In this document: positions 1 through 48,852 of the stretch, in pieces
How the letters are laid out: each line of letters starts with the position of its first letter
Numbering within the stretch: position 1 is the stretch's first letter
NCBI GenBank assembly: GCA_046732075.1
Contig: JBKPMI010000053.1
Coordinates: 1-48,852, forward strand
Length of the DNA: 48,852 nt
Reading direction: 5' to 3'
DNA from: Acidobacteriota bacterium
GTDB taxonomy: Bacteria > Acidobacteriota > Thermoanaerobaculia > UBA5066 > Gp7-AA6
Made by a program: the position numbers and the translations under genes
Notes under the pieces: model-generated
What the model was told of the DNA's origin: nothing
Databases searched by the model: none
What the model saw: only the letters and a program-made list of their open reading frames with translations

Positions 1-123
1 CGTCTTCCCGGCCCCGTTGGGTCCGAGAAAACCGACGATCTCGCCCTGCTGAACCGAAAAGGAAACGTCGGAGACCGCGAGCTGGGTCGGAAAGCGCTTG
101 GTGAGATTCTCGACTTCGATCAT
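1..123 (-). CDS. ABC transporter ATP-binding protein, N-terminal fragment (gene runs off the left edge)
   Basis: My reverse-complement translation from the ATG at 123 gives MIEVENLTKRFPTQLAVSDVSFSVQQGEIVGFLGPNGAGKT, ending in a Walker A motif. It has no stop in the window, so it is absent from the ORF track. Confidence 0.75.
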   Translation of the reverse strand, partial: MIEVENLTKRFPTQLAVSDVSFSVQQGEIVGFLGPNGAGKT

Positions 124-222
124 CCGGCTGACGAAAAGCCCGCGCAATCTAGCACGTATTCCCGAGTTCGGAAGCCGGGAGCCGGCAGGCGGGAGTACGC
201 GCTCGCGTAAGATGAATGAAAG

Positions 223-1134
223 ATGATTTCGGTGCGGGAAGTGTCCAAGACCTACGGCCGCTTCGGCCGACGGGTGCAGGCTCTGGACGGGGTCGGGCTC
301 GAGGTCGCCCGAGGCGAGACGCTCGGCCTGATCGGTCCGAACGGCGCCGGCAAGACCACCCTCCTCTCCTGTCTTCTCGGGTTTCTCCGGCCGGACCGGG
401 GGGCGATCACCGTGGACGGGCGCGCGCCGGACGACCTGTCGGTCCGCGCGCGGACCGGGTACCTTCCCGAGCGGCTGGGGTTCGACCGGGAGCTGCCCGG
501 CCGGGCGTTTCTCGCGTTCCACTGGCGGCTCGCGGGGGGCGACCCGGAGAGCGCCCGCACGGAGGCCGAGGCGGCGGCGGACCGGGTGGGGCTGGACCGG
601 GAGGCGCTCTCCCGGCCGCTGCGCGGCTACTCGCGCGGAATGCTCCAGCGCATCGGGCTCGCGCAGGCGCTTCTCCGGGACCCCGCCCTTCTCTTCCTGG
701 ACGAGCCTGCCTCCGGCACCGACCCCCGCGGCGTGTCGCTCGTGCGGGACCGGATCCTGGAGGCGAAGTCACGCGGCGCGACGATCGTGCTCAATTCGCA
801 CCAGCTGCCGGAGGTCGAGAGGGTGTGCGACCGGGTGGCTTTCTTAGACGGCGGCCGCGTCACGAAGACCGAAACTCTCCGGGGAACGTCGGCCACGCGG
901 CGGCGCGGTCTCCTGCGCGTCCCGGCGGAGCGGACGTCGGAAGCCGCCGCCTGCCTCGCCGGAGAGTCGTTGACGCCGCGCGCCGATTCGGACGGCTCGC
1001 TGCGGTTCGTCGTCGCTTCGGACGAGGACATGGCGCGGGCGGTGCGCGCGGTGGCCGTGGCGGGGATCCCGATCTACGAAGCGCGCAGCTCGGCGGAGCT
1101 CGAGGAGCTCTTCGCGACGGAGGCCGCGCGATGA
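223..1134 (+). CDS. ABC transporter ATP-binding protein
   Basis: 303-aa ORF with Walker A GPNGAGKTT, an ABC-signature-like YSRGMLQRIGLAQAL and Walker B LLFLDEP. Its stop overlaps the next start (ATGA). Confidence 0.9.
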   Translation: MISVREVSKTYGRFGRRVQALDGVGLEVARGETLGLIGPNGAGKTTLLSCLLGFLRPDRGAITVDGRAPDDLSVRARTGYLPERLGFDRELPGRAFLAFHWRLAGGDPESARTEAEAAADRVGLDREALSRPLRGYSRGMLQRIGLAQALLRDPALLFLDEPASGTDPRGVSLVRDRILEAKSRGATIVLNSHQLPEVERVCDRVAFLDGGRVTKTETLRGTSATRRRGLLRVPAERTSEAAACLAGESLTPRADSDGSLRFVVASDEDMARAVRAVAVAGIPIYEARSSAELEELFATEAAR

Positions 1135-1829
1135 TCGAGATGGCGCGCCGGTTGATCCGACAGAAGTTCGGCTCCCGCGGTCTCGTCGTCGCGCTGGCGG
1201 TCCTGGCGCTGATGGAGACCTTCGGCGTCGCGCATCGCGGCGTCGGCGACGGATTCACGATCGCGACGTGGGGGATCTTCATCCTCGCCGCGGGTTCGGT
1301 CTCCCGCGACGTCGCGAGCGGGGCGCTCCAGATGATCCTGGCCCGGCCCATCCGCCGCACCCAGTACCTCTTCGGACGGTACTTCGGGATCCTCGCGGCC
1401 TTCGCGATCTTTCTCTTCGTGACGTCGCTTCTCGCCTTCGCCGGAGTGCGCCTCGCCATGCCGAGCCTGGCGGCGGACGTGTCCCCGGGCCGGCTCGCGG
1501 CCCTGGCCGGAACGACGTTCCTGTCGGGCGCGTTCCCCGCCGCGATCCTCCTCTTCTTCTCGACGTTCCTTCCCGGAATCGCGGACCTGCTCGGACTCCT
1601 GATGTTGAACCTCGTCCTGCACCTGCCGGCGTCGGCCGGGTCCGCATTTGCCCGCATCTCCGAGACCACGCGGGAGAACCTGCTGCCCGACGTGGATTGG
1701 AGCGAAGCCCTGGGCGGATCGGGGCCCGCGCTCGCCGCCGCGGGACGGTGGGTCTTCGCCCTGACCGTCTACCTGGCCCTCGCGGCCGTCGTCTTCAGCC
1801 GAAGGGAGCTGCCCTATGGAAACGACTGA
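1131..1829 (+). CDS. ABC-2-type transporter permease / multi-pass membrane protein
   Basis: ATG at 1131 lies in frame within the 216..1829 ORF. The product MIEMARRLIRQKF... has several hydrophobic helices and is translationally coupled to the upstream ATPase. The part of that ORF upstream of 1131 is Arg/Gly-rich shadow sequence. Confidence 0.7.
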   Translation: MIEMARRLIRQKFGSRGLVVALAVLALMETFGVAHRGVGDGFTIATWGIFILAAGSVSRDVASGALQMILARPIRRTQYLFGRYFGILAAFAIFLFVTSLLAFAGVRLAMPSLAADVSPGRLAALAGTTFLSGAFPAAILLFFSTFLPGIADLLGLLMLNLVLHLPASAGSAFARISETTRENLLPDVDWSEALGGSGPALAAAGRWVFALTVYLALAAVVFSRRELPYGND

Positions 1830-2373
1830 GACATCGCCGGTCTCGAGCCCCGAACCGGCTCCCCCGCCCGCGACCCTGCCGCCCCGGTCCCAGTCGAAGA
1901 TCTCCCCGATCCTCCTCTGGCTGCTTCTGGCGGCGGCGCTCTTCCGCGTCGTCACGGCCGTGACGTCGAGGGGGAATGCGGGCTCCGGCACGGGCCTCGT
2001 GCACTGGATGAGCGCGACCGACGCGGCCCAGGCCGCGCGCGCCTCCGGGAAACCGATCCTCTACGACTTCACGGCGGAATGGTGCGGGCCCTGCAAGGCG
2101 CTCGACACCGACGGCTGGGCCGACGGCACCGTCGCGGCGTACGTCAACGAATCTTTCGTTCCGTCGCGCGTCATGGACCGCGTGCGCGAGGAGGGGAAGA
2201 ACCCGCCCTGGATGGACGAGCTCCAGCAGAAATACCGGGTCAACGCGTTCCCGACCCTCGTGGTCGCCGCGCCCGACGGCCGTGAAATCGCGACGACTCA
2301 GGGCTACGCCGGAAAGCAGAGGCTGATGGCGTTTCTGTCGGGAGCGCGCGGCAACCCGTCCGCCGCGCCCTGA
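1816..2373 (+). CDS. membrane-anchored thioredoxin-fold protein (WCGPC active site)
   Basis: 185-aa ORF with an N-terminal hydrophobic anchor (ILLWLLLAAALFRVV), then FTAEWCGPCK and a later FPT cis-Pro-like motif typical of thioredoxin-like proteins. It overlaps the permease by 14 nt. Confidence 0.8.
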   Translation: METTETSPVSSPEPAPPPATLPPRSQSKISPILLWLLLAAALFRVVTAVTSRGNAGSGTGLVHWMSATDAAQAARASGKPILYDFTAEWCGPCKALDTDGWADGTVAAYVNESFVPSRVMDRVREEGKNPPWMDELQQKYRVNAFPTLVVAAPDGREIATTQGYAGKQRLMAFLSGARGNPSAAP

Positions 2374-2380
2374 TCGACAG

Positions 2381-5332
2381 CTAGGAGCGCGGCTTCTCCG
2401 CCGCGCGCGCGCGGTCCTCTCCGGACGGCGGCGGCGGTGCCGTTTCCGCCAGGAACCGTCCGGTCAGGCTCGCGGGGGACCGCCGGATCTCCTCGGGCGG
2501 ACCTTCCGCGACGATCGACCCGCCCTGGTCTCCGCCCCCCGGGCCGAGGTCGATGATCCAGTCGGACGCGGCGAGAAACTCCAGGTGGTGCTCGACCGCC
2601 ACCACCGAGTGGCCGCGGGAGATGAGGCGACGGAACGTCCCGAGGAGACGGTCCACGTCGGCCGCGTGGAGACCGGTCGTGGGCTCGTCGAAGAGGAAGA
2701 GCGTTCCTCGCACGGCCGCCGGGCGGATTTCCAGGAACGACGCGAGCTTCAGGCGCTGAGCCTCACCGCCGGAGAGGGTCGCCGTCGGCTGTCCGAGCGG
2801 GAGATAGCCGAGGCCCGCCTCGGCGAGCGGCGCCAGCCGGCGGACGATCGGCGGAACGTCCGAAAAGAACGCGGTCGCCTCGTCGACCGTCATCGCGAGC
2901 ACGTCGCCGATGTTCTTACCGCGGTGCCGCACGGCGAGGACGCGGCCCTGGAACCGCCGGCCATCGCACGCGTCGCAGCGCACGGTGACGTCCGCCAGGA
3001 ACTGCATGTCGATCGTCTGCCAGCCCGTCCCCTTGCAGACCTCGCAGCGCCCCCCCGCCGAGTTGAAAGAGAAGTCGCGGGCGGTGATCCGGCGGGACAC
3101 CGCACGCGACGTGGCCGCGAAGATTTTCCGGATCTCGTCCCACGCCTTGGTGTAGGTGACCGGGTTGGAGCGCGCCGACCTTCCGAGCGGGCTCTGATCG
3201 ACGAGCAGGATGTCGGAAACGAGCTCGAGCCCCTCGATGCGGTCGTGCGCGCCGACGTCGAGCTGGACCGTCCCCTTGTACCGGCGGGCGTACGAGTTGT
3301 GGAGGATGTCGCGGACGAGCGTCGACTTTCCGGAGCCCGAGACGCCCGAGACCGCCACCAGCCGGCCGAGCGGAAAGCGCACCGTCAGGTTCCTGAGGTT
3401 GTGCTCCCGCGCCCCGACGACCGTCACCGCGCCCTCGGCGCGGCGGAACGCGACGATCCGTCCTCCGGAGCGCGCCGGGCGCGCGGCCGGCGCTCCGGCG
3501 GCGGGAGCGCCGGAGGGACGCGTTCCCCCGAGGCCGCGGCGCCGCAGGAGCTCCCCCGTCGCCGACGACTTCACGCGGGCGAGCGCGCGCGGAGTCCCCT
3601 CGAAAAGAACCTGCCCTCCCTGACTTCCGGCGCCGGGTCCCAGGTCGATCAGGTGGTCGGCCGCCTCGATCGCCTCCGGATCGTGCTCGACGATGACGAC
3701 CGTGTTCCCCCGGTCCGCGAGCCGGCGCAGGATGGCGAGGAGCCGCCGCGTGTCGACGGCGTGGAGCCCGATCGTGGGCTCGTCCAGCACGTAGAGCGTC
3801 CCGGTGAGCGACCCGCCGAGCGCCGACGCCAGCCCGATCCGCTGCGACTCGCCGCCGGAAAGCGTTCTCGCGGCGCGGGAGAGGGTCAGGTACTCGAGGC
3901 CGACGTCGTTCATGTAGCGCACCCGCGAGCGGATCTCGGCGACGACGGAGCCGAGGCGCGCCTCTTCGTCGGCGTCGAGCGCGAGCTCGTCGAACCAGGA
4001 CTTGAGATCCCGCAGCGGCAGGTCCGCGAGCTCCGAGATCGTGCGGTCCCGGAAGCGGACCGAGAGTGCCCCCGGTCCGAGCCGCGCGCCCCGGCAGTCG
4101 GGGCAGAGGCGGTACGCGCGATAGCGCGCGAGCAGGACGCGGACGTGGATCTTGTACCTCTTGGTCTCGAGCCACTCGAAGAAGCCGTGGATGCCGTAGA
4201 ACTCGCCGCGCCCCTTGAGAAGGACTTCGCGCTCGTGCGCCGACAGCCGCTCGACGGGCACGTCCGTCCGCACGGCGTAACGGCGGCAGGCGCGGAAGAG
4301 GTCGTCGTACGCGGACTCGTACGCCGGAGTGTTCCAGGTGGCGACGGGGCGCTCGTCCAGGCGGAGGCTCGGGTCCGGGATGACTTTCTCGAGGTCCACG
4401 CCGATGATCCGCCCGAACCCCTGGCAGGCCGTGCAAGCCCCGAGCGGCGAGTTGAAGGCGAAGAGGGGTGGAGTGGGATCCCGGAAGTCGGCGCCGCACT
4501 TCGGGCAGTGGAGTCCGCGGCGAAACGTCCGCGTCCCGGCGTCCGTTCGGGCGAGCAACGAGCCCGACATCGAGAACGCGGCCTCCGCTGCCGATGCGAT
4601 CTCGGGGCGCGACTCCTCCCGGACGACGAACCGCCCGACCACCACTCGCAGGCTGCCTTCGGGGTCGAGCAGCTCCCGGACGCCCGCGGGGTCGTCCGGG
4701 ATTTCGACCGTCTCCCCCGCCGGGTCGAGCGCCCGGAAGAACCCGGCGCGCTTCAGCTCCGCGATTCGCAGGCCCTCCTCGCGCTCGCGCTGCCGGCGCC
4801 CGCGCCGCTTCGCCGTCCCGGCGTTGCCCTGCCACGGCACGGGGGCCGCGAGGACGACGCGGGACCCCTCCTCGGAGGCCGCGAGCTCTTCGACGGCCCG
4901 GTCGACGCCTCCCGGCACGGCCGCGAGGCCGCACTCCGGGCAGAAGGTCGTGCCGCCGTGCGCGAACAGGAGGCGCAGCGAGTCGTAGATCTCGGTCTGA
5001 GTACCGACCGTCGAGCGGGCGTTGCGGACTCCGTTCTTCTGCTCGAGCGCGATCGCCGGAGGCACCGGCTCGATCGAGTCCACGTCGGGCCGGTCGAGCC
5101 GCTCCAGGAACTGCCGCGCGTAAGTGGAGAGTGACTCCGCGTACCTCCGTTGCCCCTCCGCGTAGAGCGTGTCGAAGGCGAGGGAGGACTTGCCGGATCC
5201 GGAAACTCCGGTGAAAACGGTCAACCGCTCGAGCGGAACGGTGACCGAGATGTTCTTCAGGTTGTGCGTCCGGGCGCCGAGGATCCGGATCGCAGGAGCG
5301 GGCCGGGGAGTCCGTTTCATCGAACCCCGCAA
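2381..5332 (-). CDS. uvrA: excinuclease ABC subunit A (UvrA family)
   Basis: 983-aa ORF with N-terminus ILGARTHNLKNISVTVPLERLTVFTGVSGSGKSSLAFDTLYAEGQRRYAESLSTYARQFL, a second ATPase module GAREHNLRNLTV...VSGSGKSTL, Cys-x2-Cys zinc modules and LSGGE signatures. The start could be 5332 or the ATG at 5320. Confidence 0.9.
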   Translation of the reverse strand: MRGSMKRTPRPAPAIRILGARTHNLKNISVTVPLERLTVFTGVSGSGKSSLAFDTLYAEGQRRYAESLSTYARQFLERLDRPDVDSIEPVPPAIALEQKNGVRNARSTVGTQTEIYDSLRLLFAHGGTTFCPECGLAAVPGGVDRAVEELAASEEGSRVVLAAPVPWQGNAGTAKRRGRRQREREEGLRIAELKRAGFFRALDPAGETVEIPDDPAGVRELLDPEGSLRVVVGRFVVREESRPEIASAAEAAFSMSGSLLARTDAGTRTFRRGLHCPKCGADFRDPTPPLFAFNSPLGACTACQGFGRIIGVDLEKVIPDPSLRLDERPVATWNTPAYESAYDDLFRACRRYAVRTDVPVERLSAHEREVLLKGRGEFYGIHGFFEWLETKRYKIHVRVLLARYRAYRLCPDCRGARLGPGALSVRFRDRTISELADLPLRDLKSWFDELALDADEEARLGSVVAEIRSRVRYMNDVGLEYLTLSRAARTLSGGESQRIGLASALGGSLTGTLYVLDEPTIGLHAVDTRRLLAILRRLADRGNTVVIVEHDPEAIEAADHLIDLGPGAGSQGGQVLFEGTPRALARVKSSATGELLRRRGLGGTRPSGAPAAGAPAARPARSGGRIVAFRRAEGAVTVVGAREHNLRNLTVRFPLGRLVAVSGVSGSGKSTLVRDILHNSYARRYKGTVQLDVGAHDRIEGLELVSDILLVDQSPLGRSARSNPVTYTKAWDEIRKIFAATSRAVSRRITARDFSFNSAGGRCEVCKGTGWQTIDMQFLADVTVRCDACDGRRFQGRVLAVRHRGKNIGDVLAMTVDEATAFFSDVPPIVRRLAPLAEAGLGYLPLGQPTATLSGGEAQRLKLASFLEIRPAAVRGTLFLFDEPTTGLHAADVDRLLGTFRRLISRGHSVVAVEHHLEFLAASDWIIDLGPGGGDQGGSIVAEGPPEEIRRSPASLTGRFLAETAPPPPSGEDRARAAEKPRS

Positions 5333-5340
5333 TCTACCAG

Positions 5341-5370
5341 AACGAAAAGGCCGCGGACTCGTCCGCGGCC
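5341..5370 (-). terminator. rho-independent terminator downstream of paralog 1
   Basis: Hairpin GGCCGCGGA-CTCG-TCCGCGGCC (5349-5370). On the minus strand it is followed by TTTTCGTTCT. Confidence 0.6.
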
Positions 5371-5390
5371 CTTGTGTCGACTCCGGAGAT

Positions 5391-6899
5391 TCAGGGGGTT
5401 TGGAGAACGGGCCGCGGCGCCGGCTCGGGAATCGTCCAGCCCTGCGCCCGCGCGGTCTCGAGGTTGTACGTGCCGTCGGCGTTCAGCGTTCCGTTCTTGA
5501 CGAGCAGAGCCCGCGTCGCCTCGGGCAGCCTTTCCGGACCGCCGCCCCTCTCGATCAGGCCGGGCGTGAAGCTCGTGTTCCGGGTGACCGGCTCGTATCC
5601 CACGATCTCGGCGCGCTCGGCGTAGACGACGTAGTGGAATCGGGTATTCCCCGCGCCCTGGACGACGACGCCGTCGGGCCCTTCCTGCGCGACCCGCAGG
5701 GGCGTCGCGCTGTCGAGAGGGGTCAGCGTCGTCATGTAGGTCCCCTCGCGGGCCGTGAACCGGAAGTGGTCGGGCACCTCGATCCGGGCGGAACCGTTCA
5801 CGAGGGACGCCGTTCCCCGGAAGTAGACGTCCACCGTGGGAGCCTCCACCGAGGCGTACCGGATTTCGAGCCCCGGGTTTTCCGGGTGCGGGCTGACGAA
5901 ATTCTTCGTTCCGGTGATGTCCAGCGAGGCGGCCCGGAGCCTCGTGAAGGAGAAAATGCTGTAGCTGATGCCGGCGTCCTGGAGGGAAACGTAGGTGTTT
6001 CCCGCGGCTGTATTGAAGAAGTAGCCGCCGCTCGAGCCCACCTGGGTGGAAAAGCCGTAGACGCCGGCGGAGTTGGTCCCGCTGCTGTGGGTCTCCCCCA
6101 TGACGCCGTACGTGGGCGTGGCCGTGGCGGCCGTTGCGATTCCCTTGACTCCGATGGCGCCGCCCGTCGAGTCCGACTCACCGTACACGCCGATGTTGGC
6201 CCCGGTCGAGGCGATGGCGTAGCCGGAGACGGCGTACCCTCCCGCCGTGCTGAAGATATTTCCCCGAATGCCGCAGGGACCGACGCAGGTCGTCGAGCCG
6301 TTGGTGGTGGCGAGCGAGTACGCGCTGGAGTTGTTGGAGATCGAGAGGAAGTTCTCCGGCGAATCGAGCGTTGCGGAGAAGTACCCGTTGACGTCCATGA
6401 TGACGTGCGTCGAGTGGCTGACATTGACATTCAACTGTTCGCCCGCGCCGAGCGGCACGATCGCCGCGTTCGAGATGACCGTGGCGCCCGGTCCGTAGGT
6501 CATGATCGCGGTGGGCGGCGCGGGCTGGCCGGTCGGCCAGGCGAGCAGAAAAGCCCCGAGCGGAGTTCCGGCCGGGCTCACGACGCTGAAGTTCACCGAG
6601 ATCGCGTCGGCGCCCCCGGGAATTCCGCAGATCCCGGTGACGTCCCAGGTGCGCTGCTGGCTGTTCGCGAAAATGCCGCCCTGGATGGGAGCGCCGTTGC
6701 CGCGGGTGTCGGCGACGCGGCAGGGCTGGATCCCGACGAACACGCGGGGAGAGGTGACGTCGGACATCGTCGTGATTCCGCCCCGAGACGACTGCGTGTA
6801 CGCCGGGACGGTCCAGTTGTGGAGAGGAACGTCGGCGGACTGGGCGCCGGCGATCGAAGCGGTGACGAGCGTGGCCGCCATGACAACGAGGGTTCGCAT
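5391..6899 (-). CDS. secreted tripartite paralog 1 (N-terminal CRxDTR module, G[VI]xG-repeat core, type-A C-terminal module)
   Basis: Lies in the 5391..6947 ORF. The preferred start is the ATG at 6899 (MRTLVVMAATLVTASIAGAQS), preceded by AGGAGGA. The N-module reads NWTVPAYTQSS...QPCRVADTRGNGAPIQGGIF...GICGIP...SVNFSVV...LLAWPTG...IMDVNGYFS. The C-module reads KNFVSPHPENPGLEIRYASVEAPTVDVYFRGTA... Confidence 0.85.
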   Translation of the reverse strand: MRTLVVMAATLVTASIAGAQSADVPLHNWTVPAYTQSSRGGITTMSDVTSPRVFVGIQPCRVADTRGNGAPIQGGIFANSQQRTWDVTGICGIPGGADAISVNFSVVSPAGTPLGAFLLAWPTGQPAPPTAIMTYGPGATVISNAAIVPLGAGEQLNVNVSHSTHVIMDVNGYFSATLDSPENFLSISNNSSAYSLATTNGSTTCVGPCGIRGNIFSTAGGYAVSGYAIASTGANIGVYGESDSTGGAIGVKGIATAATATPTYGVMGETHSSGTNSAGVYGFSTQVGSSGGYFFNTAAGNTYVSLQDAGISYSIFSFTRLRAASLDITGTKNFVSPHPENPGLEIRYASVEAPTVDVYFRGTASLVNGSARIEVPDHFRFTAREGTYMTTLTPLDSATPLRVAQEGPDGVVVQGAGNTRFHYVVYAERAEIVGYEPVTRNTSFTPGLIERGGGPERLPEATRALLVKNGTLNADGTYNLETARAQGWTIPEPAPRPVLQTP

Positions 6900-7005
6900 G
6901 AAGTCCTCCTGGCTGAAAGAAATTCGGCGTGGACTGCTGCGGATCATACCGATGGTCTCGGGCGTGAAGACGCGGTCCGGAGATGCGAGGCCCGAGGGGA
7001 AGGAC

Positions 7006-9399
7006 TCAGCCCGGGTGGCGCCCGTCCTCGTCCGGCTCTCCCTGCGGGAACTCCTCGGACGGCACGCCGAGCTCCGGCTCCGGATTCCAGAATCCGCCCT
7101 CGTGCTGCCGGCACGGCTCCGTCGGGGCGGTGCCCGCGATGAAGACCTCGGTCATCCTCCGGGGGCAGTAGGGAGTCACGAGGAAACCGGTGTCCGGATC
7201 GATGTCGGCGGTGACGACGTCCGACGGGACCGGAAAGCCCTCGGCGAACAGCTGCGGCGGCAGCGACCGGGAGAAGTCGGCGAAGATCGGCACCGCCGCC
7301 TGCGCGCCGGAGAGGTTCAGCCCGCGGTTGTCGTCGTAACCGACCCAGATCGTGGCCAGGAACCGGGGGGAGAAGCCGACGAACCAGGCGTCGCGCCCGT
7401 CGTTCGTCGTCCCGGTCTTTCCGGCCAGGATGCCGCGGAGGCCTCCGGCGCGCGCGCCGCCGGCCGTCCCGCGGTCGACCGCGCCACGGAGGATCGAATC
7501 CACCAGGAAGACCGCGTCGGCCGGAAGCGACTGCTTGAGCGGCCGCTCCTTGCGATCCAGGATCCGGCCGTCGGAGGTCAGCACCCCGACGATCGCGTTC
7601 GGCTCGATCCGCACGCCGCCGTTTGCGAGCACTGCGTAGGCCGCCGCGATCTCCATGGGAGAGATCTCGAAGGCTCCCAGCGCGACGGACGGGTACGGCT
7701 CCATCCGGGAGCTGATCCCGGCGGCCCGCGACGCGGCCAGCACGGTGCCCAGGTCCGCGGCGAGAGCCGCGCGTACCGTCGGGATGTTGATCGAGAGCTC
7801 GACCGCCCGGCGCACCGACATCAGCCCGCGGTAGCCGCCGTCGTAGTTCCGCGGAGTCCATCGCTCGGAGGCGCGGCGCCTCCCCCACTCGACCGTGATC
7901 GGCGAGTCGGAGAGGATCGTCGCCGGGGTGATCGGCGGCACGAGGTCGCGCCGCGCGAACGCCGCGAGCATCACGAACGGCTTGAAAAGGGAGCCGGGCT
8001 GGCGGTGCGCCTGCGTGACCCGGTTGAACTGCGACAGCCGGTAGTCGCGGCCGCCGACCAGTACCTTGACCGCCCCCGTCTGGGGCTCGAGCTGGATGAG
8101 CGCGCCCTGGAGCGCAGCGCTGCGGGCCGCGACCGCCAGACGTCGGTAGCGCTTCTCGAGACCGGCGAGCCCTTCGGTCACTGCGCGCTGGCCCGCCTGC
8201 TGGAGGTCGACGTCGAGCGTCGTGAAGATCTGGAGCCCTTCGGTCTTCAGCTTCGCGCCGTAAGCCTCGGTGAGCTGCGCCTTCACGAAGTCCACGAAAT
8301 GCGGCGCCGGAATCTTCTGGACCCGGCGGCTCCGGGGCACCAGCGGCAACGCGGCCGCCGCGTCCATGTCGACCTGGGAAATCCGGCGCTGGTCGAGCAT
8401 CTGCGCGAGGACGAGGTTGCGGCGATCCCGCGTCCGCTCGGGGCTGCGGAAGGGGGAGTACGTATTGGGCGCCTTGATCATGCCGGCGATCGTGGCGGAC
8501 TCGGCGAGGTTCAGGTCCGAGACCTGCTTGCCGAAGTAGAACCGGGCCGCCTCCCCCACCCCCTTGATCGCGATCGATCCGCGCTGGCCCAGATAGATCT
8601 CGTTCAGGTAGGCCTCGAGGATCTCGGGCTTCGAGTAACGCGCGTCGAGCATGACGGCGATCACCGCCTCGGCCGCCTTGCGGCGCACGGTCCGTTCCGG
8701 CGTCAGGTACAGGTTCTTGACCAGCTGCTGCGTCAGCGTCGAACCGCCCTGCACCGCGCCTCCGCGAAGGGTCGCGAGGATCGCGCCGAAGGTCCGCTTG
8801 ACCGAGACGCCGGAGTGCCGGTAGAAGTCGCGGTCCTCGGTCACGAGGATCGCGTCCACCAGCGATCGGGGGGCTTCCGCCAGCCGGACGGGCGTGCGGT
8901 CCTCGAACTCCTCGCCGAAGACGGAGCCGAGCCGCTCCGGCTCCACGACGAGCGCGGGGAGCGTGTTGCCGCGCTCGTCCGTCACGGACCGCACGACGTC
9001 GCCGGAGAACTCGATGCGCGCCCGAAGGCCATGAAACTCGCGCCCCGGGTAGAAGAAGTCCCGGGTGAAGACTTGGATCGCGTTTCCGTCGCGCCGGTAG
9101 TGGCCCGGAGTCTCCGGAGCGGCGGGCACGGCCTGGTAGAAGAGCCGTTCGAGCTTCGCGACCAGCCGGTCGGCAGACCCCGATCCGCCGGGCTCGAGAA
9201 CCGTCAGGTCGGAATAGATCCGGGACGGCAGGTTCCAGCGGCGGTTGTCGAATCGCGAAGAGACCGCGGACCCCAGGAAGCCGGCGATCGCGATGGAGAG
9301 GAGCACGACCCCCGCCGCGCCCAGGAGCACTTCGCTCTTGTGCCGCATCACCCAGATGGGGAGCGAAACGTGACGCGGTCGCGGAGCGTCGGAGCTCAA
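7006..9399 (-). CDS. PBP1A-family bifunctional penicillin-binding protein (glycosyltransferase + transpeptidase)
   Basis: 797-aa ORF with an N-terminal TM anchor, GT51 motifs (ILVTEDRDFYRHSGV, GGSTLTQQLVKN, RKAAEA) and transpeptidase motifs (PGSLFKPF = SxxK, KTGTT). The start may instead be the internal ATG at 9348. Confidence 0.9.
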   Translation of the reverse strand: MSSDAPRPRHVSLPIWVMRHKSEVLLGAAGVVLLSIAIAGFLGSAVSSRFDNRRWNLPSRIYSDLTVLEPGGSGSADRLVAKLERLFYQAVPAAPETPGHYRRDGNAIQVFTRDFFYPGREFHGLRARIEFSGDVVRSVTDERGNTLPALVVEPERLGSVFGEEFEDRTPVRLAEAPRSLVDAILVTEDRDFYRHSGVSVKRTFGAILATLRGGAVQGGSTLTQQLVKNLYLTPERTVRRKAAEAVIAVMLDARYSKPEILEAYLNEIYLGQRGSIAIKGVGEAARFYFGKQVSDLNLAESATIAGMIKAPNTYSPFRSPERTRDRRNLVLAQMLDQRRISQVDMDAAAALPLVPRSRRVQKIPAPHFVDFVKAQLTEAYGAKLKTEGLQIFTTLDVDLQQAGQRAVTEGLAGLEKRYRRLAVAARSAALQGALIQLEPQTGAVKVLVGGRDYRLSQFNRVTQAHRQPGSLFKPFVMLAAFARRDLVPPITPATILSDSPITVEWGRRRASERWTPRNYDGGYRGLMSVRRAVELSINIPTVRAALAADLGTVLAASRAAGISSRMEPYPSVALGAFEISPMEIAAAYAVLANGGVRIEPNAIVGVLTSDGRILDRKERPLKQSLPADAVFLVDSILRGAVDRGTAGGARAGGLRGILAGKTGTTNDGRDAWFVGFSPRFLATIWVGYDDNRGLNLSGAQAAVPIFADFSRSLPPQLFAEGFPVPSDVVTADIDPDTGFLVTPYCPRRMTEVFIAGTAPTEPCRQHEGGFWNPEPELGVPSEEFPQGEPDEDGRHPG

Positions 9400-9431
9400 G
9401 TCAAAAGCATACCGTCATAACATCGGTCGCC

Positions 9432-10823
9432 GTGGCGAAGAAGAGACACGCTGCGAAGCACGAACCTTCGCCCCATCGAAAATCGCCCGCTGCCTCGGCG
9501 GCCCCGGCCCCCCGGCCCCTCTTCTCCCGAGTTCTCGAGTGGATCGCAGCTGCTCTGCTCTTCCTGGTCGTTCTCGGGACGTCTCTCGCGGTCGACCCGA
9601 AGGCGTACGCCTCGTTCGATGCGCCCAAGCGCCTGATCGGCGCGTGCGGCGCGGCGCTCGCCGCTTTCGTCGTCTTCGGCCTCGCGCGGCGCTCGCGCCC
9701 GGGGCCGCTTCGCTGGCGGGCGATTCCACTCGCGGCGCGGCTCACTCTCGTCGCGGCGTCGGCGGCGCTCGCCTGGGCAACGCTGTCGGCGTTTCTCTCG
9801 CCGGACCGCGCCGTCGCCCTGGACTCGCTTCGCGTGATCCTCCTCTTCGGCCTGCTGCTACCGCTCGGCGCCTCCGCCGTGATCGCGCGCCGGCGCAACC
9901 TGCTCGCGGGCGCGCTCTTCGCCGCGGCCGCCGGGAACGCGATCCTTTCCCTCCTGCAGACGCGCGGCATCTCTCCCTTCCGTCTCCAGACCTACGGGGC
10001 CCGGAACGAGACGGGAGCGCTCGCCGGCAACGTGGGATATCTCGCGCTCTCGCTGGCGTTCGCCGCCGTCCTGGCGCTCGGCATTCTGCTCGCGGCGCGC
10101 TCCACCGCGATCCGGGTCGCCGCGGCCGCGGTCCTCCTGCTCTCGCTCGCCGGGATTTTCGTCAACCGCAACCTGACGGCAATCGCGGCCCTCGCGATCG
10201 GCGGCGTGGTGTTGGTCGTCACCTGGTTCGGCCGGCGGTCCCGATGGCCGGTCGTCGCCGTCGTTGCGGCGATCGCCGCCGGGGCGGTCCTGGTCCCGCC
10301 GCTTCGGCAACGCGTCGGGCAGGCCGCCGGGATGGTCCGGCGCGGCGAGTGGGACCGCCTCACGACCTACCGCACCGGCGCCTGGGCCGCCGCCCTGCAG
10401 ATGGTCCGCGATCGCCCGCTCGTGGGGTTCGGACCCGGGACGTACGCCGCGGAGTTCACGCCGCACCGGCTCGTGGCCGAGGTCCGCAACCGCCGCCGCT
10501 ACGTGAATCCGCTCCTGACGAGCTCCTATTCGGAGGCGCACTGCGACTACCTCCAGGCGTTCGCCGAAACCGGCGTCCCCGGAGGAGTCGCGGTGCTCGC
10601 TGCGGCCGCCGCGCTCTTCGCGGCGGTCGGACGCCGGACCGCGAAGGGGGACCCGCACCGAATCGAGGCCGCGATCCTCCTCGGCCTGCTCGCGGCGGGG
10701 GCCGCCGCGGCGCTGACCTGGTTTCCCATGCAGCGCCCCATTTCCGCGGTCCCGCTGCTTCTCGCGGCCGGGCGAAGCTGGCGCCTCGCGGCCAGGCTGC
10801 CCGGCGATTCGGAGAGCCGGTGA
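9432..10823 (+). CDS. O-antigen ligase / Wzy-like polymerase family membrane protein
   Basis: 463-aa polytopic ORF with a GTG start. It has the characteristic loop RTGAWAAALQMVRDRPLVGFGPGTYAAEF...SEAHCDYLQAFAETGVPGG followed by C-terminal TM helices. Confidence 0.75.
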   Translation: MAKKRHAAKHEPSPHRKSPAASAAPAPRPLFSRVLEWIAAALLFLVVLGTSLAVDPKAYASFDAPKRLIGACGAALAAFVVFGLARRSRPGPLRWRAIPLAARLTLVAASAALAWATLSAFLSPDRAVALDSLRVILLFGLLLPLGASAVIARRRNLLAGALFAAAAGNAILSLLQTRGISPFRLQTYGARNETGALAGNVGYLALSLAFAAVLALGILLAARSTAIRVAAAAVLLLSLAGIFVNRNLTAIAALAIGGVVLVVTWFGRRSRWPVVAVVAAIAAGAVLVPPLRQRVGQAAGMVRRGEWDRLTTYRTGAWAAALQMVRDRPLVGFGPGTYAAEFTPHRLVAEVRNRRRYVNPLLTSSYSEAHCDYLQAFAETGVPGGVAVLAAAAALFAAVGRRTAKGDPHRIEAAILLGLLAAGAAAALTWFPMQRPISAVPLLLAAGRSWRLAARLPGDSESR

Positions 10824-11344
10824 GGATCCTCCGCGCGGTCGCGGTGGCCGCCGTCCTCGGGTTTCTTCTCCGGCCGGAGATCCCGCGCTATCGGGCGGAG
10901 CGCCGGCTGGGGGCCGCAAACGCCGCTTTCGAGTACGTCCTGGACCGGCCGACCGAGATCCCGGACACACCCGCGATCCTGGATCGCATCACCGCGGCCG
11001 CGATCTCCGCGGCTCCGGGCCTGCCGGGCGATTCCCGCGCGTGGGTGCTCGCCGGATCGTGCCAGCTCGTCAACGGACACGCGGACCGGGCCCTCGAGTA
11101 CTACCGGGAGGGCCTCGCGGCCGGAGAACGCGCCGAGATCCACCTGAACGTCGGACGCGCGCACGCCGCGCTGGGCGAGCCGGACTTCGCCGACTCTTCG
11201 TTTCTCCGCGCGGTCTGGATCAGCCCGGCGTTGTTGAAGGGGGTGCCGAAGGAGTTCGCCCCGCGCATCGAGGCGGAGTTGAAGCGCCTGGAGGCGGACC
11301 TCGCGAGCGGCCGCCTTCCCGCTCCGCCGGGCCGCGCGGACTAA
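10820..11344 (+). CDS. hypothetical membrane-anchored TPR-like protein
   Basis: GTG at 10820 overlaps the upstream stop (GTGA). The product VRILRAVAVAAVLGFLL... has a TM anchor and then helical repeat-like sequence (ALEYYREGLAAGERAEIHLNVGRAHAALGEPDFADSSFLRAV). It is the only non-shadow-looking part of the 9539..11344 ORF. Confidence 0.5.
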   Translation: MRILRAVAVAAVLGFLLRPEIPRYRAERRLGAANAAFEYVLDRPTEIPDTPAILDRITAAAISAAPGLPGDSRAWVLAGSCQLVNGHADRALEYYREGLAAGERAEIHLNVGRAHAALGEPDFADSSFLRAVWISPALLKGVPKEFAPRIEAELKRLEADLASGRLPAPPGRAD

Positions 11345-12102
11345 GCGGTCGGGGGTGGGGCGGGACCCCTCCGGAAGATCCGGCTCGACCACACGCCCCA
11401 CTCGTGGAGCTTGTAGAGCGCCATCGTCTTCAGGATTTCCAGCCCGTAACGCACGGACGGACCGAACGCGATCTGCGAGGCGTCGTCGAAGTACCGCGTC
11501 TCGATCGGGATCTCCCGGATGTGCAGCCGGTGCGCCATTCCCTGCGCGATGATCTCGGTGTCGAAGACGAAGCCGTCCGAGTTCGACTCGAAGTCGACCG
11601 ACTCCAGGTATCTGCGGGTGTAGGCGCGGAAGCCGCTATGGTATTCAGTGAGATAGATGAGAAAGGTGGCGTTCTCGATCGCGGTGAGCAGGATGTTGCC
11701 GAGGTACTTCCACTTCGGCATGCCGCCCTGGATGGGTCTCCCGCCGAGCATGCGGCTGCCGAACACGGCATCGGCGCCCGATTGGCGCAGGGTCTGCAGC
11801 AGGTCGGGGATGACGCGCGGGTCATACTGGTGGTCCGGGTGCACCATCACGACGACTTCGGCGCCGCGTTCGAGCGCCGTTCGGTAGCACGTCTTCTGGT
11901 TGGCGCCGTAGCCCCGGTTGCGCGGATGGACGACGACGTGGACGCCCAGCTTGCGCGCGATCTCGACCGTCCGGTCGCGCGACGCGTCGTCGACCAGGAT
12001 GATGTCGTCCACGGAGTCCTGCGGGATGTCGTGGTACGTCCTTTCCAGGGTTTGCTCCGCGTTGTACGCGGGCATCACGACCGCAACCTTGGGGCGATCC
12101 AC
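11341..12102 (-). CDS. glycosyltransferase family 2
   Basis: 253-aa ORF with VAVVMPAYNAEQTL...ILVDDASRDRT...NRGYGANQ, a typical GT2 N-terminal fold with a DxD-like motif. Confidence 0.9.
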   Translation of the reverse strand: MDRPKVAVVMPAYNAEQTLERTYHDIPQDSVDDIILVDDASRDRTVEIARKLGVHVVVHPRNRGYGANQKTCYRTALERGAEVVVMVHPDHQYDPRVIPDLLQTLRQSGADAVFGSRMLGGRPIQGGMPKWKYLGNILLTAIENATFLIYLTEYHSGFRAYTRRYLESVDFESNSDGFVFDTEIIAQGMAHRLHIREIPIETRYFDDASQIAFGPSVRYGLEILKTMALYKLHEWGVWSSRIFRRGPAPPPTA

Positions 12103-12112
12103 GAGGACGGGT

Positions 12113-13495
12113 TCAGATGCCCCGCCGCGTCAGGATGACGCGGAGAGTGCGCAACAGGATCGACAGGTCGAGACCGAGCGACCAGTTGTTCAAGTAGGCG
12201 AGATCGTACCGTAGCTTGATCTCGGGCTCGGTCGAGTATTCGCCCGAGACCTGGGCGAGCCCGGTCAGCCCGGGGCGGATCGCATGACGCAGCGCCCAGC
12301 CCGGAACGGTCTTCGTGAACTCCCGGGTGAACTCGGGACGCTCCGGCCGCGGACCCACGAGACTCATGTCTCCCGTCAGCACGTTCCAGAGCTGCGGGAT
12401 CTCGTCGATCCGCGCGGACCGCAGCGCGCGTCCGATGCTCGTCATGCGAGGATCGCCGGGCGAGGCGAGCACCGCTCCGGTTTCGATCTCCGCGCCGCGG
12501 CGCATCGTGCGCAGCTTCCACAGCTCGAAGGGGCGGCCGTCCCGGCCCACGCGCGTCTGGCGATAGAAGACGCCGCCGGCCGAGGTTCCCGCGACGGAGA
12601 GCGCCGCGAGCGCCAGCACGGGCGCCAGGATCACGAGGAAGACCGCCGAGACCACCACGTCGAACGCGCGCTTGAAGAACGCGCCGATCGGGCGGAATTC
12701 CTGGGTCCGCGCCTCGAGGAGCGGAAGATCTCCAACGATCCGGAACCTCAGCCGGCCGATCATCGTTTCGAACGGCGAGGGCCAGACGAGCAGGTCCGCC
12801 CGCCATCCTTCCGGGATCCGCTCCGAGAGCCGGTCGCGCCACGACGAACCCTCCGTCGTCAGGATGACCTCGTCGACGCGCTCCGCCTCCACGATCTCCG
12901 TCAGGTGATCCACCGTCCCGAGCAGCGCGAGGGAGCCGGTTCCGTTCCCGTCGAAGCCCCCGACCGGATCCGACGTCTCGGCGACGACGCCAACGATCTC
13001 GACGCCACTCCAGGGATGGCGCCGAACCGTGTCCGCGATGCGGTGCGCGGCCGGCCCCGTGCCGACGATCAGGGCACGGCGACGCGGCAGCGGAAACAGC
13101 CGGTCGAGCAGGGCGCGCCAGAGCACCAGGAGGATTCCGTCCGCCACCAGGTACCCGACGAGGACCGACCGCGGGAACGAGTACGTCGGAGCGAGAAAGT
13201 AGATGGTCGCGAGCGTGAGGAGCTCGAGGAAGAGCGCCGGAAGGAGGAGGCGTGCGAGAGAGTCCCGGAATCGCTCGTGCTCCGCGTAGAGGCCCATCGA
13301 CGAGAGCGCGAAGAGCTGGACGGCCACGATGAGCGCGACGTTCCAGAGGCCGAACCGGACGTTCCCGGGAGGCAGGAGAGCCTCGGTGCCGGGAAGCGGA
13401 ACGCGGGTCCGCAGGAAAAAGGCGCCGTAGAGCGCAGCGAGCGAAATCGCGATGTCCCCGGCGAGGGCCGACAGGCGGAACGCGGAATGTGACAG
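12113..13495 (-). CDS. polyprenyl-phosphate sugar phosphotransferase (WbaP/EpsB-like priming transferase)
   Basis: C-terminal part of the 12113..14425 ORF. N-terminal TM helices are followed by the bacterial sugar-transferase domain (KRAFDVVVSAVFLVILAPVL...YRQTRVGRDGRPFELWKLRTM...DEIPQLWNVLTGDMSLVGPRPERP). I found no ATG or GTG near the expected start; 13495 is an in-frame CTG just downstream of the preceding gene's stop. The start is uncertain. Confidence 0.75.
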   Translation of the reverse strand: MSHSAFRLSALAGDIAISLAALYGAFFLRTRVPLPGTEALLPPGNVRFGLWNVALIVAVQLFALSSMGLYAEHERFRDSLARLLLPALFLELLTLATIYFLAPTYSFPRSVLVGYLVADGILLVLWRALLDRLFPLPRRRALIVGTGPAAHRIADTVRRHPWSGVEIVGVVAETSDPVGGFDGNGTGSLALLGTVDHLTEIVEAERVDEVILTTEGSSWRDRLSERIPEGWRADLLVWPSPFETMIGRLRFRIVGDLPLLEARTQEFRPIGAFFKRAFDVVVSAVFLVILAPVLALAALSVAGTSAGGVFYRQTRVGRDGRPFELWKLRTMRRGAEIETGAVLASPGDPRMTSIGRALRSARIDEIPQLWNVLTGDMSLVGPRPERPEFTREFTKTVPGWALRHAIRPGLTGLAQVSGEYSTEPEIKLRYDLAYLNNWSLGLDLSILLRTLRVILTRRGI

Positions 13496-13539
13496 CCGCG
13501 CCGACGCCGTCCGCGGCGCGGCCGGACGCCCCGGCTCCC

Positions 13540-14676
13540 CTAGCGCGGGGTCCGTTGCCAGGCGGGTCTCCGATAGCCGGCGAGACCGGCGATCACGCCG
13601 GCGGCGAGCGCGAGGTTGATCACGCCGAAATAATAGAGCCTCGCCGCCCAGCCCGAGGAATGCGGACGGACCTGGACCCACACCGCGAGGAGAGCGAACG
13701 CCGCGACTGCCGCGGCCGCCGCGGGACGGAGCGCCGGAACCGCGAGCGCGCAGAGGAGCGCGGCGACTGCCGCGATCGGCGCGAGCCACCGCGCGGCCTT
13801 CCGCGAGACGAACGCGAAGGCGAGGAGCGGGCGGCGCCGGAAATCCCAGAGCCACGAGTCGGTTCGCAATACCTCGCCCGCGCCGATCCCGATCCGGAAA
13901 CGGCGCCGTGCCTCCGCCGCCACGTCCGTCGGCGCGGTCTCCCGGGCGACCGCGTCGCCGGCGAAGAGGACCTTGCGGCCGTCTCGCGCGATCTGCGCGG
14001 CCAGCCGGAAATCGTCCAGTACCGCGCCTTCCGGGAGCGGCGCGACGAGCTCCCGCCGCGCCGCGTAGATGGCGCCGTTCGCGCCGAGGCAGACCCCCAG
14101 ACGCCCCTCGGCCTCCTTGAGCCGGCTCTCGCGCTCCCAGAACTCGGTCTCCGGAGTCGGCCCCGAACCGGACGCGGGTACGAGCTCCAGGCGGCCGCAG
14201 ACCGCGCCGACCCCGGGATCCGCGAACCGCTCCACGAGGCGCGCCACCGCGTCCGCGCGGAACTCCGAGTTCGCGTCGGTGAAGACGAGGATCTCGGCTT
14301 CCGACTGGCGGACGAGGTCGTTGACGACCGACGCCTTTCCGCGGCGCTCCGCGAACTCCGTGACCCGGACCCGGGGATCGGCGCCGGCCGCGGCCCGGGC
14401 GCGCTCCGCGGTCGCGTCGCGGCACCCGTCACAGCCCACGGAGAGCGACAGGCTTCCCGCGTACTCCTGTCCGAGGACGTTCGCGACCCGGCGGCCGATG
14501 ACGGCTTCCTCGTCGAACGCCGCAACGAGCACGTCGACGGAAGGCGTCGCCCCGGACGCGCCGGCGGAGAAGGGCGCGCGGCGGGCGAGACGCGCGATGA
14601 GAATCGGATACCCGACCCAGGACCAGAGAAGAAGTGCCACGGCGACCGCCGCGAACGCCGCCGCGGCGGCGGTCAA
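13540..14676 (-). CDS. glycosyltransferase family 2 with C-terminal TM helices
   Basis: C-terminal part of the 13540..15537 ORF: VDVLVAAFDEEAVI...VFTDANSEF...GANGAIYAARREL, then TM segments. The proposed TTG start at 14676 overlaps the upstream stop (TTGA). Confidence 0.75.
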   Translation of the reverse strand: MTAAAAAFAAVAVALLLWSWVGYPILIARLARRAPFSAGASGATPSVDVLVAAFDEEAVIGRRVANVLGQEYAGSLSLSVGCDGCRDATAERARAAAGADPRVRVTEFAERRGKASVVNDLVRQSEAEILVFTDANSEFRADAVARLVERFADPGVGAVCGRLELVPASGSGPTPETEFWERESRLKEAEGRLGVCLGANGAIYAARRELVAPLPEGAVLDDFRLAAQIARDGRKVLFAGDAVARETAPTDVAAEARRRFRIGIGAGEVLRTDSWLWDFRRRPLLAFAFVSRKAARWLAPIAAVAALLCALAVPALRPAAAAAVAAFALLAVWVQVRPHSSGWAARLYYFGVINLALAAGVIAGLAGYRRPAWQRTPR

Positions 14677-15863
14677 GCGCGACTCTCCCGGCGCCGCTCC
14701 AGGAGCTCGCGCGAGAACGCACGGCCGATCGAGTCCCAGCCGTAGCTCTCCTCGACGCGGCGTCGCGCCGCGGCCGCCTGGCGCGCCCGGGCCGCGGGAT
14801 CGTCCAGTAGCGCCGTGATCGCCTCCGCGAAGCCCGCGGCGGAGTCCGCGATCCGGATCTCCTCGCCGTCGGTGAGATCGAGACCCTCCGCGCCGACCGA
14901 CGTCGAGACGACCGGGACGCCGCAGGCCGCGGCCTCCAGGATCTTCAGCCGGGTGCCGGCGGCCGCACGCAACGGCACGACCGCGACGGCCGCGCGCTCC
15001 CAGTGGGGGCGCGTGTCGCTGCCCTCGCCCAGGAAGAAGAATCGCTCGAGGGGATCTCCCGACCCGGCGGCGCCTCCCCGACCGAGAACCTCGGCGCGCG
15101 CGTCCGGCCGCCACCGCGCGACGAGCGGCCAGACCTCGGTGCGGAACCACGCCATTCCCTCGGCGTGCGGGGGCCAGGACAGGTCTCCCACGTAGAAGAC
15201 GACTTCCTCGGCGGCGGGATCCGCTCGAAACCGATATCGCTCCAGGTCCACGCCGTTCGGGACCACGACGCGCGGCACGTGCGGCGCCAGCCCCGCGAGG
15301 AGCGACGCCTCCCTCTCCGAGACGCAGGAGATCCCGCCGGCGCGCGTCACTAGCTCTTCCTCGATCCGGGAGACCCGCGGGGCCTGGGCGCGCGCGAAAA
15401 CGCGCGCGAGCCGGGACGACGCGCTCTCCCCCATCCTCCGCCAGAGCTCGGAGTCCAGGTTGTGGAAGTCGATCCAGAGCGGGCCGAACGCATCGAGCGC
15501 GAGCGGCGCGACGTGGTACGAGTGCGCCACGATCCACACCGGCTTTTCGCTCGCGGCGAGGTTTCGAAGCCGGGTCGCGAGCGGGCGCGAGCGGTAGAGG
15601 AAGGGCGAGTAGGCGCGGCCCGCCGCGGTGGCGGCGAGCGCGGCCGCGCGCCGGAAGGGCCGCGGGGCCTGGGGGAATCGCTCCGCCTCCACGCCGGCCG
15701 GGAGCTCGTCCGGAACCTCGCGGAGGTGGGACGGCAGGAGCACGAACGCGCGCACGCGGAAGTCCCGGACAAACGCGGACAGGAGGTGGAAGTTCCGGAT
15801 CGAGGAGCCGTCGCGGGTCGGATGCGGCGGCCGCGGGCAGATCGTGTAGAGGAGCGGCTTCAT
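14673..15863 (-). CDS. glycosyltransferase family 4 (GT-B, Glycos_transf_1-type)
   Basis: Lies in the 14673..15959 ORF; the ATG at 15863 gives MKPLLYTICPRPPHPTRDGSSIRNFHLL. The C-terminal half (AAACGVPVVSTSVGAEGLDLTDGEEIRIADS...) is typical of GT4 enzymes. Confidence 0.85.
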   Translation of the reverse strand: MKPLLYTICPRPPHPTRDGSSIRNFHLLSAFVRDFRVRAFVLLPSHLREVPDELPAGVEAERFPQAPRPFRRAAALAATAAGRAYSPFLYRSRPLATRLRNLAASEKPVWIVAHSYHVAPLALDAFGPLWIDFHNLDSELWRRMGESASSRLARVFARAQAPRVSRIEEELVTRAGGISCVSEREASLLAGLAPHVPRVVVPNGVDLERYRFRADPAAEEVVFYVGDLSWPPHAEGMAWFRTEVWPLVARWRPDARAEVLGRGGAAGSGDPLERFFFLGEGSDTRPHWERAAVAVVPLRAAAGTRLKILEAAACGVPVVSTSVGAEGLDLTDGEEIRIADSAAGFAEAITALLDDPAARARQAAAARRRVEESYGWDSIGRAFSRELLERRRESRA

Positions 15864-15870
15864 TCCGCGT

Positions 15871-16782
15871 CTACGCGCGCCGCGTTCCGGCGAGCGCCGC
15901 CCGGTAGCGCGCCCGCCGCGCCCGACCTCTCTCGCCCGGCGTGACGAGCGAGAGAACATAGCGTGTCGCGGCGCCGGCGCGGAGAACCGCGCGGGCCAGG
16001 GTCGCCGCGGTTCTTCCCTGGTGGCGCTCGACGTGGAGCGCGAGACCCTCGTGCAGCTGTCCGAACAGGGCGTCCCCGCCGGACGCGCCGCCCGTGTGAA
16101 CCACGCGCGCCGACGGCTCGAAGAGCACCTTCCATCCCAGGCGCCGCCAGCGCGCCATCAGGTCCGTTTCTTCGCCGTAGAGAAAGAATCCCTCGTCGAA
16201 TCCTCCGGCGTGCTCGAACGCGGTGCGGCGGACGAGAAGCGCCGCGCCCTTCAGCGACTCCACGGCCTGCGCGCGCGAGTGGTCCTCGCGGGTCGCGGAG
16301 TGTCCGCGGAAAGGAAAACGGCCGCCGGTCAACCCGGCGAGGCCCGAGCTCTCGAAGAAGATCGTGCGCAGGCTCGGCAGACGCTGGATCGAGGGCTGGA
16401 GGGTGCCGTCCGGGTTTTCGAGTCGGGGACCCACCGCGGCGGCTCGGGGGTCCGCGTCGAGCGCCGCGACGAGGGCCTCCACCGCGCCGGGCTGGACGAG
16501 AGCGTCCGAGTTGAGGAACAACAGAAGCGGTCGATCGGTCTCACGCGCCCCCCGGTTGCAGGCAGCGCCGTAGCCGCGGTTCTCCGCTTCGACGATCAAC
16601 CGTGCCGCGGGGACCTCGCGCCCCAAATCCCCCGCGATCGAATCGCGGGAGGCGTTGTCGACGACGATGGTTTCGACGCCCGGCGCCGCGCGGATGACGG
16701 CGTGCGCGGTTTCCACGCTCTCCCGTGGCGTCCTGTAGTGAACGATCACCGCCGAGACTCGCGCGGCTGCCGATGCGCTCAC
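15871..16782 (-). CDS. glycosyltransferase family 2 (rhamnosyltransferase-like)
   Basis: C-terminal 303 aa of the 15871..18138 ORF, from the GTG at 16782: VSASAAARVSAVIVHYRTPRESVET...IVVDNASRDS...NRGYGAACNRG...FLNSDA...GAALLVRRTAFEHAGGFDEGFFLYGEETDL. The upstream part of that ORF is antisense shadow of paralog 2. Confidence 0.8.
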   Translation of the reverse strand: MSASAAARVSAVIVHYRTPRESVETAHAVIRAAPGVETIVVDNASRDSIAGDLGREVPAARLIVEAENRGYGAACNRGARETDRPLLLFLNSDALVQPGAVEALVAALDADPRAAAVGPRLENPDGTLQPSIQRLPSLRTIFFESSGLAGLTGGRFPFRGHSATREDHSRAQAVESLKGAALLVRRTAFEHAGGFDEGFFLYGEETDLMARWRRLGWKVLFEPSARVVHTGGASGGDALFGQLHEGLALHVERHQGRTAATLARAVLRAGAATRYVLSLVTPGERGRARRARYRAALAGTRRA

Positions 16783-16932
16783 TCGATCAGTATAGGTTCC
16801 GCCGGACCGGGCAAGCCGGAGAGCAACAACGATGGCAGCTATACGACCCCTGTCTAGTGCCCAATTTGCCCGACGCGCCGTACGATTCCGCTTCGATTCG
16901 CATTTCGTCAACGTCTGCTTCGGGAGGTGGGT

Positions 16933-18414
16933 ATGAGATCTCTGATCCGGAAAGTGTGCGCCCCCGGCATCCTGGTCCTTCTTCAGACCGCCGGCATCCT
17001 GCGCGCGCAGTCTGTGGATGTTCCACTGCGAAACTGGACCGTCCCGGCGTTCACACAGTCGACCGCCGGCGGAATCCACACCCTGACCGACGTGACCGAG
17101 CCCCGGACGTTCGTCGCCGTCCAGCCCTGCCGGATCGTCGACACGCGCGGCAACGGCGCGCCGATCCAGGGCGGCATCTTCACGAACAGCACGACGCGCA
17201 CGTGGGATTTGAGCGGAATATGCGGCCTGCCGGAATCGATCGCTGCCGTCTCCGTGAACTTCACGGTCGTGGCAGCGGCGGGAATCCCGGCCGGCTCGTT
17301 CCTGCTCGCCTGGCCGACCGGCCAGGCTTTTCCGCCCACCGCGATCATGACCTATGGACCGGGCCAGATCCTTTCCAACGCGGCAATCGTGCCGCTCGGG
17401 CCCGGCGATCAGATGAACGTCGCCGTCAGCGGCTCGACGCACATCATCATGGACATCAACGGGTACTTCGCCGACAGGTTGGGCAACCCATTCAACTCCT
17501 TCGGGCTGACGAACAACAGCGGGAACGCGACGGCATACTTCACGAACGAGTCGACCGGCTGTTCGTCCGGCTGCGCCGTCGACGCTTTTTCCTACAGCAC
17601 CGGACAGGGCAAGGCGATCTCCGGCAAGATGAACTATCTCGGCAACAACTCCGCCGGGGTCTATGGCGCTCACGCGCTCGGACTCACCGGTGTCTCGTAC
17701 CCTCCGGCGGGCGTTCGCGGTGAAAGCCCGCAGCTCGGGGTGCTCGGGATCGGAAACGTCGTCGGCACGTCCGGGAGCGTCGTCGCGACGGGAACGGGGG
17801 CCTACCTCGCCGAGGGGTATATCGGCTACCACACCGCGACGTTCGACTACGGCGTTTACTCGGCCGGGCGGACGGGCGCGAGCGGAACGAAGTCGTTCGT
17901 CGACCCGCACCCGACCGACGCGTCCAAGGTGATTCGATACGTATCGCTCGAAGGCAACGAGCCCGGGACCTATTTCCGGGGGCGGGGCAGGTTCGAGCGT
18001 GGGATAGCGCGGGTCACAGTTCCCGAGGACTTCCGCCTGGTCACGGACGCCGAGGGCCTGACGGTCCAGATCACGCCGATCGGCGCGATGGCGACCGTGG
18101 GCGTGATTCGCATGGATCTGACGGAGATCCTCGTCCAATCCTCGCGCGACGTCGAGTTCTCCTACCTCGTTCAGGGTGTGCGGAAGACCCAGATGGATTC
18201 GCCCTCACCGATCGCCGAGGGTACCGAGTTCATGCCGAAATCGGCGGACGCAACGCTGCCCGCCTACTTCTCCGCCGAGCAGAGACGGCGACTGATACAG
18301 AACGGGACCTACCGCGAGGACGGCACCGTGAACATGGACACGGCGCGGCGGCTCGGCTGGGACAGAACGTGGGAGCAACGCTCGCGCCCGGCGACCCAGC
18401 CGGTCGAGCCGTGA
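16933..18414 (+). CDS. secreted tripartite paralog 2 (type-B C-module), first gene of a four-paralog operon
   Basis: ATG at 16933 follows GGGAGG. The signal peptide is MRSLIRKVCAPGILVLLQTAGILRAQS. The N-module spans 17032-17469 (NWTVPAFTQST...QPCRIVDTRGNGAPIQGGIF...MDINGYF). The C-module reads KSFVDPHPTDASKVIRYVSLEGNEPGTYFRGRGRFERG..., with tail NGTYREDGTVNMDTARRLGWD. Confidence 0.9.
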   Translation: MRSLIRKVCAPGILVLLQTAGILRAQSVDVPLRNWTVPAFTQSTAGGIHTLTDVTEPRTFVAVQPCRIVDTRGNGAPIQGGIFTNSTTRTWDLSGICGLPESIAAVSVNFTVVAAAGIPAGSFLLAWPTGQAFPPTAIMTYGPGQILSNAAIVPLGPGDQMNVAVSGSTHIIMDINGYFADRLGNPFNSFGLTNNSGNATAYFTNESTGCSSGCAVDAFSYSTGQGKAISGKMNYLGNNSAGVYGAHALGLTGVSYPPAGVRGESPQLGVLGIGNVVGTSGSVVATGTGAYLAEGYIGYHTATFDYGVYSAGRTGASGTKSFVDPHPTDASKVIRYVSLEGNEPGTYFRGRGRFERGIARVTVPEDFRLVTDAEGLTVQITPIGAMATVGVIRMDLTEILVQSSRDVEFSYLVQGVRKTQMDSPSPIAEGTEFMPKSADATLPAYFSAEQRRRLIQNGTYREDGTVNMDTARRLGWDRTWEQRSRPATQPVEP

Positions 18415-18467
18415 ACCAAGATTAGGAGAAACCCGTCCGCCCCCGACGCTTTTCAAAGGAGGATTTC

Positions 18468-19961
18468 GTGCGCGCGACGCTCATCTGTTCCGGGATCCTG
18501 CTGATCTCGTCCCTCGGTCTCGCCCAGGACGTCGACGTTTCGCTCCACAACTGGACGGTGCCGCCCTACAGCGAAGCGTCCGCCGGCGGCATCCACACGA
18601 TGACCGACGCGACACCGCCGCGCGCGTTCGTTGGCGTCGTGCCCTGCAGGGTTGCCGACACGCGCGGCAACGGCGCGCCGATCCAGGGCGGAATCTTCGG
18701 AAACAGCGAAGCTCGAAACTGGACGATCTGGGGTGTCTGCGGGATCCCCGTCGAAGCGGATGCCATCTCGGTCAACTTCACCGTCGTCAGCGCGCCTGCG
18801 ACTCCCCAGGGAGGATTTTTGCTGGCCTGGCCGACTGGTCTGCCTCCGGCCAGCACGACCGCACTCATGACCTATGGCCCGGGCGTCACCGTGATCTCGA
18901 ACGCCGCGATCATTCCCCTGAGCAACGGAGCCGGACAGTTGACAGTAAACGCCAGCCACTCGACGCACATCATCATGGACGTCAACGGCTACTTCACCGA
19001 CAGGCTGAATCCCTTCACGAGCGGTTTTCGTCTGGAAAGCTCGGGTGCGGGAGCCACCGCGAGTTTCCTGAACACCAACACCGGTTGCAGCAACCCGGGA
19101 TGTGCCATTTCCGCAATTACCAACACCGTCGTCGACGGCAAGGCAATCGGCGGCCAGACTCCGACCGGCGGCATCCACTCGGCCGGGGTTTGGGGGCGGC
19201 AAGGCGGTCCACTGTTCATACAGACGGCTTACGGCGGCGCCGGAGTCCGGGGGGAGAGCCACAGCCTCGGTGTTCTCGGTATCACGAACACGGAAGTCGC
19301 CTTCGGAGTAGGAGCCTCCGGTTCACTCCTCAACGCGAACGGAAGCGCCGCTCTCGCCGAGGGGTACCTCGGTTACTACACGGGTGTGTCTTACGGCGTC
19401 TACTCGGCCGGGAATGCTCACGTACAGGGGACGCTCACGGCTGTGACGAAGTCGTTCGTGCAGCCGCACCCGAAGGACGCGAGCAAGGAGATCGAGTATG
19501 TCTCCTTAGAAGGACCTCACTCCGAGGTTTACTTTCGCGGCACGGCGCAGATTTCCCACGGCGTCACGCGGATTGCCATTCCGGAGCACTTTCGGCTCGT
19601 CGCGGATCCAGGTACGTATTCGACTCTCGTCACGCCGGTTGGCGGCATGGCAACCGTTGCCGTCCTCTCCGAAGGCGGAGACGGCATCGTGGTCCAGGCG
19701 TCCCGAAACGTGAAGATCCACTATGTCGTGTACGCCGAGCGCGAGGCGGTACCTCATCCCGATCCGATCGTCGAGAACATCCACTTCCGGCCGAACCCGA
19801 ATACCGATTTCTCCGCGCACCTGCCGGAAAGCTTCCGCCAACTTCTCATCCGTAACGGAACGCTCAACCCGGACGGCACCGTGAATACCGAGACGGTGCG
19901 ACGGCTCGGGTGGGCGTCCGCAACGCAAGCGCCGATGCGAGCGTCCGCGGCTGCTCCCTAG
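18468..19961 (+). CDS. secreted tripartite paralog 3 (C-module intermediate between types A and B)
   Basis: GTG start follows AAGGAGG. It has a signal peptide ending GLAQD and the N-module NWTVPPYSEAS...VPCRVADTRGNGAPIQGGIF. The C-module KSFVQPHPKDASKEIEYVSLEGPHSEVYFRGTAQ... mixes type-A and type-B signatures. Confidence 0.9.
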   Translation: MRATLICSGILLISSLGLAQDVDVSLHNWTVPPYSEASAGGIHTMTDATPPRAFVGVVPCRVADTRGNGAPIQGGIFGNSEARNWTIWGVCGIPVEADAISVNFTVVSAPATPQGGFLLAWPTGLPPASTTALMTYGPGVTVISNAAIIPLSNGAGQLTVNASHSTHIIMDVNGYFTDRLNPFTSGFRLESSGAGATASFLNTNTGCSNPGCAISAITNTVVDGKAIGGQTPTGGIHSAGVWGRQGGPLFIQTAYGGAGVRGESHSLGVLGITNTEVAFGVGASGSLLNANGSAALAEGYLGYYTGVSYGVYSAGNAHVQGTLTAVTKSFVQPHPKDASKEIEYVSLEGPHSEVYFRGTAQISHGVTRIAIPEHFRLVADPGTYSTLVTPVGGMATVAVLSEGGDGIVVQASRNVKIHYVVYAEREAVPHPDPIVENIHFRPNPNTDFSAHLPESFRQLLIRNGTLNPDGTVNTETVRRLGWASATQAPMRASAAAP

Positions 19962-19998
19962 TGGAGTTCCCTTCACGTCTTTGCTTTGGGAGGTACCG

Positions 19999-21492
19999 AT
20001 GCAACGGCAGATCCTGTTCGCCACACTCTTTCTTTCCGCTGCACTTTTCCGGGCCCAGGAGATTCCGCTGAACAACTGGACCGTGCCCCCCTATTCGGCG
20101 GCGTCCGCCGGCGGCATCCATACGATGACCGACGTCATCGCGCCGCGAGCGTTCGTCGCCGTCCAGCCGTGCCGGATCGCCGACACCCGCGGCAACGGCG
20201 CTCCGATCCAGGGTGGAACTTTCGGGAGCAGCGAATCGCGAAACTGGTCGGTGGGCGGAGTTTGCGGCCTTCCGAACGGTTTCAACCCGGCGGCGATCTC
20301 GGTCAACTTCACCGTGGTCAGCGCGGCCGCGACCCCGCAGGGCGCGTTTCTTCTCGCGTGGCCGACCGGATCCCCACCCGCCAACGCCGTGGCGATCATG
20401 ACCTTCGGGCCCGGCACCACGGTCATCTCGAACGCGGCGATCGTGCCGATTAACGCCGCAGCGCAGTTGACGGTCAACGTGAGCAACTCGACTCACGTCA
20501 TCATGGACGTGAACAGCTACTTCAGCGATGCCCCCGCGAACCCGGCCAGCAGTCTCCTGCTGGTGACCTCCGGTGGCGCTCCGACGGCAAACTTCCGCAA
20601 CGCCTCATCAGCCTGCGCCATCAACGGATGCGCGATCAACGGAAGCGCCGACACGAACTCCGGCACGGCCGTCGCGGGCGTTGCTCCCTTTGGGGGAAGC
20701 AGCTCCGCCGGGCTCTTCGGCAGCCAGGGGATCCCGGCGCTCGGGAATCACCTTCCGGCGCCCGGGTATCCCGGGGCGGGCGTTCGCGGCGAGAGCCGCA
20801 CGCTGGGGGTCCTCGGCATCACGAACTCGAGCGTTGCCGGCAGCGTCGCCGTCGCGGGTTCGCTCCTCAACACCTCCGGCGCACCCCTGGCCGAGGGATA
20901 CGTCGGCTATCACACCGCGGGCCTGAACTACGGGCTCTTCACGACGGCGAACCTCGGGGGCGCCGGATCGAAGTTTTTCGTGGAGCCTCACCCCACGGAC
21001 GCCTCCAAGGTCATTCGGTACATCTCGCTCGAGGGACCCGAGACGGGAACGTACTTCCGCGGCCGCGGGAAGTTTCAGCGCGGGATGGCGCGGATCGCGG
21101 TCCCCGAAGACTTCCGGATGGTGACCGCGGAGGACGGCCTGAGCGTCCAGGTCACTCCGATCGGAGGGATGGCTTCGGTCGGAGTCCTGAGGGTGAACCT
21201 GAACGAAATCGTCATCGCCGGGTCGAGGGATCTCGAGTTCTATTACACGGTCAACGGTATCCGGCGAACGCAGAAGCATCTGACTTCTCCAATCGGCGAG
21301 GGCACCGAGTTCATGCCTCGATCGCCGGATGCGCAGATGCCGCTGTCGTTCAGCGAGGAGCAGAGGCGCCTCCTCATACAGAACGGGACATACAAGGCGG
21401 ACGGCACGGTCAACCTGGAAACCGCCCGCCGATTGGGGTGGGACCGGACATGGGAAGAGCGCTCACACCCCGGCCCGCAACCCGCCGAGTAG
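19999..21492 (+). CDS. secreted tripartite paralog 4 (type-B C-module)
   Basis: ATG at 19999 follows GGGAGG, giving MQRQILFATLFLSAALFRAQE. It has N-module NWTVPPYSAAS...QPCRIADTRGNGAPIQGGTF and C-module KFFVEPHPTDASKVIRYISLEGPETGTYFRGRGKFQRG. Confidence 0.9.
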   Translation: MQRQILFATLFLSAALFRAQEIPLNNWTVPPYSAASAGGIHTMTDVIAPRAFVAVQPCRIADTRGNGAPIQGGTFGSSESRNWSVGGVCGLPNGFNPAAISVNFTVVSAAATPQGAFLLAWPTGSPPANAVAIMTFGPGTTVISNAAIVPINAAAQLTVNVSNSTHVIMDVNSYFSDAPANPASSLLLVTSGGAPTANFRNASSACAINGCAINGSADTNSGTAVAGVAPFGGSSSAGLFGSQGIPALGNHLPAPGYPGAGVRGESRTLGVLGITNSSVAGSVAVAGSLLNTSGAPLAEGYVGYHTAGLNYGLFTTANLGGAGSKFFVEPHPTDASKVIRYISLEGPETGTYFRGRGKFQRGMARIAVPEDFRMVTAEDGLSVQVTPIGGMASVGVLRVNLNEIVIAGSRDLEFYYTVNGIRRTQKHLTSPIGEGTEFMPRSPDAQMPLSFSEEQRRLLIQNGTYKADGTVNLETARRLGWDRTWEERSHPGPQPAE

Positions 21493-21543
21493 AGCAAATT
21501 CCCGCGAAGCGTGGAACTCTCTTCCGATTTCAGGAGGTGGTGA

Positions 21544-23172
21544 ATGCACAGAACTCTCCGTCTGGTGCTTCTCGGCGGACTCGTTTCCTCCTTCGGCGTA
21601 GCGCAAGAAGTGAACGTGCCGCTACAGAACTGGACCGTTCCACCGTACACGACGGCTTCGACCGGCGGCATCCGCACGATGACCGACGTCTCGGGTCCGC
21701 GGCCCTTCGTGCCGATCGTGCCGTGCCGGGTCGCCGACACGCGTGGCAACGGGGCTCCGATCACAGGAGGCATCTTTGCCAATAGCGAGGCGCGTGACTG
21801 GCTGATCTGGGGCAAGTGTGGGATTCCCTCGGGCGCGGATGCGATCTCCGTCAACTTCACCGTCGTGAGCGCGGCGGCGACGCCGCAGGGCGCCTTTCTT
21901 CTCGCATGGCCGACGGGATCGCCGCCGCCTCCCGGCTCCATCACGGCGATCGTCACCTACGGTCCGGGCGTCACGGTCATCTCCAACGCCGCGATCGTCC
22001 CCCTCGGGCAAAGCGCCGGACAGATGACCGTGAACGTCAGCAACTCGACCCACATCATCATGGACGTCAACGGGTACTTCTCCGACATCCTTCAGATGCC
22101 CTTGAACGGCTTCGCGGTCAGGAACGAGTCGAACGCGATCCCGACCATGGACGTCCGAAATGACGCCTCGAACTGCACGCTCCCGGACGGCTGTGCGATT
22201 CGCGCATCGAGTTTTACTGGAAATGCCGTCTCGGGTTACGCGCAGCAGCCCGGCACGGCCGCCACGTACGGGGTTCGAGGAAGTGTCTCGTCGCAGGGGC
22301 CGCTCGCCGCAGGCGTGAAAGGCGAGGGCTATTACAGAGGCATCCACGGGGCGGGAGCAAACGTCACCGACGCCTCGGGAGTCTTCGGAAACTTCGGCGT
22401 CACCCTGGTGGTCGGTAGTTCCTATGGTCCGTACCTCCCGCACGGCGTTCGAGGAGAGGGGTCGCTGGGAGGCGTGCTCGGAATCTCGCCCTACGAGGGC
22501 GTCGCCGGCTCTCTGCTCAACGCCTCGGGCGGCGAGATCGCGTGGGGCGCACTCGGTCTCGCGCTGAACGTCGCCACCGACCCGGGCTGCCCCACGAATC
22601 CCTGCAGCGGCCCCTGGGCGGTCATGGCCGGCGGCAACATCGGCGCCACCGGAAACAAGTATTTTCTGGAACCGCACCCGACAGATCCCAACCTCTCAAT
22701 CGCGTACATTTCACTCGAGGGGCCGGAGGCCGGAACGTATTTCCGCGGCCGCGGGCGGTTCCTGAACGGCACCGCACGGATCCCGGTGCCGGAGCACTTT
22801 CGTCTCGTCACCGATCCGGAAGGTCTGACGGTTCAGATCACGCCGATCGGCGAAATGGCGAGCTTCGCCGTCGTTCGGATGGGACTCGACGAGATCGTCG
22901 TAAAGGCGTCGCGCAACGTCGAGTTCTCGTATCTGGTGCAGGGAGTTCGGGCGAGCTTCCGGGACGCGCAGCCGTTGCGGCAGGGGGGCGATTTCATGCC
23001 GAGATCTCCGGACGCGAAAATGCCGCTCTGGCTCTCTCCGGCGCAGAGACGGACTCTCGTTCGGAACGGAACGTATCGCGAGGACGGCACCGTTAACATG
23101 GAGACCGCCCGACACCTCGGTTGGGACAAGGTCTGGGAAGAGCACGCGCCGGGCGGACCCGAAGAACGCTAG
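21544..23172 (+). CDS. secreted tripartite paralog 5 (type-B C-module)
   Basis: ATG follows CAGGAGG. The signal peptide is MHRTLRLVLLGGLVSSFGVAQE. It has N-module NWTVPPYTTAS...VPCRVADTRGNGAPITGGIF, a long Gly-rich core and C-module KYFLEPHPTDPNLSIAYISLEGPEAGTYFRGRGRF. Confidence 0.9.
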   Translation: MHRTLRLVLLGGLVSSFGVAQEVNVPLQNWTVPPYTTASTGGIRTMTDVSGPRPFVPIVPCRVADTRGNGAPITGGIFANSEARDWLIWGKCGIPSGADAISVNFTVVSAAATPQGAFLLAWPTGSPPPPGSITAIVTYGPGVTVISNAAIVPLGQSAGQMTVNVSNSTHIIMDVNGYFSDILQMPLNGFAVRNESNAIPTMDVRNDASNCTLPDGCAIRASSFTGNAVSGYAQQPGTAATYGVRGSVSSQGPLAAGVKGEGYYRGIHGAGANVTDASGVFGNFGVTLVVGSSYGPYLPHGVRGEGSLGGVLGISPYEGVAGSLLNASGGEIAWGALGLALNVATDPGCPTNPCSGPWAVMAGGNIGATGNKYFLEPHPTDPNLSIAYISLEGPEAGTYFRGRGRFLNGTARIPVPEHFRLVTDPEGLTVQITPIGEMASFAVVRMGLDEIVVKASRNVEFSYLVQGVRASFRDAQPLRQGGDFMPRSPDAKMPLWLSPAQRRTLVRNGTYREDGTVNMETARHLGWDKVWEEHAPGGPEER

Positions 23173-23195
23173 TTTCCGCGTTTCGCACGAACACC

Positions 23196-23229
23196 AAAGC
23201 CCCGGCTCGCGCCGGGGCTTTCGTTTTTT
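23196..23229 (+). terminator. rho-independent terminator (hairpin family 1), between convergent genes
   Basis: AAA-GCCCCGGC-TCGC-GCCGGGGC-TTTCGTTTTTT. The identical 20-nt hairpin recurs at 27216 and 30994. Confidence 0.8.
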
Positions 23230-23241
23230 CAGACGCCGGGG

Positions 23242-25248
23242 CTACTCCGCCAGGCCGGCGCGACGGAGCAACTCCGGAAAGCGGGGATCCCCGCGGAGGG
23301 GGTCGTAAAGCGGATCGACCTTCAACGCCGGATGGACGATCCGCTCCCGGAACAGGTTCTCCAGCAACGCGAGCGCCTTTTCCTTCTCGTTCACGCCGAT
23401 GTAGGCGATCGGAAGCATCACCATCGGGTTCCGTGGCTCGCGGCGTGCGAACTCCTCCAGCCTTTCGAGCGCGCGGCGAGCTTCGGCGTCGCGGCCCTGG
23501 CGCCCGTACACGTAGACTTCGGCTGCCCAGTTCCACGGCCCGTCATCGATCTGGCGCCATTTCTCGATTTCTGCGAGCGCCTCGTCGAACATCTGCTTCT
23601 GCGAGTACGCCCACACGATCGTGTAAGCCCGCGGAAACGCCGCATCTCTCTCGATCACGGCGCGAAATCGTTCGATGGCGCGGTCGTACTGGCGGGCGTA
23701 GTACAGGATCGCACCGTCGTCCGCGGCGATGATCAGCGACAATGGATCGAGCCGGCGCGCGCGATCGCTTTCTTCGAGCGCCTCGCGAAATCGTCCCTGG
23801 AAAGACAGCAGCTCGGCATACCAATGGTGCGCCGTGGCGTAGCTCGGATTCAGCTGGATGGCACGGCGAAACTCTTTCTCGGCGGCCTTCCAATCCCAGT
23901 CATATCTTTCGTGGATCAGCGCGAGGGAGTTGTGGGCCTCGGCCAGACGATCGTCGAGCTCGAGCGCCCGCAGCGCGGCCGAGCGCGCCTTCGGCATGAG
24001 CTCCTTCGCCGATCCCGGGCTGTAGGTGCTCATCAGCGCGTAGGTATCGGCCACGCCGGCGTAAGCCCGTGCGTACGTCGGATCCTTTTCCGCCGCCCGC
24101 TCGAAATGCTCCACGGCCTTCGCGAAGTCCTCCCCCGTCCGCTTGTTCCAGAAGTGGCGGCCCTTGAGATAGAGGTCGTACGCTTCGTACGACTCCGGTG
24201 AAAGCGGCGCTGGATGGCCGTCGATCCGAGTCCCGGGAGCGAGCGTCAGATCGATCTCGTTCGCGACAGCCTGCGCGATCTCCTCCTGGACCGCGAGCAC
24301 GCTCTTCACTTCACGGTCGTACTGCCGGGCCCAGAGATGCGTCCCATCGCGCACCTGAATGAGCTGGGCGCTGATCCGCATCCGGTTTGCTTCACGCCGG
24401 ACACTGCCTTCGAGCAGGTAGTCGATGCGGAGATCCCGGCCGATCTGATCGAGCCGCGCCCGATTGCGTTTGTAGGGCATGACCGATGTGCGCGCGATTA
24501 CCCCGAGCCGCTGGGGGTCGAATGCCCCCAGTCGACTGATCATTTCCTCGGTCAAACCATCGCTGAAGTATTCCTGGGAAGGATCGCCCGTGAGGTTCTC
24601 GAACGGCAGCACCGCCATCATCAACCGTCCGCCGACCGGCGGAGCTTTGCTTCTCTGAAGGTAGATGAGCGGAGCGACGATCAGGAGGAGCCCGAGGCCG
24701 AGCAGGATCGGCCAGCGGCCGGAAACGGGATTGGCGCGGAGGTTTTCGCCTTTCCTCGCGGGGGTCTCCGCCGGTTCGACGGAAGGGGCGGGAACCGCGG
24801 AAGCCGAAGCAGCAGAGGCGGGCGGTGCTTCCTCCACGACCGCCGCGACGAACCGGTAACCCTTTCCGGTGACGGTCTGGATGACCCGGGGCTTCTCCGG
24901 GTCGTCTCGCAACGCCTGCCGGAGCTTGCGGATGGCGCCGTTGATGCTGTTGTCGGTATCCAGAAAGACTTCCCTGCCCCAGACCCGCTCGACGATCTCG
25001 TCCCGGCTGACGAGCTGTCCCTTCCTTTCGACGAGGAGGAGCAGGATTTCCATCGGAATCCGCTCGAGCTTGAGCGGACGTCCCGAGCGGCGCAGCTCGT
25101 AGGCGCGGGGGTCGAGCTCGAAAATCTGCCCGAATCGGAGAGGCCGCGGGATCCTGGCGGGGTCGGGTTCCACGGTGGTCGTCCCCGGCTTCCGGGGAGC
25201 GTGACTGTACATCGGCTCCGAATTCGCGGCAAATCCAAACGGCACCAC
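23242..25248 (-). CDS. membrane-anchored CadC/ToxR-like transcriptional regulator (OmpR/PhoB-type winged helix + TM + TPR), copy 1
   Basis: 668-aa ORF. The N-terminal trans_reg_C-like domain reads ELRRSGRPLKLERIPMEILLLLVERKGQLVSRDEIVERVWG...TVTGKGYRF. A single TM helix (WPILLGLGLLLIVAPLIYL) and the MAVLPFENLTGDP...YFSDGLTEEMISRLG region follow, then multiple TPR-like repeats. Confidence 0.85.
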   Translation of the reverse strand: MVPFGFAANSEPMYSHAPRKPGTTTVEPDPARIPRPLRFGQIFELDPRAYELRRSGRPLKLERIPMEILLLLVERKGQLVSRDEIVERVWGREVFLDTDNSINGAIRKLRQALRDDPEKPRVIQTVTGKGYRFVAAVVEEAPPASAASASAVPAPSVEPAETPARKGENLRANPVSGRWPILLGLGLLLIVAPLIYLQRSKAPPVGGRLMMAVLPFENLTGDPSQEYFSDGLTEEMISRLGAFDPQRLGVIARTSVMPYKRNRARLDQIGRDLRIDYLLEGSVRREANRMRISAQLIQVRDGTHLWARQYDREVKSVLAVQEEIAQAVANEIDLTLAPGTRIDGHPAPLSPESYEAYDLYLKGRHFWNKRTGEDFAKAVEHFERAAEKDPTYARAYAGVADTYALMSTYSPGSAKELMPKARSAALRALELDDRLAEAHNSLALIHERYDWDWKAAEKEFRRAIQLNPSYATAHHWYAELLSFQGRFREALEESDRARRLDPLSLIIAADDGAILYYARQYDRAIERFRAVIERDAAFPRAYTIVWAYSQKQMFDEALAEIEKWRQIDDGPWNWAAEVYVYGRQGRDAEARRALERLEEFARREPRNPMVMLPIAYIGVNEKEKALALLENLFRERIVHPALKVDPLYDPLRGDPRFPELLRRAGLAE

Positions 25249-25346
25249 TTCTTGCGCCGACAGGAAAGCCCCAGCACCTCGACAGCCCTTCGCTATTGCC
25301 GGGGCCCCTTGCCGCCGCCAGCGTGCCCTCGGAAAGGAGCCGAACC

Positions 25347-27188
25347 ATGAAGAGGGCTCGAGTTTCGCGGAAGGAGTCGAGCGCGCGTCATCCAGGCGAC
25401 CTCATCGGCAGGTCGCAGAGGACGCCTCTTCGAAGGACGGTCATGTCTGCGGGCCTCGCGGCGGTTCTGATCACTTCGAGCCTGTCCGCCCAGGATGTTC
25501 CCCTCCACAACTGGACGGTTCCGCCCTATTCGGCGACCAGCGGCAGCGGGATCCACACGATGACCGACGCGACGCCGCCCCGCGCCTTCGTGGGACTCGT
25601 CCCCTGCCGCGTCGCGGACACCCGGGGCAACGGCGCTCCGATCCAAGGCGGCATCTTCGGCAACAGCACGGCGCGCGACTGGACGGTGTCGGGAATTTGC
25701 GGGATCCCGGCGGGCGCCGATGCGATCTCCGTCAACTTCACCGTCGTCAGTACCGCGGCGACTCCGCAGGGAGCATTCCTTCTCGCCTGGCCGACCGGAT
25801 CGCCGCCTGCCAACCCGGTGGCGATCATGACCTACGGTCCCGGTGTCACGGTCATTTCCAACGCGGCGATCGTGCCGCTGAACGGATCCGGGCAGCTGAC
25901 CGTCAACGTCAGCCATTCGACGCACGTCATCATGGACGTCAACGGGTACTTTTCCGACAGGATCGGGAACCCGGCCAACTACCTCGAACTGTGGAACAAC
26001 GCTCCCGGCCTCCCGACGGCGTTCATCGTCAATTCTTCGACCGCGGACAATTCCTCCGGCGTATACGGCGTGGCCGCGGGCGGCGCGGCCACTCCGCTCT
26101 ATCCGGCGGCAGGCGTGCACGGGGAGAGTCCGTTCTTGGGCGTTCTCGGCGCCTCGTTTGCGCGGGGCGTCGTCGGAAGCCTCATGTCAACGCCGAACCC
26201 TTTCTCGTCGGAGCTCGCCCAAGGAATTCTCGCCTACCATGTCGACATTGCCGATCCCGCGATCCATGGTCTGGACGTCGGCGCCTTCGGCCAAACGGCA
26301 AGCTCGGTCGCCCAGTCGGCCGGCGTCATCGGCTACAACACAGCGCAGACCGGTGCGGTGGCCGGCGTCCGCGGCGTCATCGGCAGTCAGTCCGCCGGCG
26401 CGGCCGGGGTGCGGGGGCAGGACGGAGGGGGCGCTGTCGGTAACCCCAACGGTCAAAAGGCCGAATTCCCTTACCGAGCGAGCACCGGAGTACGGGGCGA
26501 ATCCCACCTGAACAACGGAGTCTTCGGGCTCACGAACCTGGGAATTGGGGTCATGGGCGAGGCGATCAACGCCAATGGTTTTGTCAATGCGTACGGCTTT
26601 CTGGGCCGCGGCGGCAACACGAATCTGGGCGTCTACGCGGGCGGAAGCTTCGAGGCCAGCGGGTCGAAGAGCTTCGTGGACCCGCATCCCACTGACCCAT
26701 CGAAAGTGATCCGGTATTACTCGCTCGAAGGACCCGAGTCCGGCACGTATTTCCGGGGGCGGGGAAAGTTCGAGCGCGGGATCGCGCAAATCACCGTGCC
26801 CGACGACTTCCGCATGGTCACGGATCCCGGCGGTCTCACCGTGCAGGTGACCCCGATCGGCAGCATGGCGTCCTTCGCGGTGCTTCGAGCAGATTTGAAC
26901 GAGATCGTCGTGCAGTGCTCGAGAAACGTCGAGTTCTATTACCTGGTCCAGGGAGTCCGCGCGACTCATCCAGATCTCAAACCATTCGGCCCCGGGGACG
27001 AGTTCCGGCCGGAAAGTGCCGACGCCCGGCTCCCCCTCTGGTTGTCGGAAGGTCAGAAACGGCTTCTGATCCAGAACGGCACCTACAACGCGGACGGCAC
27101 GGTCAACATGGAGACCGCGCGTCGTCTCGGGTGGGACAAGATCTGGGAAGAACGCTCCCGACCCGAGCCGCAACCGACGGAACCCTGA
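25347..27188 (+). CDS. secreted tripartite paralog 6 (longest core, type-B C-module)
   Basis: ATG at 25347 follows GAAAGGAG; an alternative start at 25443 gives MSAGLAAVLITSSLSAQD. It has N-module NWTVPPYSATS...VPCRVADTRGNGAPIQGGIF, a G[VI]xG-rich core at about 25953-26663, and C-module SKSFVDPHPTDPSKVIRYYSLEGPESGTYFRGRGKFERG. Confidence 0.85.
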   Translation: MKRARVSRKESSARHPGDLIGRSQRTPLRRTVMSAGLAAVLITSSLSAQDVPLHNWTVPPYSATSGSGIHTMTDATPPRAFVGLVPCRVADTRGNGAPIQGGIFGNSTARDWTVSGICGIPAGADAISVNFTVVSTAATPQGAFLLAWPTGSPPANPVAIMTYGPGVTVISNAAIVPLNGSGQLTVNVSHSTHVIMDVNGYFSDRIGNPANYLELWNNAPGLPTAFIVNSSTADNSSGVYGVAAGGAATPLYPAAGVHGESPFLGVLGASFARGVVGSLMSTPNPFSSELAQGILAYHVDIADPAIHGLDVGAFGQTASSVAQSAGVIGYNTAQTGAVAGVRGVIGSQSAGAAGVRGQDGGGAVGNPNGQKAEFPYRASTGVRGESHLNNGVFGLTNLGIGVMGEAINANGFVNAYGFLGRGGNTNLGVYAGGSFEASGSKSFVDPHPTDPSKVIRYYSLEGPESGTYFRGRGKFERGIAQITVPDDFRMVTDPGGLTVQVTPIGSMASFAVLRADLNEIVVQCSRNVEFYYLVQGVRATHPDLKPFGPGDEFRPESADARLPLWLSEGQKRLLIQNGTYNADGTVNMETARRLGWDKIWEERSRPEPQPTEP

Positions 27189-27210
27189 CTCCGACCATTC
27201 GAGAGCAAAC

Positions 27211-27244
27211 AAAGGGCCCCGGCTCGCGCCGGGGCTTTCGTTTT
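27211..27244 (+). terminator. rho-independent terminator (hairpin family 1)
   Basis: GCCCCGGC-TCGC-GCCGGGGC at 27216-27235, followed by TTTCGTTTT. It lies between paralog 6 and convergent regulator copy 2. Confidence 0.8.
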
Positions 27245-27254
27245 GACGACCAAT

Positions 27255-29237
27255 TCAATCCGCCAGGCCGGCGCGGCGGAGAATGTTTTGAAAGCGGGAA
27301 TCTTCGCGGAGGGGATCGTAGAAGGGATCCACCTTCAACGTCGCGATGACGCTCGACCGGTCGCGGAAGAGCTTCTCCAGGGAGTCGAGCGCCTTCTCTT
27401 TCTCGTTCACCCCAATGTAGGCAACGGGAAGCATCGGCATCGGGTCCGCCGGTCGATCCCGGCCCCACCGTTCCAGCCTTTCGAGCGCCTGGCGGGCCTC
27501 GGCGTGCCGGCCCAGGCGTTCGTACACGCAAACTTGAGCCGCCCAGCTCCAGGTCTGGTCCGCGATGCTGCGCCACTTCTCGACCTGCGCCAGAGCCTCC
27601 GAGTACATGCCCTTCTGCAGGTACGGCCAGACCACCATGTTGGCCTTCAGGAAGCGCGGTTCCCTCTCGAGTACCGAGCGGAACTCGTCGATCGCACGAT
27701 CGGGTTGCCCCGCGAAGTACCGGATCGTGGCGTGATCGGTCGAGATGATCAGAGAGAGCGGATCGAGCCGGCTGGCGCGCTCGCTCTCGACGAGGGCTTC
27801 ACGGAACCGTCCCTGGAAGGCCAGGAACTCGGCGTACCAGTGATGGGCCGTCGAATAGTTCGGCCCCAGCTCGATGGCCCGGCGAAACTCTTTCTCGGCG
27901 GACTTCCAGTCCCAATCGAACTGCTCCCGGATGAGCGCGAGGGACGTGTGGGCTTCGGCCAGGCGGTCATCGAGGTCGAGCGCCCGGATGGCCGCCGAGC
28001 GGGCCTTCGGCATGAGCTCCATCGGCGATCCGAGGTCGTAGGTGCTCATCAGAGCGTAGGCGTCCGCCAGGCCCGAATAGGAACGCGCGTACGCGGGATC
28101 CTTTTCCGCGGCCCGCGCGAAGTAAGCCACGGCCCGTTCGAACCCGTCGGCCGTACGCAGGTTCCAGAAGTAGCGGCCCTTCAGATAGAGGTCGTAGGCT
28201 TCGTAGCCTTCAGGTGAGAGGAGCGCGGGAGCGCCGGCCCGATTGCCGGGCTCGAGCGTGAGCTGGATCTGGTCCGCCACGGCCTGCGCAATCTCTTCCT
28301 GGACCGCCACGAGGCTGCTCAACTCGCGGTCGTACTGCCGCGACCAGAGATGGGTCTGATCGCTCATCTGGATGAGCTGGGCGCTGATCCGCACGCGGTC
28401 TGCGTCGCGCCGGACACTCCCTTCCAGCACGTAATCCACGCCCAGCTCACGGCCGATCCGGTCGAGCGAGGGCCGATCCCGGTACTGCATGACCGAGGTC
28501 CGCGCGATGATCGCCAGGCGCTGGGGATCGAGGTTTCCCAATCGGCCGATCATCTCTTCGGTCAGCCCGTCGCTGAAGTAGTCCTGCGCCGGATCGCCGG
28601 TCAGGTTTGCGAAGGGAAGAACCGCCAGCATTCGCCGCCGCCGGAGGAGTCGGGCGCGGGGCTGTTGGAGATAGACCGCACCCGCGATGAGCGCGAGCGC
28701 AAGACCAAGCACGATCAGCCGGTGCCGGGACGAGGGAGATGTTGCGGGGATTCCTGGACCTTCCCCTTGCGGGCGATCTCTCGGCTGAGGCCCGGCCTCG
28801 GAGACAGGAGCCGGGGAATGGGCGATGTCGGAGGCATCCTCCTCGACGGGAGCGATGAACCGGTAGCCTTTGCCGGTGACCGTCTGGATGAAACGCGGCT
28901 TCTCCGGATCGTCCCGCAGGACCAGGCGGAGCTTCCGGATCGCGGTGTTGACACTGTTGTCCACGTCAACGAAAACTTCCGGGCCCCAGACTCTTTCGAC
29001 GATCTGCTCGCGCGTGACGAGCTCTCCCCTCCGTTCGACCAACACGAGGAGCAGTTCCATCGGGATGCGCTCGAGTTTGAGAGCGCGGCCGGAGCGCCGA
29101 AGCTCGTAGGCGCGGAAGTCGAGCTCGAAAACCCGGCCGAATCGGACGGGCCTGGGAATCCCGGCTGGATCGAGTTCCACGGGCAGTTCCCTGGAGCAGG
29201 GAGCGAAACTGTAACCCGGCTCCGGATTCGGGCGCAA
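27255..29237 (-). CDS. membrane-anchored CadC/ToxR-like transcriptional regulator (winged helix + TM + TPR), copy 2
   Basis: 660-aa ORF collinear with 23242..25248 and similar along its whole length, with the same winged helix, single TM helix, LAVLPFANLTGDP...YFSDGLTEEMIGRLG region and TPR region. Confidence 0.85.
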   Translation of the reverse strand: MRPNPEPGYSFAPCSRELPVELDPAGIPRPVRFGRVFELDFRAYELRRSGRALKLERIPMELLLVLVERRGELVTREQIVERVWGPEVFVDVDNSVNTAIRKLRLVLRDDPEKPRFIQTVTGKGYRFIAPVEEDASDIAHSPAPVSEAGPQPRDRPQGEGPGIPATSPSSRHRLIVLGLALALIAGAVYLQQPRARLLRRRRMLAVLPFANLTGDPAQDYFSDGLTEEMIGRLGNLDPQRLAIIARTSVMQYRDRPSLDRIGRELGVDYVLEGSVRRDADRVRISAQLIQMSDQTHLWSRQYDRELSSLVAVQEEIAQAVADQIQLTLEPGNRAGAPALLSPEGYEAYDLYLKGRYFWNLRTADGFERAVAYFARAAEKDPAYARSYSGLADAYALMSTYDLGSPMELMPKARSAAIRALDLDDRLAEAHTSLALIREQFDWDWKSAEKEFRRAIELGPNYSTAHHWYAEFLAFQGRFREALVESERASRLDPLSLIISTDHATIRYFAGQPDRAIDEFRSVLEREPRFLKANMVVWPYLQKGMYSEALAQVEKWRSIADQTWSWAAQVCVYERLGRHAEARQALERLERWGRDRPADPMPMLPVAYIGVNEKEKALDSLEKLFRDRSSVIATLKVDPFYDPLREDSRFQNILRRAGLAD

Positions 29238-29351
29238 ATCCCCTGACCGGTAGCGGTTAGGCCTTCAGGAAAGCTCCAGCCACCCTACAGACCGCGTCCA
29301 TTGCCGCGGTTCCGCGCCGGCGGCAGGGTGCCCGCCGAAAGGAGCACTCGC

Positions 29352-30965
29352 ATGGACACGGGAGGTTGGGTGAAACCGGGTCGGCTCGCTTTGGGTCTCT
29401 TCCTCGGTGCGGCCGGGCTCCACGCCCAGGCCGACGTCCCTCTTTCGAACTGGACGGTGCCCCCATATGCAGCCTCCTCCGCGGGCGGCATCACCACGAT
29501 GACCGACGTCACGCAGGGAATCGGGTTCGTCGGGATCACACCCTGCCGGGCCGCCGATACGCGCGGCAACGGCGCCCCGATCCAGGGGGGCATCTTTCCC
29601 GACAGCGGTCTGCGGACGTGGGACCTGACCGGGATCTGCGGCATTCCCGCGGGTGCCGATGCGGTCTCGGTCAATTTCACGGTCGTTCCAACCGTGGCGG
29701 CGCCCTCCGGGGCGTTCCTTCTGGCGTGGCCGACCGGCCAGGCGCCCCCGCCCACCGCGATCATGACTTACGGGCCGGGCCAGACGATCATCTCGAACGC
29801 GGCGATCGTGCCTCTCGGCGCCGGCGAGCAGATGCAGGTCAACGTCAGCCACTCGACTCACGTCATCATGGACGTCAACGGATACTTCACGGACGCCTAC
29901 AACCCCGGGGTCCGTTTTACAGCAACCATCTCGGGGGTGGGAGGGGCGGTCCAAGGGAGAAACGTCGCGACTCTGGCGGGTGCATACGGGGTCGAGGGCA
30001 GCATTTCAACGACAACCTCGGCAAACAGCTCTGCCGGGGTGCGCGGCATCAACGACGGGACGGGAGCCGCCGGAATCGGAGTCTGGGGATCCCAGGCCGG
30101 CAGCGGCTGGGGCGTCTTCGGCGAAGCGCCGACGGGCTTCGGCGTCGTCGGGAGAGTCGCAACGGACATCGCCAACAGGGCCGGAGTGCTGGGACAGTCG
30201 GGATTCGTCACTCCGGCTGGCAGCTACTCGACGGCGGGCGTTCGTGGCGAAGGGAGAGCCGGCGTGCTCGGGGTCAGCGGAAACTTCCTGGGCGGAGGTG
30301 AAGCAGTCGTCGGGTCTCTGGTCGACGGCTTCGGCGCCGAGATCCGATACGGTTCACTCGCAACCAGTTTCGGAGTCAATCCCTCGGGCGGCAGTGCTCC
30401 CTGGGCGGTCTTCGGGGGCGGAGACATCGGCGCGACCGGGACGAAACACTTCCTCGACCCGCATCCGACCGACGCGGCCAAGGAAATCGCCTATATCTCG
30501 CTCGAAGGGCCGGAGGCCGGGACGTATTTCCGCGGGCGCTCCAAGTTCCAGAACGGCATGGCGCGGATTCCCGTGCCCGACCATTTCCGTTTCGTGACGG
30601 ATCCGGAGGGTCTGACCGTGCAGATCACGCCAATTGGGGCGATGGCGAGCGTCGCCGTCCTGAAGATGGACTTGAACGAGATCGTCGTCCAGGCTTCCCG
30701 CAACGTGGAGTTCTCCTACCTGGTTCAGGGAGTTCGCTCCACGTTCAAGGACCTTTCCCCGATCCGGGAAAGCGGCGACTTCATGCCCCGGTTCGCCGAC
30801 GCGAAGATGCCGGGGTGGTTGAGTCCCGCTCAAAAGCGCCTGCTCATCCAGAACGGGACCTACCGGGAGGACGGCACGGTCAATTCGGAGACCGCGCAAC
30901 GTCTGGGTTGGGACAAGGTCTGGGAGCAGCGCTCCCGACCCGCGCCGCAAGCCTCCCAGCCCTAA
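29352..30965 (+). CDS. secreted tripartite paralog 7 (type-B C-module)
   Basis: ATG at 29352 follows GAAAGGAG, giving MDTGGWVKPGRLALGLFLGAAGLHAQAD. It has N-module NWTVPPYAASS...TPCRAADTRGNGAPIQGGIF and C-module KHFLDPHPTDAAKEIAYISLEGPEAGTYFRGRSKF. Confidence 0.9.
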   Translation: MDTGGWVKPGRLALGLFLGAAGLHAQADVPLSNWTVPPYAASSAGGITTMTDVTQGIGFVGITPCRAADTRGNGAPIQGGIFPDSGLRTWDLTGICGIPAGADAVSVNFTVVPTVAAPSGAFLLAWPTGQAPPPTAIMTYGPGQTIISNAAIVPLGAGEQMQVNVSHSTHVIMDVNGYFTDAYNPGVRFTATISGVGGAVQGRNVATLAGAYGVEGSISTTTSANSSAGVRGINDGTGAAGIGVWGSQAGSGWGVFGEAPTGFGVVGRVATDIANRAGVLGQSGFVTPAGSYSTAGVRGEGRAGVLGVSGNFLGGGEAVVGSLVDGFGAEIRYGSLATSFGVNPSGGSAPWAVFGGGDIGATGTKHFLDPHPTDAAKEIAYISLEGPEAGTYFRGRSKFQNGMARIPVPDHFRFVTDPEGLTVQITPIGAMASVAVLKMDLNEIVVQASRNVEFSYLVQGVRSTFKDLSPIRESGDFMPRFADAKMPGWLSPAQKRLLIQNGTYREDGTVNSETAQRLGWDKVWEQRSRPAPQASQP

Positions 30966-30987
30966 ACATCCCCCGGGCAACCGGAAA

Positions 30988-31022
30988 GAAAAAGCCCCGG
31001 CTCGCGCCGGGGCTTTGATTTC
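30988..31022. terminator. bidirectional rho-independent terminator (hairpin family 1), shared by paralog 7 and groEL
   Basis: GAAAAA-GCCCCGGC-TCGC-GCCGGGGC-TTTGATTT. There are T-runs after the hairpin on both strands (minus strand reads ...GGGGCTTTTTCTTTCC). Confidence 0.8.
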
Positions 31023-31045
31023 GAACCAGTGCAGGGAAGGGAGGA

Positions 31046-32710
<1,665 letters not shown>

Positions 32711-33001
32711 TTACTTCTCGACGACCGCGAGAACCTCGTCCTCACGCAGGATCAGGTGCTCTTCGTCGTCGATCTTGATTTCGGTGCCGGCGTACTTGCC
32801 GATGAGGATGCGGTCGCCCTTCTTGACGTCGAGCGGGAACTGCTTGCCGTCCTCGTTGATCTTTCCCTTTCCGACGGCGACGACCTCGGCCTCCATCGGC
32901 TTCTCTTTCGCGGTGTCGGGGATGATGATGCCCCCCTTGCGCGACTCCTTTTCCTCGACCCTCTTGACCAGAATCCGGTCGTAAAGCGGACGAATCTTCA
33001 T
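32711..33001 (-). CDS. groES: co-chaperonin GroES
   Basis: 96-aa [38 protein letters not shown]..., located 21 nt upstream of groEL. Confidence 0.97.
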
Positions 33002-33073
33002 TCCTACTCCTCCTGTCAGGTTCTTCGGATTGCCCCGGAACCCATCTCCGTGACGGGCGAGGCGAGTTGGATA

Positions 33074-33100
33074 TTAGCACTCCTCCTCGACGAGTGCTAG
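33074..33100 (-). promoter_or_regulatory. CIRCE operator (HrcA binding site) upstream of groES
   Basis: TTAGCACTC-CTCCTCGAC-GAGTGCTAG matches the consensus TTAGCACTC-N9-GAGTGCTAA at 17 of 18 arm positions. It lies about 73 nt upstream of the groES start. On the minus strand a TAATAT -10-like hexamer overlaps one arm (33071-33076). Confidence 0.85.
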
Positions 33101-33144
33101 CAGCCGGCGCCGGTTCTCGCCGAATGTCCCCGGGACTATAGAAA

Positions 33145-36082
<2,938 letters not shown>

Positions 36083-36129
36083 CGTTCGCGCTCGGTGACG
36101 TTCGTCACACTTCTCCGCGAAATCGTGCG

Positions 36130-36158
36130 TTGATTCGAGCCTTCCCGAGGTTTACGAT
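36130..36158 (+). promoter_or_regulatory. sigma70-like promoter candidate for paralog 8
   Basis: TTGATT (36130-36135), a 17-nt spacer, then TACGAT (36153-36158). It sits 7 nt upstream of where similarity to the paralog-9 leader begins. An equivalently placed TTGCGT-N17-TAGCAT precedes paralog 9. Confidence 0.45.
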
Positions 36159-36165
36159 CGGCCCA

Positions 36166-36361
36166 ATTCCGGCGGCCTGCGGACCTTGGAGGAGGAGGCG
36201 GCCATCGATTCCGTGGCAAGTGGTGTACGGGATGCGGTCTTAACCGCAATGGCGCACCCCTGTTCACCCCCACACACAACCGGATCGAAAGGAGGCGGGA
36301 AACCCAGACTTTCGTCGCTCGTCGTCAGAAGCCTTCGAAAGCCTTAAAGGAGGGAATCGAA
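36166..36361 (+). ncRNA. conserved long 5' leader of paralog 8 (candidate cis-regulatory RNA)
   Basis: The first ~65 nt (ATTCCGGCGGCCTGCGGACC...GGAGGAGGCGGCCATCGATTCCGT.GCAA.TGGTGTAC) are nearly identical to 38138 onward. A hairpin lies at 36233-36248, and a second conserved box CAACCGGATCGAAAGGAGGCGGGA lies at 36277-36300. A 1-nt indel and non-codon-like substitutions argue against coding. Confidence 0.45.
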
Positions 36362-37945
36362 ATGAAGTTCTCGAAACAACTCGGTTTCGGAATCACTCTC
36401 CTGCTTCTCGCCTCCGGTTTCGGCCTTGCCCAGAACATTCCCCTGAACAACTGGACCGTTCCGCCCTACGCGCAGTCGTCGCACAGCGGCGGCATCACGA
36501 CTATGACCGACGTGACGTCTCCCCGGGCATTCGTCGGCGTTCAGCCCTGCCGCGTCGCCGATACCCGTGGAAATGGCGCGCCCATCCAGGGCGGGATCTT
36601 CCCCAACAGCGGCCTGCGCACATGGGACGTCACCGGCATCTGCGGGATCCCCGCCGGCGCCGATGCGATCTCGGTGAACTTCACCGTCGTTGCGGCCGCC
36701 GGAATCCCGGCCGGCTCGTTCCTGCTGGCCTGGCCGACTGGCCAGGCGCCCCCGCCCACCGCGATCATGACTTATGGGCCGGGTCAGGTCATTTCGAACG
36801 CGGCGATCGTGCCGCTCGGCCCGGGTGAGCAGCTGAACGTCAACGTCAGCGGAAGCACCCACGTGATCATGGACGTCAACGGCTATTTCTCCGACAGGCT
36901 GCAGGATCCGACCCACTTTCTGGAGATTGACAACAACTCCACCGGGTACACGATTCGTATCGACAACGCATCCACATCCTGCAACGGCGCCTGCGGGCTG
37001 AGAGCGACCACGGCGAGCGGCTGGGCCGTCTCGGGTTACTCTCCGACTGACGTCGGTGTGAGGGGCGATTCAGACAGCTATAACGGCGTGTGGGCGCAGG
37101 CGACGAACTGGGACGCGCTCGCGGCCTTCGGCGGGCGAGACGGCGGCTATCTCCAGGGCGCGCGGCACGGGGCCATCGGCACGTCGACCAATACAACCGA
37201 TGCCGTATACGGCGTCATCGGAAGCGGTGTCTCCGCCAACGTCTTTTCGGCAGGCGTCTCCGGTCAGGTCAACCACGCGGCCGCGAATGCGGCTCGGTTC
37301 ATCAACAGCGGTCTTTCCAACGCGGACGTCTATGTCGGGACCAATTCCGGCGGCGTCGAATATGGTGTCCTGGCGCCCAACCTCAGGCTCCAAGCCGGTT
37401 CGCTCGTCATCACGGGGGCCACGAAGAACTTCGCGGCGCCTCACCCCGAAGACCCTTCGAAGGAGATCAAGTACGCCTCCGTTGAAGCTCCGACGGTGGA
37501 CGTCTATTTCCGGGGAACCGCGGAGCTCGTCAACGGAATCGCGCGGATCGCGATCCCGGATCACTTTCGTTTCACGGCGCGGGAAGGGACCTACATGACG
37601 ACGCTGACGCCAGTCGGTCGATCGGTTACCCTGAGCGTCGATCAGGAAGGTCCTGACGGAATCGTTGTTCGCGGCTCAGGAACCACTCGATTCCACTATG
37701 TCGTTTTCGCCGAGCGTGCCGAAATAGAAGGCTTCGAGCCCGTCCAGCGAAACGAAAGCTTCACTCCCGAAATGCTCGAAAGAGGTGGCGGTCCTCAGCA
37801 CCTTCCGGCACCGACGAGAGCACTTCTCGTGCGGAACGGGACCCTGAATCCCGACGGCACGTATAACCTCGAAACGGCGCGCGCCCTGGGCTGGACGATT
37901 CCCGAGCGTCCGACAGTGGCTCCGGCGCCCATTCCGAACCCCTGA
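36362..37945 (+). CDS. secreted tripartite paralog 8 (type-A C-module)
   Basis: ATG follows AAAGGAGGG. The signal peptide is MKFSKQLGFGITLLLLASGFGLAQN. It has N-module NWTVPPYAQSSHSGGITTMTD...QPCRVADTRGNGAPIQGGIF. The C-module KNFAAPHPEDPSKEIKYASVEAPTVDVYFRGTAELVNG...REGTYMTTLTPVG is closest to paralog 1. Confidence 0.9.
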   Translation: MKFSKQLGFGITLLLLASGFGLAQNIPLNNWTVPPYAQSSHSGGITTMTDVTSPRAFVGVQPCRVADTRGNGAPIQGGIFPNSGLRTWDVTGICGIPAGADAISVNFTVVAAAGIPAGSFLLAWPTGQAPPPTAIMTYGPGQVISNAAIVPLGPGEQLNVNVSGSTHVIMDVNGYFSDRLQDPTHFLEIDNNSTGYTIRIDNASTSCNGACGLRATTASGWAVSGYSPTDVGVRGDSDSYNGVWAQATNWDALAAFGGRDGGYLQGARHGAIGTSTNTTDAVYGVIGSGVSANVFSAGVSGQVNHAAANAARFINSGLSNADVYVGTNSGGVEYGVLAPNLRLQAGSLVITGATKNFAAPHPEDPSKEIKYASVEAPTVDVYFRGTAELVNGIARIAIPDHFRFTAREGTYMTTLTPVGRSVTLSVDQEGPDGIVVRGSGTTRFHYVVFAERAEIEGFEPVQRNESFTPEMLERGGGPQHLPAPTRALLVRNGTLNPDGTYNLETARALGWTIPERPTVAPAPIPNP

Positions 37946-37968
37946 TCTTCTCTTGACGACTCGGTTTG

Positions 37969-37997
37969 GGCCGCGGCGACGCCGCGGCCTTTTTTTT
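37969..37997 (+). terminator. rho-independent terminator (hairpin family 2)
   Basis: GGCCGCGGC-GAC-GCCGCGGCC followed by TTTTTTTT. Confidence 0.85.
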
Positions 37998-38102
37998 GGC
38001 GAGCCGAAGATCTTCCAGCCGCGGCGTTCGTCTCGGCTTCGCCCGGAATTTACAGAACGCCTGTGATACCAGTCACAGCGCCTTCTCACACCTTGGAATT
38101 CG

Positions 38103-38131
38103 TTGCGTTTGCACCAGGCCGGCGCTAGCAT
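38103..38131 (+). promoter_or_regulatory. sigma70-like promoter candidate for paralog 9
   Basis: TTGCGT (38103-38108), a 17-nt spacer, then TAGCAT (38126-38131). The conserved leader begins 7 nt downstream, the same geometry as at 36130-36166. Confidence 0.45.
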
Positions 38132-38137
38132 TTCTCC

Positions 38138-38328
38138 ATTCCGGCGGCCTGCGGACCTGGGGGAGGAGGCGGCCATCGATTCCGTCGCAACTGGTGTACC
38201 GGGCGCGGTCTTGCCCGCGGGGGCGGCAGCTTGCTCTATCCCTGACATTTCAACCGGATCGAAAGGAGGCGGGACACGACAATTGCTCTCGCGGTAAGAA
38301 CTTGGAGAGGTCTAAAGGAGGTACTCGG
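38138..38328 (+). ncRNA. conserved long 5' leader of paralog 9 (candidate cis-regulatory RNA)
   Basis: Homologous to 36166-36361. It has a hairpin CGCGG-TCTTGC-CCGCG at 38204-38219 and the conserved box CAACCGGATCGAAAGGAGGCGGGA at 38251-38274. Confidence 0.45.
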
Positions 38329-39879
38329 ATGAAGTCTCCCAAATGGATCGGATTCGGGATCGTTCTGCTGCTTCTCGTCTCAGGCGTCCTCGTCGCTCAG
38401 GACATACCGCTCAACAACTGGACCGTTCCGCCTTACACGCAGTCGTCGCACAGCGGCGGCATCACGACGATGACCGACGTCACAACCGCTCATCCGTTCG
38501 TCGGCGTTGCGCCCTGCCGCGTCGCCGATACCCGTGGCAATGGCGCTCCGATCCAAGGCGGCATTTTTGCCAACAGCGCCGAGCGCACGTGGGATCTCAC
38601 CGGAATCTGCGGAATTCCCGCGGGCGCGGAGGCGATCTCGGTGAACTTCACCGTCGTCGCCGCGGCCGGGATCCCGGCCGGCTCCTTCCTGCTCTCCTGG
38701 CCCACCGGAGGATCACCCCCGCCGACGGCGATCATGACCTACGGCCCGAACCAGGTTCTCTCGAACGCGGCGATCATCGTGCTCGGCCCGGGCGAGCAGG
38801 TCGAGATCAACGTCAGCGGAAGCACGCACATCATCATGGACGTCAACGGCTATTGGGCTCCGATCGCGGCTGCCGCGAACAACGCCCTCGTCTGGGAGAC
38901 GAGCAATACGGGCACGTTCGGAGCGGCGCGGATCCGCAACCTCGGAACTGGCCCGAACGTGCACGGCGTGACGGCGTTCACGGACTCGGTCGGCGCGGGT
39001 TCCGCCGGTCTGTTCGGACAAGCGACGGCGACGACGGCCACCGAAGTCTACGGGGTTCGGGGCCTCTCAGCCAGCAGCGGCGGGGACACGGCCGGCGTTT
39101 TCGGAGTCGCAGATTTCCGACCCGACGACAACTCTACTTGGAGCAAGGCCGGCGTCCGAGGGGAGAGCGCCGAGGGCTTTGGAGTGTTCGGCATCAGCGA
39201 GTACAGCGCGGTGCGGGGTCTCCTGACCGCGAATACAACCGGTGTCGGCCTCGCCAACGGCTACCTCGGTAACTCCTTCGGCGTCGACCCGAGTGGCGGC
39301 GGTGCCCCATGGGCGGTGTTCGGGCTCGGGGACATCGGGGCGAGCGGGACGAAGTTCTTCGTGGAACCCCACCCCACCGACGCCTCGCTCGTAATCAAAT
39401 ACGCCACGCTCGAAGGGCCCGAGGTGGGGACCTATTTCCGCGGCCGTGCGAAGTTCGATCGTGGCACGGCGACGATCTCCGTGCCCGAAACTTTCCGGAT
39501 GGTGACTTCCGAGGAAGGGCTGAGCATCCAGGTGACACCGATCGGGGAAATGGCCACGGTTGCGGTCGTGCAGCTCAGCCTCGACAAGATCGTCGTCAAG
39601 GGATCTCGCAACGTGGAGTTCTTCTACACGGTCAACGGCGTCCGCCGGGGCTTCGAGCAGATGCAGGTTCTCGCGCACGACTTCATGTTCGTGCCCGATT
39701 CGAAGGACGCGCCGATTCCGGCATGGTTGAGTTCCCATGAGAGACAGAGTCTCATCTCAAACGGAACGTACACGCCCGATGGCAAGGTCAACGCAGAGAC
39801 CGCGCAGCGCCTCGGATGGGATCGGATCTGGGAAGCTCGGGCTCATCCGCAACCTCGCCCGGAACCCAGCACGCCCTGA
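38329..39879 (+). CDS. secreted tripartite paralog 9 (type-B C-module)
   Basis: ATG at 38329 follows AAAGGAGG and lies in frame within the 37966..39879 ORF, giving MKSPKWIGFGIVLLLLVSGVLVAQD. It has N-module NWTVPPYTQSSHSGGITTMTD...APCRVADTRGNGAPIQGGIF and C-module KFFVEPHPTDASLVIKYATLEGPEVGTYFRGRAKFDRG. Confidence 0.9.
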   Translation: MKSPKWIGFGIVLLLLVSGVLVAQDIPLNNWTVPPYTQSSHSGGITTMTDVTTAHPFVGVAPCRVADTRGNGAPIQGGIFANSAERTWDLTGICGIPAGAEAISVNFTVVAAAGIPAGSFLLSWPTGGSPPPTAIMTYGPNQVLSNAAIIVLGPGEQVEINVSGSTHIIMDVNGYWAPIAAAANNALVWETSNTGTFGAARIRNLGTGPNVHGVTAFTDSVGAGSAGLFGQATATTATEVYGVRGLSASSGGDTAGVFGVADFRPDDNSTWSKAGVRGESAEGFGVFGISEYSAVRGLLTANTTGVGLANGYLGNSFGVDPSGGGAPWAVFGLGDIGASGTKFFVEPHPTDASLVIKYATLEGPEVGTYFRGRAKFDRGTATISVPETFRMVTSEEGLSIQVTPIGEMATVAVVQLSLDKIVVKGSRNVEFFYTVNGVRRGFEQMQVLAHDFMFVPDSKDAPIPAWLSSHERQSLISNGTYTPDGKVNAETAQRLGWDRIWEARAHPQPRPEPSTP

Positions 39880-39903
39880 CCAGGTGGATCTCTGAATCTC
39901 GAA

Positions 39904-39932
39904 GGCCGCGGCGGGCGCCGCGGCCTTTTTTT
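39904..39932 (+). terminator. rho-independent terminator (hairpin family 2)
   Basis: GGCCGCGGC-GGGC-GCCGCGGCC followed by TTTTTTT. The stem arms are the same as at 37969. Confidence 0.85.
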
Positions 39933-39983
39933 GCCGCGCAATCTCTTGAACCGTCGCTCCTGCTCCGTTATCGTGTTTCCGGC

Positions 39984-41546
39984 TTGAACGTTTTCCCTCT
40001 GGCGCGCCGGTGCCCGGGGAGGGTCGTCGGCGCGCGGCGGGCTCTCCTCGGATTTCTCGGAGGTCTGCTCTTCCTCTCCGGGCAGGCTCCGGCGGCCACC
40101 TACTCGGTCGCGCGGTTCTCCGACACGCCGATCGTCTCGGGTCTCTCTTCCCCCACCGACCTCGCGTTCCTGCCGGACGGACGGATCCTCATCCTGGAGA
40201 AGGCGGGCCGCGTCCGGATCGTCGTGAACGGAGTGCTGCAGGCAACTCCGGCCCTCGACATCACCGGGATCGTGGACGACTTTTCGGAGAGGGGCCTGCT
40301 CGGGATCTGCCTCCACCCGAACTTCGCAGCGACCGGCTGGATCTACCTGTACTACACGACGAACGCCCCCCGGAACCAGATCTCGCGCTTCACGCTGACC
40401 GGGAACACGATCAGCGCTGCGAGCGAATTGCCCATCCTCCAGGACATCGAGGCGACCAACGGCAACCACAACGGCGGCACGATTGCGATCGGGCCGGATG
40501 GAAAACTCTGGGCCGCGCCGGGAGACTCCGGGACCGGAGGGGCCAAAGCCCAGGATCTCGCGGCGGCAAGCCCGAGCCGGTTCAACGGGAAGGTCCTGCG
40601 GATGGAGCTCGACGGCTCCCCCGCGGCCGGCAACCCGTTTCTCGGGGACGCAACCAAGGAGCCTCGGATCTGGGCGTACGGGTTTCGGAATCCGTTTCGA
40701 TTCTCGTTCCGCCCGAATGGTTCGCTCTACGTGGGCGACGTCGGCCAGTCGACCCGGGAAGAGCTCGACGTCGTCACGGCCGGCGGCAACTACGGCTGGC
40801 CCTATATGGAAGGCTTCATCCAGCAGCCGGGTGGTCCGGGGCCGTGTCCCGTGACGACGACCTGCCTTCCGCCGGTCTTCGACTACATCCGTTCGGTCGG
40901 GACCACGATCATCGGCGGCGTCTTCGTGACCGGCAACGCCTACCCCACTCTTACGGGCCGGTACGTCTTCGGCGACAACGGCTCGAGCTGGATCAAGTGG
41001 CTGGAGTTCGACGGGAACGACGCGTTGATCGGGACGCCGCCGACGGCGCCTTCTCCGGCCCTTCACGACCTGGCGACGGCGGCGTCGGGCCCCGTCGCTT
41101 TCCACCCGGCGCCCGACGGGAACCTCTACTACATCGGGATCAACACCGGAACCGTCTATCGCATCGACTACGCGCGGGATTTCTTCACCGTCACGCCCTG
41201 CCGCGTCTTCGACACGCGGGACCCCGCGGGACCGTGGGGAGGGCCGAGCCTCATCGGGGGCCAGGATCGCACGTTCGCGATCGCCGGCCGCTGCGGTATT
41301 CCGTCGACGGCGCGCGCCGTCTCGGTCAACGTGACCGTGACCGGCCCGACCGCGCCCGGCTTCCTGACGCTCTTCCCGGCCGGCGGGCCGCCGCCGCTCG
41401 CGAGCACGATCAACTTCCGCGCGGGTCAGACCCGCGCGAACAACGCGGTCGTGACCCTCGGCGGGGCGGGGGACATCGTCGTCCGGGCAGGCATGGCCTC
41501 CGGGAACGTCCACGTGATCCTGGACGTCAACGGCTACTTCGACTGA
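39984..41546 (+). CDS. secreted PQQ-dependent sugar dehydrogenase-like beta-propeller with C-terminal CRxDTR module
   Basis: In frame with the 39816..41546 ORF. The likely start is the TTG at 39984 (uncertain), ahead of a signal-like ARRALLGFLGGLLFLSGQAPAA. GSDH-family motifs are present (GLLGICLHPNF, NHNGGTIAIGPDGKLW, GFRNPFRFSF, GGNYGWP). The last ~121 aa (41181-41543) read FFTVTPCRVFDTRDPAGPWGG...RCGIPSTARAVSVNVTVT...LTLFPAG...INFRAGQTRANN...ILDVNGYFD, then the stop. Confidence 0.8.
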   Translation: MNVFPLARRCPGRVVGARRALLGFLGGLLFLSGQAPAATYSVARFSDTPIVSGLSSPTDLAFLPDGRILILEKAGRVRIVVNGVLQATPALDITGIVDDFSERGLLGICLHPNFAATGWIYLYYTTNAPRNQISRFTLTGNTISAASELPILQDIEATNGNHNGGTIAIGPDGKLWAAPGDSGTGGAKAQDLAAASPSRFNGKVLRMELDGSPAAGNPFLGDATKEPRIWAYGFRNPFRFSFRPNGSLYVGDVGQSTREELDVVTAGGNYGWPYMEGFIQQPGGPGPCPVTTTCLPPVFDYIRSVGTTIIGGVFVTGNAYPTLTGRYVFGDNGSSWIKWLEFDGNDALIGTPPTAPSPALHDLATAASGPVAFHPAPDGNLYYIGINTGTVYRIDYARDFFTVTPCRVFDTRDPAGPWGGPSLIGGQDRTFAIAGRCGIPSTARAVSVNVTVTGPTAPGFLTLFPAGGPPPLASTINFRAGQTRANNAVVTLGGAGDIVVRAGMASGNVHVILDVNGYFD

Positions 41547-41775
41547 CGCTTTTTCTGGACTCTCGGCCCCTACTGGGTTAGCTTCGGAGCCGACTCAAGT
41601 CTGTCAATCGGAACCGGGAGTGCTGACAAATCACGGCCGCGGGCCGGAGATTTGCTCGACCAAGCTACTTTCTATCAATGGGTTGCTCATTTTCCGGGGT
41701 GGCGCGGAAGTTGCCTTTCTTTCCCCCTGAATCCAATCCGGTTTATCCACTTTCGGGGTACTCGAGGAGAGGCAT

Positions 41776-43512
41776 GTGAAGTCACTGGCCGCGCTCATCG
41801 CCCTTGCCGGGGCGCTGCCGCTTTCCGCCGCTTCCCTGCCGAGCCCGCTGCGCTACTTCACCCACCCCGGCATCGCGGTCGAGCGCGCGGCGGCCGCCGG
41901 CGAGCGTCTACTCGACCTCGACCCGCGTGGCCTGGCTCGTCTCCGGCAGATTCCCGACCGCGAGGCCTTGACGCTCGAGAACTTTCCCTTTGCGCCGGGT
42001 GCGACCGGGAACCTCATCCTGGAGCGTTTCGAGATCGTCTCCCCGGACGGCCGGCTGATCGTCGAGGGACCCGACGGTGAGACGTCGCGGCCGCTTGCCC
42101 GCGGCATCCACTTCGAGGGTCACCTCGAGGGGGAGCCGGACTCCCGCGTCTACGTCGGCGTGCCGGGTGATTTTCTGGTGGCTGTCCTCCAGACGAGCGC
42201 CGGGCTCGTTTACGTGGGGCCGGACGGCCCGACGGAGGGACCGATCCAGCACGTCGTCCGGCGTTCCGACTCGCTCCGCTCGGTCGAACTCGCGCCGCTC
42301 GACTGGCACTGCGACGCCGACGACCTGACTCCTCCGCCGATCGAACGCTCGGGCCCGGGTCTGCGAGCGGAAACCGTGGCGGCCGTGTCCCGGCCGGCGG
42401 CGGCCTCCCTGTCCGCGCTCGCCGCGACGACGCTGAAAGACGCCGCGATCTCGATCGAGACCGACCAGGAGCTCCTGGCGAAGTTCCCCGGCGGCCTCGA
42501 CGCCATGACCTCCTACATCACGACGCTGATGGCGCAGAACTCGGTCATCTACCAGCGCGACCTCGGTGTCCACCTGACGGTCAACCGGATCCAGGCCTGG
42601 ACGTCGACCGACCCGTACGTCAAGACCGACACGCGCGGCCAGCTCGACGAGGTCGGCGACTGGTGGCATGCCAATCGGCCGAAGAGCTCCTATCCGCGAA
42701 CGGTCGTCACCTTTCTGAGCGGAAAATCCGTGACCGGCGGAATTGCGTGGCTGGACGTGCTCTGCGCCAACGACTTCTCCCAGAGCAATCACTGGGGAGG
42801 CGGGTACGGCGTGGTCCAGATCAACACGAGCTGGCCCTCCAACCTGTGGGACCTGCTGGCGACCGCCCACGAGCTGGGACACAACTTCGGTTCTCCCCAC
42901 ACGCATTGCTACAGCCCGCCGATCGACATGTGCTACTCGGGCGAGAGCGGTTGCTACAGCGGGACGGTGGTGAACCCCGGGCCGCTCGGCGGCACGATCA
43001 TGAGCTACTGTCACCTGCTCGTGGGGGGCTACGGGAACATCGACATGCGGTTCCATCAACGGTGCATAACCGAGCAGATGCTGCCCGAGATCAACGCCGT
43101 CGCCTGCCTGACCGACATGGCCGCGCCGGCGCCGGTCGCGACGAAGTTCTACACGGTCACCCCGTGCCGCGTGGCCGACACGCGCAACCCGACCGGACCC
43201 TACGGTGGACCGGCGATAGCCGCCAACTCGGACCGGACGTTCGCCGTCGGAGGACAGTGCGGGGTTCCCACGACCGCCACGGCCGTTTCGTTGAACGTCA
43301 GCGTCACCCAGCCGAGCGCGCTCGGATACCTCCGGCTCTACGCGGGCGGGACCTCCCTGCCGAACGCGACCGCGATCAACTACCGCGCGGGGCAAACCCG
43401 CGCCAACAACGGATTTGCGCCTCTGGGGACGGCCGGGACTCTGGCCGTCCACTGCGATCAGCCTTCCGGAAACGTGCAGGTTATAATCGATGTTAACGGC
43501 TATTTTCAGTAG
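41776..43512 (+). CDS. secreted reprolysin/M12B-like zinc metalloprotease with C-terminal CRxDTR module
   Basis: GTG start follows GAGGAGAGG. The signal peptide is MKSLAALIALAGALPLSAAS and the zinc site is TAHELGHNFGSPH (HExxHxxGxxH). The C-terminal module at 43147-43509 reads FYTVTPCRVADTRNPTGPYGG...QCGVPTTATAVSLNVSVT...INYRAGQTRANN...IIDVNGYFQ, then the stop. Confidence 0.85.
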   Translation: MKSLAALIALAGALPLSAASLPSPLRYFTHPGIAVERAAAAGERLLDLDPRGLARLRQIPDREALTLENFPFAPGATGNLILERFEIVSPDGRLIVEGPDGETSRPLARGIHFEGHLEGEPDSRVYVGVPGDFLVAVLQTSAGLVYVGPDGPTEGPIQHVVRRSDSLRSVELAPLDWHCDADDLTPPPIERSGPGLRAETVAAVSRPAAASLSALAATTLKDAAISIETDQELLAKFPGGLDAMTSYITTLMAQNSVIYQRDLGVHLTVNRIQAWTSTDPYVKTDTRGQLDEVGDWWHANRPKSSYPRTVVTFLSGKSVTGGIAWLDVLCANDFSQSNHWGGGYGVVQINTSWPSNLWDLLATAHELGHNFGSPHTHCYSPPIDMCYSGESGCYSGTVVNPGPLGGTIMSYCHLLVGGYGNIDMRFHQRCITEQMLPEINAVACLTDMAAPAPVATKFYTVTPCRVADTRNPTGPYGGPAIAANSDRTFAVGGQCGVPTTATAVSLNVSVTQPSALGYLRLYAGGTSLPNATAINYRAGQTRANNGFAPLGTAGTLAVHCDQPSGNVQVIIDVNGYFQ

Positions 43513-43524
43513 GATTAGGAGACC

Positions 43525-44016
43525 ATGATGAACAGATCTCAGTTGGTTCGCTTTTCGTTCCTCTTCGCCGCGGCGACCTTTTTGACGGTCTCCGCAGCCC
43601 GAGCCGTTGGACCGCTGCAGTTCTACTCCGTCACGCCGTGCCGCATCGCCGACACGCGCGCCGCCGTCGGAGTGAACGGGGGACCGATCCTTTCGCACGG
43701 CGTGATCCGCAACTTCGCCGTCTACACGACCCCCGCGAACTGCGGCTTGCCCGCGGACGGCACGGTCAAGGCCGTCACGCTGAATGTGACCGTCGTCAAC
43801 CCGACCAGCCTGGGCCACCTGACGGTCTTCCCGTACAACACGACGGTTCCGGTCGTTTCGACCATCAACTACGCAGCGGGCGAGCCGGCTCTCGGAAACG
43901 GCGCCATCGTTCCGGTGACGAACGATCCGAACTTCCAGATCTCCGTCCTCCCGGTCCTGGTCGGAACCGGCAACACGGTGCACGCGATCATCGACATCAC
44001 GGGTTACTTCAAGTAA
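43525..44016 (+). CDS. stand-alone secreted CRxDTR-module protein
   Basis: 163-aa ORF 12 nt after the protease stop, with an AGGAG ribosome-binding site. The signal peptide is MMNRSQLVRFSFLFAAATFLTVSAARA. A single module follows at 43621-44013: FYSVTPCRIADTRAAVGVNGG...NCGLPADGTVKAVTLNVTVV...LTVFPYN...INYAAGEPALGN...IIDITGYFK, then the stop. Confidence 0.85.
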   Translation: MMNRSQLVRFSFLFAAATFLTVSAARAVGPLQFYSVTPCRIADTRAAVGVNGGPILSHGVIRNFAVYTTPANCGLPADGTVKAVTLNVTVVNPTSLGHLTVFPYNTTVPVVSTINYAAGEPALGNGAIVPVTNDPNFQISVLPVLVGTGNTVHAIIDITGYFK

Positions 44017-44061
44017 TCGAAATCCGGAAACCGGCGATCGGCAAAACTCGTTGACGGAAGC

Positions 44062-44094
44062 GACGGAGGCGATTTCGCCGCCGTCGTTTCTCTC
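44062..44094 (+). terminator. possible rho-independent terminator after the protease/stand-alone-module pair
   Basis: Imperfect hairpin GACGGAGGCG-ATTT-CGCCGCCGTC (one A/G mismatch) followed by GTTTCTCTC. Confidence 0.35.
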
Positions 44095-44189
44095 GTCCGT
44101 CGCGGAATCCGCGAGGGACCCGTTCTCCCGGCCGATCGCCGTCTCCGAGTGGCCATGACCCGAACAACGGACGCGATTCGAAAGGCCGC

Positions 44190-46025
44190 ATGAGGAGAAA
44201 TCCGCTCCTTCCTGCGCTTCTCCTGCTGGCGACGCTCCCCGCCGCCGCCCGGGCGGCGCTGAACACGCCCCCTCTCCGAGCGGGTTGGCCCGTGGCACTG
44301 GCCGGCGCCGGAACCGTCCGCGTGAGCCAGCCGGCGGTGGGAGACCTCGACAACGACGGCGTGAAGGAGATCGTGGTCGGCACGGTGAATCGGAAGGTCT
44401 ACGCCCTCCGGGCCAACGGAACGGTCATGCCGGGCTGGCCCGTCACCGTGAGCGCCGAAGTGAACTCGAGCCCCGCGCTCGCAGACATCGATGGCGACGG
44501 ATTCCTCGACGTCGTGGTGGCCTGCGGGTCGAATTTCGATTCCACAGGGAACGGGCGGCTCTACGTCTTCCGGCGCGACGGAACCCTCATCTGGTCGTTC
44601 ACGCCGGTCGACGAAAACGGCGACGGACATCCGGAGGGGATCTACTCGACGCCCGCCATCGGGGACATCGATGGCGACGGGGACAACGAGATCGTTTTCG
44701 GATGCTGGGACTTCCGGGTTTACGTCCTGCGCAAGGACGGTACGCCGATGCCCGGTTTCCCGCCGAATCCGTCCGGCCTCGGACACGGGATCCGCGACAC
44801 GATCTGGTCCTCGCCCGCGCTCGCCGACCTCGACGGCGACGGAAAGCTCGAGGTCATCATCGGGGCGGACACGCACGCGGAGGGCCCGCCGATCAACACG
44901 CCGGACGGCGGCGCGATCCACGTCTTCCGCTGGAACGGGACGGAACTGCCGGGTTTCCCGCAGTACGTGAACCAGACGATCGTGTCGTCGCCGGCGGTGG
45001 GCGACATCGACGGCGATGGATACCTCGACATCGTCGTGGGGGGCGGCATCTACTACCCGGGCGCGGTCGGCCACCAAGTCTACGCGTGGAAGCGGGACGG
45101 GACGTTCGTTCCGGGCTGGCCGGTCACGACGACCGGCCAGGTCCTCGCCTCTCCGACTCTCGCGGACCTGACGGGCGACGGAAAACCCGAGGTGATCGTC
45201 GGCGACCAGCCGGAGGGGACGGCCGGCCCCTACCTCTACGCGTTCCGGGGAAACGGAACGCAGCTCTTCAAGATGCAGCCGAAGAGCTATTTCGGAACGA
45301 GCCCGAACGTCGGAGATCCGATCGTGGCCGACGTGACCGGCGACGGCCAGGTCGAAATCCTGGTGGCCGTCAACACTGAGATCGCGGTGATCGATCGGAC
45401 CGGCGTGCAACTCACCGACCCGGGCCCTCCCGGGAACGATCCCCGCCCGACCTATTACACGGAGACCGCAGTTTCCGGGGTGGTCGTCACGGACCTCGAC
45501 CACGACGGAGTTCTCGACGTCATCGCCGCGTCCGGTACCCCGTTCCCGTCTCCGACCGCCGCCGCGGTCTACGTCTGGAACCCGGCCGCGGTCGGACCGG
45601 CTCCGTGGCCCGCGTTTCGCGGCGACCCGCAGCAGCGGCGCGGCTACGAGGGGGCGATCATCGGTGCGGGCACGCGATTCTTCACGTTGACTCCGTGCCG
45701 GCTCTTCGACACGCGGGGCGGCTCCTCGCTCAAGGCCGGCGGCATGGCGGTCGCCGGAGTCGCGGCGCGATGCGGAGTTCCCCCGGGCGCCGAGGCGGTC
45801 GCCCTGAACGTCACGATCGTCCTCCCCGGAACTGCCGGCAACCTCCGCCTCTTCCCGGACGGGATTCCGACGCCGCTTTCGTCCACGATCAACTTCCGCG
45901 CGGGCCAGGTCCGCGCGAACAACGCGGTGCTCGCGCTCTCCCCCTTCGGGAACCTGCGCATCTTCTGCGACATCCCGACGGGATTCGCGGACGTGATCCT
46001 GGACGTCACCGGATACTTCCAGTAA
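44190..46025 (+). CDS. secreted FG-GAP/VCBS-repeat (integrin-alpha-like beta-propeller) protein with C-terminal CRxDTR module
   Basis: 611-aa ORF with signal peptide MRRNPLLPALLLLATLPAAARA. It has eight DxDGDG-type repeats (GDLDNDGVKEIVVG, ADIDGDGFLDVVVA, GDIDGDGDNEIVFG, ADLDGDGKLEVIIG, GDIDGDGYLDIVVG, ADLTGDGKPEVIVG, ADVTGDGQVEILVA, TDLDHDGVLDVIAA). The C-terminal module at 45678-46022 reads FFTLTPCRLFDTRGG...RCGVPPGAEAVALNVTIV...LRLFPDG...INFRAGQVRANN...ILDVTGYFQ, then the stop. Confidence 0.88.
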   Translation: MRRNPLLPALLLLATLPAAARAALNTPPLRAGWPVALAGAGTVRVSQPAVGDLDNDGVKEIVVGTVNRKVYALRANGTVMPGWPVTVSAEVNSSPALADIDGDGFLDVVVACGSNFDSTGNGRLYVFRRDGTLIWSFTPVDENGDGHPEGIYSTPAIGDIDGDGDNEIVFGCWDFRVYVLRKDGTPMPGFPPNPSGLGHGIRDTIWSSPALADLDGDGKLEVIIGADTHAEGPPINTPDGGAIHVFRWNGTELPGFPQYVNQTIVSSPAVGDIDGDGYLDIVVGGGIYYPGAVGHQVYAWKRDGTFVPGWPVTTTGQVLASPTLADLTGDGKPEVIVGDQPEGTAGPYLYAFRGNGTQLFKMQPKSYFGTSPNVGDPIVADVTGDGQVEILVAVNTEIAVIDRTGVQLTDPGPPGNDPRPTYYTETAVSGVVVTDLDHDGVLDVIAASGTPFPSPTAAAVYVWNPAAVGPAPWPAFRGDPQQRRGYEGAIIGAGTRFFTLTPCRLFDTRGGSSLKAGGMAVAGVAARCGVPPGAEAVALNVTIVLPGTAGNLRLFPDGIPTPLSSTINFRAGQVRANNAVLALSPFGNLRIFCDIPTGFADVILDVTGYFQ

Positions 46026-47628
46026 CCGCGTTTTCCGGAGCGCGCGCCGCCGCGATCAGCCTCGCGAGCCGCCTCTGGGAAGACTCGGAGTCTTCCGCTT
46101 CCAGGATCGCGACGTAGCCCGGCGCCGCCGGAACCGGCCGCCCGGGAAGGCCGGCGCGAGCCGCCCACCCGGCGAGATCCTTCTCGTCCCGGCCGAGGAG
46201 AGCGAGCTTCCCGGCCGCGGCCGGCAGGGTCCGGCCGTAGCCGTAGAAGTCGAACAGCCGCTGGAACGGGACCGCGCGGATGCGTTCGCCCGACAGGAAG
46301 TTGACCGGGTAGACGGTCCAGTATTCGCCGCAGACCCAGCGGACGCCGTTCGATCCCAGGAAGGCGAGGAGGACGCGGTCGTCCCGCTGGTGCTGGGCCC
46401 ACTCCCGGCGCTCTTTCGTCCATGGCCAGTAGTAGCCGGAGAGGTGGAAGCCCACGACGACCAAGGCCAGGAGAAATGCAACCATTTGGTTGCGCTTTGA
46501 CACGGCCGCGACGAGGAGGCCCAGGGACGCGGCGGCGACGAACCAGAGCGGCAGGACGTAACGCACTGTCGGGCCCGGCGCCTGGCCCGGCGCGGAGAGG
46601 ATGAAGAGTGTCGCGACCGTGACTGCAACGAGTACGAGGAGCGCAACGTTCTTCCCCGATCCGGGCCGATCCCGCAGCGCCAGCCTCGGCGCCGCGAACA
46701 GAAGCAGCAGCGCCGCGACGACCGCGAGCGTCGCCGGCAGCCGGAGAGCTCCCTCGCGCGGAGTGACCGGTCGCTCGGGGCCGAGCGGGTTGACTCCGGC
46801 GACGAGCTCGACCGCGGTCTCCCGGAGAAAGCGCCGCGCCGTGGCGAGGACGCCGGGGCCCGGCTCGGCCGGCGCGAAGTTGGTCCACAGCGTCACCCAG
46901 CGGTAGCGCAGGTTGTAGACGAGCCAGGGCGCGGCCCCGACGGCGAAGCCCGCCGACGCCGGGAGAAGGACCCGCCGCCACGTCACCGAACGGCGGTGAA
47001 AGAGGACGAGCCACGCGATCGCGGGAACCGTGCAGCCGAGCGTCAGCAGGGAGTTCCACCACCCGAGGCCGATCGAGACCCCGAGCGCAAACGGCGTCCA
47101 GCGGTCCGCACCCCGCCGGGCAATACGCGCCGCGAGCCAGAGCGTCGTGACGGAGAGCAGCACCGTTTCGGGATAGCTGTTCGGCAGGTAGGTCCAGGCG
47201 AGGTAGGCCGGCGAGGGAAACACCAGGAAGACGAGCGAGAAACAAGCCACCTTCTCGGAATCGAAGAGCTCGCGCACGAAGAGGTAGAAGACGGCCGGAA
47301 CGAGAGTCCCGCACACGATCGGGACGATCGAGAGCGTGGCCCGGGTCGCGCCGAAGAGCGCGAAGAGCGCCGCGTGGAAGTAGGCCTCGAGCGCGCCGAT
47401 CTGCACGCCCGAAAAGAAGACGACGAGATCCCCTCCCCGGATCGCGAGAGCCCGCAGACCCATGTTCAGCGAGTCGGCGTCCGGAACGAACTTGTGAGTC
47501 GGGAACGCGTACGCGATCCGGACGACCGCCCCGAGGACGAGAAGCACGATGGCCGCCGTCCTCCCCTTTCGATCCGGATCCTCCCGTGAATCGCGCACCG
47601 AACCTCCGGCATCGAGGTTACACTCCAT
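46006..47628 (-). CDS. ArnT/PMT-like (GT39/GT83-type) polytopic membrane glycosyltransferase
   Basis: 540-aa ORF with about 12 hydrophobic segments. The N-terminal region (IVLLVLGAVVRIAYAFPTHKFVPDADSLNMGLRA...GALEAYFHAALFALFG) resembles dolichyl/undecaprenyl-phosphate-sugar-dependent glycosyltransferases. Its 3' end overlaps the convergent FG-GAP gene by 20 nt. Confidence 0.7.
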   Translation of the reverse strand: MECNLDAGGSVRDSREDPDRKGRTAAIVLLVLGAVVRIAYAFPTHKFVPDADSLNMGLRALAIRGGDLVVFFSGVQIGALEAYFHAALFALFGATRATLSIVPIVCGTLVPAVFYLFVRELFDSEKVACFSLVFLVFPSPAYLAWTYLPNSYPETVLLSVTTLWLAARIARRGADRWTPFALGVSIGLGWWNSLLTLGCTVPAIAWLVLFHRRSVTWRRVLLPASAGFAVGAAPWLVYNLRYRWVTLWTNFAPAEPGPGVLATARRFLRETAVELVAGVNPLGPERPVTPREGALRLPATLAVVAALLLLFAAPRLALRDRPGSGKNVALLVLVAVTVATLFILSAPGQAPGPTVRYVLPLWFVAAASLGLLVAAVSKRNQMVAFLLALVVVGFHLSGYYWPWTKERREWAQHQRDDRVLLAFLGSNGVRWVCGEYWTVYPVNFLSGERIRAVPFQRLFDFYGYGRTLPAAAGKLALLGRDEKDLAGWAARAGLPGRPVPAAPGYVAILEAEDSESSQRRLARLIAAARAPENAVTGSIR

Positions 47629-47663
47629 GCGCGACGATCGAACCGAAACGAAATCTCCGGGAG

Positions 47664-48852
47664 ATGCCGGCGGCTCGAAACAACCGGTCCGCGTTCCGGC
47701 TCATCCCGATCCTCCTTCTGGGCGCCGCGGTCCAGGCGTACTCGCTCGCCCGCGGTCTCGTCCCCTGGAGCTCGGACCAGGGAATCGTCTCGCTCATGGG
47801 ACGGCACATCGCGCTCGGCGTGGCGAACCCCATCTTCTGCTACGGGTCGTACTACGGCGGGACGCTCGAGCCGCACCTGACCGCCGTCGTGTTCTCGACG
47901 CTCGGCATCAACCGCTCTACCTACCGCTTTTCGCTGATGCTCTTCCTCGCCGCGATCCTCGCGATCGTTTTCGCGATCGCTCGCCGCTACTTCGGCCGGG
48001 ACGCGGCGGTCTTCGCCGCGGGATACCTCGCATTTCCCCCGTTCTATTTCCTGCTGAAGGGCCTGACGTCCGACGGTGCCTACGACTCGCTGGCCTTCCT
48101 GGGAGGGCTCATTGCGTACGCCGCGCTCCGCGCCGACGAAGCGATCGAGACCGGGACTCCGGCCCGCCGGTGGTTCGGGCTCCTCGGACTCGCTTTCGGA
48201 CTCGCGTGGTGGGTCCACCCGCTCTCCCTCTACTTCGGCATCGCGGTCGTCGCGTGGTTCCTGATCGTGCGGCCCGCGATCTTCCGGCGCCTGCGAGACG
48301 TTCCCGCGTTCCTCTTCTCCTTCTTCGCCGGCAGCCTGCCGTGGTGGGTCGGAAACGTGGGCCGGGGCTGGCCGAGCTTCTCGACGCACGAGGCGACGAC
48401 GCTCCCCCTGCGCCAGGCGTTGCTCGGCTTCTTCCGCTTCTTCGGCGAGGCGGTGCCGGTCCTCTTCGGCGCGAGGTCGTTCTACGCCGCGAAGCCGAGC
48501 TTCCCGGGGGCCGGCGTGGTCGCGCTCCTGATCTACGCGGCGCCGATGGTCGCGACCGTCGTCCGCATCGCGAAAGCCGGTGTGCGCCGGCGTAAGAAGG
48601 GAACGCTCCCCGAGGATGTCCGCGAGTCGCGCGTGCTGCTCTTCCTGCTCATCCTGGTCCTCTCGATGCACGCGTTCACCAGCTTGAGTCAGCGGACCTA
48701 CGAGCAGGAGCCGCGATTCCTCTTTCCGGTCTACGTTCCGTTTTCCGTGCTCTTCGGCTACTGGATGGTTCGCCTCTTCCGGGCGCGGCGGGCCGTGACG
48801 TTCGGCGCGGTTGCCGCCCTCGTCGGGTTTCACGCGATCGGCCTGGCGAGAA
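47664..48852 (+). CDS. second ArnT/PMT-like polytopic membrane protein, partial (runs off the right edge)
   Basis: My translation from the ATG at 47664 gives MPAARNNRSAFRLIPILLLGAAVQAYSLARGLVPWSSDQGIVSLMGRHIALGVANPIFCYGSYYGGTLEPHLTAVVFSTLG...WWVHPLSLYFGIAVVAWFLIV..., with no stop before the window ends. It is missing from the ORF track; the listed 47549..48595 ORF is an Arg-rich shadow frame. Confidence 0.7.
   Translation, partial: MPAARNNRSAFRLIPILLLGAAVQAYSLARGLVPWSSDQGIVSLMGRHIALGVANPIFCYGSYYGGTLEPHLTAVVFSTLGINRSTYRFSLMLFLAAILAIVFAIARRYFGRDAAVFAAGYLAFPPFYFLLKGLTSDGAYDSLAFLGGLIAYAALRADEAIETGTPARRWFGLLGLAFGLAWWVHPLSLYFGIAVVAWFLIVRPAIFRRLRDVPAFLFSFFAGSLPWWVGNVGRGWPSFSTHEATTLPLRQALLGFFRFFGEAVPVLFGARSFYAAKPSFPGAGVVALLIYAAPMVATVVRIAKAGVRRRKKGTLPEDVRESRVLLFLLILVLSMHAFTSLSQRTYEQEPRFLFPVYVPFSVLFGYWMVRLFRARRAVTFGAVAALVGFHAIGLAR

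Follow-up and report, generated by a model that had tools for sequence, protein, structure and literature searches.

The closest described systems are the mosaic adhesive trimeric (MAT) fibres of Bdellovibrio bacteriovorus, such as Bd2133 and Bd3182 (Caulton et al., 2024; PMC10769870). In these proteins, the signal peptide is followed by a conserved beta-rich N-domain of ~130 aa, which has no solved structure, and then by a trimeric fibre with an S74 or non-S74 tip; 21 paralogs are present in one genome (PMC10769870). The nine proteins analysed here follow the MAT-type plan at the level of architecture only. As in MAT fibres, a family-constant, beta-rich N-domain comes directly after the signal peptide, the fibre body is related to phage tail fibres, many paralogs are present per genome and the C-terminal parts are exchangeable, with Peptidase_S74 (in relatives) and non-S74 versions; having no S74 domain, the nine belong to the non-S74 (NS74) kind. 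The proteins differ from MAT fibres in length (~500 aa vs ~1000 aa), in the stalk, which is a Gly-rich G[VIL]xG repeat rather than long beta-helices, and in the N-domain, which also occurs on enzymes and in triplets and has a predicted fold resembling the Bd2133 tip, but at the opposite end of the chain. Their acidobacterial host is not known to be a predator. Because MAT fibres have the same plan, the architecture is less unprecedented than first thought: the first-pass annotation had allowed for assignment of the whole of it to a characterised family, and the MAT plan does match, whereas the assignment of the complete architecture to MAT fails.

Another parallel, in functional logic only, is with the SLH triplets that tether Gram-positive S-layer proteins and exoenzymes (xylanases, proteases) to cell-wall glycan. 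Here, too, a module is found in threes, on proteins of surface structures and on enzymes; the SLH module is helical, however, whereas this one is a jelly-roll, and the two have no sequence or fold relation. Taking all the evidence below together, we consider it fairly probable that the nine genes encode lineage-specific, Sec-exported, most likely homotrimeric proteins that are built on the tail-fibre plan and work like MAT fibres.

The window, i.e., the whole 48.8-kb stretch of DNA that was analysed, comes from an uncultured soil acidobacterium (Thermoanaerobaculia, Acidobacteriota). All nine genes (c1 to c9) of the family reported in the first-pass annotation are found in place by an ORF check of the window, none of them broken; they encode proteins of 493–613 aa and start with ATG, except for c3, which starts with GTG. 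HMMs of the N-terminal and C-terminal modules, built from the nine paralogs and run against the six-frame translation of the window, each recover all nine (E 1e-84 to 1e-91 for the N-module and 1e-72 to 1e-86 for the C-module), so the family is not a chance result. The genes, and the parts of c2, are as follows (basis in brackets).

5391..6899, minus strand: c1, 502 aa, C-module subtype A (ORF, HMM, identity)
16933..18414, plus strand: c2, 493 aa, opens the four-gene run; the protein modelled (ORF, HMM; AF2)
16933..17007, plus strand: c2 signal peptide, aa 1-25, probable cleavage inferred between A25 and Q26
17008..17475, plus strand: c2 N-module, conserved peptide and 8-strand jelly-roll (HMM, AF2)
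17476..17886, plus strand: c2 Gly-rich variable core, aa 182-318, G[VIL]xG beta-repeats, presumed stalk
17887..18411, plus strand: c2 C-module, aa 319-493, C-terminal domain of phage minor-tail/tail-fibre type and helical tail
18468..19961, plus strand: c3, 497 aa, GTG start (ORF, signal peptide)
19999..21492, plus strand: c4, 497 aa (ORF, signal peptide)
21544..23172, plus strand: c5, 542 aa, closes the four-gene run (ORF, HMM)
25347..27188, plus strand: c6, 613 aa, longest core, long basic n-region (ORF, HMM)
29352..30965, plus strand: c7, 537 aa (ORF, HMM)
36362..37945, plus strand: c8, 527 aa, C-module subtype A (ORF, identity)
38329..39879, plus strand: c9, 516 aa, mosaic relative to c8 (ORF, identity)

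All nine proteins carry the Sec-type signal peptide ending in A-Q that had been recognised earlier, with a basic n-region, a hydrophobic core (KD(10) 2.2-3.1) and the A-Q pair invariant. None of the nine signal peptides contains a lipobox, no strong hydrophobic segment was found in the mature parts (max KD(19) 1.29-1.68), and Pfam searches together with sequence inspection yielded no TM segment, PEP-CTERM or beta-barrel anchor in the nine. We infer that the proteins are nevertheless retained at the cell surface, probably as fibres for sticking to something.

The N-module, consisting of a conserved peptide of ~25 aa and a jelly-roll of ~125 aa, is the constant end of the family. It is 63-84% identical among the nine (mean 73%; dN/dS 0.23), which upholds the high conservation estimated by eye, although in a range lower than the ~70-85% given. 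The core is 137-235 aa long, contains 16-26% Gly and recurring G[VIL]xG motifs with a spacing of 8-15, and is only 21-49% identical (mean 32%; dN/dS 0.65), as expected of the variable Gly-rich core described before. The earlier picture of two conserved ends is too strong for the C-module, with its identity of 32-77% (mean 52%): subtype A (c1, c8) and subtype B (c2, c4, c5, c6, c7, c9) are only about 35-39% identical to each other, and c3 is intermediate. The nearest paralog of c1 is c8 (63% overall), whereas c9 is mosaic with respect to c8, with an N-module identity of 83% and a C-module identity of only 39%.

Searches of Pfam, NCBIfam and PDB sequences assign no copy to a named family, in agreement with the first-pass annotation. 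For all nine, Pfam and NCBIfam give nothing at E<=1 except for two isolated sub-threshold matches of c5 (0.19 and 0.033), and none of the nine has a sequence-level match in PDB. Specifically, Pfam matches in the nine were lacking for Peptidase_S74 (PF13884, E<=1), for collagen G-X-Y repeats (PF01391), in place of which the core has the G[VIL]xG spacing, and for YadA_anchor or trimeric autotransporter features, and neither Pfam nor NCBIfam detects an SLH or other S-layer domain in them; there is nothing specific for the S-layer-like array that had been suggested. Among ten Thermoanaerobaculia proteins with the same N-terminal unit, five contain Peptidase_S74 (PF13884, E 3e-11 to 4e-9), two contain collagen repeats (L029 and L039), and three have a variant C-module. 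Peptidase_S74 and collagen repeats are hallmarks of trimeric fibres.

The C-module is homologous to the C-terminal domains of phage minor-tail and tail-fibre proteins. The phrog_17490 and phrog_28536 profiles match all five paralogs tested (E 1e-8 to 1e-13; for the better of the two profiles, 1.2e-9 to 1.3e-13 per paralog), and tblastn of the C-module against phages retrieves 137 phage records, including an Arthrobacter phage gp19 ‘minor tail protein’, whose gene immediately follows those of the tape measure and two minor tail proteins, and proteins of cyanomyoviruses with the baseplate hub on one side and the tail fibre on the other. A Foldseek search of BFVD gives 52 matches at E<=1e-3 (best 3.9e-9), among them ‘Minor tail protein’, ‘Tail protein’, ‘Collagen triple helix repeat’ phage proteins and P-SSM2 tail fibre-like protein. 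The shared motif, F..(P/D)HP…Y.S.E.P…Y.G…G.A.V.LP..F…QLTP, is visible by eye. In the phage proteins (e.g., Mufasa8 gp19), as in the paralogs, a Gly-rich region precedes this domain, which, in the c2 model, is soluble, of beta/alpha type and has a Pro-rich tail. The paralogs differ in having a signal peptide and an N-terminal jelly-roll rather than a virion-attachment region, and their C-terminal domain adds a helical extension of ~45 aa (NGT…DGT.N.ET…GW). We know of no function for the domain of phrog_17490 and phrog_28536, members of which are annotated as minor tail protein.

The full-length AF2 monomer of c2 has a mean pLDDT of 84.6. The N-terminal peptide (NWTVP..GGI.T.TD) is of low pLDDT; the jelly-roll that follows it, at ~aa 59 to 180, has eight strands and two invariant Cys, and in the N-module domain model its pLDDT exceeds 90. 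Its best PDB fold match is the C-terminal domain of the Bdellovibrio Bd2133 fibre, a trimeric tip (8ond, E 1.6e-5; 8ok3, TMt 0.66, rmsd 3.6 A); at 14-16% identity and obtained with a predicted model, this is a fold-level similarity only. The next matches are trimeric TNF/C1q-like domains, namely the BC2L-C lectin, the BclA CTD and Pgp3, which are weak (E 2e-3 to 1e-2, TM 0.3-0.45) but share the jelly-roll beta-sandwich and a similar size. BclA-type heads cap collagen-like or trimeric stalks, and collagen stalks occur in relatives of the paralogs; the difference from TNF/C1q-like heads is that the paralogs carry the jelly-roll at the N-terminus. Thus, monomer modelling yields a confident jelly-roll resembling a trimeric fibre tip, and this fold, the phage homology of the C-module, and the S74 and collagen relatives all speak for the tail-fibre or trimeric-adhesin logic invoked in the first-pass annotation. 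We hypothesize, by analogy with the S74 and collagen relatives and from the copies-in-threes pattern described below, that the fibres are homotrimers, the models themselves being monomeric.

The earlier count of nine copies stands, but it missed four further plus-strand genes of the window in which an HMM search detects the ~125-aa N-module core as a C-terminal domain. With these four downstream genes and the nine paralogs, the N-module is present 13 times in the window.

41154..41540, plus strand: C-terminal N-type jelly-roll in a beta-propeller protein of GSDH type (PQQ sugar dehydrogenase-like), gene 39816-41546 (E 2.5e-24)
43102..43506, plus strand: C-terminal N-type domain in a reprolysin/M12B-like metalloprotease, gene 41776-43512 (E 2e-20)
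43603..44010, plus strand: secreted protein of 163 aa whose mature part consists entirely of the N-type domain, gene 43525-44016 (E 1.6e-15)
45669..46019, plus strand: C-terminal N-type domain in an FG-GAP repeat protein, gene 44190-46025 (E 2e-12)

Beyond the window, the N-module is found in 37,431 representative protein clusters (50% identity), attached to, among others, GH10, GH113, Peptidase_S8 with PKD, and BACON. Within the top 150 proteins, 134 have three copies and 13 have six, a list that is uninformative on single-copy frequency because ranking by total score favours multi-copy proteins; the same 150 contain 157 tandem blocks of exactly three N-modules, with a median linker of 9 aa. 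The N-module family, for which Pfam and NCBIfam have no model, is very large and un-named, and seems to work in threes. The single N-modules on the four enzymes of the window do not obviously fit an obligate threefold unit unless these enzymes trimerise.

Co-transcription of c2-c5 is probable, judging from the layout of the sequence. The intergenic gaps are 53, 37 and 51 nt, each of the four genes has a GGAGG Shine-Dalgarno sequence, and a single strong terminator-like hairpin closes the run, inside which only two weak hairpin matches (5-6 pairs, 3 G-C) were detected, at the c3/c4 junction and inside c4; the spacing, the Shine-Dalgarno sequences and the closing terminator support the proposed operon of four. 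The upstream regions of c6 and c7 are alike, and each of these genes is divergent from a regulator gene.

23196..23221, plus strand: terminator-like hairpin closing c2-c5, 11 bp stem with 8 G-C, T-tract
27216..27235, no strand assigned: GCCCCGGCGCGAGCCGGGGC hairpin after c6, same as after c5, terminator-like in either direction
30991..31016, no strand assigned: GCCCCGGCGCGAGCCGGGGC hairpin again, after c7
23242..25248, minus strand: membrane regulator (OmpR/PhoB-type winged helix, TM, TPR), divergent from c6
27255..29237, minus strand: regulator paralogous to that beside c6, divergent from c7

From its position, the regulator at 23242..25248 could possibly control c6. The other neighbours in the window are uvrA, a class A PBP gene, EPS genes, groEL and a GDP-mannose dehydratase-like gene. 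Synteny of the locus extends to a related species (L005), where the same EPS genes adjoin the array; EPS and glycosyltransferase genes recur only at this orthologous locus and not at other fibre loci. In the L005 array, gene 1 is 75% identical to c3 and gene 2 is 72% identical to c4, i.e., more than any pair within the window, and the two are adjacent in the same order. Homologues number at least 426, and every one of the 120 listed is full-length. The paralogs are old and individually maintained, and presumably constitute a set that differs in reach and binding specificity.

In the MAT-like arrangement that we propose, export via the signal peptide would expose a family-constant N-terminal unit, the ~25-aa peptide and the ~125-aa jelly-roll. 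The jelly-roll may act as a threefold unit, with single-copy chains assembling into a trimer or three tandem copies forming a pseudo-trimer, and could be a glycan- or surface-binding ‘handle’ that forms the cell-proximal base of the fibres. The same handle, resembling SLH triplets in this respect, would tether secreted enzymes, including the four in the window. The Gly-rich G[VIL]xG core, observed to evolve fast and vary in length, is the putative stalk, and the C-module, with its two subtypes and phage homology, is the predicted distal ligand-binding tip.

The polarity of the N-module could be the reverse, because its nearest solved fold is an adhesive tip rather than a base. The N-module would then be a distal lectin- or CBM-like head that binds environmental polysaccharide or another cell, in fibres that are double-ended or reversed, i.e., released bivalent cross-linkers (matrix or agglutinin proteins) or proteins held to the cell via the C-module. 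We regard this as unlikely, at roughly one chance in several, given what can be set on each side. Structurally, the N-module most resembles adhesive tips and lectins (the Bd2133 tip, the BC2L-C lectin, CBMs), glycoside hydrolases of the GH10 and GH113 families carry it in the manner of a classical CBM, and the nine have no recognisable membrane or cell-wall anchor. The same N-terminal unit, however, heads S74-terminated fibres, and in all such fibres characterised, phage and MAT alike, the distal end that undergoes processing is the C-terminus (PMC10769870). Furthermore, the N-module is the most conserved part of the proteins, which fits a common docking partner and not diverse targets, and its presence on proteases, PQQ dehydrogenase-like and FG-GAP proteins disfavours binding of plant polysaccharide as its general role.

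Clustering of nine paralogs within 35 kb, with a conserved N-end and a divergent rest, along with the c8/c9 mosaic, also recalls the S-layer or antigenic-variation cassettes typified by Campylobacter fetus sap, in which one copy with a shared N-anchor is expressed and switched by recombination. Here, non-adjacent copies share no exact DNA match longer than 35 nt and differ with a dS of 0.5-1.4, so that recombination substrates are absent; every copy has a Shine-Dalgarno sequence, terminator-like hairpins end the c2-c5 run, c6 and c7, and the counterparts of c3 and c4 are conserved in another species. With S-layer domain matches lacking in Pfam and NCBIfam and the fold and homology evidence favouring fibres over lattices, such cassettes appear improbable. 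Still less credible are true tail fibres of a prophage, tailocin or other phage-derived particle, despite the homology and matching folds that link the C-module to phage tail proteins: tail fibres assemble in the cytoplasm, whereas all nine proteins have Sec signal peptides, and the 48.8 kb contain no capsid, tail, baseplate or terminase genes. The neighbouring genes listed above, the host-like GC3 (0.82-0.87 in the copies measured) and the synteny with the related species, with the same EPS genes beside the array, also argue against a phage origin of the locus as a particle.

Returning to the MAT-like fibres, we tentatively propose, as a speculative extension, that the N-module belongs to an undescribed surface-display system, widespread in Acidobacteriota, that docks fibres, glycoside hydrolases and proteases onto envelope or EPS glycan, the nine fibres being a MAT-like recognition repertoire. 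Jointly with this, and just as doubtfully, the module might be a threefold handle, supplied as three tandem copies on monomeric enzymes or as one copy per chain of a trimeric fibre. If so, the N-module would be a Gram-negative functional counterpart of SLH triplets, the targets of the nine fibres would be other cells or polymers, and contact-dependent interactions (aggregation, epibiosis or predation) would be implied in uncultured Thermoanaerobaculia. The use of the N-module in threes predicts a trimer or pseudo-trimer structure and a role in docking to glycan or surface, from which annotation could follow for tens of thousands of secreted enzymes in soil metagenomes.

Acidobacteriota rank with the most abundant bacteria in soil, and, to our knowledge, almost nothing is known of their surface structures. 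The locus provides a concrete, testable model of such a structure, in which fibres derived from phage tail fibres share a constant base, and the C-module places PHROGs 17490 and 28536 in a cellular context. So far as we know, the MAT logic of a ‘constant base, swappable tip’ has been experimentally characterised only in Bdellovibrio; the present family would carry it into another phylum and to proteins that are much shorter.

All nine open reading frames claimed by the first-pass annotation (c1 to c9) were found intact and lie in the window together with several recurrent or neighboring elements, as follows:

5391-6899, minus strand: fibre paralog c1
9432-15959, divergently upstream of c2-c5: gene cluster of EPS/O-antigen type (Wzy_C ligase-like, GT2, Bac_transf sugar transferase, GT2 and GT1)
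16933-23172, plus strand: run of fibre paralogs c2 to c5
23196-23221, after c5: recurring GC-rich hairpin (GCCCCGGCGCGAGCCGGGGC and its complement)
23242-25248, minus strand, divergently upstream of c6: membrane regulator (OmpR/PhoB-type winged helix, TM, TPR)
25347-27188, plus strand: fibre paralog c6
27216-27235, after c6: the same hairpin
27255-29237, minus strand, divergently upstream of c7: paralogous membrane regulator (OmpR/PhoB-type winged helix, TM, TPR)
29352-30965, plus strand: fibre paralog c7
30991-31016, after c7: the same hairpin
36362-37945, plus strand: fibre paralog c8
38329-39879, plus strand: fibre paralog c9

The proposed common architecture is evident from a MAFFT alignment of all nine, in which a signal peptide with an invariant A-Q is followed by a strongly conserved N-module (N-terminal peptide and jelly-roll), a Gly-rich core of widely differing length (the presumed stalk) and a C-terminal region that is also conserved (C-module). 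Profile HMMs of the separate modules recovered exactly these nine reading frames from the six-frame translation of the window (N-module, E 1e-84 to 1e-91; C-module, E 1e-72 to 1e-86). Pairwise amino acid identity is 63-84% (mean 73%) in the N-module, 21-49% (mean 32%) in the core and 32-77% (mean 52%) in the C-module; the latter comes as subtype A (c1 and c8) and subtype B (c2, c4, c5, c6, c7 and c9), with c3 intermediate. The adjacent c8 and c9 (36362-39879) have near-identical signal peptides and N-modules that are 83% identical, along with C-modules of different subtypes (39% identity), a mosaic indicative of earlier recombination or domain exchange among copies.

The signal peptides all show a basic n-region, then a hydrophobic core, with Ala at position -1 ahead of the invariant Gln, in line with the suggested Sec type; none of the nine contains a lipobox, and no strong hydrophobic segment was found in the mature proteins (maximum KD(19) 1.29-1.68). 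The operon-like character of c2-c5 also holds, with gaps of 53, 37 and 51 nt, a GGAGG Shine-Dalgarno sequence for each gene and a single strong T-tract hairpin just 3' of c5 (23196-23221); inside the run, there are two weak hairpin matches, at the c3/c4 junction and within c4. Five N-x-S/T sequons are conserved family-wide (NWT in 91, NFT in 116, NVS in 108, NxS in 78 and NGT in 117 of 119 homologues), with modest enrichment over shuffles (z 1.3-4.1), and no oligosaccharyltransferase was identified; N-glycosylation of the fibre proteins is a suggestive possibility only. Glycosyltransferases and a PMT_2-type gene (46006-47628, minus strand) are located near the fibre genes. The window is GC-rich (63-75%), and the GC content falls near position 16000, from 0.70-0.745 (1-16 kb) to 0.63-0.67 in the fibre-rich 16-40 kb; GC3 of the fibre genes is host-like in the copies measured (0.82-0.87).

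A profile search with the whole protein yields at least 426 homologues, and all 120 of those listed show the full N-to-C architecture and no Pfam domain, the named ones coming from Thermoanaerobaculia MAGs. Among species-representative genomes, the full architecture is present only in Thermoanaerobaculia and unclassified Acidobacteriota MAGs, often in tandem runs and in many genes per genome. In the orthologous locus of a related species (L005), the counterparts of c3 and c4 are adjacent, retain their order and show 75% and 72% identity, above the maximum of 63% among paralogs within the window, which indicates that the paralogs are older than the split from that species and that each has been maintained separately. 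Paralogs differ strongly at synonymous sites (dS 0.5-1.4, medians 0.86-1.44), on which ground recent concerted evolution was rejected. The nine-paralog feature is real, non-random and conserved.

The upstream regions and terminator hairpins of c6 and c7 are alike and their regulators are paralogous, so that regulator-plus-fibre cassettes seem to have been duplicated whole. In other genomes, only similarity to the TPR sensor recurs beside N-domain genes, with varying outputs (winged helix, Ser/Thr kinase or none), which is too weak to retain regulator pairing as a conserved feature. The EPS/O-antigen-type cluster is syntenic in L005 (2-6892), with flanking Wzy_C, GT2 and sugar-transferase genes in common; no EPS genes were found beside the fibre arrays at other loci, and this linkage was likewise dropped as a general feature.

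The lack of a named family asserted for these proteins stands for the libraries searched: Pfam and NCBIfam scans of all nine paralogs gave no match above threshold, and profiles of the full-length protein and of its N- and C-modules found nothing among PDB sequences. The family is nevertheless understandable from its parts. In related genomes, the N-terminal unit (signal peptide, 'NW..PPYW' peptide and jelly-roll) is joined to different C-terminal parts: among the ten relatives examined, five carry NTA.G repeats that end in an intramolecular chaperone, Peptidase_S74 (E 3e-11 to 4e-9), two carry collagen triple-helix repeats (E 1e-13), and three have GV.G.S repeats followed by an 'FKIDHPLDP…' variant of the window C-module. 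Both S74 domains and collagen helices typify trimeric fibres, and these fusions therefore indicate that the N-terminal unit is the fixed head of fibre bodies that are trimeric and can be swapped. A 1017-aa relative (L032, 9986-13036) combines the N-unit with a variant C-module, the two separated by a long repeat insert ('LKVAHCSN.ACT', weak Pfam DUF1936 match); the stalk can evidently take up very different inserts. A 988-aa metagenome protein (P0001) contains two complete fibre units head-to-tail (N-core-C-N-core-C) and may be either a genuine fusion or the product of a gene call that reads through.

The C-module links the family to phage tails. In each of the five paralogs tested, it matches phrog_17490 and phrog_28536 (better-scoring family per paralog, E 1.2e-9 to 1.3e-13; the function of both families is unassigned), and a tblastn search of 50,697 phage genomes matched 137 records, with a motif plainly visible in both window and phage translations. 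Among the records are gp19 of Arthrobacter phages Mufasa8 and Sonali, annotated as 'minor tail protein' and encoded immediately behind the tape measure gene and a pair of minor tail genes, as well as cyanomyovirus proteins with the baseplate hub on one side and the tail fibre on the other. A weak match (E about 5e-4, 24% identity) to a 'putative exodeoxyribonuclease VIII' in Escherichia phage JakobBernoulli (21254-22315) and similar Drexlerviridae, sited in the recombination module, is doubtful and was not used; it reflects either chance or misleading annotation.

The AF2 model of c2, built from a 119-sequence alignment (mean pLDDT 84.6), consists of an eight-strand beta-sandwich (residues 59-180, pLDDT above 93), a strand-poor yet confidently placed Gly-rich segment, beta-hairpins and a beta-rich C-module with three helices at its end. 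In a comparison with predicted viral structures, the model gave 52 matches at E<=1e-3 (best 3.9e-9), among them minor tail proteins, 'tail protein', collagen-repeat tail proteins and a P-SSM2 tail-fibre-like protein. The whole chain retrieved only weak jelly-roll matches from the PDB (E>=2e-3), whereas the N-module modeled as a separate domain has as its best match the C-terminal tip domain of the Bdellovibrio fibre Bd2133 (8ond, E 1.6e-5; for 8ok3, TMt 0.66 and rmsd 3.6 A, predicted versus solved). The next matches are trimeric TNF/C1q-like jelly-rolls, namely BC2L-C lectin, Ena, the BclA C-terminal domain and Pgp3. The likeness of the modeled N-module to the Bd2133 tip is at the level of the fold only, with 14-16% identity. 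In the crystal of the Bd2133 tip, a peptide was bound in the trimer pocket.

The core of the N-module (~125 aa, 'PCR.ADTR' to 'D.NGYF') is a mobile domain, which is also found at the C-terminus of four further genes downstream (E 2.5e-24 to 2e-12):

39816-41546, plus strand: GSDH-type beta-propeller protein with a C-terminal N-type jelly-roll
41776-43512, plus strand: reprolysin-like metalloprotease with a C-terminal N-type jelly-roll
43525-44016, plus strand: 163-aa protein consisting of a signal peptide and an N-type jelly-roll only
44190-46025, plus strand: FG-GAP repeat protein with a C-terminal N-type jelly-roll

These four consecutive secreted proteins (39816-46025) have a single copy of the domain, whereas triplets dominate elsewhere. 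Searched exhaustively with a profile, 1.84 billion representatives yielded 37,431 clusters with the domain at E<=1e-3 (11,942 at E<=1e-30). Among the best 150, a ranking that favors multi-copy proteins and hence does not measure single-copy frequency, three copies are present in 134 proteins, six in 13, and nine, eight and five in one each; the tandem blocks comprise 157 of three copies, one of two and one of five, with a median linker of 9 aa, and are C-terminal in 140 of the 150. Proteins with four or five copies, however, would have come first in this ranking, and there are practically none. The domain is accompanied by GH10, GH113, Peptidase_S8 with PKD, BACON and fn3, among others; in Pfam/NCBIfam scans of multi-copy proteins, these were matched, but the N-domain itself never was. 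Given three copies in monomeric enzymes, one per chain in fibres with trimeric relatives, and the fold match to a trimeric tip, we infer that the N-domain is a trimer or pseudo-trimer unit.

The closest characterized system is the family of mosaic adhesive trimeric (MAT) fibres of Bdellovibrio bacteriovorus, with 21 paralogs. In each, a signal peptide precedes a conserved, beta-rich N-domain (about 130 aa, presumed to attach to a surface element of the predator), and the trimeric fibre has an S74 or non-S74 tip (PMC10769870). The general plan is common to both, but the window proteins are about half as long, have a different stalk of Gly-rich repeat and a non-S74 C-module not known to have been described in cellular proteins, and have the domain whose predicted fold resembles the Bd2133 tip at the other end of the chain. 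We describe the window family as one that probably works like MAT fibres, not as a member of the MAT family. Literature searches turned up no report on this fibre family in Acidobacteria, and the available supplements of the MAT paper make no mention of Acidobacteria (PMC10769870).

Taken together, the best-supported model is a set of exported fibres, which we infer to be homotrimeric and attached to the cell surface. A trimer of the N-terminal jelly-roll would serve as the invariable docking piece near the cell, also used by secreted enzymes; the stalk would be the variable part of the fibre, and the tip would be of phage type. The main rival to this model, that the polarity is reversed or that the proteins are released cross-linkers, draws on affinities of the N-domain with lectins and CBMs.

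Antigenic variation of the sap type, with the copies serving as recombination cassettes, is unlikely given that identical DNA between copies does not exceed 35 nt, with no long identical stretch, and that a separate Shine-Dalgarno sequence precedes every copy. Descent from a prophage or tailocin is similarly improbable, considering the signal peptides, the housekeeping genes next to the fibre genes and the conserved synteny. We regard the exported family as probable phage-tail-fibre-derived bacterial surface fibres, a variant of a kind already known, the N-module of which belongs to a very large, un-named domain family that is used in threes.

Follow-up and report, generated by a model that had tools for sequence, protein, structure and literature searches.

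The locus studied here raises the question of whether two similar membrane regulators each control the fibre-like gene from which they diverge, and whether the two pairs arose by duplication of one unit. A sequence-only reading of a 48,852-nt stretch of Acidobacteriota DNA, referred to below as the window, had proposed both, and our analysis supports that interpretation in part. We consider it fairly probable that the locus comprises two ancient tandem regulator-target cassettes, in which each regulator is predicted to control the divergent gene of a secreted fibre-like protein.

The regulators R1 and R2 are built alike. R1 starts with an N-terminal OmpR/PhoB-type winged helix, followed by a disordered linker, a TM helix (WPILLGLGLLLIVAPLIYL), a periplasmic alpha/beta subdomain and a TPR superhelix. 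The winged helix matches the Pfam family Trans_reg_C (PF00486, E=2.7e-20 in R1 and 8.5e-20 in R2), and TPR families are matched as well. In the PDB it matches the DNA-binding domains of CadC, ToxR, OmpR and PhoB, with CadC (5ju7) as the closest solved sequence. No Response_reg match is found in either regulator, and the matches to response regulators cover only the C-terminal DNA-binding part of those proteins. Each regulator contains one hydrophobic 19-residue window (Kyte-Doolittle 2.3 and 2.0). The AF2 model of R1 (pLDDT 79) shows a lone helix at residues 154-176 between low-confidence linkers. Residues ~184-643 are modelled confidently and match the fold of the CadC periplasmic domain (E ~1e-7, TM 0.62-0.64), and the predicted topology places this sensor part outside the cytoplasm. 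The winged helix and the TPR domain of the sequence-only reading are thereby recovered, and its one TM helix agrees with the single hydrophobic segment, but its TolB-N-like region is not: Pfam gives no TolB_N match at E<=0.01 in either protein, the label 'TolB-like protein' occurs in JGI product names only, and R2 has a weak FlgO match (0.0031, Pfam). The claim that the regulators are similar along their whole length is borne out by 66% identity over the full length of the proteins (0.79 in the wHTH, 0.74 in the TolB-like region, 0.69 in the TPR domain and ~0.3 in the linkers). A winged helix with no receiver domain, a single TM helix and an extracytoplasmic sensor domain characterize the ToxR/CadC-like class, and R1 and R2 are best read as one-component membrane regulators of this kind, with predicted DNA binding. 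Although the R1 open reading frame extends to 25248, its true start is most likely the GTG at 25173; frame-breaking indels occur among the orthologs at 25174-25248. R2 likely starts at the GTG at 29180. With these starts, each control region would therefore span ~172 nt.

The divergent genes, F5 and F6, were numbered paralogs 6 and 7 in the earlier reading. F5 consists of a signal peptide, a conserved beta-sandwich N-domain, a variable Gly-rich core and a conserved C-domain. AF2 is confident for the N- and C-domains only and gives the core low confidence. F5 has no Pfam or NCBIfam match, and Pfam detects neither Peptidase_S74 nor another known fibre domain in the paralogs of the window. The C-domain matches PHROG 28536 and 17490 (function unknown) as well as cyanophage proteins, and the BFVD matches of the fibre include tail-fibre proteins. 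No PDB fold match is found at E<=0.001, the best being a weak one to 8ond_B (E=2.4e-3).

Table 1 Features of the two units, with positions in the window.
Feature	Position	Strand	Details
Hairpin copy 0, AAAGCCCCGGCTCGCGCCGGGGCTTT	23196-23221	.	Between F4 end (+) and R1 end (-)
Regulator R1, 643 aa	23242-25173	-	Trans_reg_C and TPR; 643-aa form identical to the NCBI protein of the contig
R1 promoter (predicted)	25204-25232	-	-35 TTGCCG 25232-25227, 17-nt spacer, -10 TACAGT 25209-25204
Unit 1 operator (predicted), CAATAGCG-N5-CTGTCGA-N4-CTGGGGC-N4-CTGTCGG	25257-25298	-	Unique match in the window
F5 ribosome-binding site, GAAAGGAG	25332-25339	+	7 nt before ATG 25347
Fibre paralog F5, 613 aa	25347-27188	+	Paralog alignment
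Hairpin copy 1	27213-27238	.	Between F5 end (+) and R2 end (-)
Regulator R2, 641 aa	27255-29180	-	Same architecture as R1; likely start GTG 29180
Unit 2 operator (predicted), CAATGGAC-N5-CTGTAGG-N4-CTGGAGC-N4-CTGAAGG	29262-29303	-	Window scan; 94% identical to the L081b ortholog
Fibre paralog F6, 537 aa	29352-30965	+	Paralog comparison; orthologs adjoin R2 orthologs in L002 and L081
Hairpin copy 2	30991-31016	.	Between F6 end (+) and groEL end (-, 31046-32689)

The last 86 nt before the fibre ATG (25261-25346 and 29266-29351) align without gaps between the units and are identical at 60 of 86 positions. The blocks that had been named in this indel-free stretch are all present: CAGGAAAGCyCCAGC (25261/29266), ACAG, ATTGCCG (25295/29300, 52 nt before the ATG), GTGCCC and GAAAGGAGC. 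Read on the regulator strand, they become a CAAT box followed by three half-sites at 11-bp spacing. The predicted operator of unit 1 takes in the blocks CAGGAAAGCCCCAGC, ACAG and ATTG, and its half-sites lie at 25285, 25274 and 25263; those of unit 2 lie at 29290, 29279 and 29268. Unit 1 has the half-site CTGTCG, unit 2 CTGnAG. Head-to-tail direct repeats with a period of 10-11 bp are the form of OmpR/PhoB-type operators, and the 48.8-kb window contains only these two sites, against 0.00 expected. Between unit 1 and the related locus L081, identity is 0.96 in the operator, 0.88 in the whole intergenic region and 0.55 at 4-fold sites, the last being close to saturation (chance identity at synonymous sites is 0.37). 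By this comparison, strong constraint acts on the intergenic blocks that the units share.

A putative R1 promoter was read off eight aligned intergenic regions of orthologs and paralogs; it scores below the threshold of a consensus scan. Its hexamer positions are kept, with TTGCTC and TAGATT at an 18-nt spacer in L080, and other family members have TAGAAT at the place matching the -10. The F5 ribosome-binding site is kept in 7 of the 8 control regions, the L080 copy being GAAGGGAG. For the fibre gene, the consensus scan gave no recognisable sigma-70 promoter, and no sigma-54 match was seen by eye.

Orthologs of both regulators are found in L002-L005 (95-99% identity) and in L081 (72-73% for R1, 87-88% for R2), each divergent from its own F5 or F6 ortholog. 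The order of the units is swapped in L081, but the R1-F5 and R2-F6 pairing is kept. The survey of genomes for co-occurrence, suggested in the earlier reading, thus finds a stable pairing in related genomes, but one confined to a single clade, which in the tree unites the fibre-linked regulators. Of 74 fibre loci in species genomes, none has a regulator adjoining a full fibre; of 80 sampled members of the regulator family, none has a fibre neighbour. L044 is the one partial exception among the fibre loci: here the gene facing the regulator is S74 tail-fibre-like, and next comes a protein with the fibre C-domain only. Such a regulator is missing from 7 of the 9 fibre paralogs of the window and from almost every fibre array of other genomes, so fibres in general do not need one.

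The stable pairing, the constraint, the form of the operator and its covariation with the regulator (described below), and the presence of only two sites in the window fit a dedicated local regulator. In the mechanism we propose, a periplasmic or envelope signal would trigger the membrane-anchored regulator, which would bind the half-site array head to tail, at 11-bp spacing, within the ~172-nt control region. The bound regulator would control the fibre promoter and probably also its own promoter 30-60 nt away. The hairpin terminator on either side would isolate each regulator-fibre pair.

It is possible that the CAAT box and the repeats serve only as the regulator's own autoregulatory operator and promoter, the fibre promoter being independent and the adjacency inherited within one lineage. 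In many sampled family members, a CAAT box lies ~110-130 nt upstream of the regulator start and precedes direct repeats with a spacing of 11 or 20-22 bp, and this layout occurs upstream of dozens of members with other secreted divergent neighbours. On this evidence, the intergenic blocks characterize the regulator family and not the fibre. That the cis element accompanies the regulator whatever its neighbour counts against our main reading, as it could serve autoregulation alone; most fibres lacking a regulator and the paired loci coming from related organisms point in the same direction. However, the pairing has outlasted both the near saturation of synonymous sites (0.55 against 0.37 by chance) and the swap of unit order, and the 86 nt up to the fibre ATG are free of indels between the paralogous units. 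Furthermore, a divergent open reading frame starts just past the element, within 450 nt, at 60 of 62 family loci, and most have a signal-peptide-like start. Conserved divergent regulator-neighbour pairs are usually a regulator and its target. We consider exclusive autoregulation unlikely.

Alternatively, the regulator could be a repressor rather than an activator, or its main targets could be distant, with the local site only tuning the divergent pair. The direction of control is not readable from sequence, and the operator scan covers the 48.8-kb window, so distant sites are possible. On the other hand, no -35 element can be recognised at the fibre promoter, a feature typical of promoters that depend on an activator, and the membrane-anchored relatives ToxR and CadC activate nearby promoters (PMC10269533). 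Repression or mainly distant control therefore seems quite improbable to us, and we infer activation of the adjacent fibre gene.

Unit 1 (23242-27244) and unit 2 (27255-31022) are two collinear tandem copies, as claimed. The nucleotide alignment proposed as a check (blastn, unit against unit) pairs 23199-25340 with 27216-29345 at 73.5% identity over 2169 columns (E=0). Further matches cover the DNA of the fibre N-domain (25509-25951 and 29448-29887, 73%) and of the C-domain with the hairpin (26625-27238 and 30401-31016, 71%). The fibre cores give no blastn match between the units, in agreement with the strong divergence described for them. Tandem copies are thus seen for the hairpin, the regulator and the control region; the regulators form sister clades in the tree, which dates the duplication before the split of the lineages carrying separate R1 and R2 orthologs. 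Repeats can be misassembled in MAG contigs such as this one, but it is highly improbable that the duplication is an assembly artefact or a very recent, functionally meaningless event: at the DNA level the copies have only 73.5% identity, and each has separate orthologs in independent JGI and ENA metagenomes, whose lineages diverged after the duplication in the tree. By these comparisons, the regulator and its control region are a true, old duplication.

The proposal that the whole unit was duplicated does not extend as far as the fibres. By N-domain, the nearest paralog of F5 is F2 and that of F6 is F7; by C-domain, they are F1 and F4, respectively. F5 and F6 are therefore ruled out as mutual closest paralogs and, since the nearest ones lie elsewhere, duplication of the fibre within the unit cannot be shown. 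Gene conversion among paralogs could mask a common origin.

The identical hairpin had been taken to end each unit. The 20-nt sequence GCCCCGGCTCGCGCCGGGGC is exact at both ends (27216-27235 and 30994-31013), but a third copy at 23199-23218 precedes unit 1, so it does not mark the units (3 copies, 0.18 expected). It forms an 8-11 bp stem (-21.7 kcal/mol) that is followed on the plus strand by a TTT(C)GTTTT tail and flanked by an A/T tract at its other end, the GC-rich stem-loop and T run of a putative intrinsic terminator. Copy 0, with 11 pairs and a T tail, ranks in the top two by stem length among the terminator-like sites in 16.5-33 kb and resembles an intrinsic terminator that works in both directions. 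The hairpin also lies 3' of F4 and of fibre genes without a nearby regulator in other genomes, and is therefore part of the fibre 3' end and not of the unit. Beyond copy 2, groEL adjoins unit 2.

The recognition helix is NSINGAIRK in R1 and NSVNTAIRK in R2, and the half-site covaries with one helix residue, G with CTGTCG and T with CTGnAG, in two separate lineages. Of the loci with an NGA helix, 18 of 20 carry CAATAGCG (or a one-base variant) and [CAG]TGT[CT][GC]. NS[IV]NTAIRK helices go with CAATGGA and CTGTAG in two unrelated clades, that of R2 and that of L125, L127 and L133, and the remaining helix types with GGTGA[AC] or TGAAG repeats. Helix residue and half-site have diverged together after the duplication, which probably makes R1 and R2 separate switches for two different fibre variants. 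The periplasmic domains are 69-74% identical, so separate signals are not evident.

More tentatively, R1 and R2 may belong to a very large, uncharacterised CadC-like family of Acidobacteriota (at least 8000 protein clusters in a protein search) that follows one wiring plan and one helix-position code. In such a plan, the regulator would stand back to back with a secreted 'cargo' gene, with the CAAT box and 11-bp-spaced half-sites between them, and a single helix position would set the half-site: G for CTGTCG, T for CTGnAG and A for TGAA, the last seen at two loci only. If this is correct, the window captures a change of code after duplication that produced two switches without cross-talk, driving different surface-fibre variants.

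R1 and R2 resemble Escherichia coli CadC in the OmpR-type winged helix, the disordered linker, the single TM helix and the lack of a receiver domain or kinase. The resemblance extends to the periplasmic alpha/beta subdomain and helical repeat bundle (3ly7, 3ly8 and 3lya, TM 0.62-0.64 over ~315 columns), but the periplasmic part of R1 and R2, at ~460 aa, has a much longer TPR superhelix. Their neighbours are fibre genes and groEL in place of a cadBA or lysP context, their predicted target is the divergent fibre-like gene, and the predicted operator consists of direct repeats arrayed every 11 bp. They do not qualify as CadC proper, scoring 64.9 and 54.9 bits in the NCBIfam equivalog NF007540 (cut-off 400), with neither cadBA nor lysP nearby. 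Vibrio cholerae ToxR is likewise a winged-helix regulator anchored in the membrane (matches to 7nmb and 8b4b) and binds tandem direct repeats. ToxR differs in its small periplasmic domain and in having ToxS as a partner, whereas the sensor of R1 and R2 is a TPR domain and no partner gene was seen beside them. The best-scoring named model is HilA/EilA (NF009037; residues 203-526 against model 116-427, E=7.6e-31), in which an OmpR/ToxR-type DNA-binding domain also precedes TPR. Membership is excluded by scores of 107 and 91 bits (cut-off 589), and HilA, unlike R1 and R2, is cytoplasmic and has no TM helix.

It is established that OmpR/PhoB-type domains bind direct repeats in tandem, head to tail (PMC4415409, PMC4832192); the pho box consists of 7-bp repeats with a 4-bp spacer (PMC4832192). 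The predicted operators share with PhoB/PhoP the head-to-tail half-sites every 11 bp, and CTGTCG of unit 1 is similar to CTGTCAT, the core of the E. coli PHO box (PMC4415409). They differ in having three half-sites and a conserved CAAT box, and the regulators in lacking a receiver domain and phosphorylation. Like the chimeric fibre adhesins of Bdellovibrio (PMC10769870) and phage tail fibres, the fibre genes form a many-membered set of secreted fibre-like paralogs with conserved and variable modules, and the weak fold match 8ond_B represents the C-terminal domains of the Bdellovibrio fibre Bd2133. The fibres of the window differ in keeping their ends and varying the core, and in containing no known Pfam fibre domain. 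Transmembrane transcription regulators are reported to be enriched in Acidobacteriae (PMC10269533). R1 and R2 are best read as ToxR/CadC-like regulators that are paired with fibre-like genes and belong to a very large unstudied family of Acidobacteriota.

The two units are collinear and homologous, as the sequence-only reading had proposed. In blastn, 23199-25340 aligns with 27216-29345 at 73.5% identity. The N-domain and C-domain of the facing fibre genes and the hairpin align too, while the fibre cores give no match at the DNA level. The membrane-anchored regulators R1 and R2 are 66% identical over their full length, with the highest identity in the winged helix (0.79), the periplasmic alpha/beta subdomain (0.74) and the TPR domain (0.69), and values of ~0.3 in the linkers. 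The final 86 nt upstream of the ATG of F5 and F6, the fibre genes facing R1 and R2, align without gaps (60/86 identical), and all intergenic blocks named from the sequence are present there. Since unit alignment, regulator identity, blocks and hairpins all check out, the observation is confirmed with three amendments, and on the regulator and the control region the earlier account was mostly correct. Duplication as a unit stands for these two elements, but co-duplication of the fibre is unproven, as the nearest paralogs of F5 and F6 lie elsewhere. As evolutionary events go, the duplication alone is ordinary. The interesting, testable part is the family-wide operator plan and the relation between recognition helix and half-site.

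The R1 reading frame extends to 25248. The start is most likely the GTG at 25173, because the 643-aa protein read from this codon is an exact match to the NCBI protein on the contig, and because orthologs carry 1-3-nt indels in 25174-25248 that would break the frame. R2 likewise most probably starts at the GTG at 29180. Each control region is therefore ~172 nt long; the blocks described earlier are real, but the extent of ~100 nt assigned to the region was too short. In an alignment of eight orthologous and paralogous control regions, the blocks are fixed and the flanks vary. Read on the regulator strand, the blocks correspond in both units to a CAAT box and three half-sites at 11-bp spacing, the predicted operator. 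The pattern has two matches in the window, with 0.00 expected. With the intergenic region as an nhmmer profile, none of the window's other seven fibres had a further copy upstream. OmpR/PhoB-type domains bind such repeats in tandem, head to tail, and the core of the E. coli PHO box is CTGTCAT (PMC4415409; PMC4832192).

Features of the window and exact hairpin copies in related loci (L-numbers, from other genomes or metagenomes)
Feature	Position	Strand	Description
Candidate R1 promoter	25232-25204	-	TTGCCG, 17 nt, TACAGT; conserved
Unit 1 predicted operator	25298-25257	- (regulator strand)	CAATAGCG-N5-CTGTCGA-N4-CTGGGGC-N4-CTGTCGG
Unit 2 predicted operator	29303-29262	- (regulator strand)	CAATGGAC-N5-CTGTAGG-N4-CTGGAGC-N4-CTGAAGG
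F0	5391-6947	-	fibre paralog
F1-F4	16927-23172		fibre paralogs
F5	25347-27188	+	faces R1; earlier numbered paralog 6
F6	29352-30965	+	faces R2; earlier numbered paralog 7
F7	36362-37945		fibre paralog
F8	38329-39879		fibre paralog
Hairpin, window	23199-23218, 27216-27235, 30994-31013		GCCCCGGCTCGCGCCGGGGC, 20 nt, exact
Hairpin, L002	2772, 4420, 8200		exact
Hairpin, L006	12771, 14884		exact
Hairpin, L016	10061, 13738		exact
Hairpin, L080	4012		exact
Hairpin, L081	519, 4470, 8265		exact

Between the window and L081, a related locus with two tandem units, identity is 0.55 at the 4-fold synonymous sites of R1 (chance 0.37), 0.88 over the whole intergenic region and 0.96 in the operator block. Between units 1 and 2 the corresponding values are 0.54, 0.63 and 0.68. 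Compared with the 4-fold sites, these identities indicate strong purifying selection on the control region within each unit and partial divergence between units.

Nothing supports the repeats as the operator of the regulator more strongly than the covariation of their sequence with the recognition helix across the family loci. The helix NSINGAIRK occurs with the box CAATAGCG or a one-base variant and the repeat [CAG]TGT[CT][GC] in 18 of 20 loci, R1 included. The helix NS[IV]NTAIRK goes with the box CAATGGA and the repeat CTGTAG in the R2 clade and, independently, in three loci (L125, L127 and L133) far from this clade in the tree. Other helix types are found with the repeats GGTGA[AC], TGAAG or GCTTGATTG at various loci. 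The variable helix residue is G in R1 and T in R2, and presumably aligns with a base-contacting position of the PhoB helix. The covariation indicates that R1 and R2 now form separate predicted regulator-site pairs. Most likely, a CadC/ToxR-like membrane regulator would bind the half-sites spaced 11 bp apart and control the facing fibre gene, probably together with its own gene; after an old duplication, both copies would have been re-tuned to different half-sites. All of this is inference as far as DNA binding, the direction of control, the signal and fibre function are concerned.

A minus-strand promoter for the regulator is plausible. The counterpart of the R1 candidate in L080 reads TTGCTC, 18 nt, TAGATT, and other family members have TAGAAT. 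A sigma-70 consensus scan of 16.5-33 kb returned no promoter, that of the fibre included. That none was identified for the fibre would fit activator dependence but proves nothing. A sigma-54 -24/-12 element at ATTGCC was rejected by eye, as GG is absent at the required spacing, and an ECF-type reading of GGAAAGC was dropped because the motif is not conserved. Just 5' of the R1 start codon (25174-25197, minus strand), part of the predicted 5' UTR is able to pair into a short hairpin (CCCCGGaagCCGGGG). At the matching place in L002a, L081a, L001 and L080, the stem differs with pairing kept. The hairpin folds in unit 1 types and L080; support for its conservation is weak, because unit 2 types fold differently or inconsistently.

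The operator plan extends beyond the fibre-linked genes. A profile of the fibre-side blocks unexpectedly matched DNA just 5' of regulator genes without an adjacent fibre. Of 77 family upstream regions inspected, many have a CAAT[AG][GC] box ~110-130 nt ahead of the regulator start and, after the box, direct repeats spaced by 11 or 20-22 bp. At 60 of 62 family loci, a divergent ORF begins no more than 450 nt away, and ~51 of these 60 ORFs have a hydrophobic, signal-peptide-like start by a crude test. Pfam matches among them are diverse: Tectonin, PD40, FIMAH, PEP-CTERM, Ig-like, OmpA, S74 and two ECF sigma factors. From these features, the family plan seems to be a regulator and a divergent secreted cargo gene, the cargo being a fibre in the R1/R2 clade.

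The closest relatives keep the regulator on the minus strand facing a fibre on the plus strand. L001 contains orthologs of R1 and F5, L002-L005 have the order R1', F5', extra fibre, R2', F6', groEL (primes denote orthologs), and L080 has one regulator facing an F5-like fibre. Among these relatives the pairing never varies: R1 orthologs go with those of F5, and R2 orthologs with those of F6. In L081 (565-9787), the R2/F6 unit precedes R1/F5 on the fibre strand, the reverse of the window (23242-30965) and L002; since the order is reversed and the pairings are kept, the cassettes move intact. Cassettes were seen rearranged between relatives, never split. In a neighbour-joining tree, all fibre-linked regulators form one clade with separate R1 and R2 branches. 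The L080 regulator falls on the R1 branch, and the duplication is therefore older than the split of these lineages.

Co-occurrence of the two families holds within this clade, but a general association is rejected. None of the 74 fibre loci from species genomes has a regulator adjoining a full fibre gene, and no fibre domain lies within 7 kb of any of 80 sampled family members at 36-66% identity. L044 is the only one of the 74 with a full-length regulator relative (54-56% identity). There (3528-10546), the regulator, which carries the same CAAT box and repeat element, is divergent from a 962-aa Peptidase_S74 protein with many phage tail-fibre PHROG matches, followed by a 733-aa protein ending in the fibre C-domain. 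L044 is a second link of the regulator family to fibre-like proteins, outside the R1/R2 clade.

The window encodes nine secreted fibre paralogs of ~500-610 aa and only two regulators, and F5 and F6 are the sole fibres that face one. F5 and F6 are not mutual nearest paralogs: the N-domain of F5 is closest to F2 (83%) and that of F6 to F7 (83%), while the C-domains are closest to F1 (71%) and F4 (73%), respectively. Fibre cores are ~30% identical to every other paralog. The family looks mosaic from these comparisons. More than 1000 homologs exist, every one labelled 'hypothetical', and we found no Pfam, NCBIfam or PDB sequence match for the fibres and no paper on the family. For the C-domain there are hits to two PHROGs without an assigned function and to cyanophage proteins. 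AF2 models F5 with confidence solely in the N- and C-domains, and a PDB fold search returned nothing at E<=0.001. The best, weak PDB fold match is the Bdellovibrio Bd2133 fibre (PMC10769870), and matches to viral models include tail-fibre proteins. 'Fibre-like' is thus a reasonable but tentative, unproven label, given a model confident for the ends alone and no PDB fold match at that threshold.

Further features of the fibre genes were observed. F1-F4 (16927-23221) follow one another head to tail, separated by only 37-53 nt. The first hairpin comes at 23199, so the four probably form one operon ending there. F7 and F8 have a common upstream block, AACCGGATCGAAAGGAGGCGGGA, ~65-85 nt 5' of the ATG (about 36278-36300 and about 38243-38266). 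A second RBS-like GAAAGGAGG lies within this block and could mark a leader peptide or a shared control element. Read from the conserved RBS and ATG, F5 (25347-25445) has a 32-residue basic N-terminal extension that precedes the hydrophobic signal core and includes LRRTVM, similar to a twin-arginine motif. In the L002 ortholog this extension is shorter, without RR, and the JGI gene call of the L001 ortholog starts at an internal Met. The fibre N-domain (PCRxxDTRG...VNxTV...DVNGYF, ~130-165 aa, no Pfam model) is reused as a C-terminal domain at 39816-41546, 41776-43512, 43525-44016 and 44190-46025, in a GSDH-type dehydrogenase, a reprolysin-like metalloprotease, a small ORF and an FG-GAP protein. 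Bryobacterales and Solibacter proteins (L060-L077) contain three tandem copies. It looks like an undescribed module common to surface proteins.

The exact hairpins at 27216 and 30994 had been taken to end each unit. Both copies are there, but the hairpin is not a mark of the unit: a third copy follows F4, and it occurs 3' of fibre stop codons in L001-L005, L080 and L081 and also in the more distant L006 and L016, two loci that have no regulator nearby. The hairpins rank among the strongest terminator-like sites in 16.5-33 kb, and both units have one on either side. A permissive Rfam search yielded sub-threshold matches over the terminators and nothing else. The hairpin is identical, loop included, across MAGs whose fibres are ~50-65% identical, and the flanking DNA is not conserved. 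All 19 exact matches in ~1.1 Mb of compared loci adjoin fibre 3' ends. Its conservation is unusually strict for a plain terminator.

The window is an entire NCBI MAG contig of 48,852 nt with a G+C content of ~68%, and its relatives are MAGs of Thermoanaerobaculia and other Acidobacteriota. G+C is 0.63-0.67 across 16000-44000 (fibre array, regulators, groEL) versus 0.69-0.745 in 1-16000; no integrase or other mobile-element gene was noticed.

Acidobacteriota are among the most abundant soil bacteria, and to our knowledge almost nothing is known about their gene regulation. The locus makes one of their largest regulator families concretely testable: it offers an operator and a specificity-determining residue, both predicted, and two naturally diverged copies that could be swapped in binding assays. 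If the model is true, the target genes of thousands of unannotated regulators would be readable from sequence, and the fibre family would gain a first functional handle, as surface structures controlled by envelope signals. The regulator family comprises at least 7976 clusters across Acidobacteriota, many 56-60% identical among the matches listed. We found no paper on the R1/R2 subfamily; a published survey reports an enrichment of transmembrane transcription regulators in Acidobacteriae (PMC10269533).

R1 and R2 consist of Trans_reg_C and TPR domains, with no receiver domain found by Pfam, and have one hydrophobic segment each. Pfam TolB_N is undetected in both, so the TolB-N-like region proposed earlier is not upheld; the name 'TolB-like' comes from JGI annotations. 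In the AF2 regulator model (pLDDT 79), a winged helix and a disordered linker precede one long helix, after which come an alpha/beta subdomain and a TPR superhelix. Of the named NCBIfam models, HilA/EilA and CadC score best, each far short of its cut-off, and R1 and R2 are not CadC orthologs. Among solved sequences, the DNA-binding domain is closest to CadC, followed by response regulators and ToxR. In the fold search, the model hit generic TPR proteins and, beyond these, the CadC periplasmic domain of E. coli (3ly7, 3ly8, 3lya) with E ~1e-7 and TM 0.62-0.64 over ~315 columns. The 'CadC/ToxR-like' label is therefore structurally sound.

Follow-up and report, generated by a model that had tools for sequence, protein, structure and literature searches.

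Twin Shine-Dalgarno-like boxes in a conserved, untranslated leader upstream of secreted-protein genes in Acidobacteriota

In the STAB-SD and polypurine stabilisers of B. thuringiensis cry3Aa, of B. subtilis and of mycobacterial katG, a long 5' untranslated region (UTR) carries, at a considerable distance from the start codon, a Shine-Dalgarno (SD) sequence that is complementary to the 3' end of 16S rRNA but does not serve initiation. The STAB-SD or polypurine sequence as a 5' stabiliser is a described concept, and SD-like stabilisers are documented in bacteria other than the one studied here (PMC12970973, PMC2358910). Translational riboswitches and the cis-regulatory leaders of Rfam are likewise long, conserved 5' UTRs that end at the ribosome-binding site (RBS), and competing complementary segments within riboswitches can hide or expose that site. 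In attenuators of the trp type, four segments (1-2-3-4) can pair either as 1:2 and 3:4 or as 2:3. The CsrA/RsmA-regulated leaders of E. coli pgaA and glgC and of B. subtilis hag are long and contain several GGA sites, one of them over the SD; CsrA-type dimers bridge the GGA motifs of these leaders, their target genes are related to the cell surface or to secretion, and it is their sequence rather than their structure that is conserved.

The leader described here, which lies upstream of two paralogous genes in the window (the whole 48,852-nt stretch of DNA analysed), shares features with each of these systems and departs from each of them. Like the STAB-SD stabilisers it has a remote SD, but it carries two SD-like boxes within a much longer invariant sequence, the second of them (box 2) is not near the 5' end but about 120 nt away from it, its host belongs to the Acidobacteriota, and the likeness is one of sequence. 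The core of box 2, GAAAGGAGG, is reportedly the same as the cry3A STAB-SD of Agaisse and Lereclus (1996). The leader also resembles the CsrA/RsmA leaders in its length, GGA sites and kind of target, although its invariant stretches exceed CsrA sites, and the translational riboswitches in its competing segments and its conserved extent up to the RBS, although it has no Rfam match and no covariation support, folds no more stably than expected and is associated with no metabolic gene from which a ligand might be guessed. Its order of pyrimidine, purine, pyrimidine and purine segments, with both sets of pairings possible, is that of trp-type attenuators, but leader peptide, terminator hairpin with U-run and any amino-acid or tRNA link are lacking. 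Upstream, a TGTGA-N6-TCACA-type palindrome is centred about 58-73 nt from the presumed start, as at class I CRP/FNR promoters, but its spacing from the promoter varies by helix half-turns between loci. Acidobacteriota are abundant soil bacteria and, to our knowledge, almost nothing is known of their post-transcriptional gene regulation; the present element, a 5' UTR that is specific to one gene family and clearly under selection, precedes genes for secreted proteins that are diversifying rapidly.

Each of the two sites is best explained as a self-contained expression unit made up of a transcription factor palindrome, a sigma-70-type promoter, an untranslated leader of ~195 nt and a secreted-protein gene (Table 1). 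An intrinsic terminator follows paralogue 8, so that leader 9 and paralogue 9 form a separate transcription unit, and the weak Rfam matches to terminator-containing sRNA models fell on this terminator only. The -35/-10 pairs with a 17-nt spacer that the earlier note had proposed for both sites are confirmed in the sequence. Each matches the sigma-70 consensus at 8 of 12 positions, which is below the threshold of the promoter scan and explains why the scan reported neither. Both putative promoters are taken as real because of their conservation across loci: the hexamers and spacer of the paralogue 8 promoter are kept in the type-a leaders at other loci, and the paralogue 9 hexamers recur in type-b leaders (L008, L010, L026 and L027). 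Similarity between the two leaders sets in at ATTCCGG, at 36166 and 38138 (7 and 6 nt past the -10 hexamer, respectively), close to the 7 nt originally claimed, and an onset 6-7 nt after the -10 is common to these two otherwise dissimilar promoter types. Transcription would begin at about 36165 and 38138.

Table 1. Positions, in the window, of the two leaders, their parts and their surroundings
Feature	Position	Strand	Remarks
gmd, GDP-mannose 4,6-dehydratase	35105-36082		upstream neighbour
Palindrome GTGACGTTCGTCAC	36095-36108	.	GTGA-N6-TCAC with CRP/FNR-like half-sites; motif matches
Putative sigma-70-type promoter, paralogue 8	36130-36158	+	TTGATT 36130-36135, 17-nt spacer, TACGAT 36153-36158
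Block 1 of leader 8, first ~65 nt, under strong constraint	36166-36228	+	identity to leader 9 and orthologues
S1 CGGCGGCCTGC	36170-36180	+	inside block 1, leader 8
Purine box Pu1 GGAGGAGGAGGCGGCC	36188-36203	+	inside block 1, leader 8
CATCGATTCCG	36203-36213	+	inside block 1, leader 8
GGTGTAC	36222-36228	+	inside block 1, leader 8
Small hairpin GCGG-N6-CCGC	36234-36247	+	invariant stem, variable loop; 15-leader alignment
Pyrimidine-rich Py2/S3 GGCGCACCCCTGTTCACCCCC	36251-36271	+	complementary to Pu1; fast-evolving leader middle
Box 2 CAACCGGATCGAAAGGAGGCGGGA	36277-36300	+	identical in both leaders
Box 2 core GAAAGGAGG	36287-36295	+	perfect 9-nt complement of 16S rRNA 3' end
Candidate hairpin just 5' of true RBS	36306-36344	+	AGACTTTCG (36306-36314) with CGAAAGCCT (36336-36344)
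True RBS of paralogue 8	36346-36364	+	AAAGGAGG (36346-36353), spacer GAATCGAA, ATG at 36362
Paralogue 8, 527-aa secreted protein with signal peptide	36362-37945	+	no Pfam, NCBIfam or PDB sequence match
Intrinsic terminator downstream of paralogue 8	37968-37997	+	ten-pair stem (9 G-C pairs), then T-run
Palindrome TGTGATACCAGTCACA	38062-38077	.	perfect TGTGA-N6-TCACA; motif matches, leader 9
Putative promoter, paralogue 9	38103-38131	+	TTGCGT 38103-38108, 17-nt spacer, TAGCAT 38126-38131
Leader 9	38138-38328	+	block 1 38138-38199, box 2 38251-38274, true SD AAGGAGG 38315-38321, ATG 38329
Paralogue 9, 516-aa secreted protein with signal peptide	38329-39879	+	no Pfam, NCBIfam or PDB sequence match

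The GTGA-N6-TCAC core was present upstream of all 17 leader copies checked. The window holds three matches to it against 0.42 expected, and two of the three lie upstream of the leader promoters, with their centres 64.5 nt (leader 8) and 68.5 nt (leader 9) ahead of the first conserved leader base. By locus, the distance from the dyad centre to the leader start is 58.5, 63.5-66.5, 68.5 or 72.5 nt, and no fixed helical phasing of palindrome and promoter was found across the loci checked. The dyad has the TGTGA-N6-TCACA form of a CRP/FNR-type activator site, and the palindrome looks like such a site without being phase-locked to the promoter.

The two downstream proteins are 51% identical overall and 81% identical over the N-terminal 176 aa. 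In the AlphaFold model of paralogue 8 (pLDDT 77.7), an N-terminal beta-sandwich is followed by a poorly modelled, Gly/Ser-rich variable middle and a C-terminal beta domain; a Foldseek search of the PDB with this model returned nothing below E = 1e-3, and searches of Pfam, NCBIfam and PDB sequences together with Foldseek gave nothing significant on the function of the downstream proteins. The downstream neighbour of the pair encodes a glucose/sorbosone dehydrogenase (GSDH)-domain protein. The usual order at related loci is gmd, the leader with its paralogue (sometimes twice) and then a gene for a GSDH or FG-GAP protein.

Within the window, ATTCCGGCGGCCTGCGGACC, GGAGGAGGCGGCCATCGATTCCGT and CAACCGGATCGAAAGGAGGCGGGA each occur exactly twice, against 0-0.05 occurrences expected by chance. 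Leaders 8 and 9 are 92% identical over alignment columns 1-72 and 100% identical over the 24-nt box 2, as against 54% for the middle portion and 57% for the 3' part, which marks out two islands of constraint in an otherwise drifting leader; outside the islands the divergence is about that of silent sites, since four-fold-degenerate sites in the conserved N-terminal domain of the two paralogues are 58% identical. The earlier picture of a nearly identical first ~65 nt, a diverged middle and an identical box therefore holds, the purine run does contain the 1-nt indel, and the other paralogues in the window do lack the leader: nhmmer with --max recovered only the two copies, the next best match having an E-value of 0.66.

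Further leaders were collected from contigs encoding close homologues and by one DNA-pattern scan each of a metagenome and a genome collection. This gave 19 non-redundant copies, of which 16 are complete and 3 are truncated at the end of a contig. They come from 14 places on related contigs of metagenomes and MAGs (contigs repeating one locus were counted once), and conservation thus extends beyond the duplication, a point on which the original proposal could have failed. All copies were found upstream of orthologues of paralogues 8 and 9. The same was true of the three true matches (L008, L010 and L017) from the pattern scans, which are independent of the downstream gene; the remaining eight were chance matches within coding sequence. 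Homologues in other contexts (L016, L021/L022 and L023) have short spacers and no leader. In the six loci that share gmd, identity between leaders is 72-88% over their whole length, 83-97% within block 1 and 86-100% within box 2, as against 51-77% at the four-fold-degenerate sites of gmd. The leader is clearly under purifying selection and changes less rapidly than silent sites do. Across genomes, the two leader types fall into orthology groups, leader 9 of the window and L001b sharing GTCG and ATTTCAACC, which indicates that the duplication is old and that both copies have been kept, and gene conversion alone is therefore insufficient to account for the similarity. In L028 and L010 a ~170-nt insertion, part of which derives from paralogue coding sequence, splits box 2, and an intact copy of box 2 remains on the RBS side of it. 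An origin from a phage or mobile element was rejected, as scans of viral contigs gave one chance match only.

As RNA, block 1 consists of S1 (CGGCGGCCUGC), Pu1 (GGAGGAGGCGGCC) and then CAUCGAUUCCG and GGUGUAC. The segment GCCATCGATTC of block 1 and the segment GAAAGGAGGC of box 2 (as RNA, ACCGGAUCGAAAGGAGGCGGGA) are invariant in all 15 aligned leaders. The 3' end of 16S rRNA, CCUCCUUUC, is fully complemented by GAAAGGAGG (PMC10783764, table), and a scan of the leaders for ATG, GTG and TTG found no start codon after this core. Box 2 thus presents, within a 5' UTR, an SD that is complementary to the 16S 3' end and has no start codon behind it, as expected of a STAB-SD or standby site. The true RBS, 52-63 nt downstream of box 2, is followed by (G)AAUCGAA, which resembles the GAUCGAA ahead of the box 2 core (direct repeat D3). 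Pu1 and box 2 have the 9-mer AGGAGGCGG in common, which hence occurs twice per leader; its four occurrences in the window all fall inside the two leaders, 97 and 100 nt apart (96-102 nt when other loci are included), and four of the ten AAGGAGG matches in the window lie within the two leaders. The upstream GTGA-N6-TCAC palindrome, the twin 9-mer and the perfect SD without a start codon in box 2 were absent from the earlier note.

Several segments of the leader could pair. Py2 (as RNA, CGGCAGCCUGCUC.CCCC) is similar to S1, and Pu1 has complementarity to each of them. The Pu1:Py2 duplex has a predicted energy of -17.5 to -33.6 kcal/mol, with z-scores against shuffled Py2 of mostly -1.5 to -4.2 and of only -0.24 for the leader 8 copy; in L017 it forms an inverted repeat of 17 nt that is 88% complementary. 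A 5' hairpin S1:Pu1 with an energy of -12.7 to -24.5 kcal/mol was predicted for 13 of 14 leaders, in shortened form for L001a. The four stem pairs of the GCGG/CCGC hairpin are kept in 15 of 15 sequences (one as G-U), its loop varies, and its closing pair is U-A or C-G in seven sequences and unpaired in eight. The candidate hairpin next to the RBS is a 9-nt inverted repeat, 89% complementary, whose loop carries a conserved GTCAGAA; 87% of cells are paired and four of nine pairs change on both sides (in one sequence each), a result not above shuffled controls. By eye, after realignment, the closing pair of this hairpin is G-C in the CUUUCG/CGAGAG leaders and C-G in the UUUCC/GGAGA leaders. Over a longer distance, GGAATCGA (36353-36360) is exactly complementary to TCGATTCC of block 1 (36205-36212), an 8-nt inverted repeat. 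In nine of the 15 leaders, a set that includes leader 8 and excludes leader 9, CAUCGAUUCC is complementary to GGAAUCG(A)AUG, that is, to the spacer and start codon; this duplex reaches -12 to -15 kcal/mol (z -1.9 to -3.2) in those nine and is weak in the other six, and masking of the start codon by block 1 was rejected as a universal mechanism. Two further candidates, a hairpin GCCA...UGGC (alignment) and a pairing of block 1 with box 2 (alignment and duplex energies), are broken by natural variants.

The leader is non-coding, as had been argued from the window copies. A leader peptide or N-terminal extension in the frame EEAAIDSVA..., which is open in both of them, was rejected because substitutions between the two leaders are spread 7:6:9 over the codon positions, orthologous leaders differ by 1-, 2- and 4-nt indels that shift every reading frame, the leaders have no ATG, GTG or TTG behind an SD-like motif that is conserved, and the frame running on into the gene is not the same in leaders 8 and 9. 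Nor is the leader a known riboswitch class, in agreement with the earlier note: Rfam 15 at gathering thresholds gave no match in the window or in five related loci, and nothing fell on the leaders at E <= 10. It is a new, lineage-restricted family outside any catalogued RNA family; a long conserved 5' UTR with SD-like elements does have precedents.

Folding stability did not exceed the shuffled or composition expectation in the window copies (MFE z-scores of +1.1 and +1.8) or over 14 leaders (-1.5 to +1.4, mean about 0). The RNAalifold consensus energy is -35.5 kcal/mol against a single-sequence mean of about -73 kcal/mol, with covariation terms of +1.04 and +0.56 and one compensatory pair among the 44 predicted, and an unbiased scan of all column pairs gave no well-supported helix. 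In a hand-built model of three helices (Pu1:Py2, GCGG/CCGC and the RBS-proximal hairpin) 87% of cells pair, as they do in 114-155 of 500 shuffles. These tests drew on ~12 distinct, closely related sequences, and with sequences so few and so close the failure to demonstrate a fold is absence of evidence rather than disproof. Thus, of the earlier suggestion that homologous leaders be gathered and examined for covariation, the homologues were found and covariation above shuffled controls was not. Riboswitch-like control, one of the modes put forward at the time, finds no support in the single compensatory pair, the range of the z-scores and the shuffles that match the best model. A transcription attenuator was rejected, as the leader contains neither a terminator (the site after paralogue 8 is the only terminator-like one on the + strand from 35900 to 38500) nor a leader peptide. 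On present evidence the labels riboswitch and attenuator are not supported and should not be used. The remaining mode, binding of a protein or an RNA partner, is viable and fits the sequence features best.

The best-supported view is that the leader is a lineage-specific, cis-acting RNA element whose constrained parts would act through their primary sequence, and it resembles a leader for the docking of ribosomes or a protein more closely than it does a riboswitch. That it works post-transcriptionally, on translation or mRNA stability, through docking of the 30S subunit or of a protein is the reading we prefer, and we hold it tentatively because long invariant stretches outside the purine boxes are left unexplained. 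The two islands of constraint are built round SD-like purine boxes, Pu1 (GGAGGAGGCGG, about 25-35 nt from the 5' end) and box 2 (GAAAGGAGGCGG, 52-63 nt 5' of the real SD). These would serve as docking sites for the 30S subunit, or for an RNA-binding protein able to recognise GGA or SD-like motifs, and would not initiate translation. Docking would then set mRNA stability and ribosome loading at the true RBS, as in STAB-SD-type or standby-site leaders. Competing pairings might tune access, since the similar S1 and Py2 could each pair with Pu1, and in many copies pairing of CAUCGAUUCC with the spacer and start codon might modulate it further. Both the binding and any effect on stability or translation are what we infer from several observations. 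The leader is kept outside the duplication and only upstream of orthologues, even among the unbiased pattern-scan matches; it outlasts silent sites both between loci (72-88% against 51-77% in gmd) and within the window (92% and 100% against 58%); the box 2 core is invariant, complements the 16S 3' end in full and is not followed by a start codon; AGGAGGCGG is found twice per leader and nowhere else in the window, which also has four of its ten AAGGAGG matches there; similarity sets in at the expected distance from two dissimilar promoters; the insertion in L028 and L010 leaves an intact box 2 beside the RBS; and SD-like stabilisers are documented elsewhere. However, docking accounts for the purine boxes and not for the equally invariant GCCAUCGAUUCCG, GGUGUAC and 5' CGGCGGCCUGCGGACC, the known cases of STAB-SD are from Firmicutes and mycobacteria, which may have a different set of RNases, and complementarity of block 1 to the start codon is missing in 6 of 15 leaders though block 1 is invariant there.

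Other explanations would read the same features differently. The leader could be a structured RNA switch, either a riboswitch or a conformational switch responsive to protein or temperature, that gates access to the RBS. We consider this unlikely, and equally so the form in which S1:Pu1 and Py2:box 2 would alternate with Pu1:Py2 around a binding core of invariant AUCGAUUCCGUGGCAAG..GGUGUAC. It is suggested by the direct repeats S1 (CGGCGGCCUGC) and Py2 (CGGCAGCCUGC) and by the AGGAGGCGG shared between Pu1 and box 2, the two sets being mutually complementary; by a Pu1:Py2 energy of -21 to -34 kcal/mol (z -1.5 to -4.2) in most leaders despite the fast evolution of the Py2 region; by the S1:Pu1 hairpin, predicted in 13 of 14 leaders and kept in L004 despite a 3-nt deletion; by an AGC insertion in L015b that improves both helices; and by the invariant stem and variable loop of the GCGG/CCGC hairpin. 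Against this stand covariation no better than in shuffled controls, covariation terms of +1.04 and +0.56 and an unbiased helix scan without a strong result, z-scores that average ~0 and a consensus energy about half the single-sequence mean, the lack of an Rfam match even at E = 10, natural variants that break the proposed pairs (C to G in L001a, C to A in L015b, U to G in box 2 of L012 and L026) and the tolerance of a 170-nt insertion between the two conserved islands. The corresponding claim, that this is a new class of RNA switch confined to a Thermoanaerobaculia-like lineage, with twin SD-mimic boxes and two anti-SD segments, similar to each other, in alternative folds, is one we likewise doubt; if true, the alternative folds would control how a secreted or surface protein is translated in response to a ligand, a protein or a physical signal. 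No less improbable is a platform for a CsrA/RsmA-like translational repressor, whose dimer would bridge leader GGA motifs and the GGA of the SD. There are 6-10 GGA motifs per ~200-nt leader, that of the SD included, so that, as in CsrA-regulated leaders, several are present and one overlaps the SD; a number of them are invariant (GCGGACC, GGAGGAGG, CCGGAU, AAGGAGG and the SD), the distance of box 2 from the SD falls within the bridging range of a CsrA dimer, and strong conservation of primary sequence in the absence of covariation is what recognition by a protein would give. Yet the motifs do not lie consistently in hairpin loops, the invariant stretches far exceed a CsrA site in length, and the enrichment of GGA is in part a by-product of the SD-like boxes.

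We give still less weight to an action at the level of DNA, with the conserved region from +1 to +65 and box 2 as putative operators for a transcription factor that would act downstream of the start, together with the upstream palindrome; the modes that it would imply, a roadblock or control of promoter escape, are as doubtful. Conservation of primary sequence, GGCGGCC motifs repeated about 28-30 bp apart, a palindrome of transcription factor type in every copy checked and the unsupported RNA structure are all compatible with it. The conserved blocks, however, lack dyad symmetry, box 2 and the real RBS share AAAGGAGG and an AUCGAA stretch, a signature at the RNA level (complement of the 16S 3' end), and conservation sets in exactly at the predicted +1 of both promoter types, as it would for a transcript. 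Least credible of all is that the leader has no function and that its similarity is a by-product of recent duplication of, or gene conversion between, paralogues 8 and 9. The copies do lie 2 kb apart in the same orientation, their genes belong to a large, recombining family, and paralogue coding sequence is the source of the scar in the leaders of L028 and L010. But at least 10 distinct lineages share the conserved blocks, the single-copy loci L004, L012 and L024 among them, the blocks are still 83-100% identical where silent sites of the flanking genes are near saturation, and the orthology groups of the leaders (leader 9 of the window with L001b) point to an old duplication. Neutral duplication is already contradicted by the comparison across genomes.

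Should the SD-mimic boxes recruit ribosomes or a regulator, control of the STAB-SD or standby-site type would extend beyond Firmicutes and Actinobacteria, and promoter plus leader would make a compact cassette for expression work in Acidobacteriota. The unit of palindrome, promoter and leader marks a small regulon that could be traced in MAGs. Paralogue 8 has 787 homologues, of which just two come with a source name, in both cases that of a Thermoanaerobaculia (Acidobacteriota) MAG, and one leader-bearing genome contig belongs to the MAG of an uncultured member of the Acidobacteriota.

Each promoter preceding the conserved untranslated leaders of paralogues 8 and 9 has upstream of it a CRP/FNR-like palindrome, GTGA-N6-TCAC, which is kept 5' of every leader promoter checked, related loci included. 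The distance between palindrome and promoter differs among loci in steps of roughly half-turns of the helix. Two leader copies, on the related contigs L028 and L010, carry an insertion of ~170 nt that sits exactly within box 2, a conserved 24-nt leader segment with a Shine-Dalgarno-like core. Partial copies of box 2 flank the insertion on either side, and its 3' part shares 83-88% identity with a stretch of paralogue coding sequence; as read from the sequence, it looks like a recombination scar.

A 637-aa ORF from a TTG start crosses leader 9 and shares the reading frame of paralogue 9, and gene callers may therefore wrongly extend this paralogue at its N-terminus. For paralogue 8, the protein collection had no record of the exact 527-aa product.

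Whereas paralogues 8 and 9 are stand-alone units of promoter, leader and terminator, four other paralogues follow one another in the same orientation, head to tail and just ~20-55 nt apart, in an array that looks like an operon. Elsewhere, a segmental duplication of ~4 kb (repeat spacings 4007-4016 nt, identity 70-78%) comprises two unknown ORFs and one paralogue, with its own conserved sequence, different from leaders 8 and 9, 5' of the paralogue starts.

The N-terminal domain of the paralogues, marked by the motifs PCR..DTR and H.I.DVNGYF (12 copies of the pair in the window), is a shared, uncatalogued domain, found again as the C-terminal module of downstream glucose/sorbosone dehydrogenase-domain, reprolysin-like metalloprotease and FG-GAP proteins.

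Coordinates of the features described (window positions unless a contig is named)
Feature	Position	Remark
Palindromes	36095-36108; 38062-38077	
Leader copy with insertion	L028 170-546	
Leader copy with insertion	L010 3402-3023	minus strand
637-aa ORF	37966-39879	
Four-paralogue array	16927-23172	
Segmental duplication	23332-30965	paralogue starts ~25296 and ~29301
C-terminal domain copies	41181-41540; 43147-43506; 43621-44010; 45678-46019

Follow-up and report, generated by a model that had tools for sequence, protein, structure and literature searches.

The modules of nine paralogous proteins encoded in a 48,852-nt stretch of acidobacterial DNA, here called the window, have different histories. 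The paralogs are probably (roughly 80%) mosaics of fibre- or adhesin-like proteins, in which homologous recombination has repeatedly joined N-terminal, middle and C-terminal modules of different lineages. Surface proteins are well known to diversify by module swapping of this kind.

Nine paralogs and their module types

The nine paralogs proposed in the initial annotation were all located and are chromosomal and full-length; in each, a signal peptide precedes a conserved N-module, which is followed by a middle module rich in Gly and then by a C-module. Each copy has a ribosome-binding site and signal peptide of its own, the signal peptide-like leaders contain an invariant A-Q, and reading frame and module order are intact in 9 of 9 copies. 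p1 lies on the reverse strand (6899..5391, that is, 5391..6899; 502 aa), all others on the forward strand. The tandem array p2-p3-p4-p5 (16933..23172) consists of p2 (16933-18414), p3 (18468-19961), p4 (19999-21492) and p5 (21544-23172), with gaps of 37-53 nt between genes and a single terminator 3' of p5. It is followed by p6 (25443-27188; 581 aa), whose middle module is the longest of the family (237 aa, 14 G[VILA]xG motifs), and p7 (29352-30965; 537 aa). p8 (36362-37945; 527 aa) is composed of a signal peptide (36362-36430), N-module (36431-36889), middle module (36890-37420) and type-A C-module (37421-37942), and p9 (38329-39879; 516 aa) of a signal peptide (38329-38397), N-module (38398-38856), middle module (38857-39348) and type-B C-module (39349-39876). 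The mechanical ORF of p9 begins at 37966; its likely start is the ATG at 38329, judging from the AAAGGAGG ribosome-binding site and the alignment with the p8 leader.

N-module subtypes can be distinguished in the segment before LLAWPTG, where the motifs quoted earlier proved exact: VVAAAGIPAGSFLL in p2, p8 and p9, VVS.AATPQGAFLL in p4, p5 and p6, SAPATPQGGFLL in p3, and distinct motifs in p1 (SPAGTPLGA) and p7 (PTVAAPSGA). The one-residue SSHSGG insertion, also attributed to p8 and p9, is indeed restricted to these two among the nine paralogs. C-module identities bear out the assignment of p8 to type A, near p1, and of p9 to type B, like p2 and p4-p7: p8 is 77% identical to p1 and 39% to p9 (aa), and pairwise identities within type B (p2, p4, p5, p6, p7, p9) are 55-73%. 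p2 thereby joins a p8/p9-type N-module to a B-type C-module, p4 and p5 join the 4/5/6 N-type to one, p7 joins its own N subtype to one near that of p5, and p1, whose N subtype is likewise its own, has a type-A C-module and is the nearest relative of the middle and C-modules of p8. The C-module of p3, said to mix A and B signatures, is only 42-49% identical to those of all other paralogs. An A/B hybrid is ruled out by its interleaved diagnostic residues (11 A, 8 B, 13 neither), by MaxChi-type triplet tests, which detect no breakpoint (p=0.15-0.8), and by the conservation of this third C-type elsewhere (at 79% and 85% in two genes of the related contig L004, and in P0016, P0035 and others); p3 thus represents a conserved type of its own.

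The regions upstream of p8 (36131..36361, forward) and p9 (38098..38328, forward) are homologous over ~230 nt at 71-87% identity and share an exact 23-nt element (36278-36300 and 38252-38274) with no other occurrence in the window. Their leaders are ~66% identical, compared with 16% between p8 and p1. The hairpin scan lists a terminator-like hairpin 3' of p8 (37968..37990, forward; GGGCCGCGGCG-ACG-CCGCGGCCT, then T8), and a hairpin 3' of p9 (39904..39925, forward; GGCCGCGGCG-GG-CGCCGCGGCC, then T7) was read from the sequence, being unlisted by the scan because its loop has only 2 nt. The hairpin of paired GGCCGCGGCG and CGCCGCGGCC with a T-run is found at both genes and its stem core is identical in p1; that of p9 is thus of the p1/p8 kind despite the B-type C-module. 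Of the features said to be shared by p8 and p9, upstream sequence, leader and hairpin stand, the last extending in its stem core to p1, while the promoter is putative, no sigma-70-like site having been found.

Conflicting module histories in the window and the family

NJ bootstrap trees of the N-modules group {p3,p4,p5,p6} at 100% and {p8,p9} at 99% (nt), and those of the C-modules group {p1,p8} and {p1,p3,p8}, both at 100%; these splits are mutually incompatible at 99-100% support, and the conflict survives, at 66-83%, when only third codon positions are used. The N-module of p8 clusters with p9, while its middle and C-modules go with p1 in trees and sliding window. With home-written PHI and MaxChi routines, PHI on the N- plus C-modules gives z=-9.2 (p<=0.001), PHI within N-modules p=0.011, and PHI within C-modules no recombination signal (p=0.47). 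MaxChi-type triplet tests detect breakpoints for p9, p8, p2 and p7 (p<=0.0005), that of p9 against p8/p4 and p8/p7 falling in alignment columns 192-209, the N/middle junction (p<=0.0005). Separate phylogenies and breakpoint tests, checks of the kind suggested at the outset, yield incongruent trees once the modules are aligned, as well as significant breakpoints. The proposed module shuffling with N/C discordance is upheld, but not its restriction to two assorting modules: the middle module assorts independently too, and the N-module is internally mosaic.

The pattern extends through the family. Among 152 homologs, a sample biased by its queries, p8 and p9, N- and C-module identities are almost uncorrelated (rho 0.11), and C-module identity is at most 45% in 83 of the 258 pairs whose N-modules are at least 85% identical. 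N and C clusters show 25 four-gamete violations, all four N-type by C-type combinations are present, and block profiles reveal N-, middle and C-modules replaced independently of one another, so that the suggested combinatorial diversification is borne out family-wide. Identity change-points gather at p8 residues 165-209 and 330-369, although the slow evolution of the N-module and the poor alignment of the middle module partly confound the clustering at the N/middle junction.

The comparison with related strains, likewise proposed earlier, uncovers other module combinations at the same locus. Related contigs have flanks 88-90% identical to those of p8/p9 and different combinations between them. 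Three (L001-L003) carry a p8 ortholog (90% nt), and at the p9 position a gene only 54% identical to p9 (aa), whose leader is p8-type, whose segment before LLAWPTG is of the p4/5/6 type and whose B-type C-module resembles that of p7. The leader of this second gene in L001 is 84-88% identical to that of the adjoining p8 ortholog versus 73-76% to that of its positional counterpart p9, and its C-module shares only 69% identity with p7. The allele of L078 matches p8 through the 5' UTR and codons 1 to ~270 (85-100% per 60-nt window), after which identity drops to 25-56% and a B-type C-module follows, this part being ~70% identical to p6 (nt); the L001 p8 ortholog, unlike this allele, stays near 90% along the whole gene. 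L079 lacks p9; its one gene at the locus joins an N-module of the p8 kind (90% nt) to an unlike middle module and a type-A C-module (74%). L074 has a gene with a B-type C-module end immediately upstream of a p9 ortholog (97%). L004, whose flanks are syntenic with those of the p2-p7 array (79-85% nt), contains four family genes in place of p2-p7 and the two regulators of the window; p3 and p4 have intact orthologs among them, and the remaining two are different mosaics. The p3 and p4 combinations are stable between genomes even at a flank identity of only 79%.

Possible routes of module exchange

Candidate processes behind the mosaics are gene conversion, unequal crossing-over of copies, whether tandem or dispersed, and the replacement of alleles between strains. 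The breakpoint positions suggest that joins would form preferentially at two conserved junctions, ...STHVIMDVNGYF (N/middle) and K-x-F-x-x-PHP-x-D (middle/C), with further joins probably lying within the N-module and within the middle module. p8 and p9 are a tandem pair with upstream region, leader and N-module in common; past the N/middle junction, p8 belongs with the p1 lineage (type A) and p9 with the B lineage. The exchanges are evolutionary events of differing ages and have left related strains with differing combinatorial repertoires; donor sequences may have come from other strains as well as from paralogs within the genome.

That a single gene tree without recombination underlies the conflict, through unequal rates (fast p1/p8 C-modules) or convergent selection before LLAWPTG, is extremely unlikely. 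N-modules are far more conserved among the paralogs (65-84% aa) than C-modules (33-77%), and synonymous sites are near saturation, which weakens the tree signal. Rate differences, however, cannot yield incompatible splits that are each supported at 99-100%, nor would they be expected to leave the conflict in place at third positions, to make nearby sites more compatible than distant ones, as PHI indicates, or to produce all four type combinations; in L078, moreover, identity falls sharply from 90% to below 50% within one gene. A misjoining of metagenomic contigs across the repeated paralogs is barely conceivable. The family is multi-copy, and the window and its relatives appear to be metagenome assemblies, but exact runs shared between paralogs do not exceed 36 nt, too short to mislead assemblers, and the frames are intact throughout; three independent samples (L001-L003) show the p8 structure again, p9 recurs in L074, and the clusters with p1 and p2 contain 32 and 36 member sequences.

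The short runs also bear on the age of the exchanges. The longest of them fall on conserved N motifs, including STHVIMDVNGYF, and no recent conversion tract between window paralogs is found, codons for identical amino acids differing synonymously in 26-63% of cases between paralogs; together with the lack of silent, truncated or promoterless cassettes in the window, this points to old exchanges and evolutionary shuffling instead of programmed switching. Variation programmed within the lifetime of a lineage, by an antigenic-variation-like switching of cassettes into an expression site, or driven by a recombinase or DGR, would fit the many copies in one region, the hypervariable p8/p9 locus within its well-conserved flanks and the junction motifs, which could act as exchange points. 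We regard it as very unlikely, given nine full-length copies that are each equipped for translation and export, the stability of the p3 and p4 combinations, and Pfam scans of 20 neighbouring ORFs that detect no recombinase, invertase, transposase or reverse transcriptase. The cassette exchange initially suggested thus holds in an evolutionary or population sense and not in a programmed one. A further possibility, tentative and short of an even chance, is that lateral allele replacement between strains or species, via conserved flanks or junctions, predominates and exchange between paralogs of one genome is minor. It would account for the very different p8/p9-locus alleles within conserved flanks and for the lack of recent intragenomic tracts, and no replaced segment closely copies another window paralog, as L001 and L078 illustrate. 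Against it, the leader of the second L001 gene, nearer to its neighbour than to p9, fits local conversion, and the sequence common to p8 and p9 is as expected of tandem duplication. A Trans_reg_C and TPR regulator (23242..25248, reverse), divergent from p6, is moreover a 66% paralog of a second one (27255..29237, reverse), divergent from p7, which indicates that regulator and family gene were duplicated together, in place. Lateral replacement and same-genome exchange are compatible routes to the recombined mosaics and can both act.

Protein architecture and related systems

The paralogs are members of a large, unannotated family of proteins that Thermoanaerobaculia (Acidobacteriota) export by the Sec route. 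They are 490-580 aa long, are each built of three separately folding modules and match no Pfam or NCBIfam family. The conserved N-module (~155 aa) is a jelly-roll beta-sandwich in AF2 models (pLDDT>90), whose best PDB matches, weak at the level of fold, are to the C-terminal beta-sandwich tip of Bd2133 (8ond and 8ok3; E 1.4e-4 to 7.8e-4, TM 0.66 on target). The middle module is variable, Gly/Ala/Ser-rich and 139-237 aa long, with G[VILA]xG motifs and low AF2 confidence. In the C-module (~172 aa), homology to phage tail-fibre and minor-tail proteins, at their distal ends, covers the first ~105 residues, as indicated by profile matches (PHROGs 17490 and 28536), tblastn matches (27-35% identity, E down to 1e-12) to C-terminal ends of phage tail proteins with minor tail or tail fibre-like annotations and BFVD tail-fibre models (E down to 9e-10). 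These likenesses suggest extracellular fibre or adhesin-like proteins, perhaps trimeric and located at the surface, whose conserved N end may serve presentation or binding and whose exchangeable distal modules may mediate recognition, on the model of phage tail fibres and the MAT fibres of Bdellovibrio.

The closest analogue is the mosaic adhesive trimer (MAT) fibre superfamily of Bdellovibrio bacteriovorus (Caulton et al., 2024; PMC10769870), in which 'tip swapping' leaves Bd2133 and Bd1334 75% identical until the tip (PMC10769870). Both comprise multi-copy, chromosomal, exported proteins related to phage tail fibres, with one end conserved, the other exchanged between members, and independently folding terminal domains; the link to Bd2133 is one of predicted fold, and none of the MAT chains in the PDB proved similar in sequence. 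MAT fibres are longer (~1000 aa), however, and exchange the tip only, whereas three modules assort in the acidobacterial family, in which no S74 domain was detected and the Bd2133-like sandwich lies at the N end, and also at the C end of unrelated window enzymes. The host, an acidobacterium, has no known predatory habit. T-even and P2 phage tail fibres are mosaics. Domain-level shuffling is described for phage tail-fibre and receptor-binding proteins (PMC10684548), which resemble the family in their C-module homology, in a conserved proximal part with exchangeable distal parts and in recombination at conserved linkers; the acidobacterial genes, in contrast, have signal peptides and no phage or tailocin structural genes were seen near them.

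In the tandem lipoprotein cluster of Staphylococcus aureus (PMC2568036), arrays of secreted-protein paralogs evolve by recombination in conserved segments, which reshuffles gene halves, and copy number varies between related genomes, as it does here between p2-p7 and the four L004 genes. The protein family is unrelated, and the unit of that cluster, which runs from the 3' part of an ORF through the spacer into the 5' part of the following one (PMC2568036), is not kept here: the upstream neighbour of p9 has a type-A end in the window and a type-B end in L074. Polymorphic toxin, Rhs and CDI systems, which undergo C-terminal cassette displacement (PMC3482391), likewise combine a conserved N-terminal part with C-terminal modules exchanged by recombination. 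They differ from the acidobacterial family, of which only ~3-5 C-types are seen, each conserved at 55-85% and resembling tail-fibre ends, not toxins; the window holds no orphan C-terminal cassettes and no immunity-like small genes 3' of the paralogs.

The surroundings comprise envelope, polysaccharide and housekeeping genes (GroESL, PBP1, UvrA), and the window, with 64-72% GC, resembles a Thermoanaerobaculia chromosome. On the forward strand, within 39816..46025, N-module-like domains occur at the C-terminus of a GSDH-type gene (39816-41546), a reprolysin-type gene (41776-43512) and an FG-GAP gene (44190-46025), and as a stand-alone gene (43525-44016); these four domains are 30-41% identical to the N-modules of the paralogs.

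Modular layout of the nine paralogs

A search of the window for LLAWPTG-like motifs returned nine ORFs, the paralogous genes p1 (6899..5391, minus strand), p2 (16933-18414), p3 (18468-19961), p4 (19999-21492), p5 (21544-23172), p6 (25443-27188), p7 (29352-30965), p8 (36362-37945) and p9 (38329-39879), whose start codons were picked by ribosome-binding sites and leader alignment and whose products comprise 493-581 aa. Each of the nine copies has a ribosome-binding site and a leader. In the alignment, the proteins consist of a hydrophobic leader with an invariant Ala-Gln at its end, a conserved N-module (about 155 aa, two invariant Cys), a middle module rich in Gly, Ala and Ser (139-237 aa, 3-14 G[VILA]xG motifs) and a C-module (about 172 aa). 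All motifs quoted in the initial annotation were recovered in the paralog sequences or their alignment. The GC content is 70-74% in the first 16 kb (1-16000; polysaccharide, PBP and UvrA region) and 63-67% over the paralog arrays (16000-40000), and rises again past 40 kb.

Conflict between modules in the window and in related genomes

The N-module of p8 is equally close to those of p1 and p9 (84% aa identity each). Its C-module is of type A and nearest to that of p1 (77%), as the initial annotation had read it, versus only 39% identity to the B-type C-module of p9. B-type C-modules are 55-73% identical to one another, and the C-module of p3 is 42-49% identical to that of every other paralog. 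Neighbor-joining trees of the separate modules are incongruent: the N-module tree groups p3, p4, p5 and p6 (100% bootstrap), p8 and p9 (99%, nucleotides), and p2, p8 and p9 (84-92%), and the C-module tree groups p1 with p8 (100%) and p1, p3 and p8 (100%). These splits are pairwise incompatible, so that one tree cannot fit both modules. At third codon positions alone, the pair p8 and p9 is kept in the N-module (83%), as are the pair p1 and p8 (66%) and the B group (68%) in the C-module, which argues against convergence at the protein level.

Recombination tests agree with the trees. The PHI test, in our own implementation, is significant for N- and C-modules combined (z=-9.2, p<=0.001), with p=0.011 within the N-module and p=0.47 within the C-module. 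In MaxChi-type triplet tests, p9 changes from p8-like to B-like at alignment columns 192-209 (p<=0.0005), directly past the motif DVNGYF, and p8 changes from p9-like to p1-like near column 131; p2 and p7 are significant as well. The earlier attribution of the N/C discordance to recombination is thus supported by trees, recombination tests and the related genomes described below. The proposed mixture of A and B signatures in p3 had to be abandoned, since the triplet tests for this paralog are not significant, its diagnostic sites are interleaved, and the same C-type is conserved elsewhere, namely in the homologous proteins P0016, P0017, P0019, P0020, P0022, P0035 and P0038 and in the homolog-bearing contig L004. 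The p3 C-module is a third type and not an A/B hybrid. As a side observation, synonymous differences among codons for the same amino acid are lower in N-modules (0.26-0.47) than in C-modules (0.30-0.63) for most pairs, for example 0.32 versus 0.45 between p1 and p8, which could reflect partial homogenisation of the N-modules or a constraint at the nucleotide level.

The regions surrounding p8 and p9 bear on how this pair arose. Both genes have about 230 nt of upstream sequence in common, including a 23-nt exact element, AACCGGATCGAAAGGAGGCGGGA, at 36278-36300 and 38252-38274 (plus strand), which has no other copy in the window, includes a Shine-Dalgarno-like GGAGG and precedes the p8 and p9 starts by 62 and 55 nt, respectively. 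Rfam gave no match over the whole window; the element is therefore not a known RNA, but it could be a leader or regulatory element. A sigma-70 promoter scan of 35900-40100 was empty, and of the shared promoter assigned previously only the shared upstream sequence therefore stands. The terminator hairpin ascribed to p8 and p9 is indeed common to both, but the p1 stem is of the same type; p9 carries this stem despite its B-type C-module, and thus terminator type does not track C-module type in p9. The B-type genes p5, p6 and p7 have another hairpin in common, AAAGCCCCGGCTCGCGCCGGGGCTTT, in terminator regions at about 23175-23310, 27190-27330 and 30970-31020, and the downstream similarity of p5 and p6 extends into the 3' ends of convergent regulators. 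Given the shared upstream sequence and the p1/p8-type terminator, p9 looks like a p8-type duplicate with its interior replaced, or p8 like the converse.

Comparison with contigs from related genomes, one of the checks proposed initially, revealed other module combinations at the same chromosomal position as p8 and p9, the gmd-GSDH locus, in contigs whose flanks are 88-90% identical to the window. Contigs L001-L003 carry a p8 ortholog at 90% nucleotide identity, followed by a gene with only 54% aa identity to p9, which brings together a leader of p8 type, a STAATPQGAFLLAWPTGSPP segment of p4/5/6 type and a p7-like B-type C-module. L078 matches p8 at 85-100% nucleotide identity from the 5' UTR as far as ~37150 in the window, beyond which identity drops sharply to 25-56% and the C-module is B-type; the gene that follows couples a p8-like N-module to a p3-type C-module. 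In L079, p9 is absent and the single family gene joins an N-module at 90% nucleotide identity to a different middle module and an A-type C-module (74%). L074 holds a 97% ortholog of p9, and the gene ahead of it terminates in a B-type C-module. In L001, the second gene has a leader 84-88% identical to that of its neighbor versus 73-76% to its positional counterpart p9, and far upstream the pattern is reversed; this contrast is the signature of a putative local conversion patch. When L001 and L079 are compared with window positions 33143-38010, the p8 ortholog is 90.3% identical in nucleotides, and the TPR and GDP-mannose dehydratase genes beside it in L001 are less conserved than p8 (83.9% over 2972 nt). 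The gene next to the p8 ortholog is replaced outright despite conservation of the ortholog itself.

The p2-p7 array shows a related pattern in L004, a MAG contig that is syntenic on both sides of the array (L004:5-6877 versus window 9888-16767, 79% identity; L004:13730-18447 versus window 30986-35722, 85%). Only four family genes lie between these flanks. Orthologs of p3 (N-module 81, middle 69, C-module 79% aa) and p4 (78, 59 and 82%) are intact, and the remaining two genes are different mosaics; in one of them, a p1/p8-like N-module is joined to a middle and C-module of p3 type (85%). Some combinations are thus old and stable, and others turn over. The scan of genome contigs found no genome near enough to belong to the same species as the window, the best match being MAG MFD09206.bin.1.14 with flanks at 79-85% nucleotide identity. 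Two 66% identical Trans_reg_C and TPR (ToxR/CadC-like) regulators, both on the minus strand, are transcribed divergently from p6 (23242-25248) and p7 (27255-29237), and regulator and paralog appear to have been duplicated as a unit. Both regulators are missing from L004. A third TPR protein is encoded at 33145-35079 (minus strand).

Across the family, homolog searches returned >800 (p8 query) to >1290 (p9 query) proteins, annotated as hypothetical throughout, and the named homologs come from Thermoanaerobaculia or Acidobacteriota MAGs. Among 152 full-length proteins, N- and C-module identities are nearly uncorrelated (Spearman 0.11). Pairs with N-modules at least 85% identical have C-modules at or below 45% in 83 of 258 cases, and pairs with C-modules at least 85% identical have N-modules at or below 50% in 20 of 76; moreover, 25 pairs of N- and C-clusters show all four combinations. 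The combinatorial diversification suggested from the window alone is consequently borne out family-wide. The initial two-module view holds insofar as N- and C-modules assort separately, but three modules assort, as the middle is replaced independently too. In block profiles, p8 and P0016 switch at about aa 180, p8 and P0005 keep N- and C-modules but not the middle, and p1 and P0037 keep middle and C-modules with a different N class. Identity change-points concentrate at p8 residues 165-209 and 330-369, and cluster in the same way in 64 pairs similar only on the C side, a set free of confounding by slow N-module evolution; because of this confounding, the histogram for pairs that resemble each other on the N side was set aside.

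Age of the exchanges and programmed alternatives

The possibility that the paralogs serve a dedicated variation system was weighed against several known mechanisms. Antigenic-variation systems of the pilE/pilS or vlsE kind use one expression site and silent truncated donors, while the paralogs here are all complete: tblastn of all modules against the window found nine complete genes and four N-like domains, and no fragments or silent cassettes. Near-identical tracts are equally missing, as no two paralogs have an exact run longer than 36 nt in common and all long runs sit on conserved N-module motifs; by this measure, recent gene conversion between paralogs was not found. A diversity-generating retroelement would bring a reverse transcriptase and a near-identical template/variable repeat pair. 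No repeat pair of this kind exists, and no recombinase, transposase or reverse transcriptase domain was detected among the 20 neighboring ORFs scanned, whose products are an ABC ATPase, thioredoxin-like, UvrA-like, PBP1 and Wzy_C proteins, glycosyltransferases, GroES/EL, GDP-mannose dehydratase, TPR regulators and PMT_2. Polymorphic toxins of the Rhs/CDI-like kind were rejected for want of orphan fragments, of a toxin-family match for the C-module, and of room for immunity genes, the gaps within the p2-p5 array being only 37-53 nt.

Synonymous differences between paralogs reach 26-63% of identical-amino-acid codons. Together with the complete copies, the short exact runs and the lack of recombinase or reverse transcriptase domains in the 20 scanned neighbors, this divergence indicates that the exchanges are evolutionary: they are old rather than programmed, and their donors may lie outside this genome. 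No stretches other than the conserved junction motifs have the length needed for homologous pairing, and these motifs would serve as the crossover sites.

Protein resemblances, known systems and a possible role

No match was obtained in Pfam, NCBIfam or PDB sequences for whole paralogs, the family profile or the N-domain, and for the paralogs neither Peptidase_S74 nor any other Pfam family appeared at E<=1. An AF2 model built on a 115-sequence alignment (mean pLDDT 78) predicts a confident N-terminal beta-sandwich, a low-confidence middle (pLDDT 42-70, as a monomer prediction) and a confident C-domain of beta structure and helices. Foldseek of the whole protein against the PDB yielded only weak jelly-roll matches. 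The N-domain-only model (overall pLDDT 87; beta-sandwich 94-98 over residues 31-153) was more informative and best matched the C-terminal beta-sandwich tip of the Bdellovibrio MAT fibre Bd2133 (E 1.4e-4, TM 0.66), followed by CBM, Ena and BclA-type jelly rolls; matches of the N-module to CBM22, CBM4 and CBM6 were weak (E 2.6e-3 to 9e-3, TM 0.31-0.44). Over residues 5-110, the C-module has matches in PHROGs 17490 and 28536 (E down to 5.6e-13); in tblastn, the same stretch aligns with the C-termini of phage proteins that carry minor tail or tail fibre-like annotations, including Arthrobacter phage Mufasa8 gp19 (minor tail protein), a "tail fiber-like protein" of Flavobacterium phage immuto and many cyanophage proteins. 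Fold matches in BFVD are tail-fibre, minor-tail and collagen-repeat proteins (E down to 9e-10). These phage-tail and MAT resemblances, combined with the signal peptides, suggest a fibre or adhesin role.

Among known systems, the MAT superfamily of Bdellovibrio (PMC10769870) comes closest and is alike in evolutionary terms: its mosaic build, with one end conserved and the other exchanged between members, is found here too. MAT fibres, which are long trimeric beta-helix/beta-prism proteins, measure about 1000 aa, compared with 493-581 aa for the paralogs. They end in an S74 chaperone/protease or a known adhesive tip, neither of which was found here in the Pfam search at E<=1; the C-module instead resembles uncharacterised phage tail-protein ends. 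In searches of all PDB chain sequences, which include the MAT chains 8OND, 8OK3, 8ONC, 8OML and 8OL4, neither the family profile (A2) nor the p8 N-domain matched a MAT chain at E<=1 or E<=10. By sequence homology, size and S74/known tip folds, the family falls outside the MAT superfamily. Phage tail fibres and receptor-binding proteins share tail-fibre domain homology with the paralog C-modules, but the structural module of a phage, prophage or tailocin is absent around the paralogs, whose scanned neighbors are envelope, glycan and housekeeping-type genes. Mosaicism of phage receptor-binding proteins (PMC10684548) and recombining tandem paralog clusters (PMC2568036) are further analogues, and our literature search found nothing on tail fibers in Thermoanaerobaculia. 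The module shuffling seen here is a new example of known evolutionary behavior in an undescribed family.

A broader reading, to which we give roughly one chance in five, is that of an undescribed exported-fibre repertoire, an acidobacterial counterpart of MAT that descends from or shares ancestry with phage tail fibres. Strains would reassort three modules (a binding or anchor domain, a stalk and a tip) at a hypervariable chromosomal locus and thereby alter recognition or adhesion, with prey, partners, polymers or phage decoys as conceivable targets. The jelly-roll module would be reused as a targeting tag on secreted enzymes of the GSDH, metalloprotease and FG-GAP kinds, and individual copies may be governed by their own divergent ToxR/CadC-like TPR regulators. 

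Recognition diversity is known to arise through mosaic multi-copy families of surface or fibre proteins, as in phage tail fibres, MAT fibres and adhesins, and the present family offers a clean example with population-level support from a poorly studied, uncultured acidobacterial class. It counts >1000 homologs, and neither Pfam nor NCBIfam has a model for it. Its three defined module boundaries would permit the construction of new domain families, and it connects a secreted bacterial family with phage tail-protein ends that are themselves uncharacterised. Should these products prove to be surface fibres, the reassortment between strains at the gmd-GSDH locus would point to an interface for recognition or interaction on which diversifying pressure acts in Acidobacteriota of soil and sediment.

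N-like domains with 30-41% identity to the paralog N-module also end four consecutive downstream genes (39816-46025, plus strand), which encode a beta-propeller of GSDH type, a metalloprotease of reprolysin type, a 163-aa protein made up of the domain alone and an FG-GAP repeat protein. Bryobacterales MAG proteins of about 1000-1140 aa carry three such domains in tandem (L036:9914-13336; L056:4703-14434, with three of these genes in a row) beside He_PIG/Ig, fn3, beta-propeller (SBBP) or DUF7948 domains. This occurrence in other extracellular proteins points to a mobile extracellular beta-sandwich, and the N-module, for which Pfam has no model, looks like a tag or binding domain that extracellular proteins can reuse. 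The paralog arrays lie amid envelope and glycan genes (9432-15959 and 46006-47628), encoding a Wzy_C O-antigen-ligase-like protein, GT2 and GT4 glycosyltransferases, a Bac_transf sugar transferase, GDP-mannose 4,6-dehydratase (35105-36082) and a PMT_2 mannosyltransferase-like protein; it is conceivable that the family proteins are glycosylated or anchored to polysaccharide.

Follow-up and report, generated by a model that had tools for sequence, protein, structure and literature searches.

An uncatalogued terminal module of Acidobacteriota exoproteins as a candidate tethering or assembly domain

Acidobacteriota rank with the most abundant bacteria in soil and have very large exoenzyme repertoires, but, to our knowledge, almost nothing has been established on how they retain, display or organise their exoproteins. 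In SLH triplets, which occur in Gram-positive bacteria and some diderms, the three copies form a pseudo-trimeric body that binds a cell-wall polymer. The T9SS is, as far as we know, a system of the FCB group, outside which Acidobacteriota fall. At the ends of fibres, the Bd2133 tip trimerises about a three-fold axis (PMC10769870), and bacterial trimeric TNF-like jelly-roll lectins exist, such as BC2L-C-Nt (PMC3164656, PMC7024360).

Here we analyse a module that recurs in one 48,852-nt stretch of Acidobacteriota DNA (the window). Our leading, still tentative reading, to which we give a probability of roughly 40%, is that the module is a disulfide-braced, trimer-type terminal domain that would tether or assemble exoproteins, probably as a three-part unit.

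Module copies in the window

Four consecutive genes on the + strand encode proteins whose C-terminal end is a module of ~120-135 aa, which stops one residue before the stop codon. Gene 1 (39984..41546) encodes an exported PQQ-type glucose/sorbosone dehydrogenase propeller (Pfam GSDH, PF07995, 1.4e-52, residues 110-403 of the ORF starting at 39816) with the module at 41172..41543 (...ILDVNGYFD; profile i-E 9e-52, profile positions 2-125). Its start is uncertain, the candidates being 39816, 39984 and about 40023. Gene 2 (41776..43512) encodes an exported reprolysin-like M12 metalloprotease (Pfam Reprolysin_5, 2.4e-24; Reprolysin_3, 3e-18), labelled 'Metallo-peptidase family M12' in one source, with the module at 43138..43509 (...IIDVNGYFQ; i-E 1.3e-49). 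Gene 3 (43525..44016) begins 12 nt downstream of gene 2 and encodes a 163-aa protein made of a signal peptide and the module alone (43612..44013; ...IIDITGYFK; i-E 1e-43). This protein has no Pfam or NCBIfam match and is a 'hypothetical protein' in the sources; its orthologues in other genomes are likewise positioned behind a module-bearing gene. Gene 4 (44190..46025) encodes an exported FG-GAP repeat protein (Pfam FG-GAP_3, 2.2e-44 over 8 stretches; FG-GAP, 9e-36) with the module at 45669..46022 (...ILDVTGYFQ; i-E 6.3e-41). Putative signal peptides, picked out by eye alone, are MKSLAALIALAGALPLSAASLP, MMNRSQLVRFSFLFAAATFLTVSAARAVGP, MRRNPLLPALLLLATLPAAARAAL and ...RRALLGFLGGLLFLSGQAPAATYS for the four proteins.

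The original prediction had placed one module at the C-terminus of three unrelated secreted proteins and in a stand-alone gene, and we found all four genes and modules at those positions, with profile-defined module starts that differ by no more than 9 nt. Its C-terminal boundary, GYF plus one residue, holds in all four genes, where ...D[IV][NT]GYF is followed by D, Q, K and Q in genes 1-4 and then by the stop codon. The partner domains it had proposed (propeller dehydrogenase, metalloprotease and FG-GAP) are those that Pfam assigns as GSDH, Reprolysin_5 and FG-GAP_3.

A profile search of the window returned 13 homologous module copies, the four at C-termini and nine at N-termini. Against the module profile, all four copies at C-termini score between E 1e-41 and 1e-52, so that their similarity reflects homology and not chance. 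An alignment of 12 copies has 19 invariant columns, both Cys included. The nine N-terminal copies, as many as had been predicted (E 1e-53 to 1e-64), each directly follow the signal peptide of a paralog with Gly-rich repeats and a C-terminal domain that matches phage protein families. One lies on the - strand, at 6375..6749 in paralog 5394-7151 (1.7e-63). The others, on the + strand, are at 17101..17472 in paralog 16858-18414 (4e-62), 18618..18998 in 18426-19961 (9.8e-59), 20143..20526 in 19885-21492 (2.3e-53; the ninth copy, missed by the strict GYF pattern), 21697..22083 in 21544-23172 (3.7e-59), 25578..25955 in 25074-27188 (3e-60), 29520..29891 in 29247-30965 (5.7e-61), 36521..36892 in 36134-37945 (1.2e-64) and 38488..38856 in 37957-39879 (4.7e-61).

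Family size, position and carriers

The module family is very large, uncatalogued and almost confined to Acidobacteria. Profile searches recovered 36,507 protein clusters at 50% identity with E<=1e-3 and 11,136 with E<=1e-30; nearly all clusters with a named organism, and nearly all of the best 80 genome loci with the module, belong to Acidobacteriota. Neither the modules of the window proteins nor 20 pure triple arrays matched Pfam or NCBIfam, even at E<=1, and PDB sequences gave no match below E 0.07; these searches thus turned up no known carbohydrate-binding or sorting domain.

The position of the module is strongly biased. It ends within 5 residues of the stop codon in 113 of the 125 module-bearing ORFs from the 80 genome loci and in 138/150 top representatives, and in 225 of 243 arrays GYF is followed by 1-2 residues. 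Arrays at the N-terminus, directly after a Sec signal peptide, account for 11/125 ORFs from the genome loci (~9%).

Copy number is similarly restricted. The 125 ORFs carry one (74), two (3) or three (48) copies, in a survey of 80 loci weighted in favour of relatives of the stand-alone module. The top 150 representatives, ranked by summed score and hence enriched in multi-copy proteins, contain 3, 6, 8 or 9 copies, with a triple array in one chain as the commonest architecture. Within triple arrays the copies are specific to their position (133, 114 and 112 out of 140), and the linkers in arrays are fixed and short in 303/381 cases. A copy number that rarely departs from 1 or 3 (also 6 or 9), taken with the rigid triple array predicted below, points to a three-module functional unit, in agreement with the alternative in the original prediction that the module oligomerises. 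The 1-or-3 (also 6 or 9) copy number and the predicted rigid array themselves had not been foreseen.

Carriers of the module are diverse. They include glycoside hydrolases (GH10, GH16, GH44, GH113), proteases (M12, M4, S8, M64), PQQ dehydrogenases, multicopper oxidases, FG-GAP, RCC1, NHL and Kelch propellers, and Ig-like arrays. NCBIfam further assigns carriers to the choice-of-anchor R and Z, HAF-repeat and NF038122 metalloprotease families, which elsewhere bear PEP-CTERM-type anchors. Signal-peptide-like N-termini were present in 82/124 carriers compared to 4/124 controls, a clear secretory bias.

Clusters of single-copy module genes recur among the genome loci. Among 63 single-copy ORFs, about 21 encode the module alone, with no cargo, and in at least 9/20 cases a stand-alone gene is closely preceded by another gene with the module. 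A cargo-less anchor would have no obvious use unless it co-assembled with other modules.

Predicted structure and possible roles

AlphaFold2 predicted the single module, modelled on the gene 3 copy, as an eight-stranded jelly-roll beta-sandwich (pLDDT 86.8, pTM 0.82), and a natural triple array as a single rigid body (pLDDT 91.8; pTM 0.91, based on an alignment of 20 sequences from one subfamily). Foldseek placed trimeric fibre tips nearest, together with jelly-rolls of C1q, BxpB, capsids and CBMs, all of them weak matches (TM <=0.58), so that the link to trimeric knobs amounts to a generic jelly-roll resemblance. The best PDB match was the Bd2133 MAT fibre tip (8ond/8ok3; E 2e-4 to 4e-4, TMq 0.42-0.49, identity 15-17%), with phage tail-fibre and DUF2793 proteins also among the nearest folds. 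The C1q head (6z6v), BxpB (8d02) and capsid jelly-rolls reached probabilities of 0.99-1.0 but TM values of only 0.39-0.49, and CBM6, CBM36, CBM4 and CBM16 matched weakly (TMq 0.33-0.41). With TM at 0.42-0.58 and identity at 10-17%, homology to fibre knobs is not established.

The two Cys of the module co-occur almost perfectly, with both present in 778 copies, neither in 36 and one in 3; the copies without Cys stem from only six proteins, which implies few independent loss events. This pattern favours the disulfide proposed in the original prediction, and the module is probably braced by one such bond. Several polar residues are also invariant or nearly so (R12 and D119 at 100%; D15, R17, N54 and N94 at 97-99%), which suggests a conserved functional site, although they could instead be interface residues.

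We hypothesize that the module leaves the cell through the Sec pathway with its carrier protein and that its working unit would most likely be three modules packed together. Tandem triple copies, carried on one chain in many relatives, would form a rigid pseudo-trimer, and single-copy modules may trimerise into an equivalent body, either with themselves or with modules of neighbouring genes, including the stand-alone 163-aa protein encoded directly behind the protease. With no catalytic role of its own, such a chain-end knob would tether or assemble exoproteins: it would make them multivalent and keep unrelated ones on one shared, lineage-specific target, for which a glycan of the Acidobacteriota cell envelope or matrix is the most plausible candidate.

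A substrate-targeting CBM or lectin, which would bind plant, fungal or microbial polysaccharides and concentrate enzymes on them with no tether to the producing cell, is a rather doubtful alternative. The jelly-roll fold, the weak matches to CBM6, CBM36, CBM4 and CBM16, carriers such as GH10, GH16, GH44 and GH113, and the precedent of the trimeric TNF-like lectin BC2L-C-Nt (PMC3164656, PMC7024360) are all consistent with it. Most carriers, however, are not carbohydrate-active (proteases, dehydrogenases, oxidases, propellers, Ig arrays), no CBM model matches, and the family is nearly confined to one phylum, whereas substrate CBMs are usually widespread and normally follow no 1-or-3 copy rule.

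We regard as unlikely a pure oligomerisation or folding domain, that is, a trimerisation knob with no ligand of its own that stabilises carriers, gives multivalency or nucleates trimeric fibres. A triple array on one chain, which is the architecture met most often in the top representatives, would already satisfy the trimer and so leave its carrier no further oligomerised, and the invariant polar residues suggest a functional site, though possibly an interface. This alternative does account for the rule of 1, 3, 6 or 9 copies and the predicted rigid triple array, for the trimerising fibre tips among the nearest folds (PMC10769870), and for the N-terminal module of the nine Gly-rich-repeat paralogs with their phage-family-like C-terminal domain.

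An extended form of the tethering reading, phylum-specific surface display, is similarly unlikely. Here the module would serve for recognition, the three-module knob docking on an envelope glycan or outer-membrane receptor that Acidobacteriota dedicate to it, and single copies encoded side by side, in the genes for the protease, stand-alone subunit, propeller and dehydrogenase, would form heterotrimers, giving defined multi-enzyme complexes on the cell surface.

Least probable of these alternatives is a secretion or sorting signal like the T9SS CTD, read by dedicated outer-membrane machinery of Acidobacteriota and then perhaps cleaved or covalently attached: the extreme C-terminal position with its tail tightly held to 1-2 residues, the beta-sandwich fold, the restriction to one phylum and the diversity of carriers, including choice-of-anchor families, would fit, but ~9% of arrays and the nine window paralogs have the module N-terminal, next to the Sec signal peptide, genes for the module without cargo are common (about 21/63), and three ~125-aa copies (~380 aa) are unusually large for a signal. 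Nor does the module match any model of the T9SS CTD, PEP-CTERM or another sorting signal, and no candidate machinery was identified in the analysis, which covered 48.9 kb of the host.

The original prediction of a new anchoring, sorting or glycan-binding tag stays tenable as a hypothesis, since the searches matched the module to no known carbohydrate-binding or sorting domain and its positional and secretory biases are present; the part that fares poorly is a strictly C-terminal secretion signal, given the N-terminal copies and stand-alone genes. This one uncatalogued domain is found on tens of thousands of secreted Acidobacteriota proteins (36,507 clusters at 50% identity). Even on a conservative reading the family merits a curated model, and the 1-or-3 copy rule offers a clear, testable structural hypothesis. 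If the module is indeed an anchoring or assembly unit, it would define the main surface-display route of the phylum, annotate a large block of 'hypothetical' sequence at once and offer a compact, self-assembling tag with which to display enzymes.

Comparison with known systems

Short signals of the PEP-CTERM or LPXTG type, in which a hydrophobic helix and a basic tail come after a short motif, can be set aside, as the four proteins end at GYF plus one residue and have no hydrophobic tail. With jelly-roll CBMs (CBM6/36/4/16) and BC2L-C-Nt lectins the module shares its general fold and its attachment to some glycoside hydrolases. It has no sequence match to CBM families in Pfam, most of its carriers are not carbohydrate-active, and its 1-or-3 rule and phylum restriction are atypical for CBMs.

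The module resembles the T9SS CTD of Bacteroidota in that it is a small beta-sandwich with which, in one phylum, many unrelated secreted proteins end at the extreme C-terminus. Unlike that domain, it also occurs at N-termini (11/125), in triplicate (48/125) and alone (about 21/63 single-copy ORFs). We rejected assignment to the T9SS CTD, as neither the type A (TIGR04183) nor the type B (TIGR04131) model matches and the module is not exclusively C-terminal, single-copy and cargo-bound.

The Bd2133 MAT tip (8OND/8OK3), DUF2793 phage tips and C1q/TNF-like heads, including BclA/BxpB, are beta-sandwich or jelly-roll domains at the extreme C-terminus, as is the module. The eight-strand beta-sandwich model has the TNF/C1q-like jelly-roll fold, and the TNF and C1q family models (PF00229, PF00386) give no module match in Pfam at E<=1. 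Fibre knobs trimerise, and the 1/3/6/9 copy rule agrees with this. The known knobs cap fibres, whereas the module is mostly fused to globular enzymes, and single-chain triple arrays are a feature of the module and not of the known fibre-knob families.

The module is not an SLH domain: it does not match PF00395, and its model is an all-beta jelly-roll from Acidobacteriota while SLH is helical. Both are nonetheless non-catalytic terminal appendages, N- or C-terminal, of diverse exoproteins, and both typically come as three tandem copies in one unit, which for the module is predicted to be rigid (pTM 0.91). The surface-display reading would thus combine the anchoring logic of SLH domains with a cohesin/dockerin-like assembly, on an unrelated fold.

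Module copies in the window and their genomic setting

From the ORFs listed for 38-48.9 kb and a motif scan in all six frames, we found that four consecutive genes on the + strand close with [IL][IL]D[IV][NT]GYF, followed by one residue and the stop codon. Gene 1 (39816/39984-41546, ending ...ILDVNGYFD) encodes a GSDH propeller (Pfam, 1.4e-52), gene 2 (41776-43512, ...IIDVNGYFQ) a reprolysin-like M12 protease (Pfam, 2.4e-24), gene 3 (43525-44016, ...IIDITGYFK) a 163-aa stand-alone protein consisting of signal peptide and module, and gene 4 (44190-46025, ...ILDVTGYFQ) an FG-GAP protein (Pfam FG-GAP_3, 2.2e-44, eight stretches). Over the C-terminal ~120 residues shared by these proteins Pfam has no match in any of the four, and NCBIfam agrees; the 163-aa protein is without any match in either scan. 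In the sources, the window's own proteins are named "hypothetical protein". Very long antisense or out-of-frame ORFs overlap real genes throughout the window (for example 39843-41513(-), 41908-44298(-) and 44004-45503(-)), an artefact to be expected at 64-75% G+C, and GC3 filtering separates the real frames from these spurious ones.

In an alignment of 12 window copies (A1), 19 columns are invariant, among them the two Cys, DTR and D..GY. The profile built from this alignment detects 13 copies in the window: four C-terminal (41172-41543, 43138-43509, 43612-44013 and 45669-46022, all +) and nine N-terminal, the latter with E values of 1e-53 to 1e-64. The original prediction, made from the sequence alone, had placed the four C-terminal modules with boundaries within 9 nt of these and had counted nine N-terminal paralogs, the number that the profile recovers; the GSDH, M12 and eight-stretch FG-GAP domains that it assigned to the partners are likewise borne out by Pfam.

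The nine paralogs (5394-7151(-), 16858-18414, 18426-19961, 19885-21492, 21544-23172, 25074-27188, 29247-30965, 36134-37945 and 37957-39879) share one layout, in which the N-terminal module is followed by Gly-rich "GVxG"-type repeats and then by a C-terminal domain of conserved sequence ("KxFVxPHPTD...YFRGR..."). This last domain has no Pfam match and resembles two phage families of unknown function (phrog_17490, 5.6e-13; phrog_28536, 3.7e-11). A PDB sequence search with the non-module part returned nothing. The paralogs may plausibly be fibre-like.

The paralogs are interleaved with three large regulators (23245-25401(-), 27258-29264(-) and 33148-35082(-)) and with GroES (32714-33073) and GroEL (31049-32710). 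Of the regulators, two combine winged-helix Trans_reg_C with TPR repeats and one is of the TPR/BTAD type. A surface-polysaccharide gene set (11344-16157(-) and 35105-36079(+)) encodes GT2, a Bac_transf initiating sugar transferase with a CoA-binding domain, GT4 and a GDP-mannose 4,6-dehydratase. Further upstream of it lie a class A PBP (7009-9414), a thioredoxin-like protein (1765-2370) and a UvrA-like ABC ATPase (2384-5482). At the other end, a PMT_2-family (GT39/ArnT-like) membrane glycosyltransferase (46006-47628(-); Pfam, 3e-9) is convergent on the FG-GAP gene. It is kept in the same place (5253-7124(-), 73% identity) in the syntenic locus L001, and a link to glycosylation of envelope or module proteins is possible. 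The adjacency to surface-glycan genes noted in the original prediction is thus correct (GDP-mannose dehydratase, Bac_transf, GT2, GT4 and PMT_2), but weak as evidence.

Known families, predicted fold and conserved residues

Pfam and NCBIfam scans of the window proteins, of 51 full-length relatives and, at E<=1, of 20 pure triple arrays, which carry three tandem copies in one chain, gave only scattered noise over the module. Matches of the triple arrays to "bluetail" (2/20, at 6.5e-4) and prefoldin (7/20) were rejected as noise because near-identical arrays lack them. A Solibacter C-terminal domain, a TIGRFAM-type model, was considered and set aside, as no such NCBIfam model matched. Against PDB sequences the module profile found nothing below E 0.07; in PHROGs the stand-alone module had no match and the triple array only a weak one (1.5e-4). 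Pfam (2025), NCBIfam (June 2026), the PDB and PHROGs thus contain no entry that covers the module, and none of the papers that the literature search covered describes it.

AlphaFold2, supplied with a 50-sequence alignment, modeled the stand-alone module at pLDDT 86.8 and pTM 0.82. The model is free of helices and has eight strands, and the predicted fold is therefore a jelly-roll-type beta-sandwich. Foldseek found no close relative of this model in the PDB. The best match was the trimeric Bdellovibrio Bd2133 fibre tip (8OND/8OK3; E 2e-4 to 6e-4, TMq 0.42-0.49, 14-17% identity), followed by viral jelly-roll capsids, BxpB, Ena subunits, the C1q head and CBM6/36/4/16. As described in PMC10769870, the Bd2133 tip is a beta-sandwich, forms trimers around a three-fold axis and had no homologue in the PDB. 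In a viral structure library, the model matched proteins of phage tail fibres and tail collars, one protein with DUF2793 and one with collagen repeats, as well as capsids, and TMq never exceeded 0.58. For a natural triple array, AlphaFold2 returned pLDDT 91.8 and pTM 0.91 over 380 residues; as predicted, the array is one rigid body and not beads on a string. The whole array model had no global match in the PDB by Foldseek (TMq <=0.20). By analogy with the structural matches and from the copy rule described below, the three copies would adopt a three-fold arrangement.

Of 817 distinct copies, 778 have both Cys residues, 36 have neither and 3 have one only. This co-occurrence pattern is consistent with a disulfide and with a location outside the cytoplasm. 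However, all 36 copies without Cys belong to six six-copy proteins, which leaves few independent loss events behind the pattern. This Cys-less subfamily (P0123-P0127, P0139 and P0226 in the representative library; six tandem copies per protein) also ends differently, for example in ...VDVSGWFGAT or ...DVSGYYVPAW. R12 and D119 are invariant across the 817 copies, and D15, R17, N54 and N94 are conserved at 97-99%, suggesting that the module has an interface or a binding site under conservation. At profile positions 54-56 lies an N-x-T motif (N54, 97% of copies; T56, 95%; LNVTV at ~43690-43704 in the window) that matches an N-glycosylation sequon in form but may have a purely structural role.

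Distribution, carriers and architecture

The module has a very large footprint and is almost confined to one phylum. HMMER, run exhaustively against 1.84 billion representative proteins, gave 36,507 clusters with E<=1e-3, of which 11,136 reach E<=1e-30. Of the 698 matches from a word-indexed search of 5.8 billion proteins, almost all lacked a precomputed Pfam domain; where named, they were listed as "hypothetical protein" from Bryobacterales. In a one-genome-per-species scan with A1, 556 loci were confirmed and 80 kept; these are nearly all from Acidobacteriota (Thermoanaerobaculia, Holophagales, Bryobacterales, Solibacteraceae and Terriglobia). The close relative L001 (85% identity) preserves the order M12, stand-alone, FG-GAP and PMT_2-like membrane protein.

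Carrier diversity is extreme. Enzymatic carriers include GH10, GH16, GH44 and GH113, M12, M4, M64 and S8 peptidases, GSDH and multicopper oxidase; the others include FG-GAP, RCC1, NHL, Kelch and PD40 propellers and BACON, DUF11, TIG, PKD and Big domains. NCBIfam matches among the carriers comprise choice-of-anchor R and Z domains, HAF repeats and the NF038122 metalloprotease, families that elsewhere bear PEP-CTERM or other C-terminal anchors. That the module is a substrate-targeting CBM or lectin is unlikely, because most carriers are not carbohydrate-active and the family is restricted to a single phylum.

ORFs in the 80 loci carry one copy in 74 cases, two in 3 and three in 48; the 150 best representatives carry three in 137, six in 11, eight in 1 and nine in 1. 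This one-or-three copy rule is an unusual and testable architecture. In triple arrays, the best match of a copy is the same-numbered copy of another array in 133, 114 and 112 of 140 cases (copies 1, 2 and 3), compared with a chance expectation of about one third. The cassette of three modules is thus passed on and shuffled as one unit. Linkers are short and fixed in length, with 14-15 residues from GYF to the next PCR motif in 303/381, about nine of which form the first strand of the next copy. A pure trimerisation domain is less probable still than a CBM, since three copies within a single chain give the carrier no added oligomerisation.

The module lies within 5 residues of the C-terminus in 138/150 best representatives. 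A count over every ORF in the 80 loci, which is less skewed by score, places it as C-terminal in 113/125, N-terminal directly after the leader in 11/125 and internal in 1/125. The tail past GYF is one residue in 76/243, two in 149/243 and zero in none. By a crude test, 82/124 representatives begin with a signal-peptide-like segment, compared with 4/124 internal control segments, as do 49/63 single-copy ORFs. The original prediction had set two outcomes against itself, a match to a known carbohydrate-binding or sorting domain and a lack of positional or secretory bias; given the strong bias and the lack of any such match, neither was observed. A T9SS-CTD-like secretion signal is improbable, given that some copies are N-terminal, that some genes encode the module alone and that triple arrays are so large.

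At least two module-bearing ORFs occur in 27/78 loci with such an ORF, and three loci have six. In L002, L005 and L053 alike, six single-copy genes stand in a row or nearly so. About 21/63 single-copy ORFs are stand-alone signal-peptide and module genes, and at least 9/20 of these directly follow another module-bearing gene with essentially no gap. Such junctions are seen at 43512/43525 in the window and in L002, L005, L008, L011, L013, L014 and L037. The 12-nt gap between the M12 and stand-alone genes of the window repeats this pattern. The upstream partner is often, not always, a protease: M12 (window, L001 and L013), S8 (L005 and L008) or M10-like (L002). Such tight pairing suggests co-translation and possible co-assembly; co-assembly of the stand-alone module with enzyme-borne modules would itself predict it.

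Candidate function and known systems

We tentatively favor, at a probability of roughly 40%, a disulfide-braced jelly-roll working as a three-module unit, which at the chain end would tether or assemble many kinds of Sec-exported protein on one shared target particular to the lineage. The three modules of the functional unit could be supplied by one chain or by three, and the shared target would probably be an envelope or matrix glycan. The module belongs with a known class, the terminal non-catalytic appendages of exoproteins. Its logic is closest to that of SLH triplets, and its fold to that of trimeric fibre knobs.
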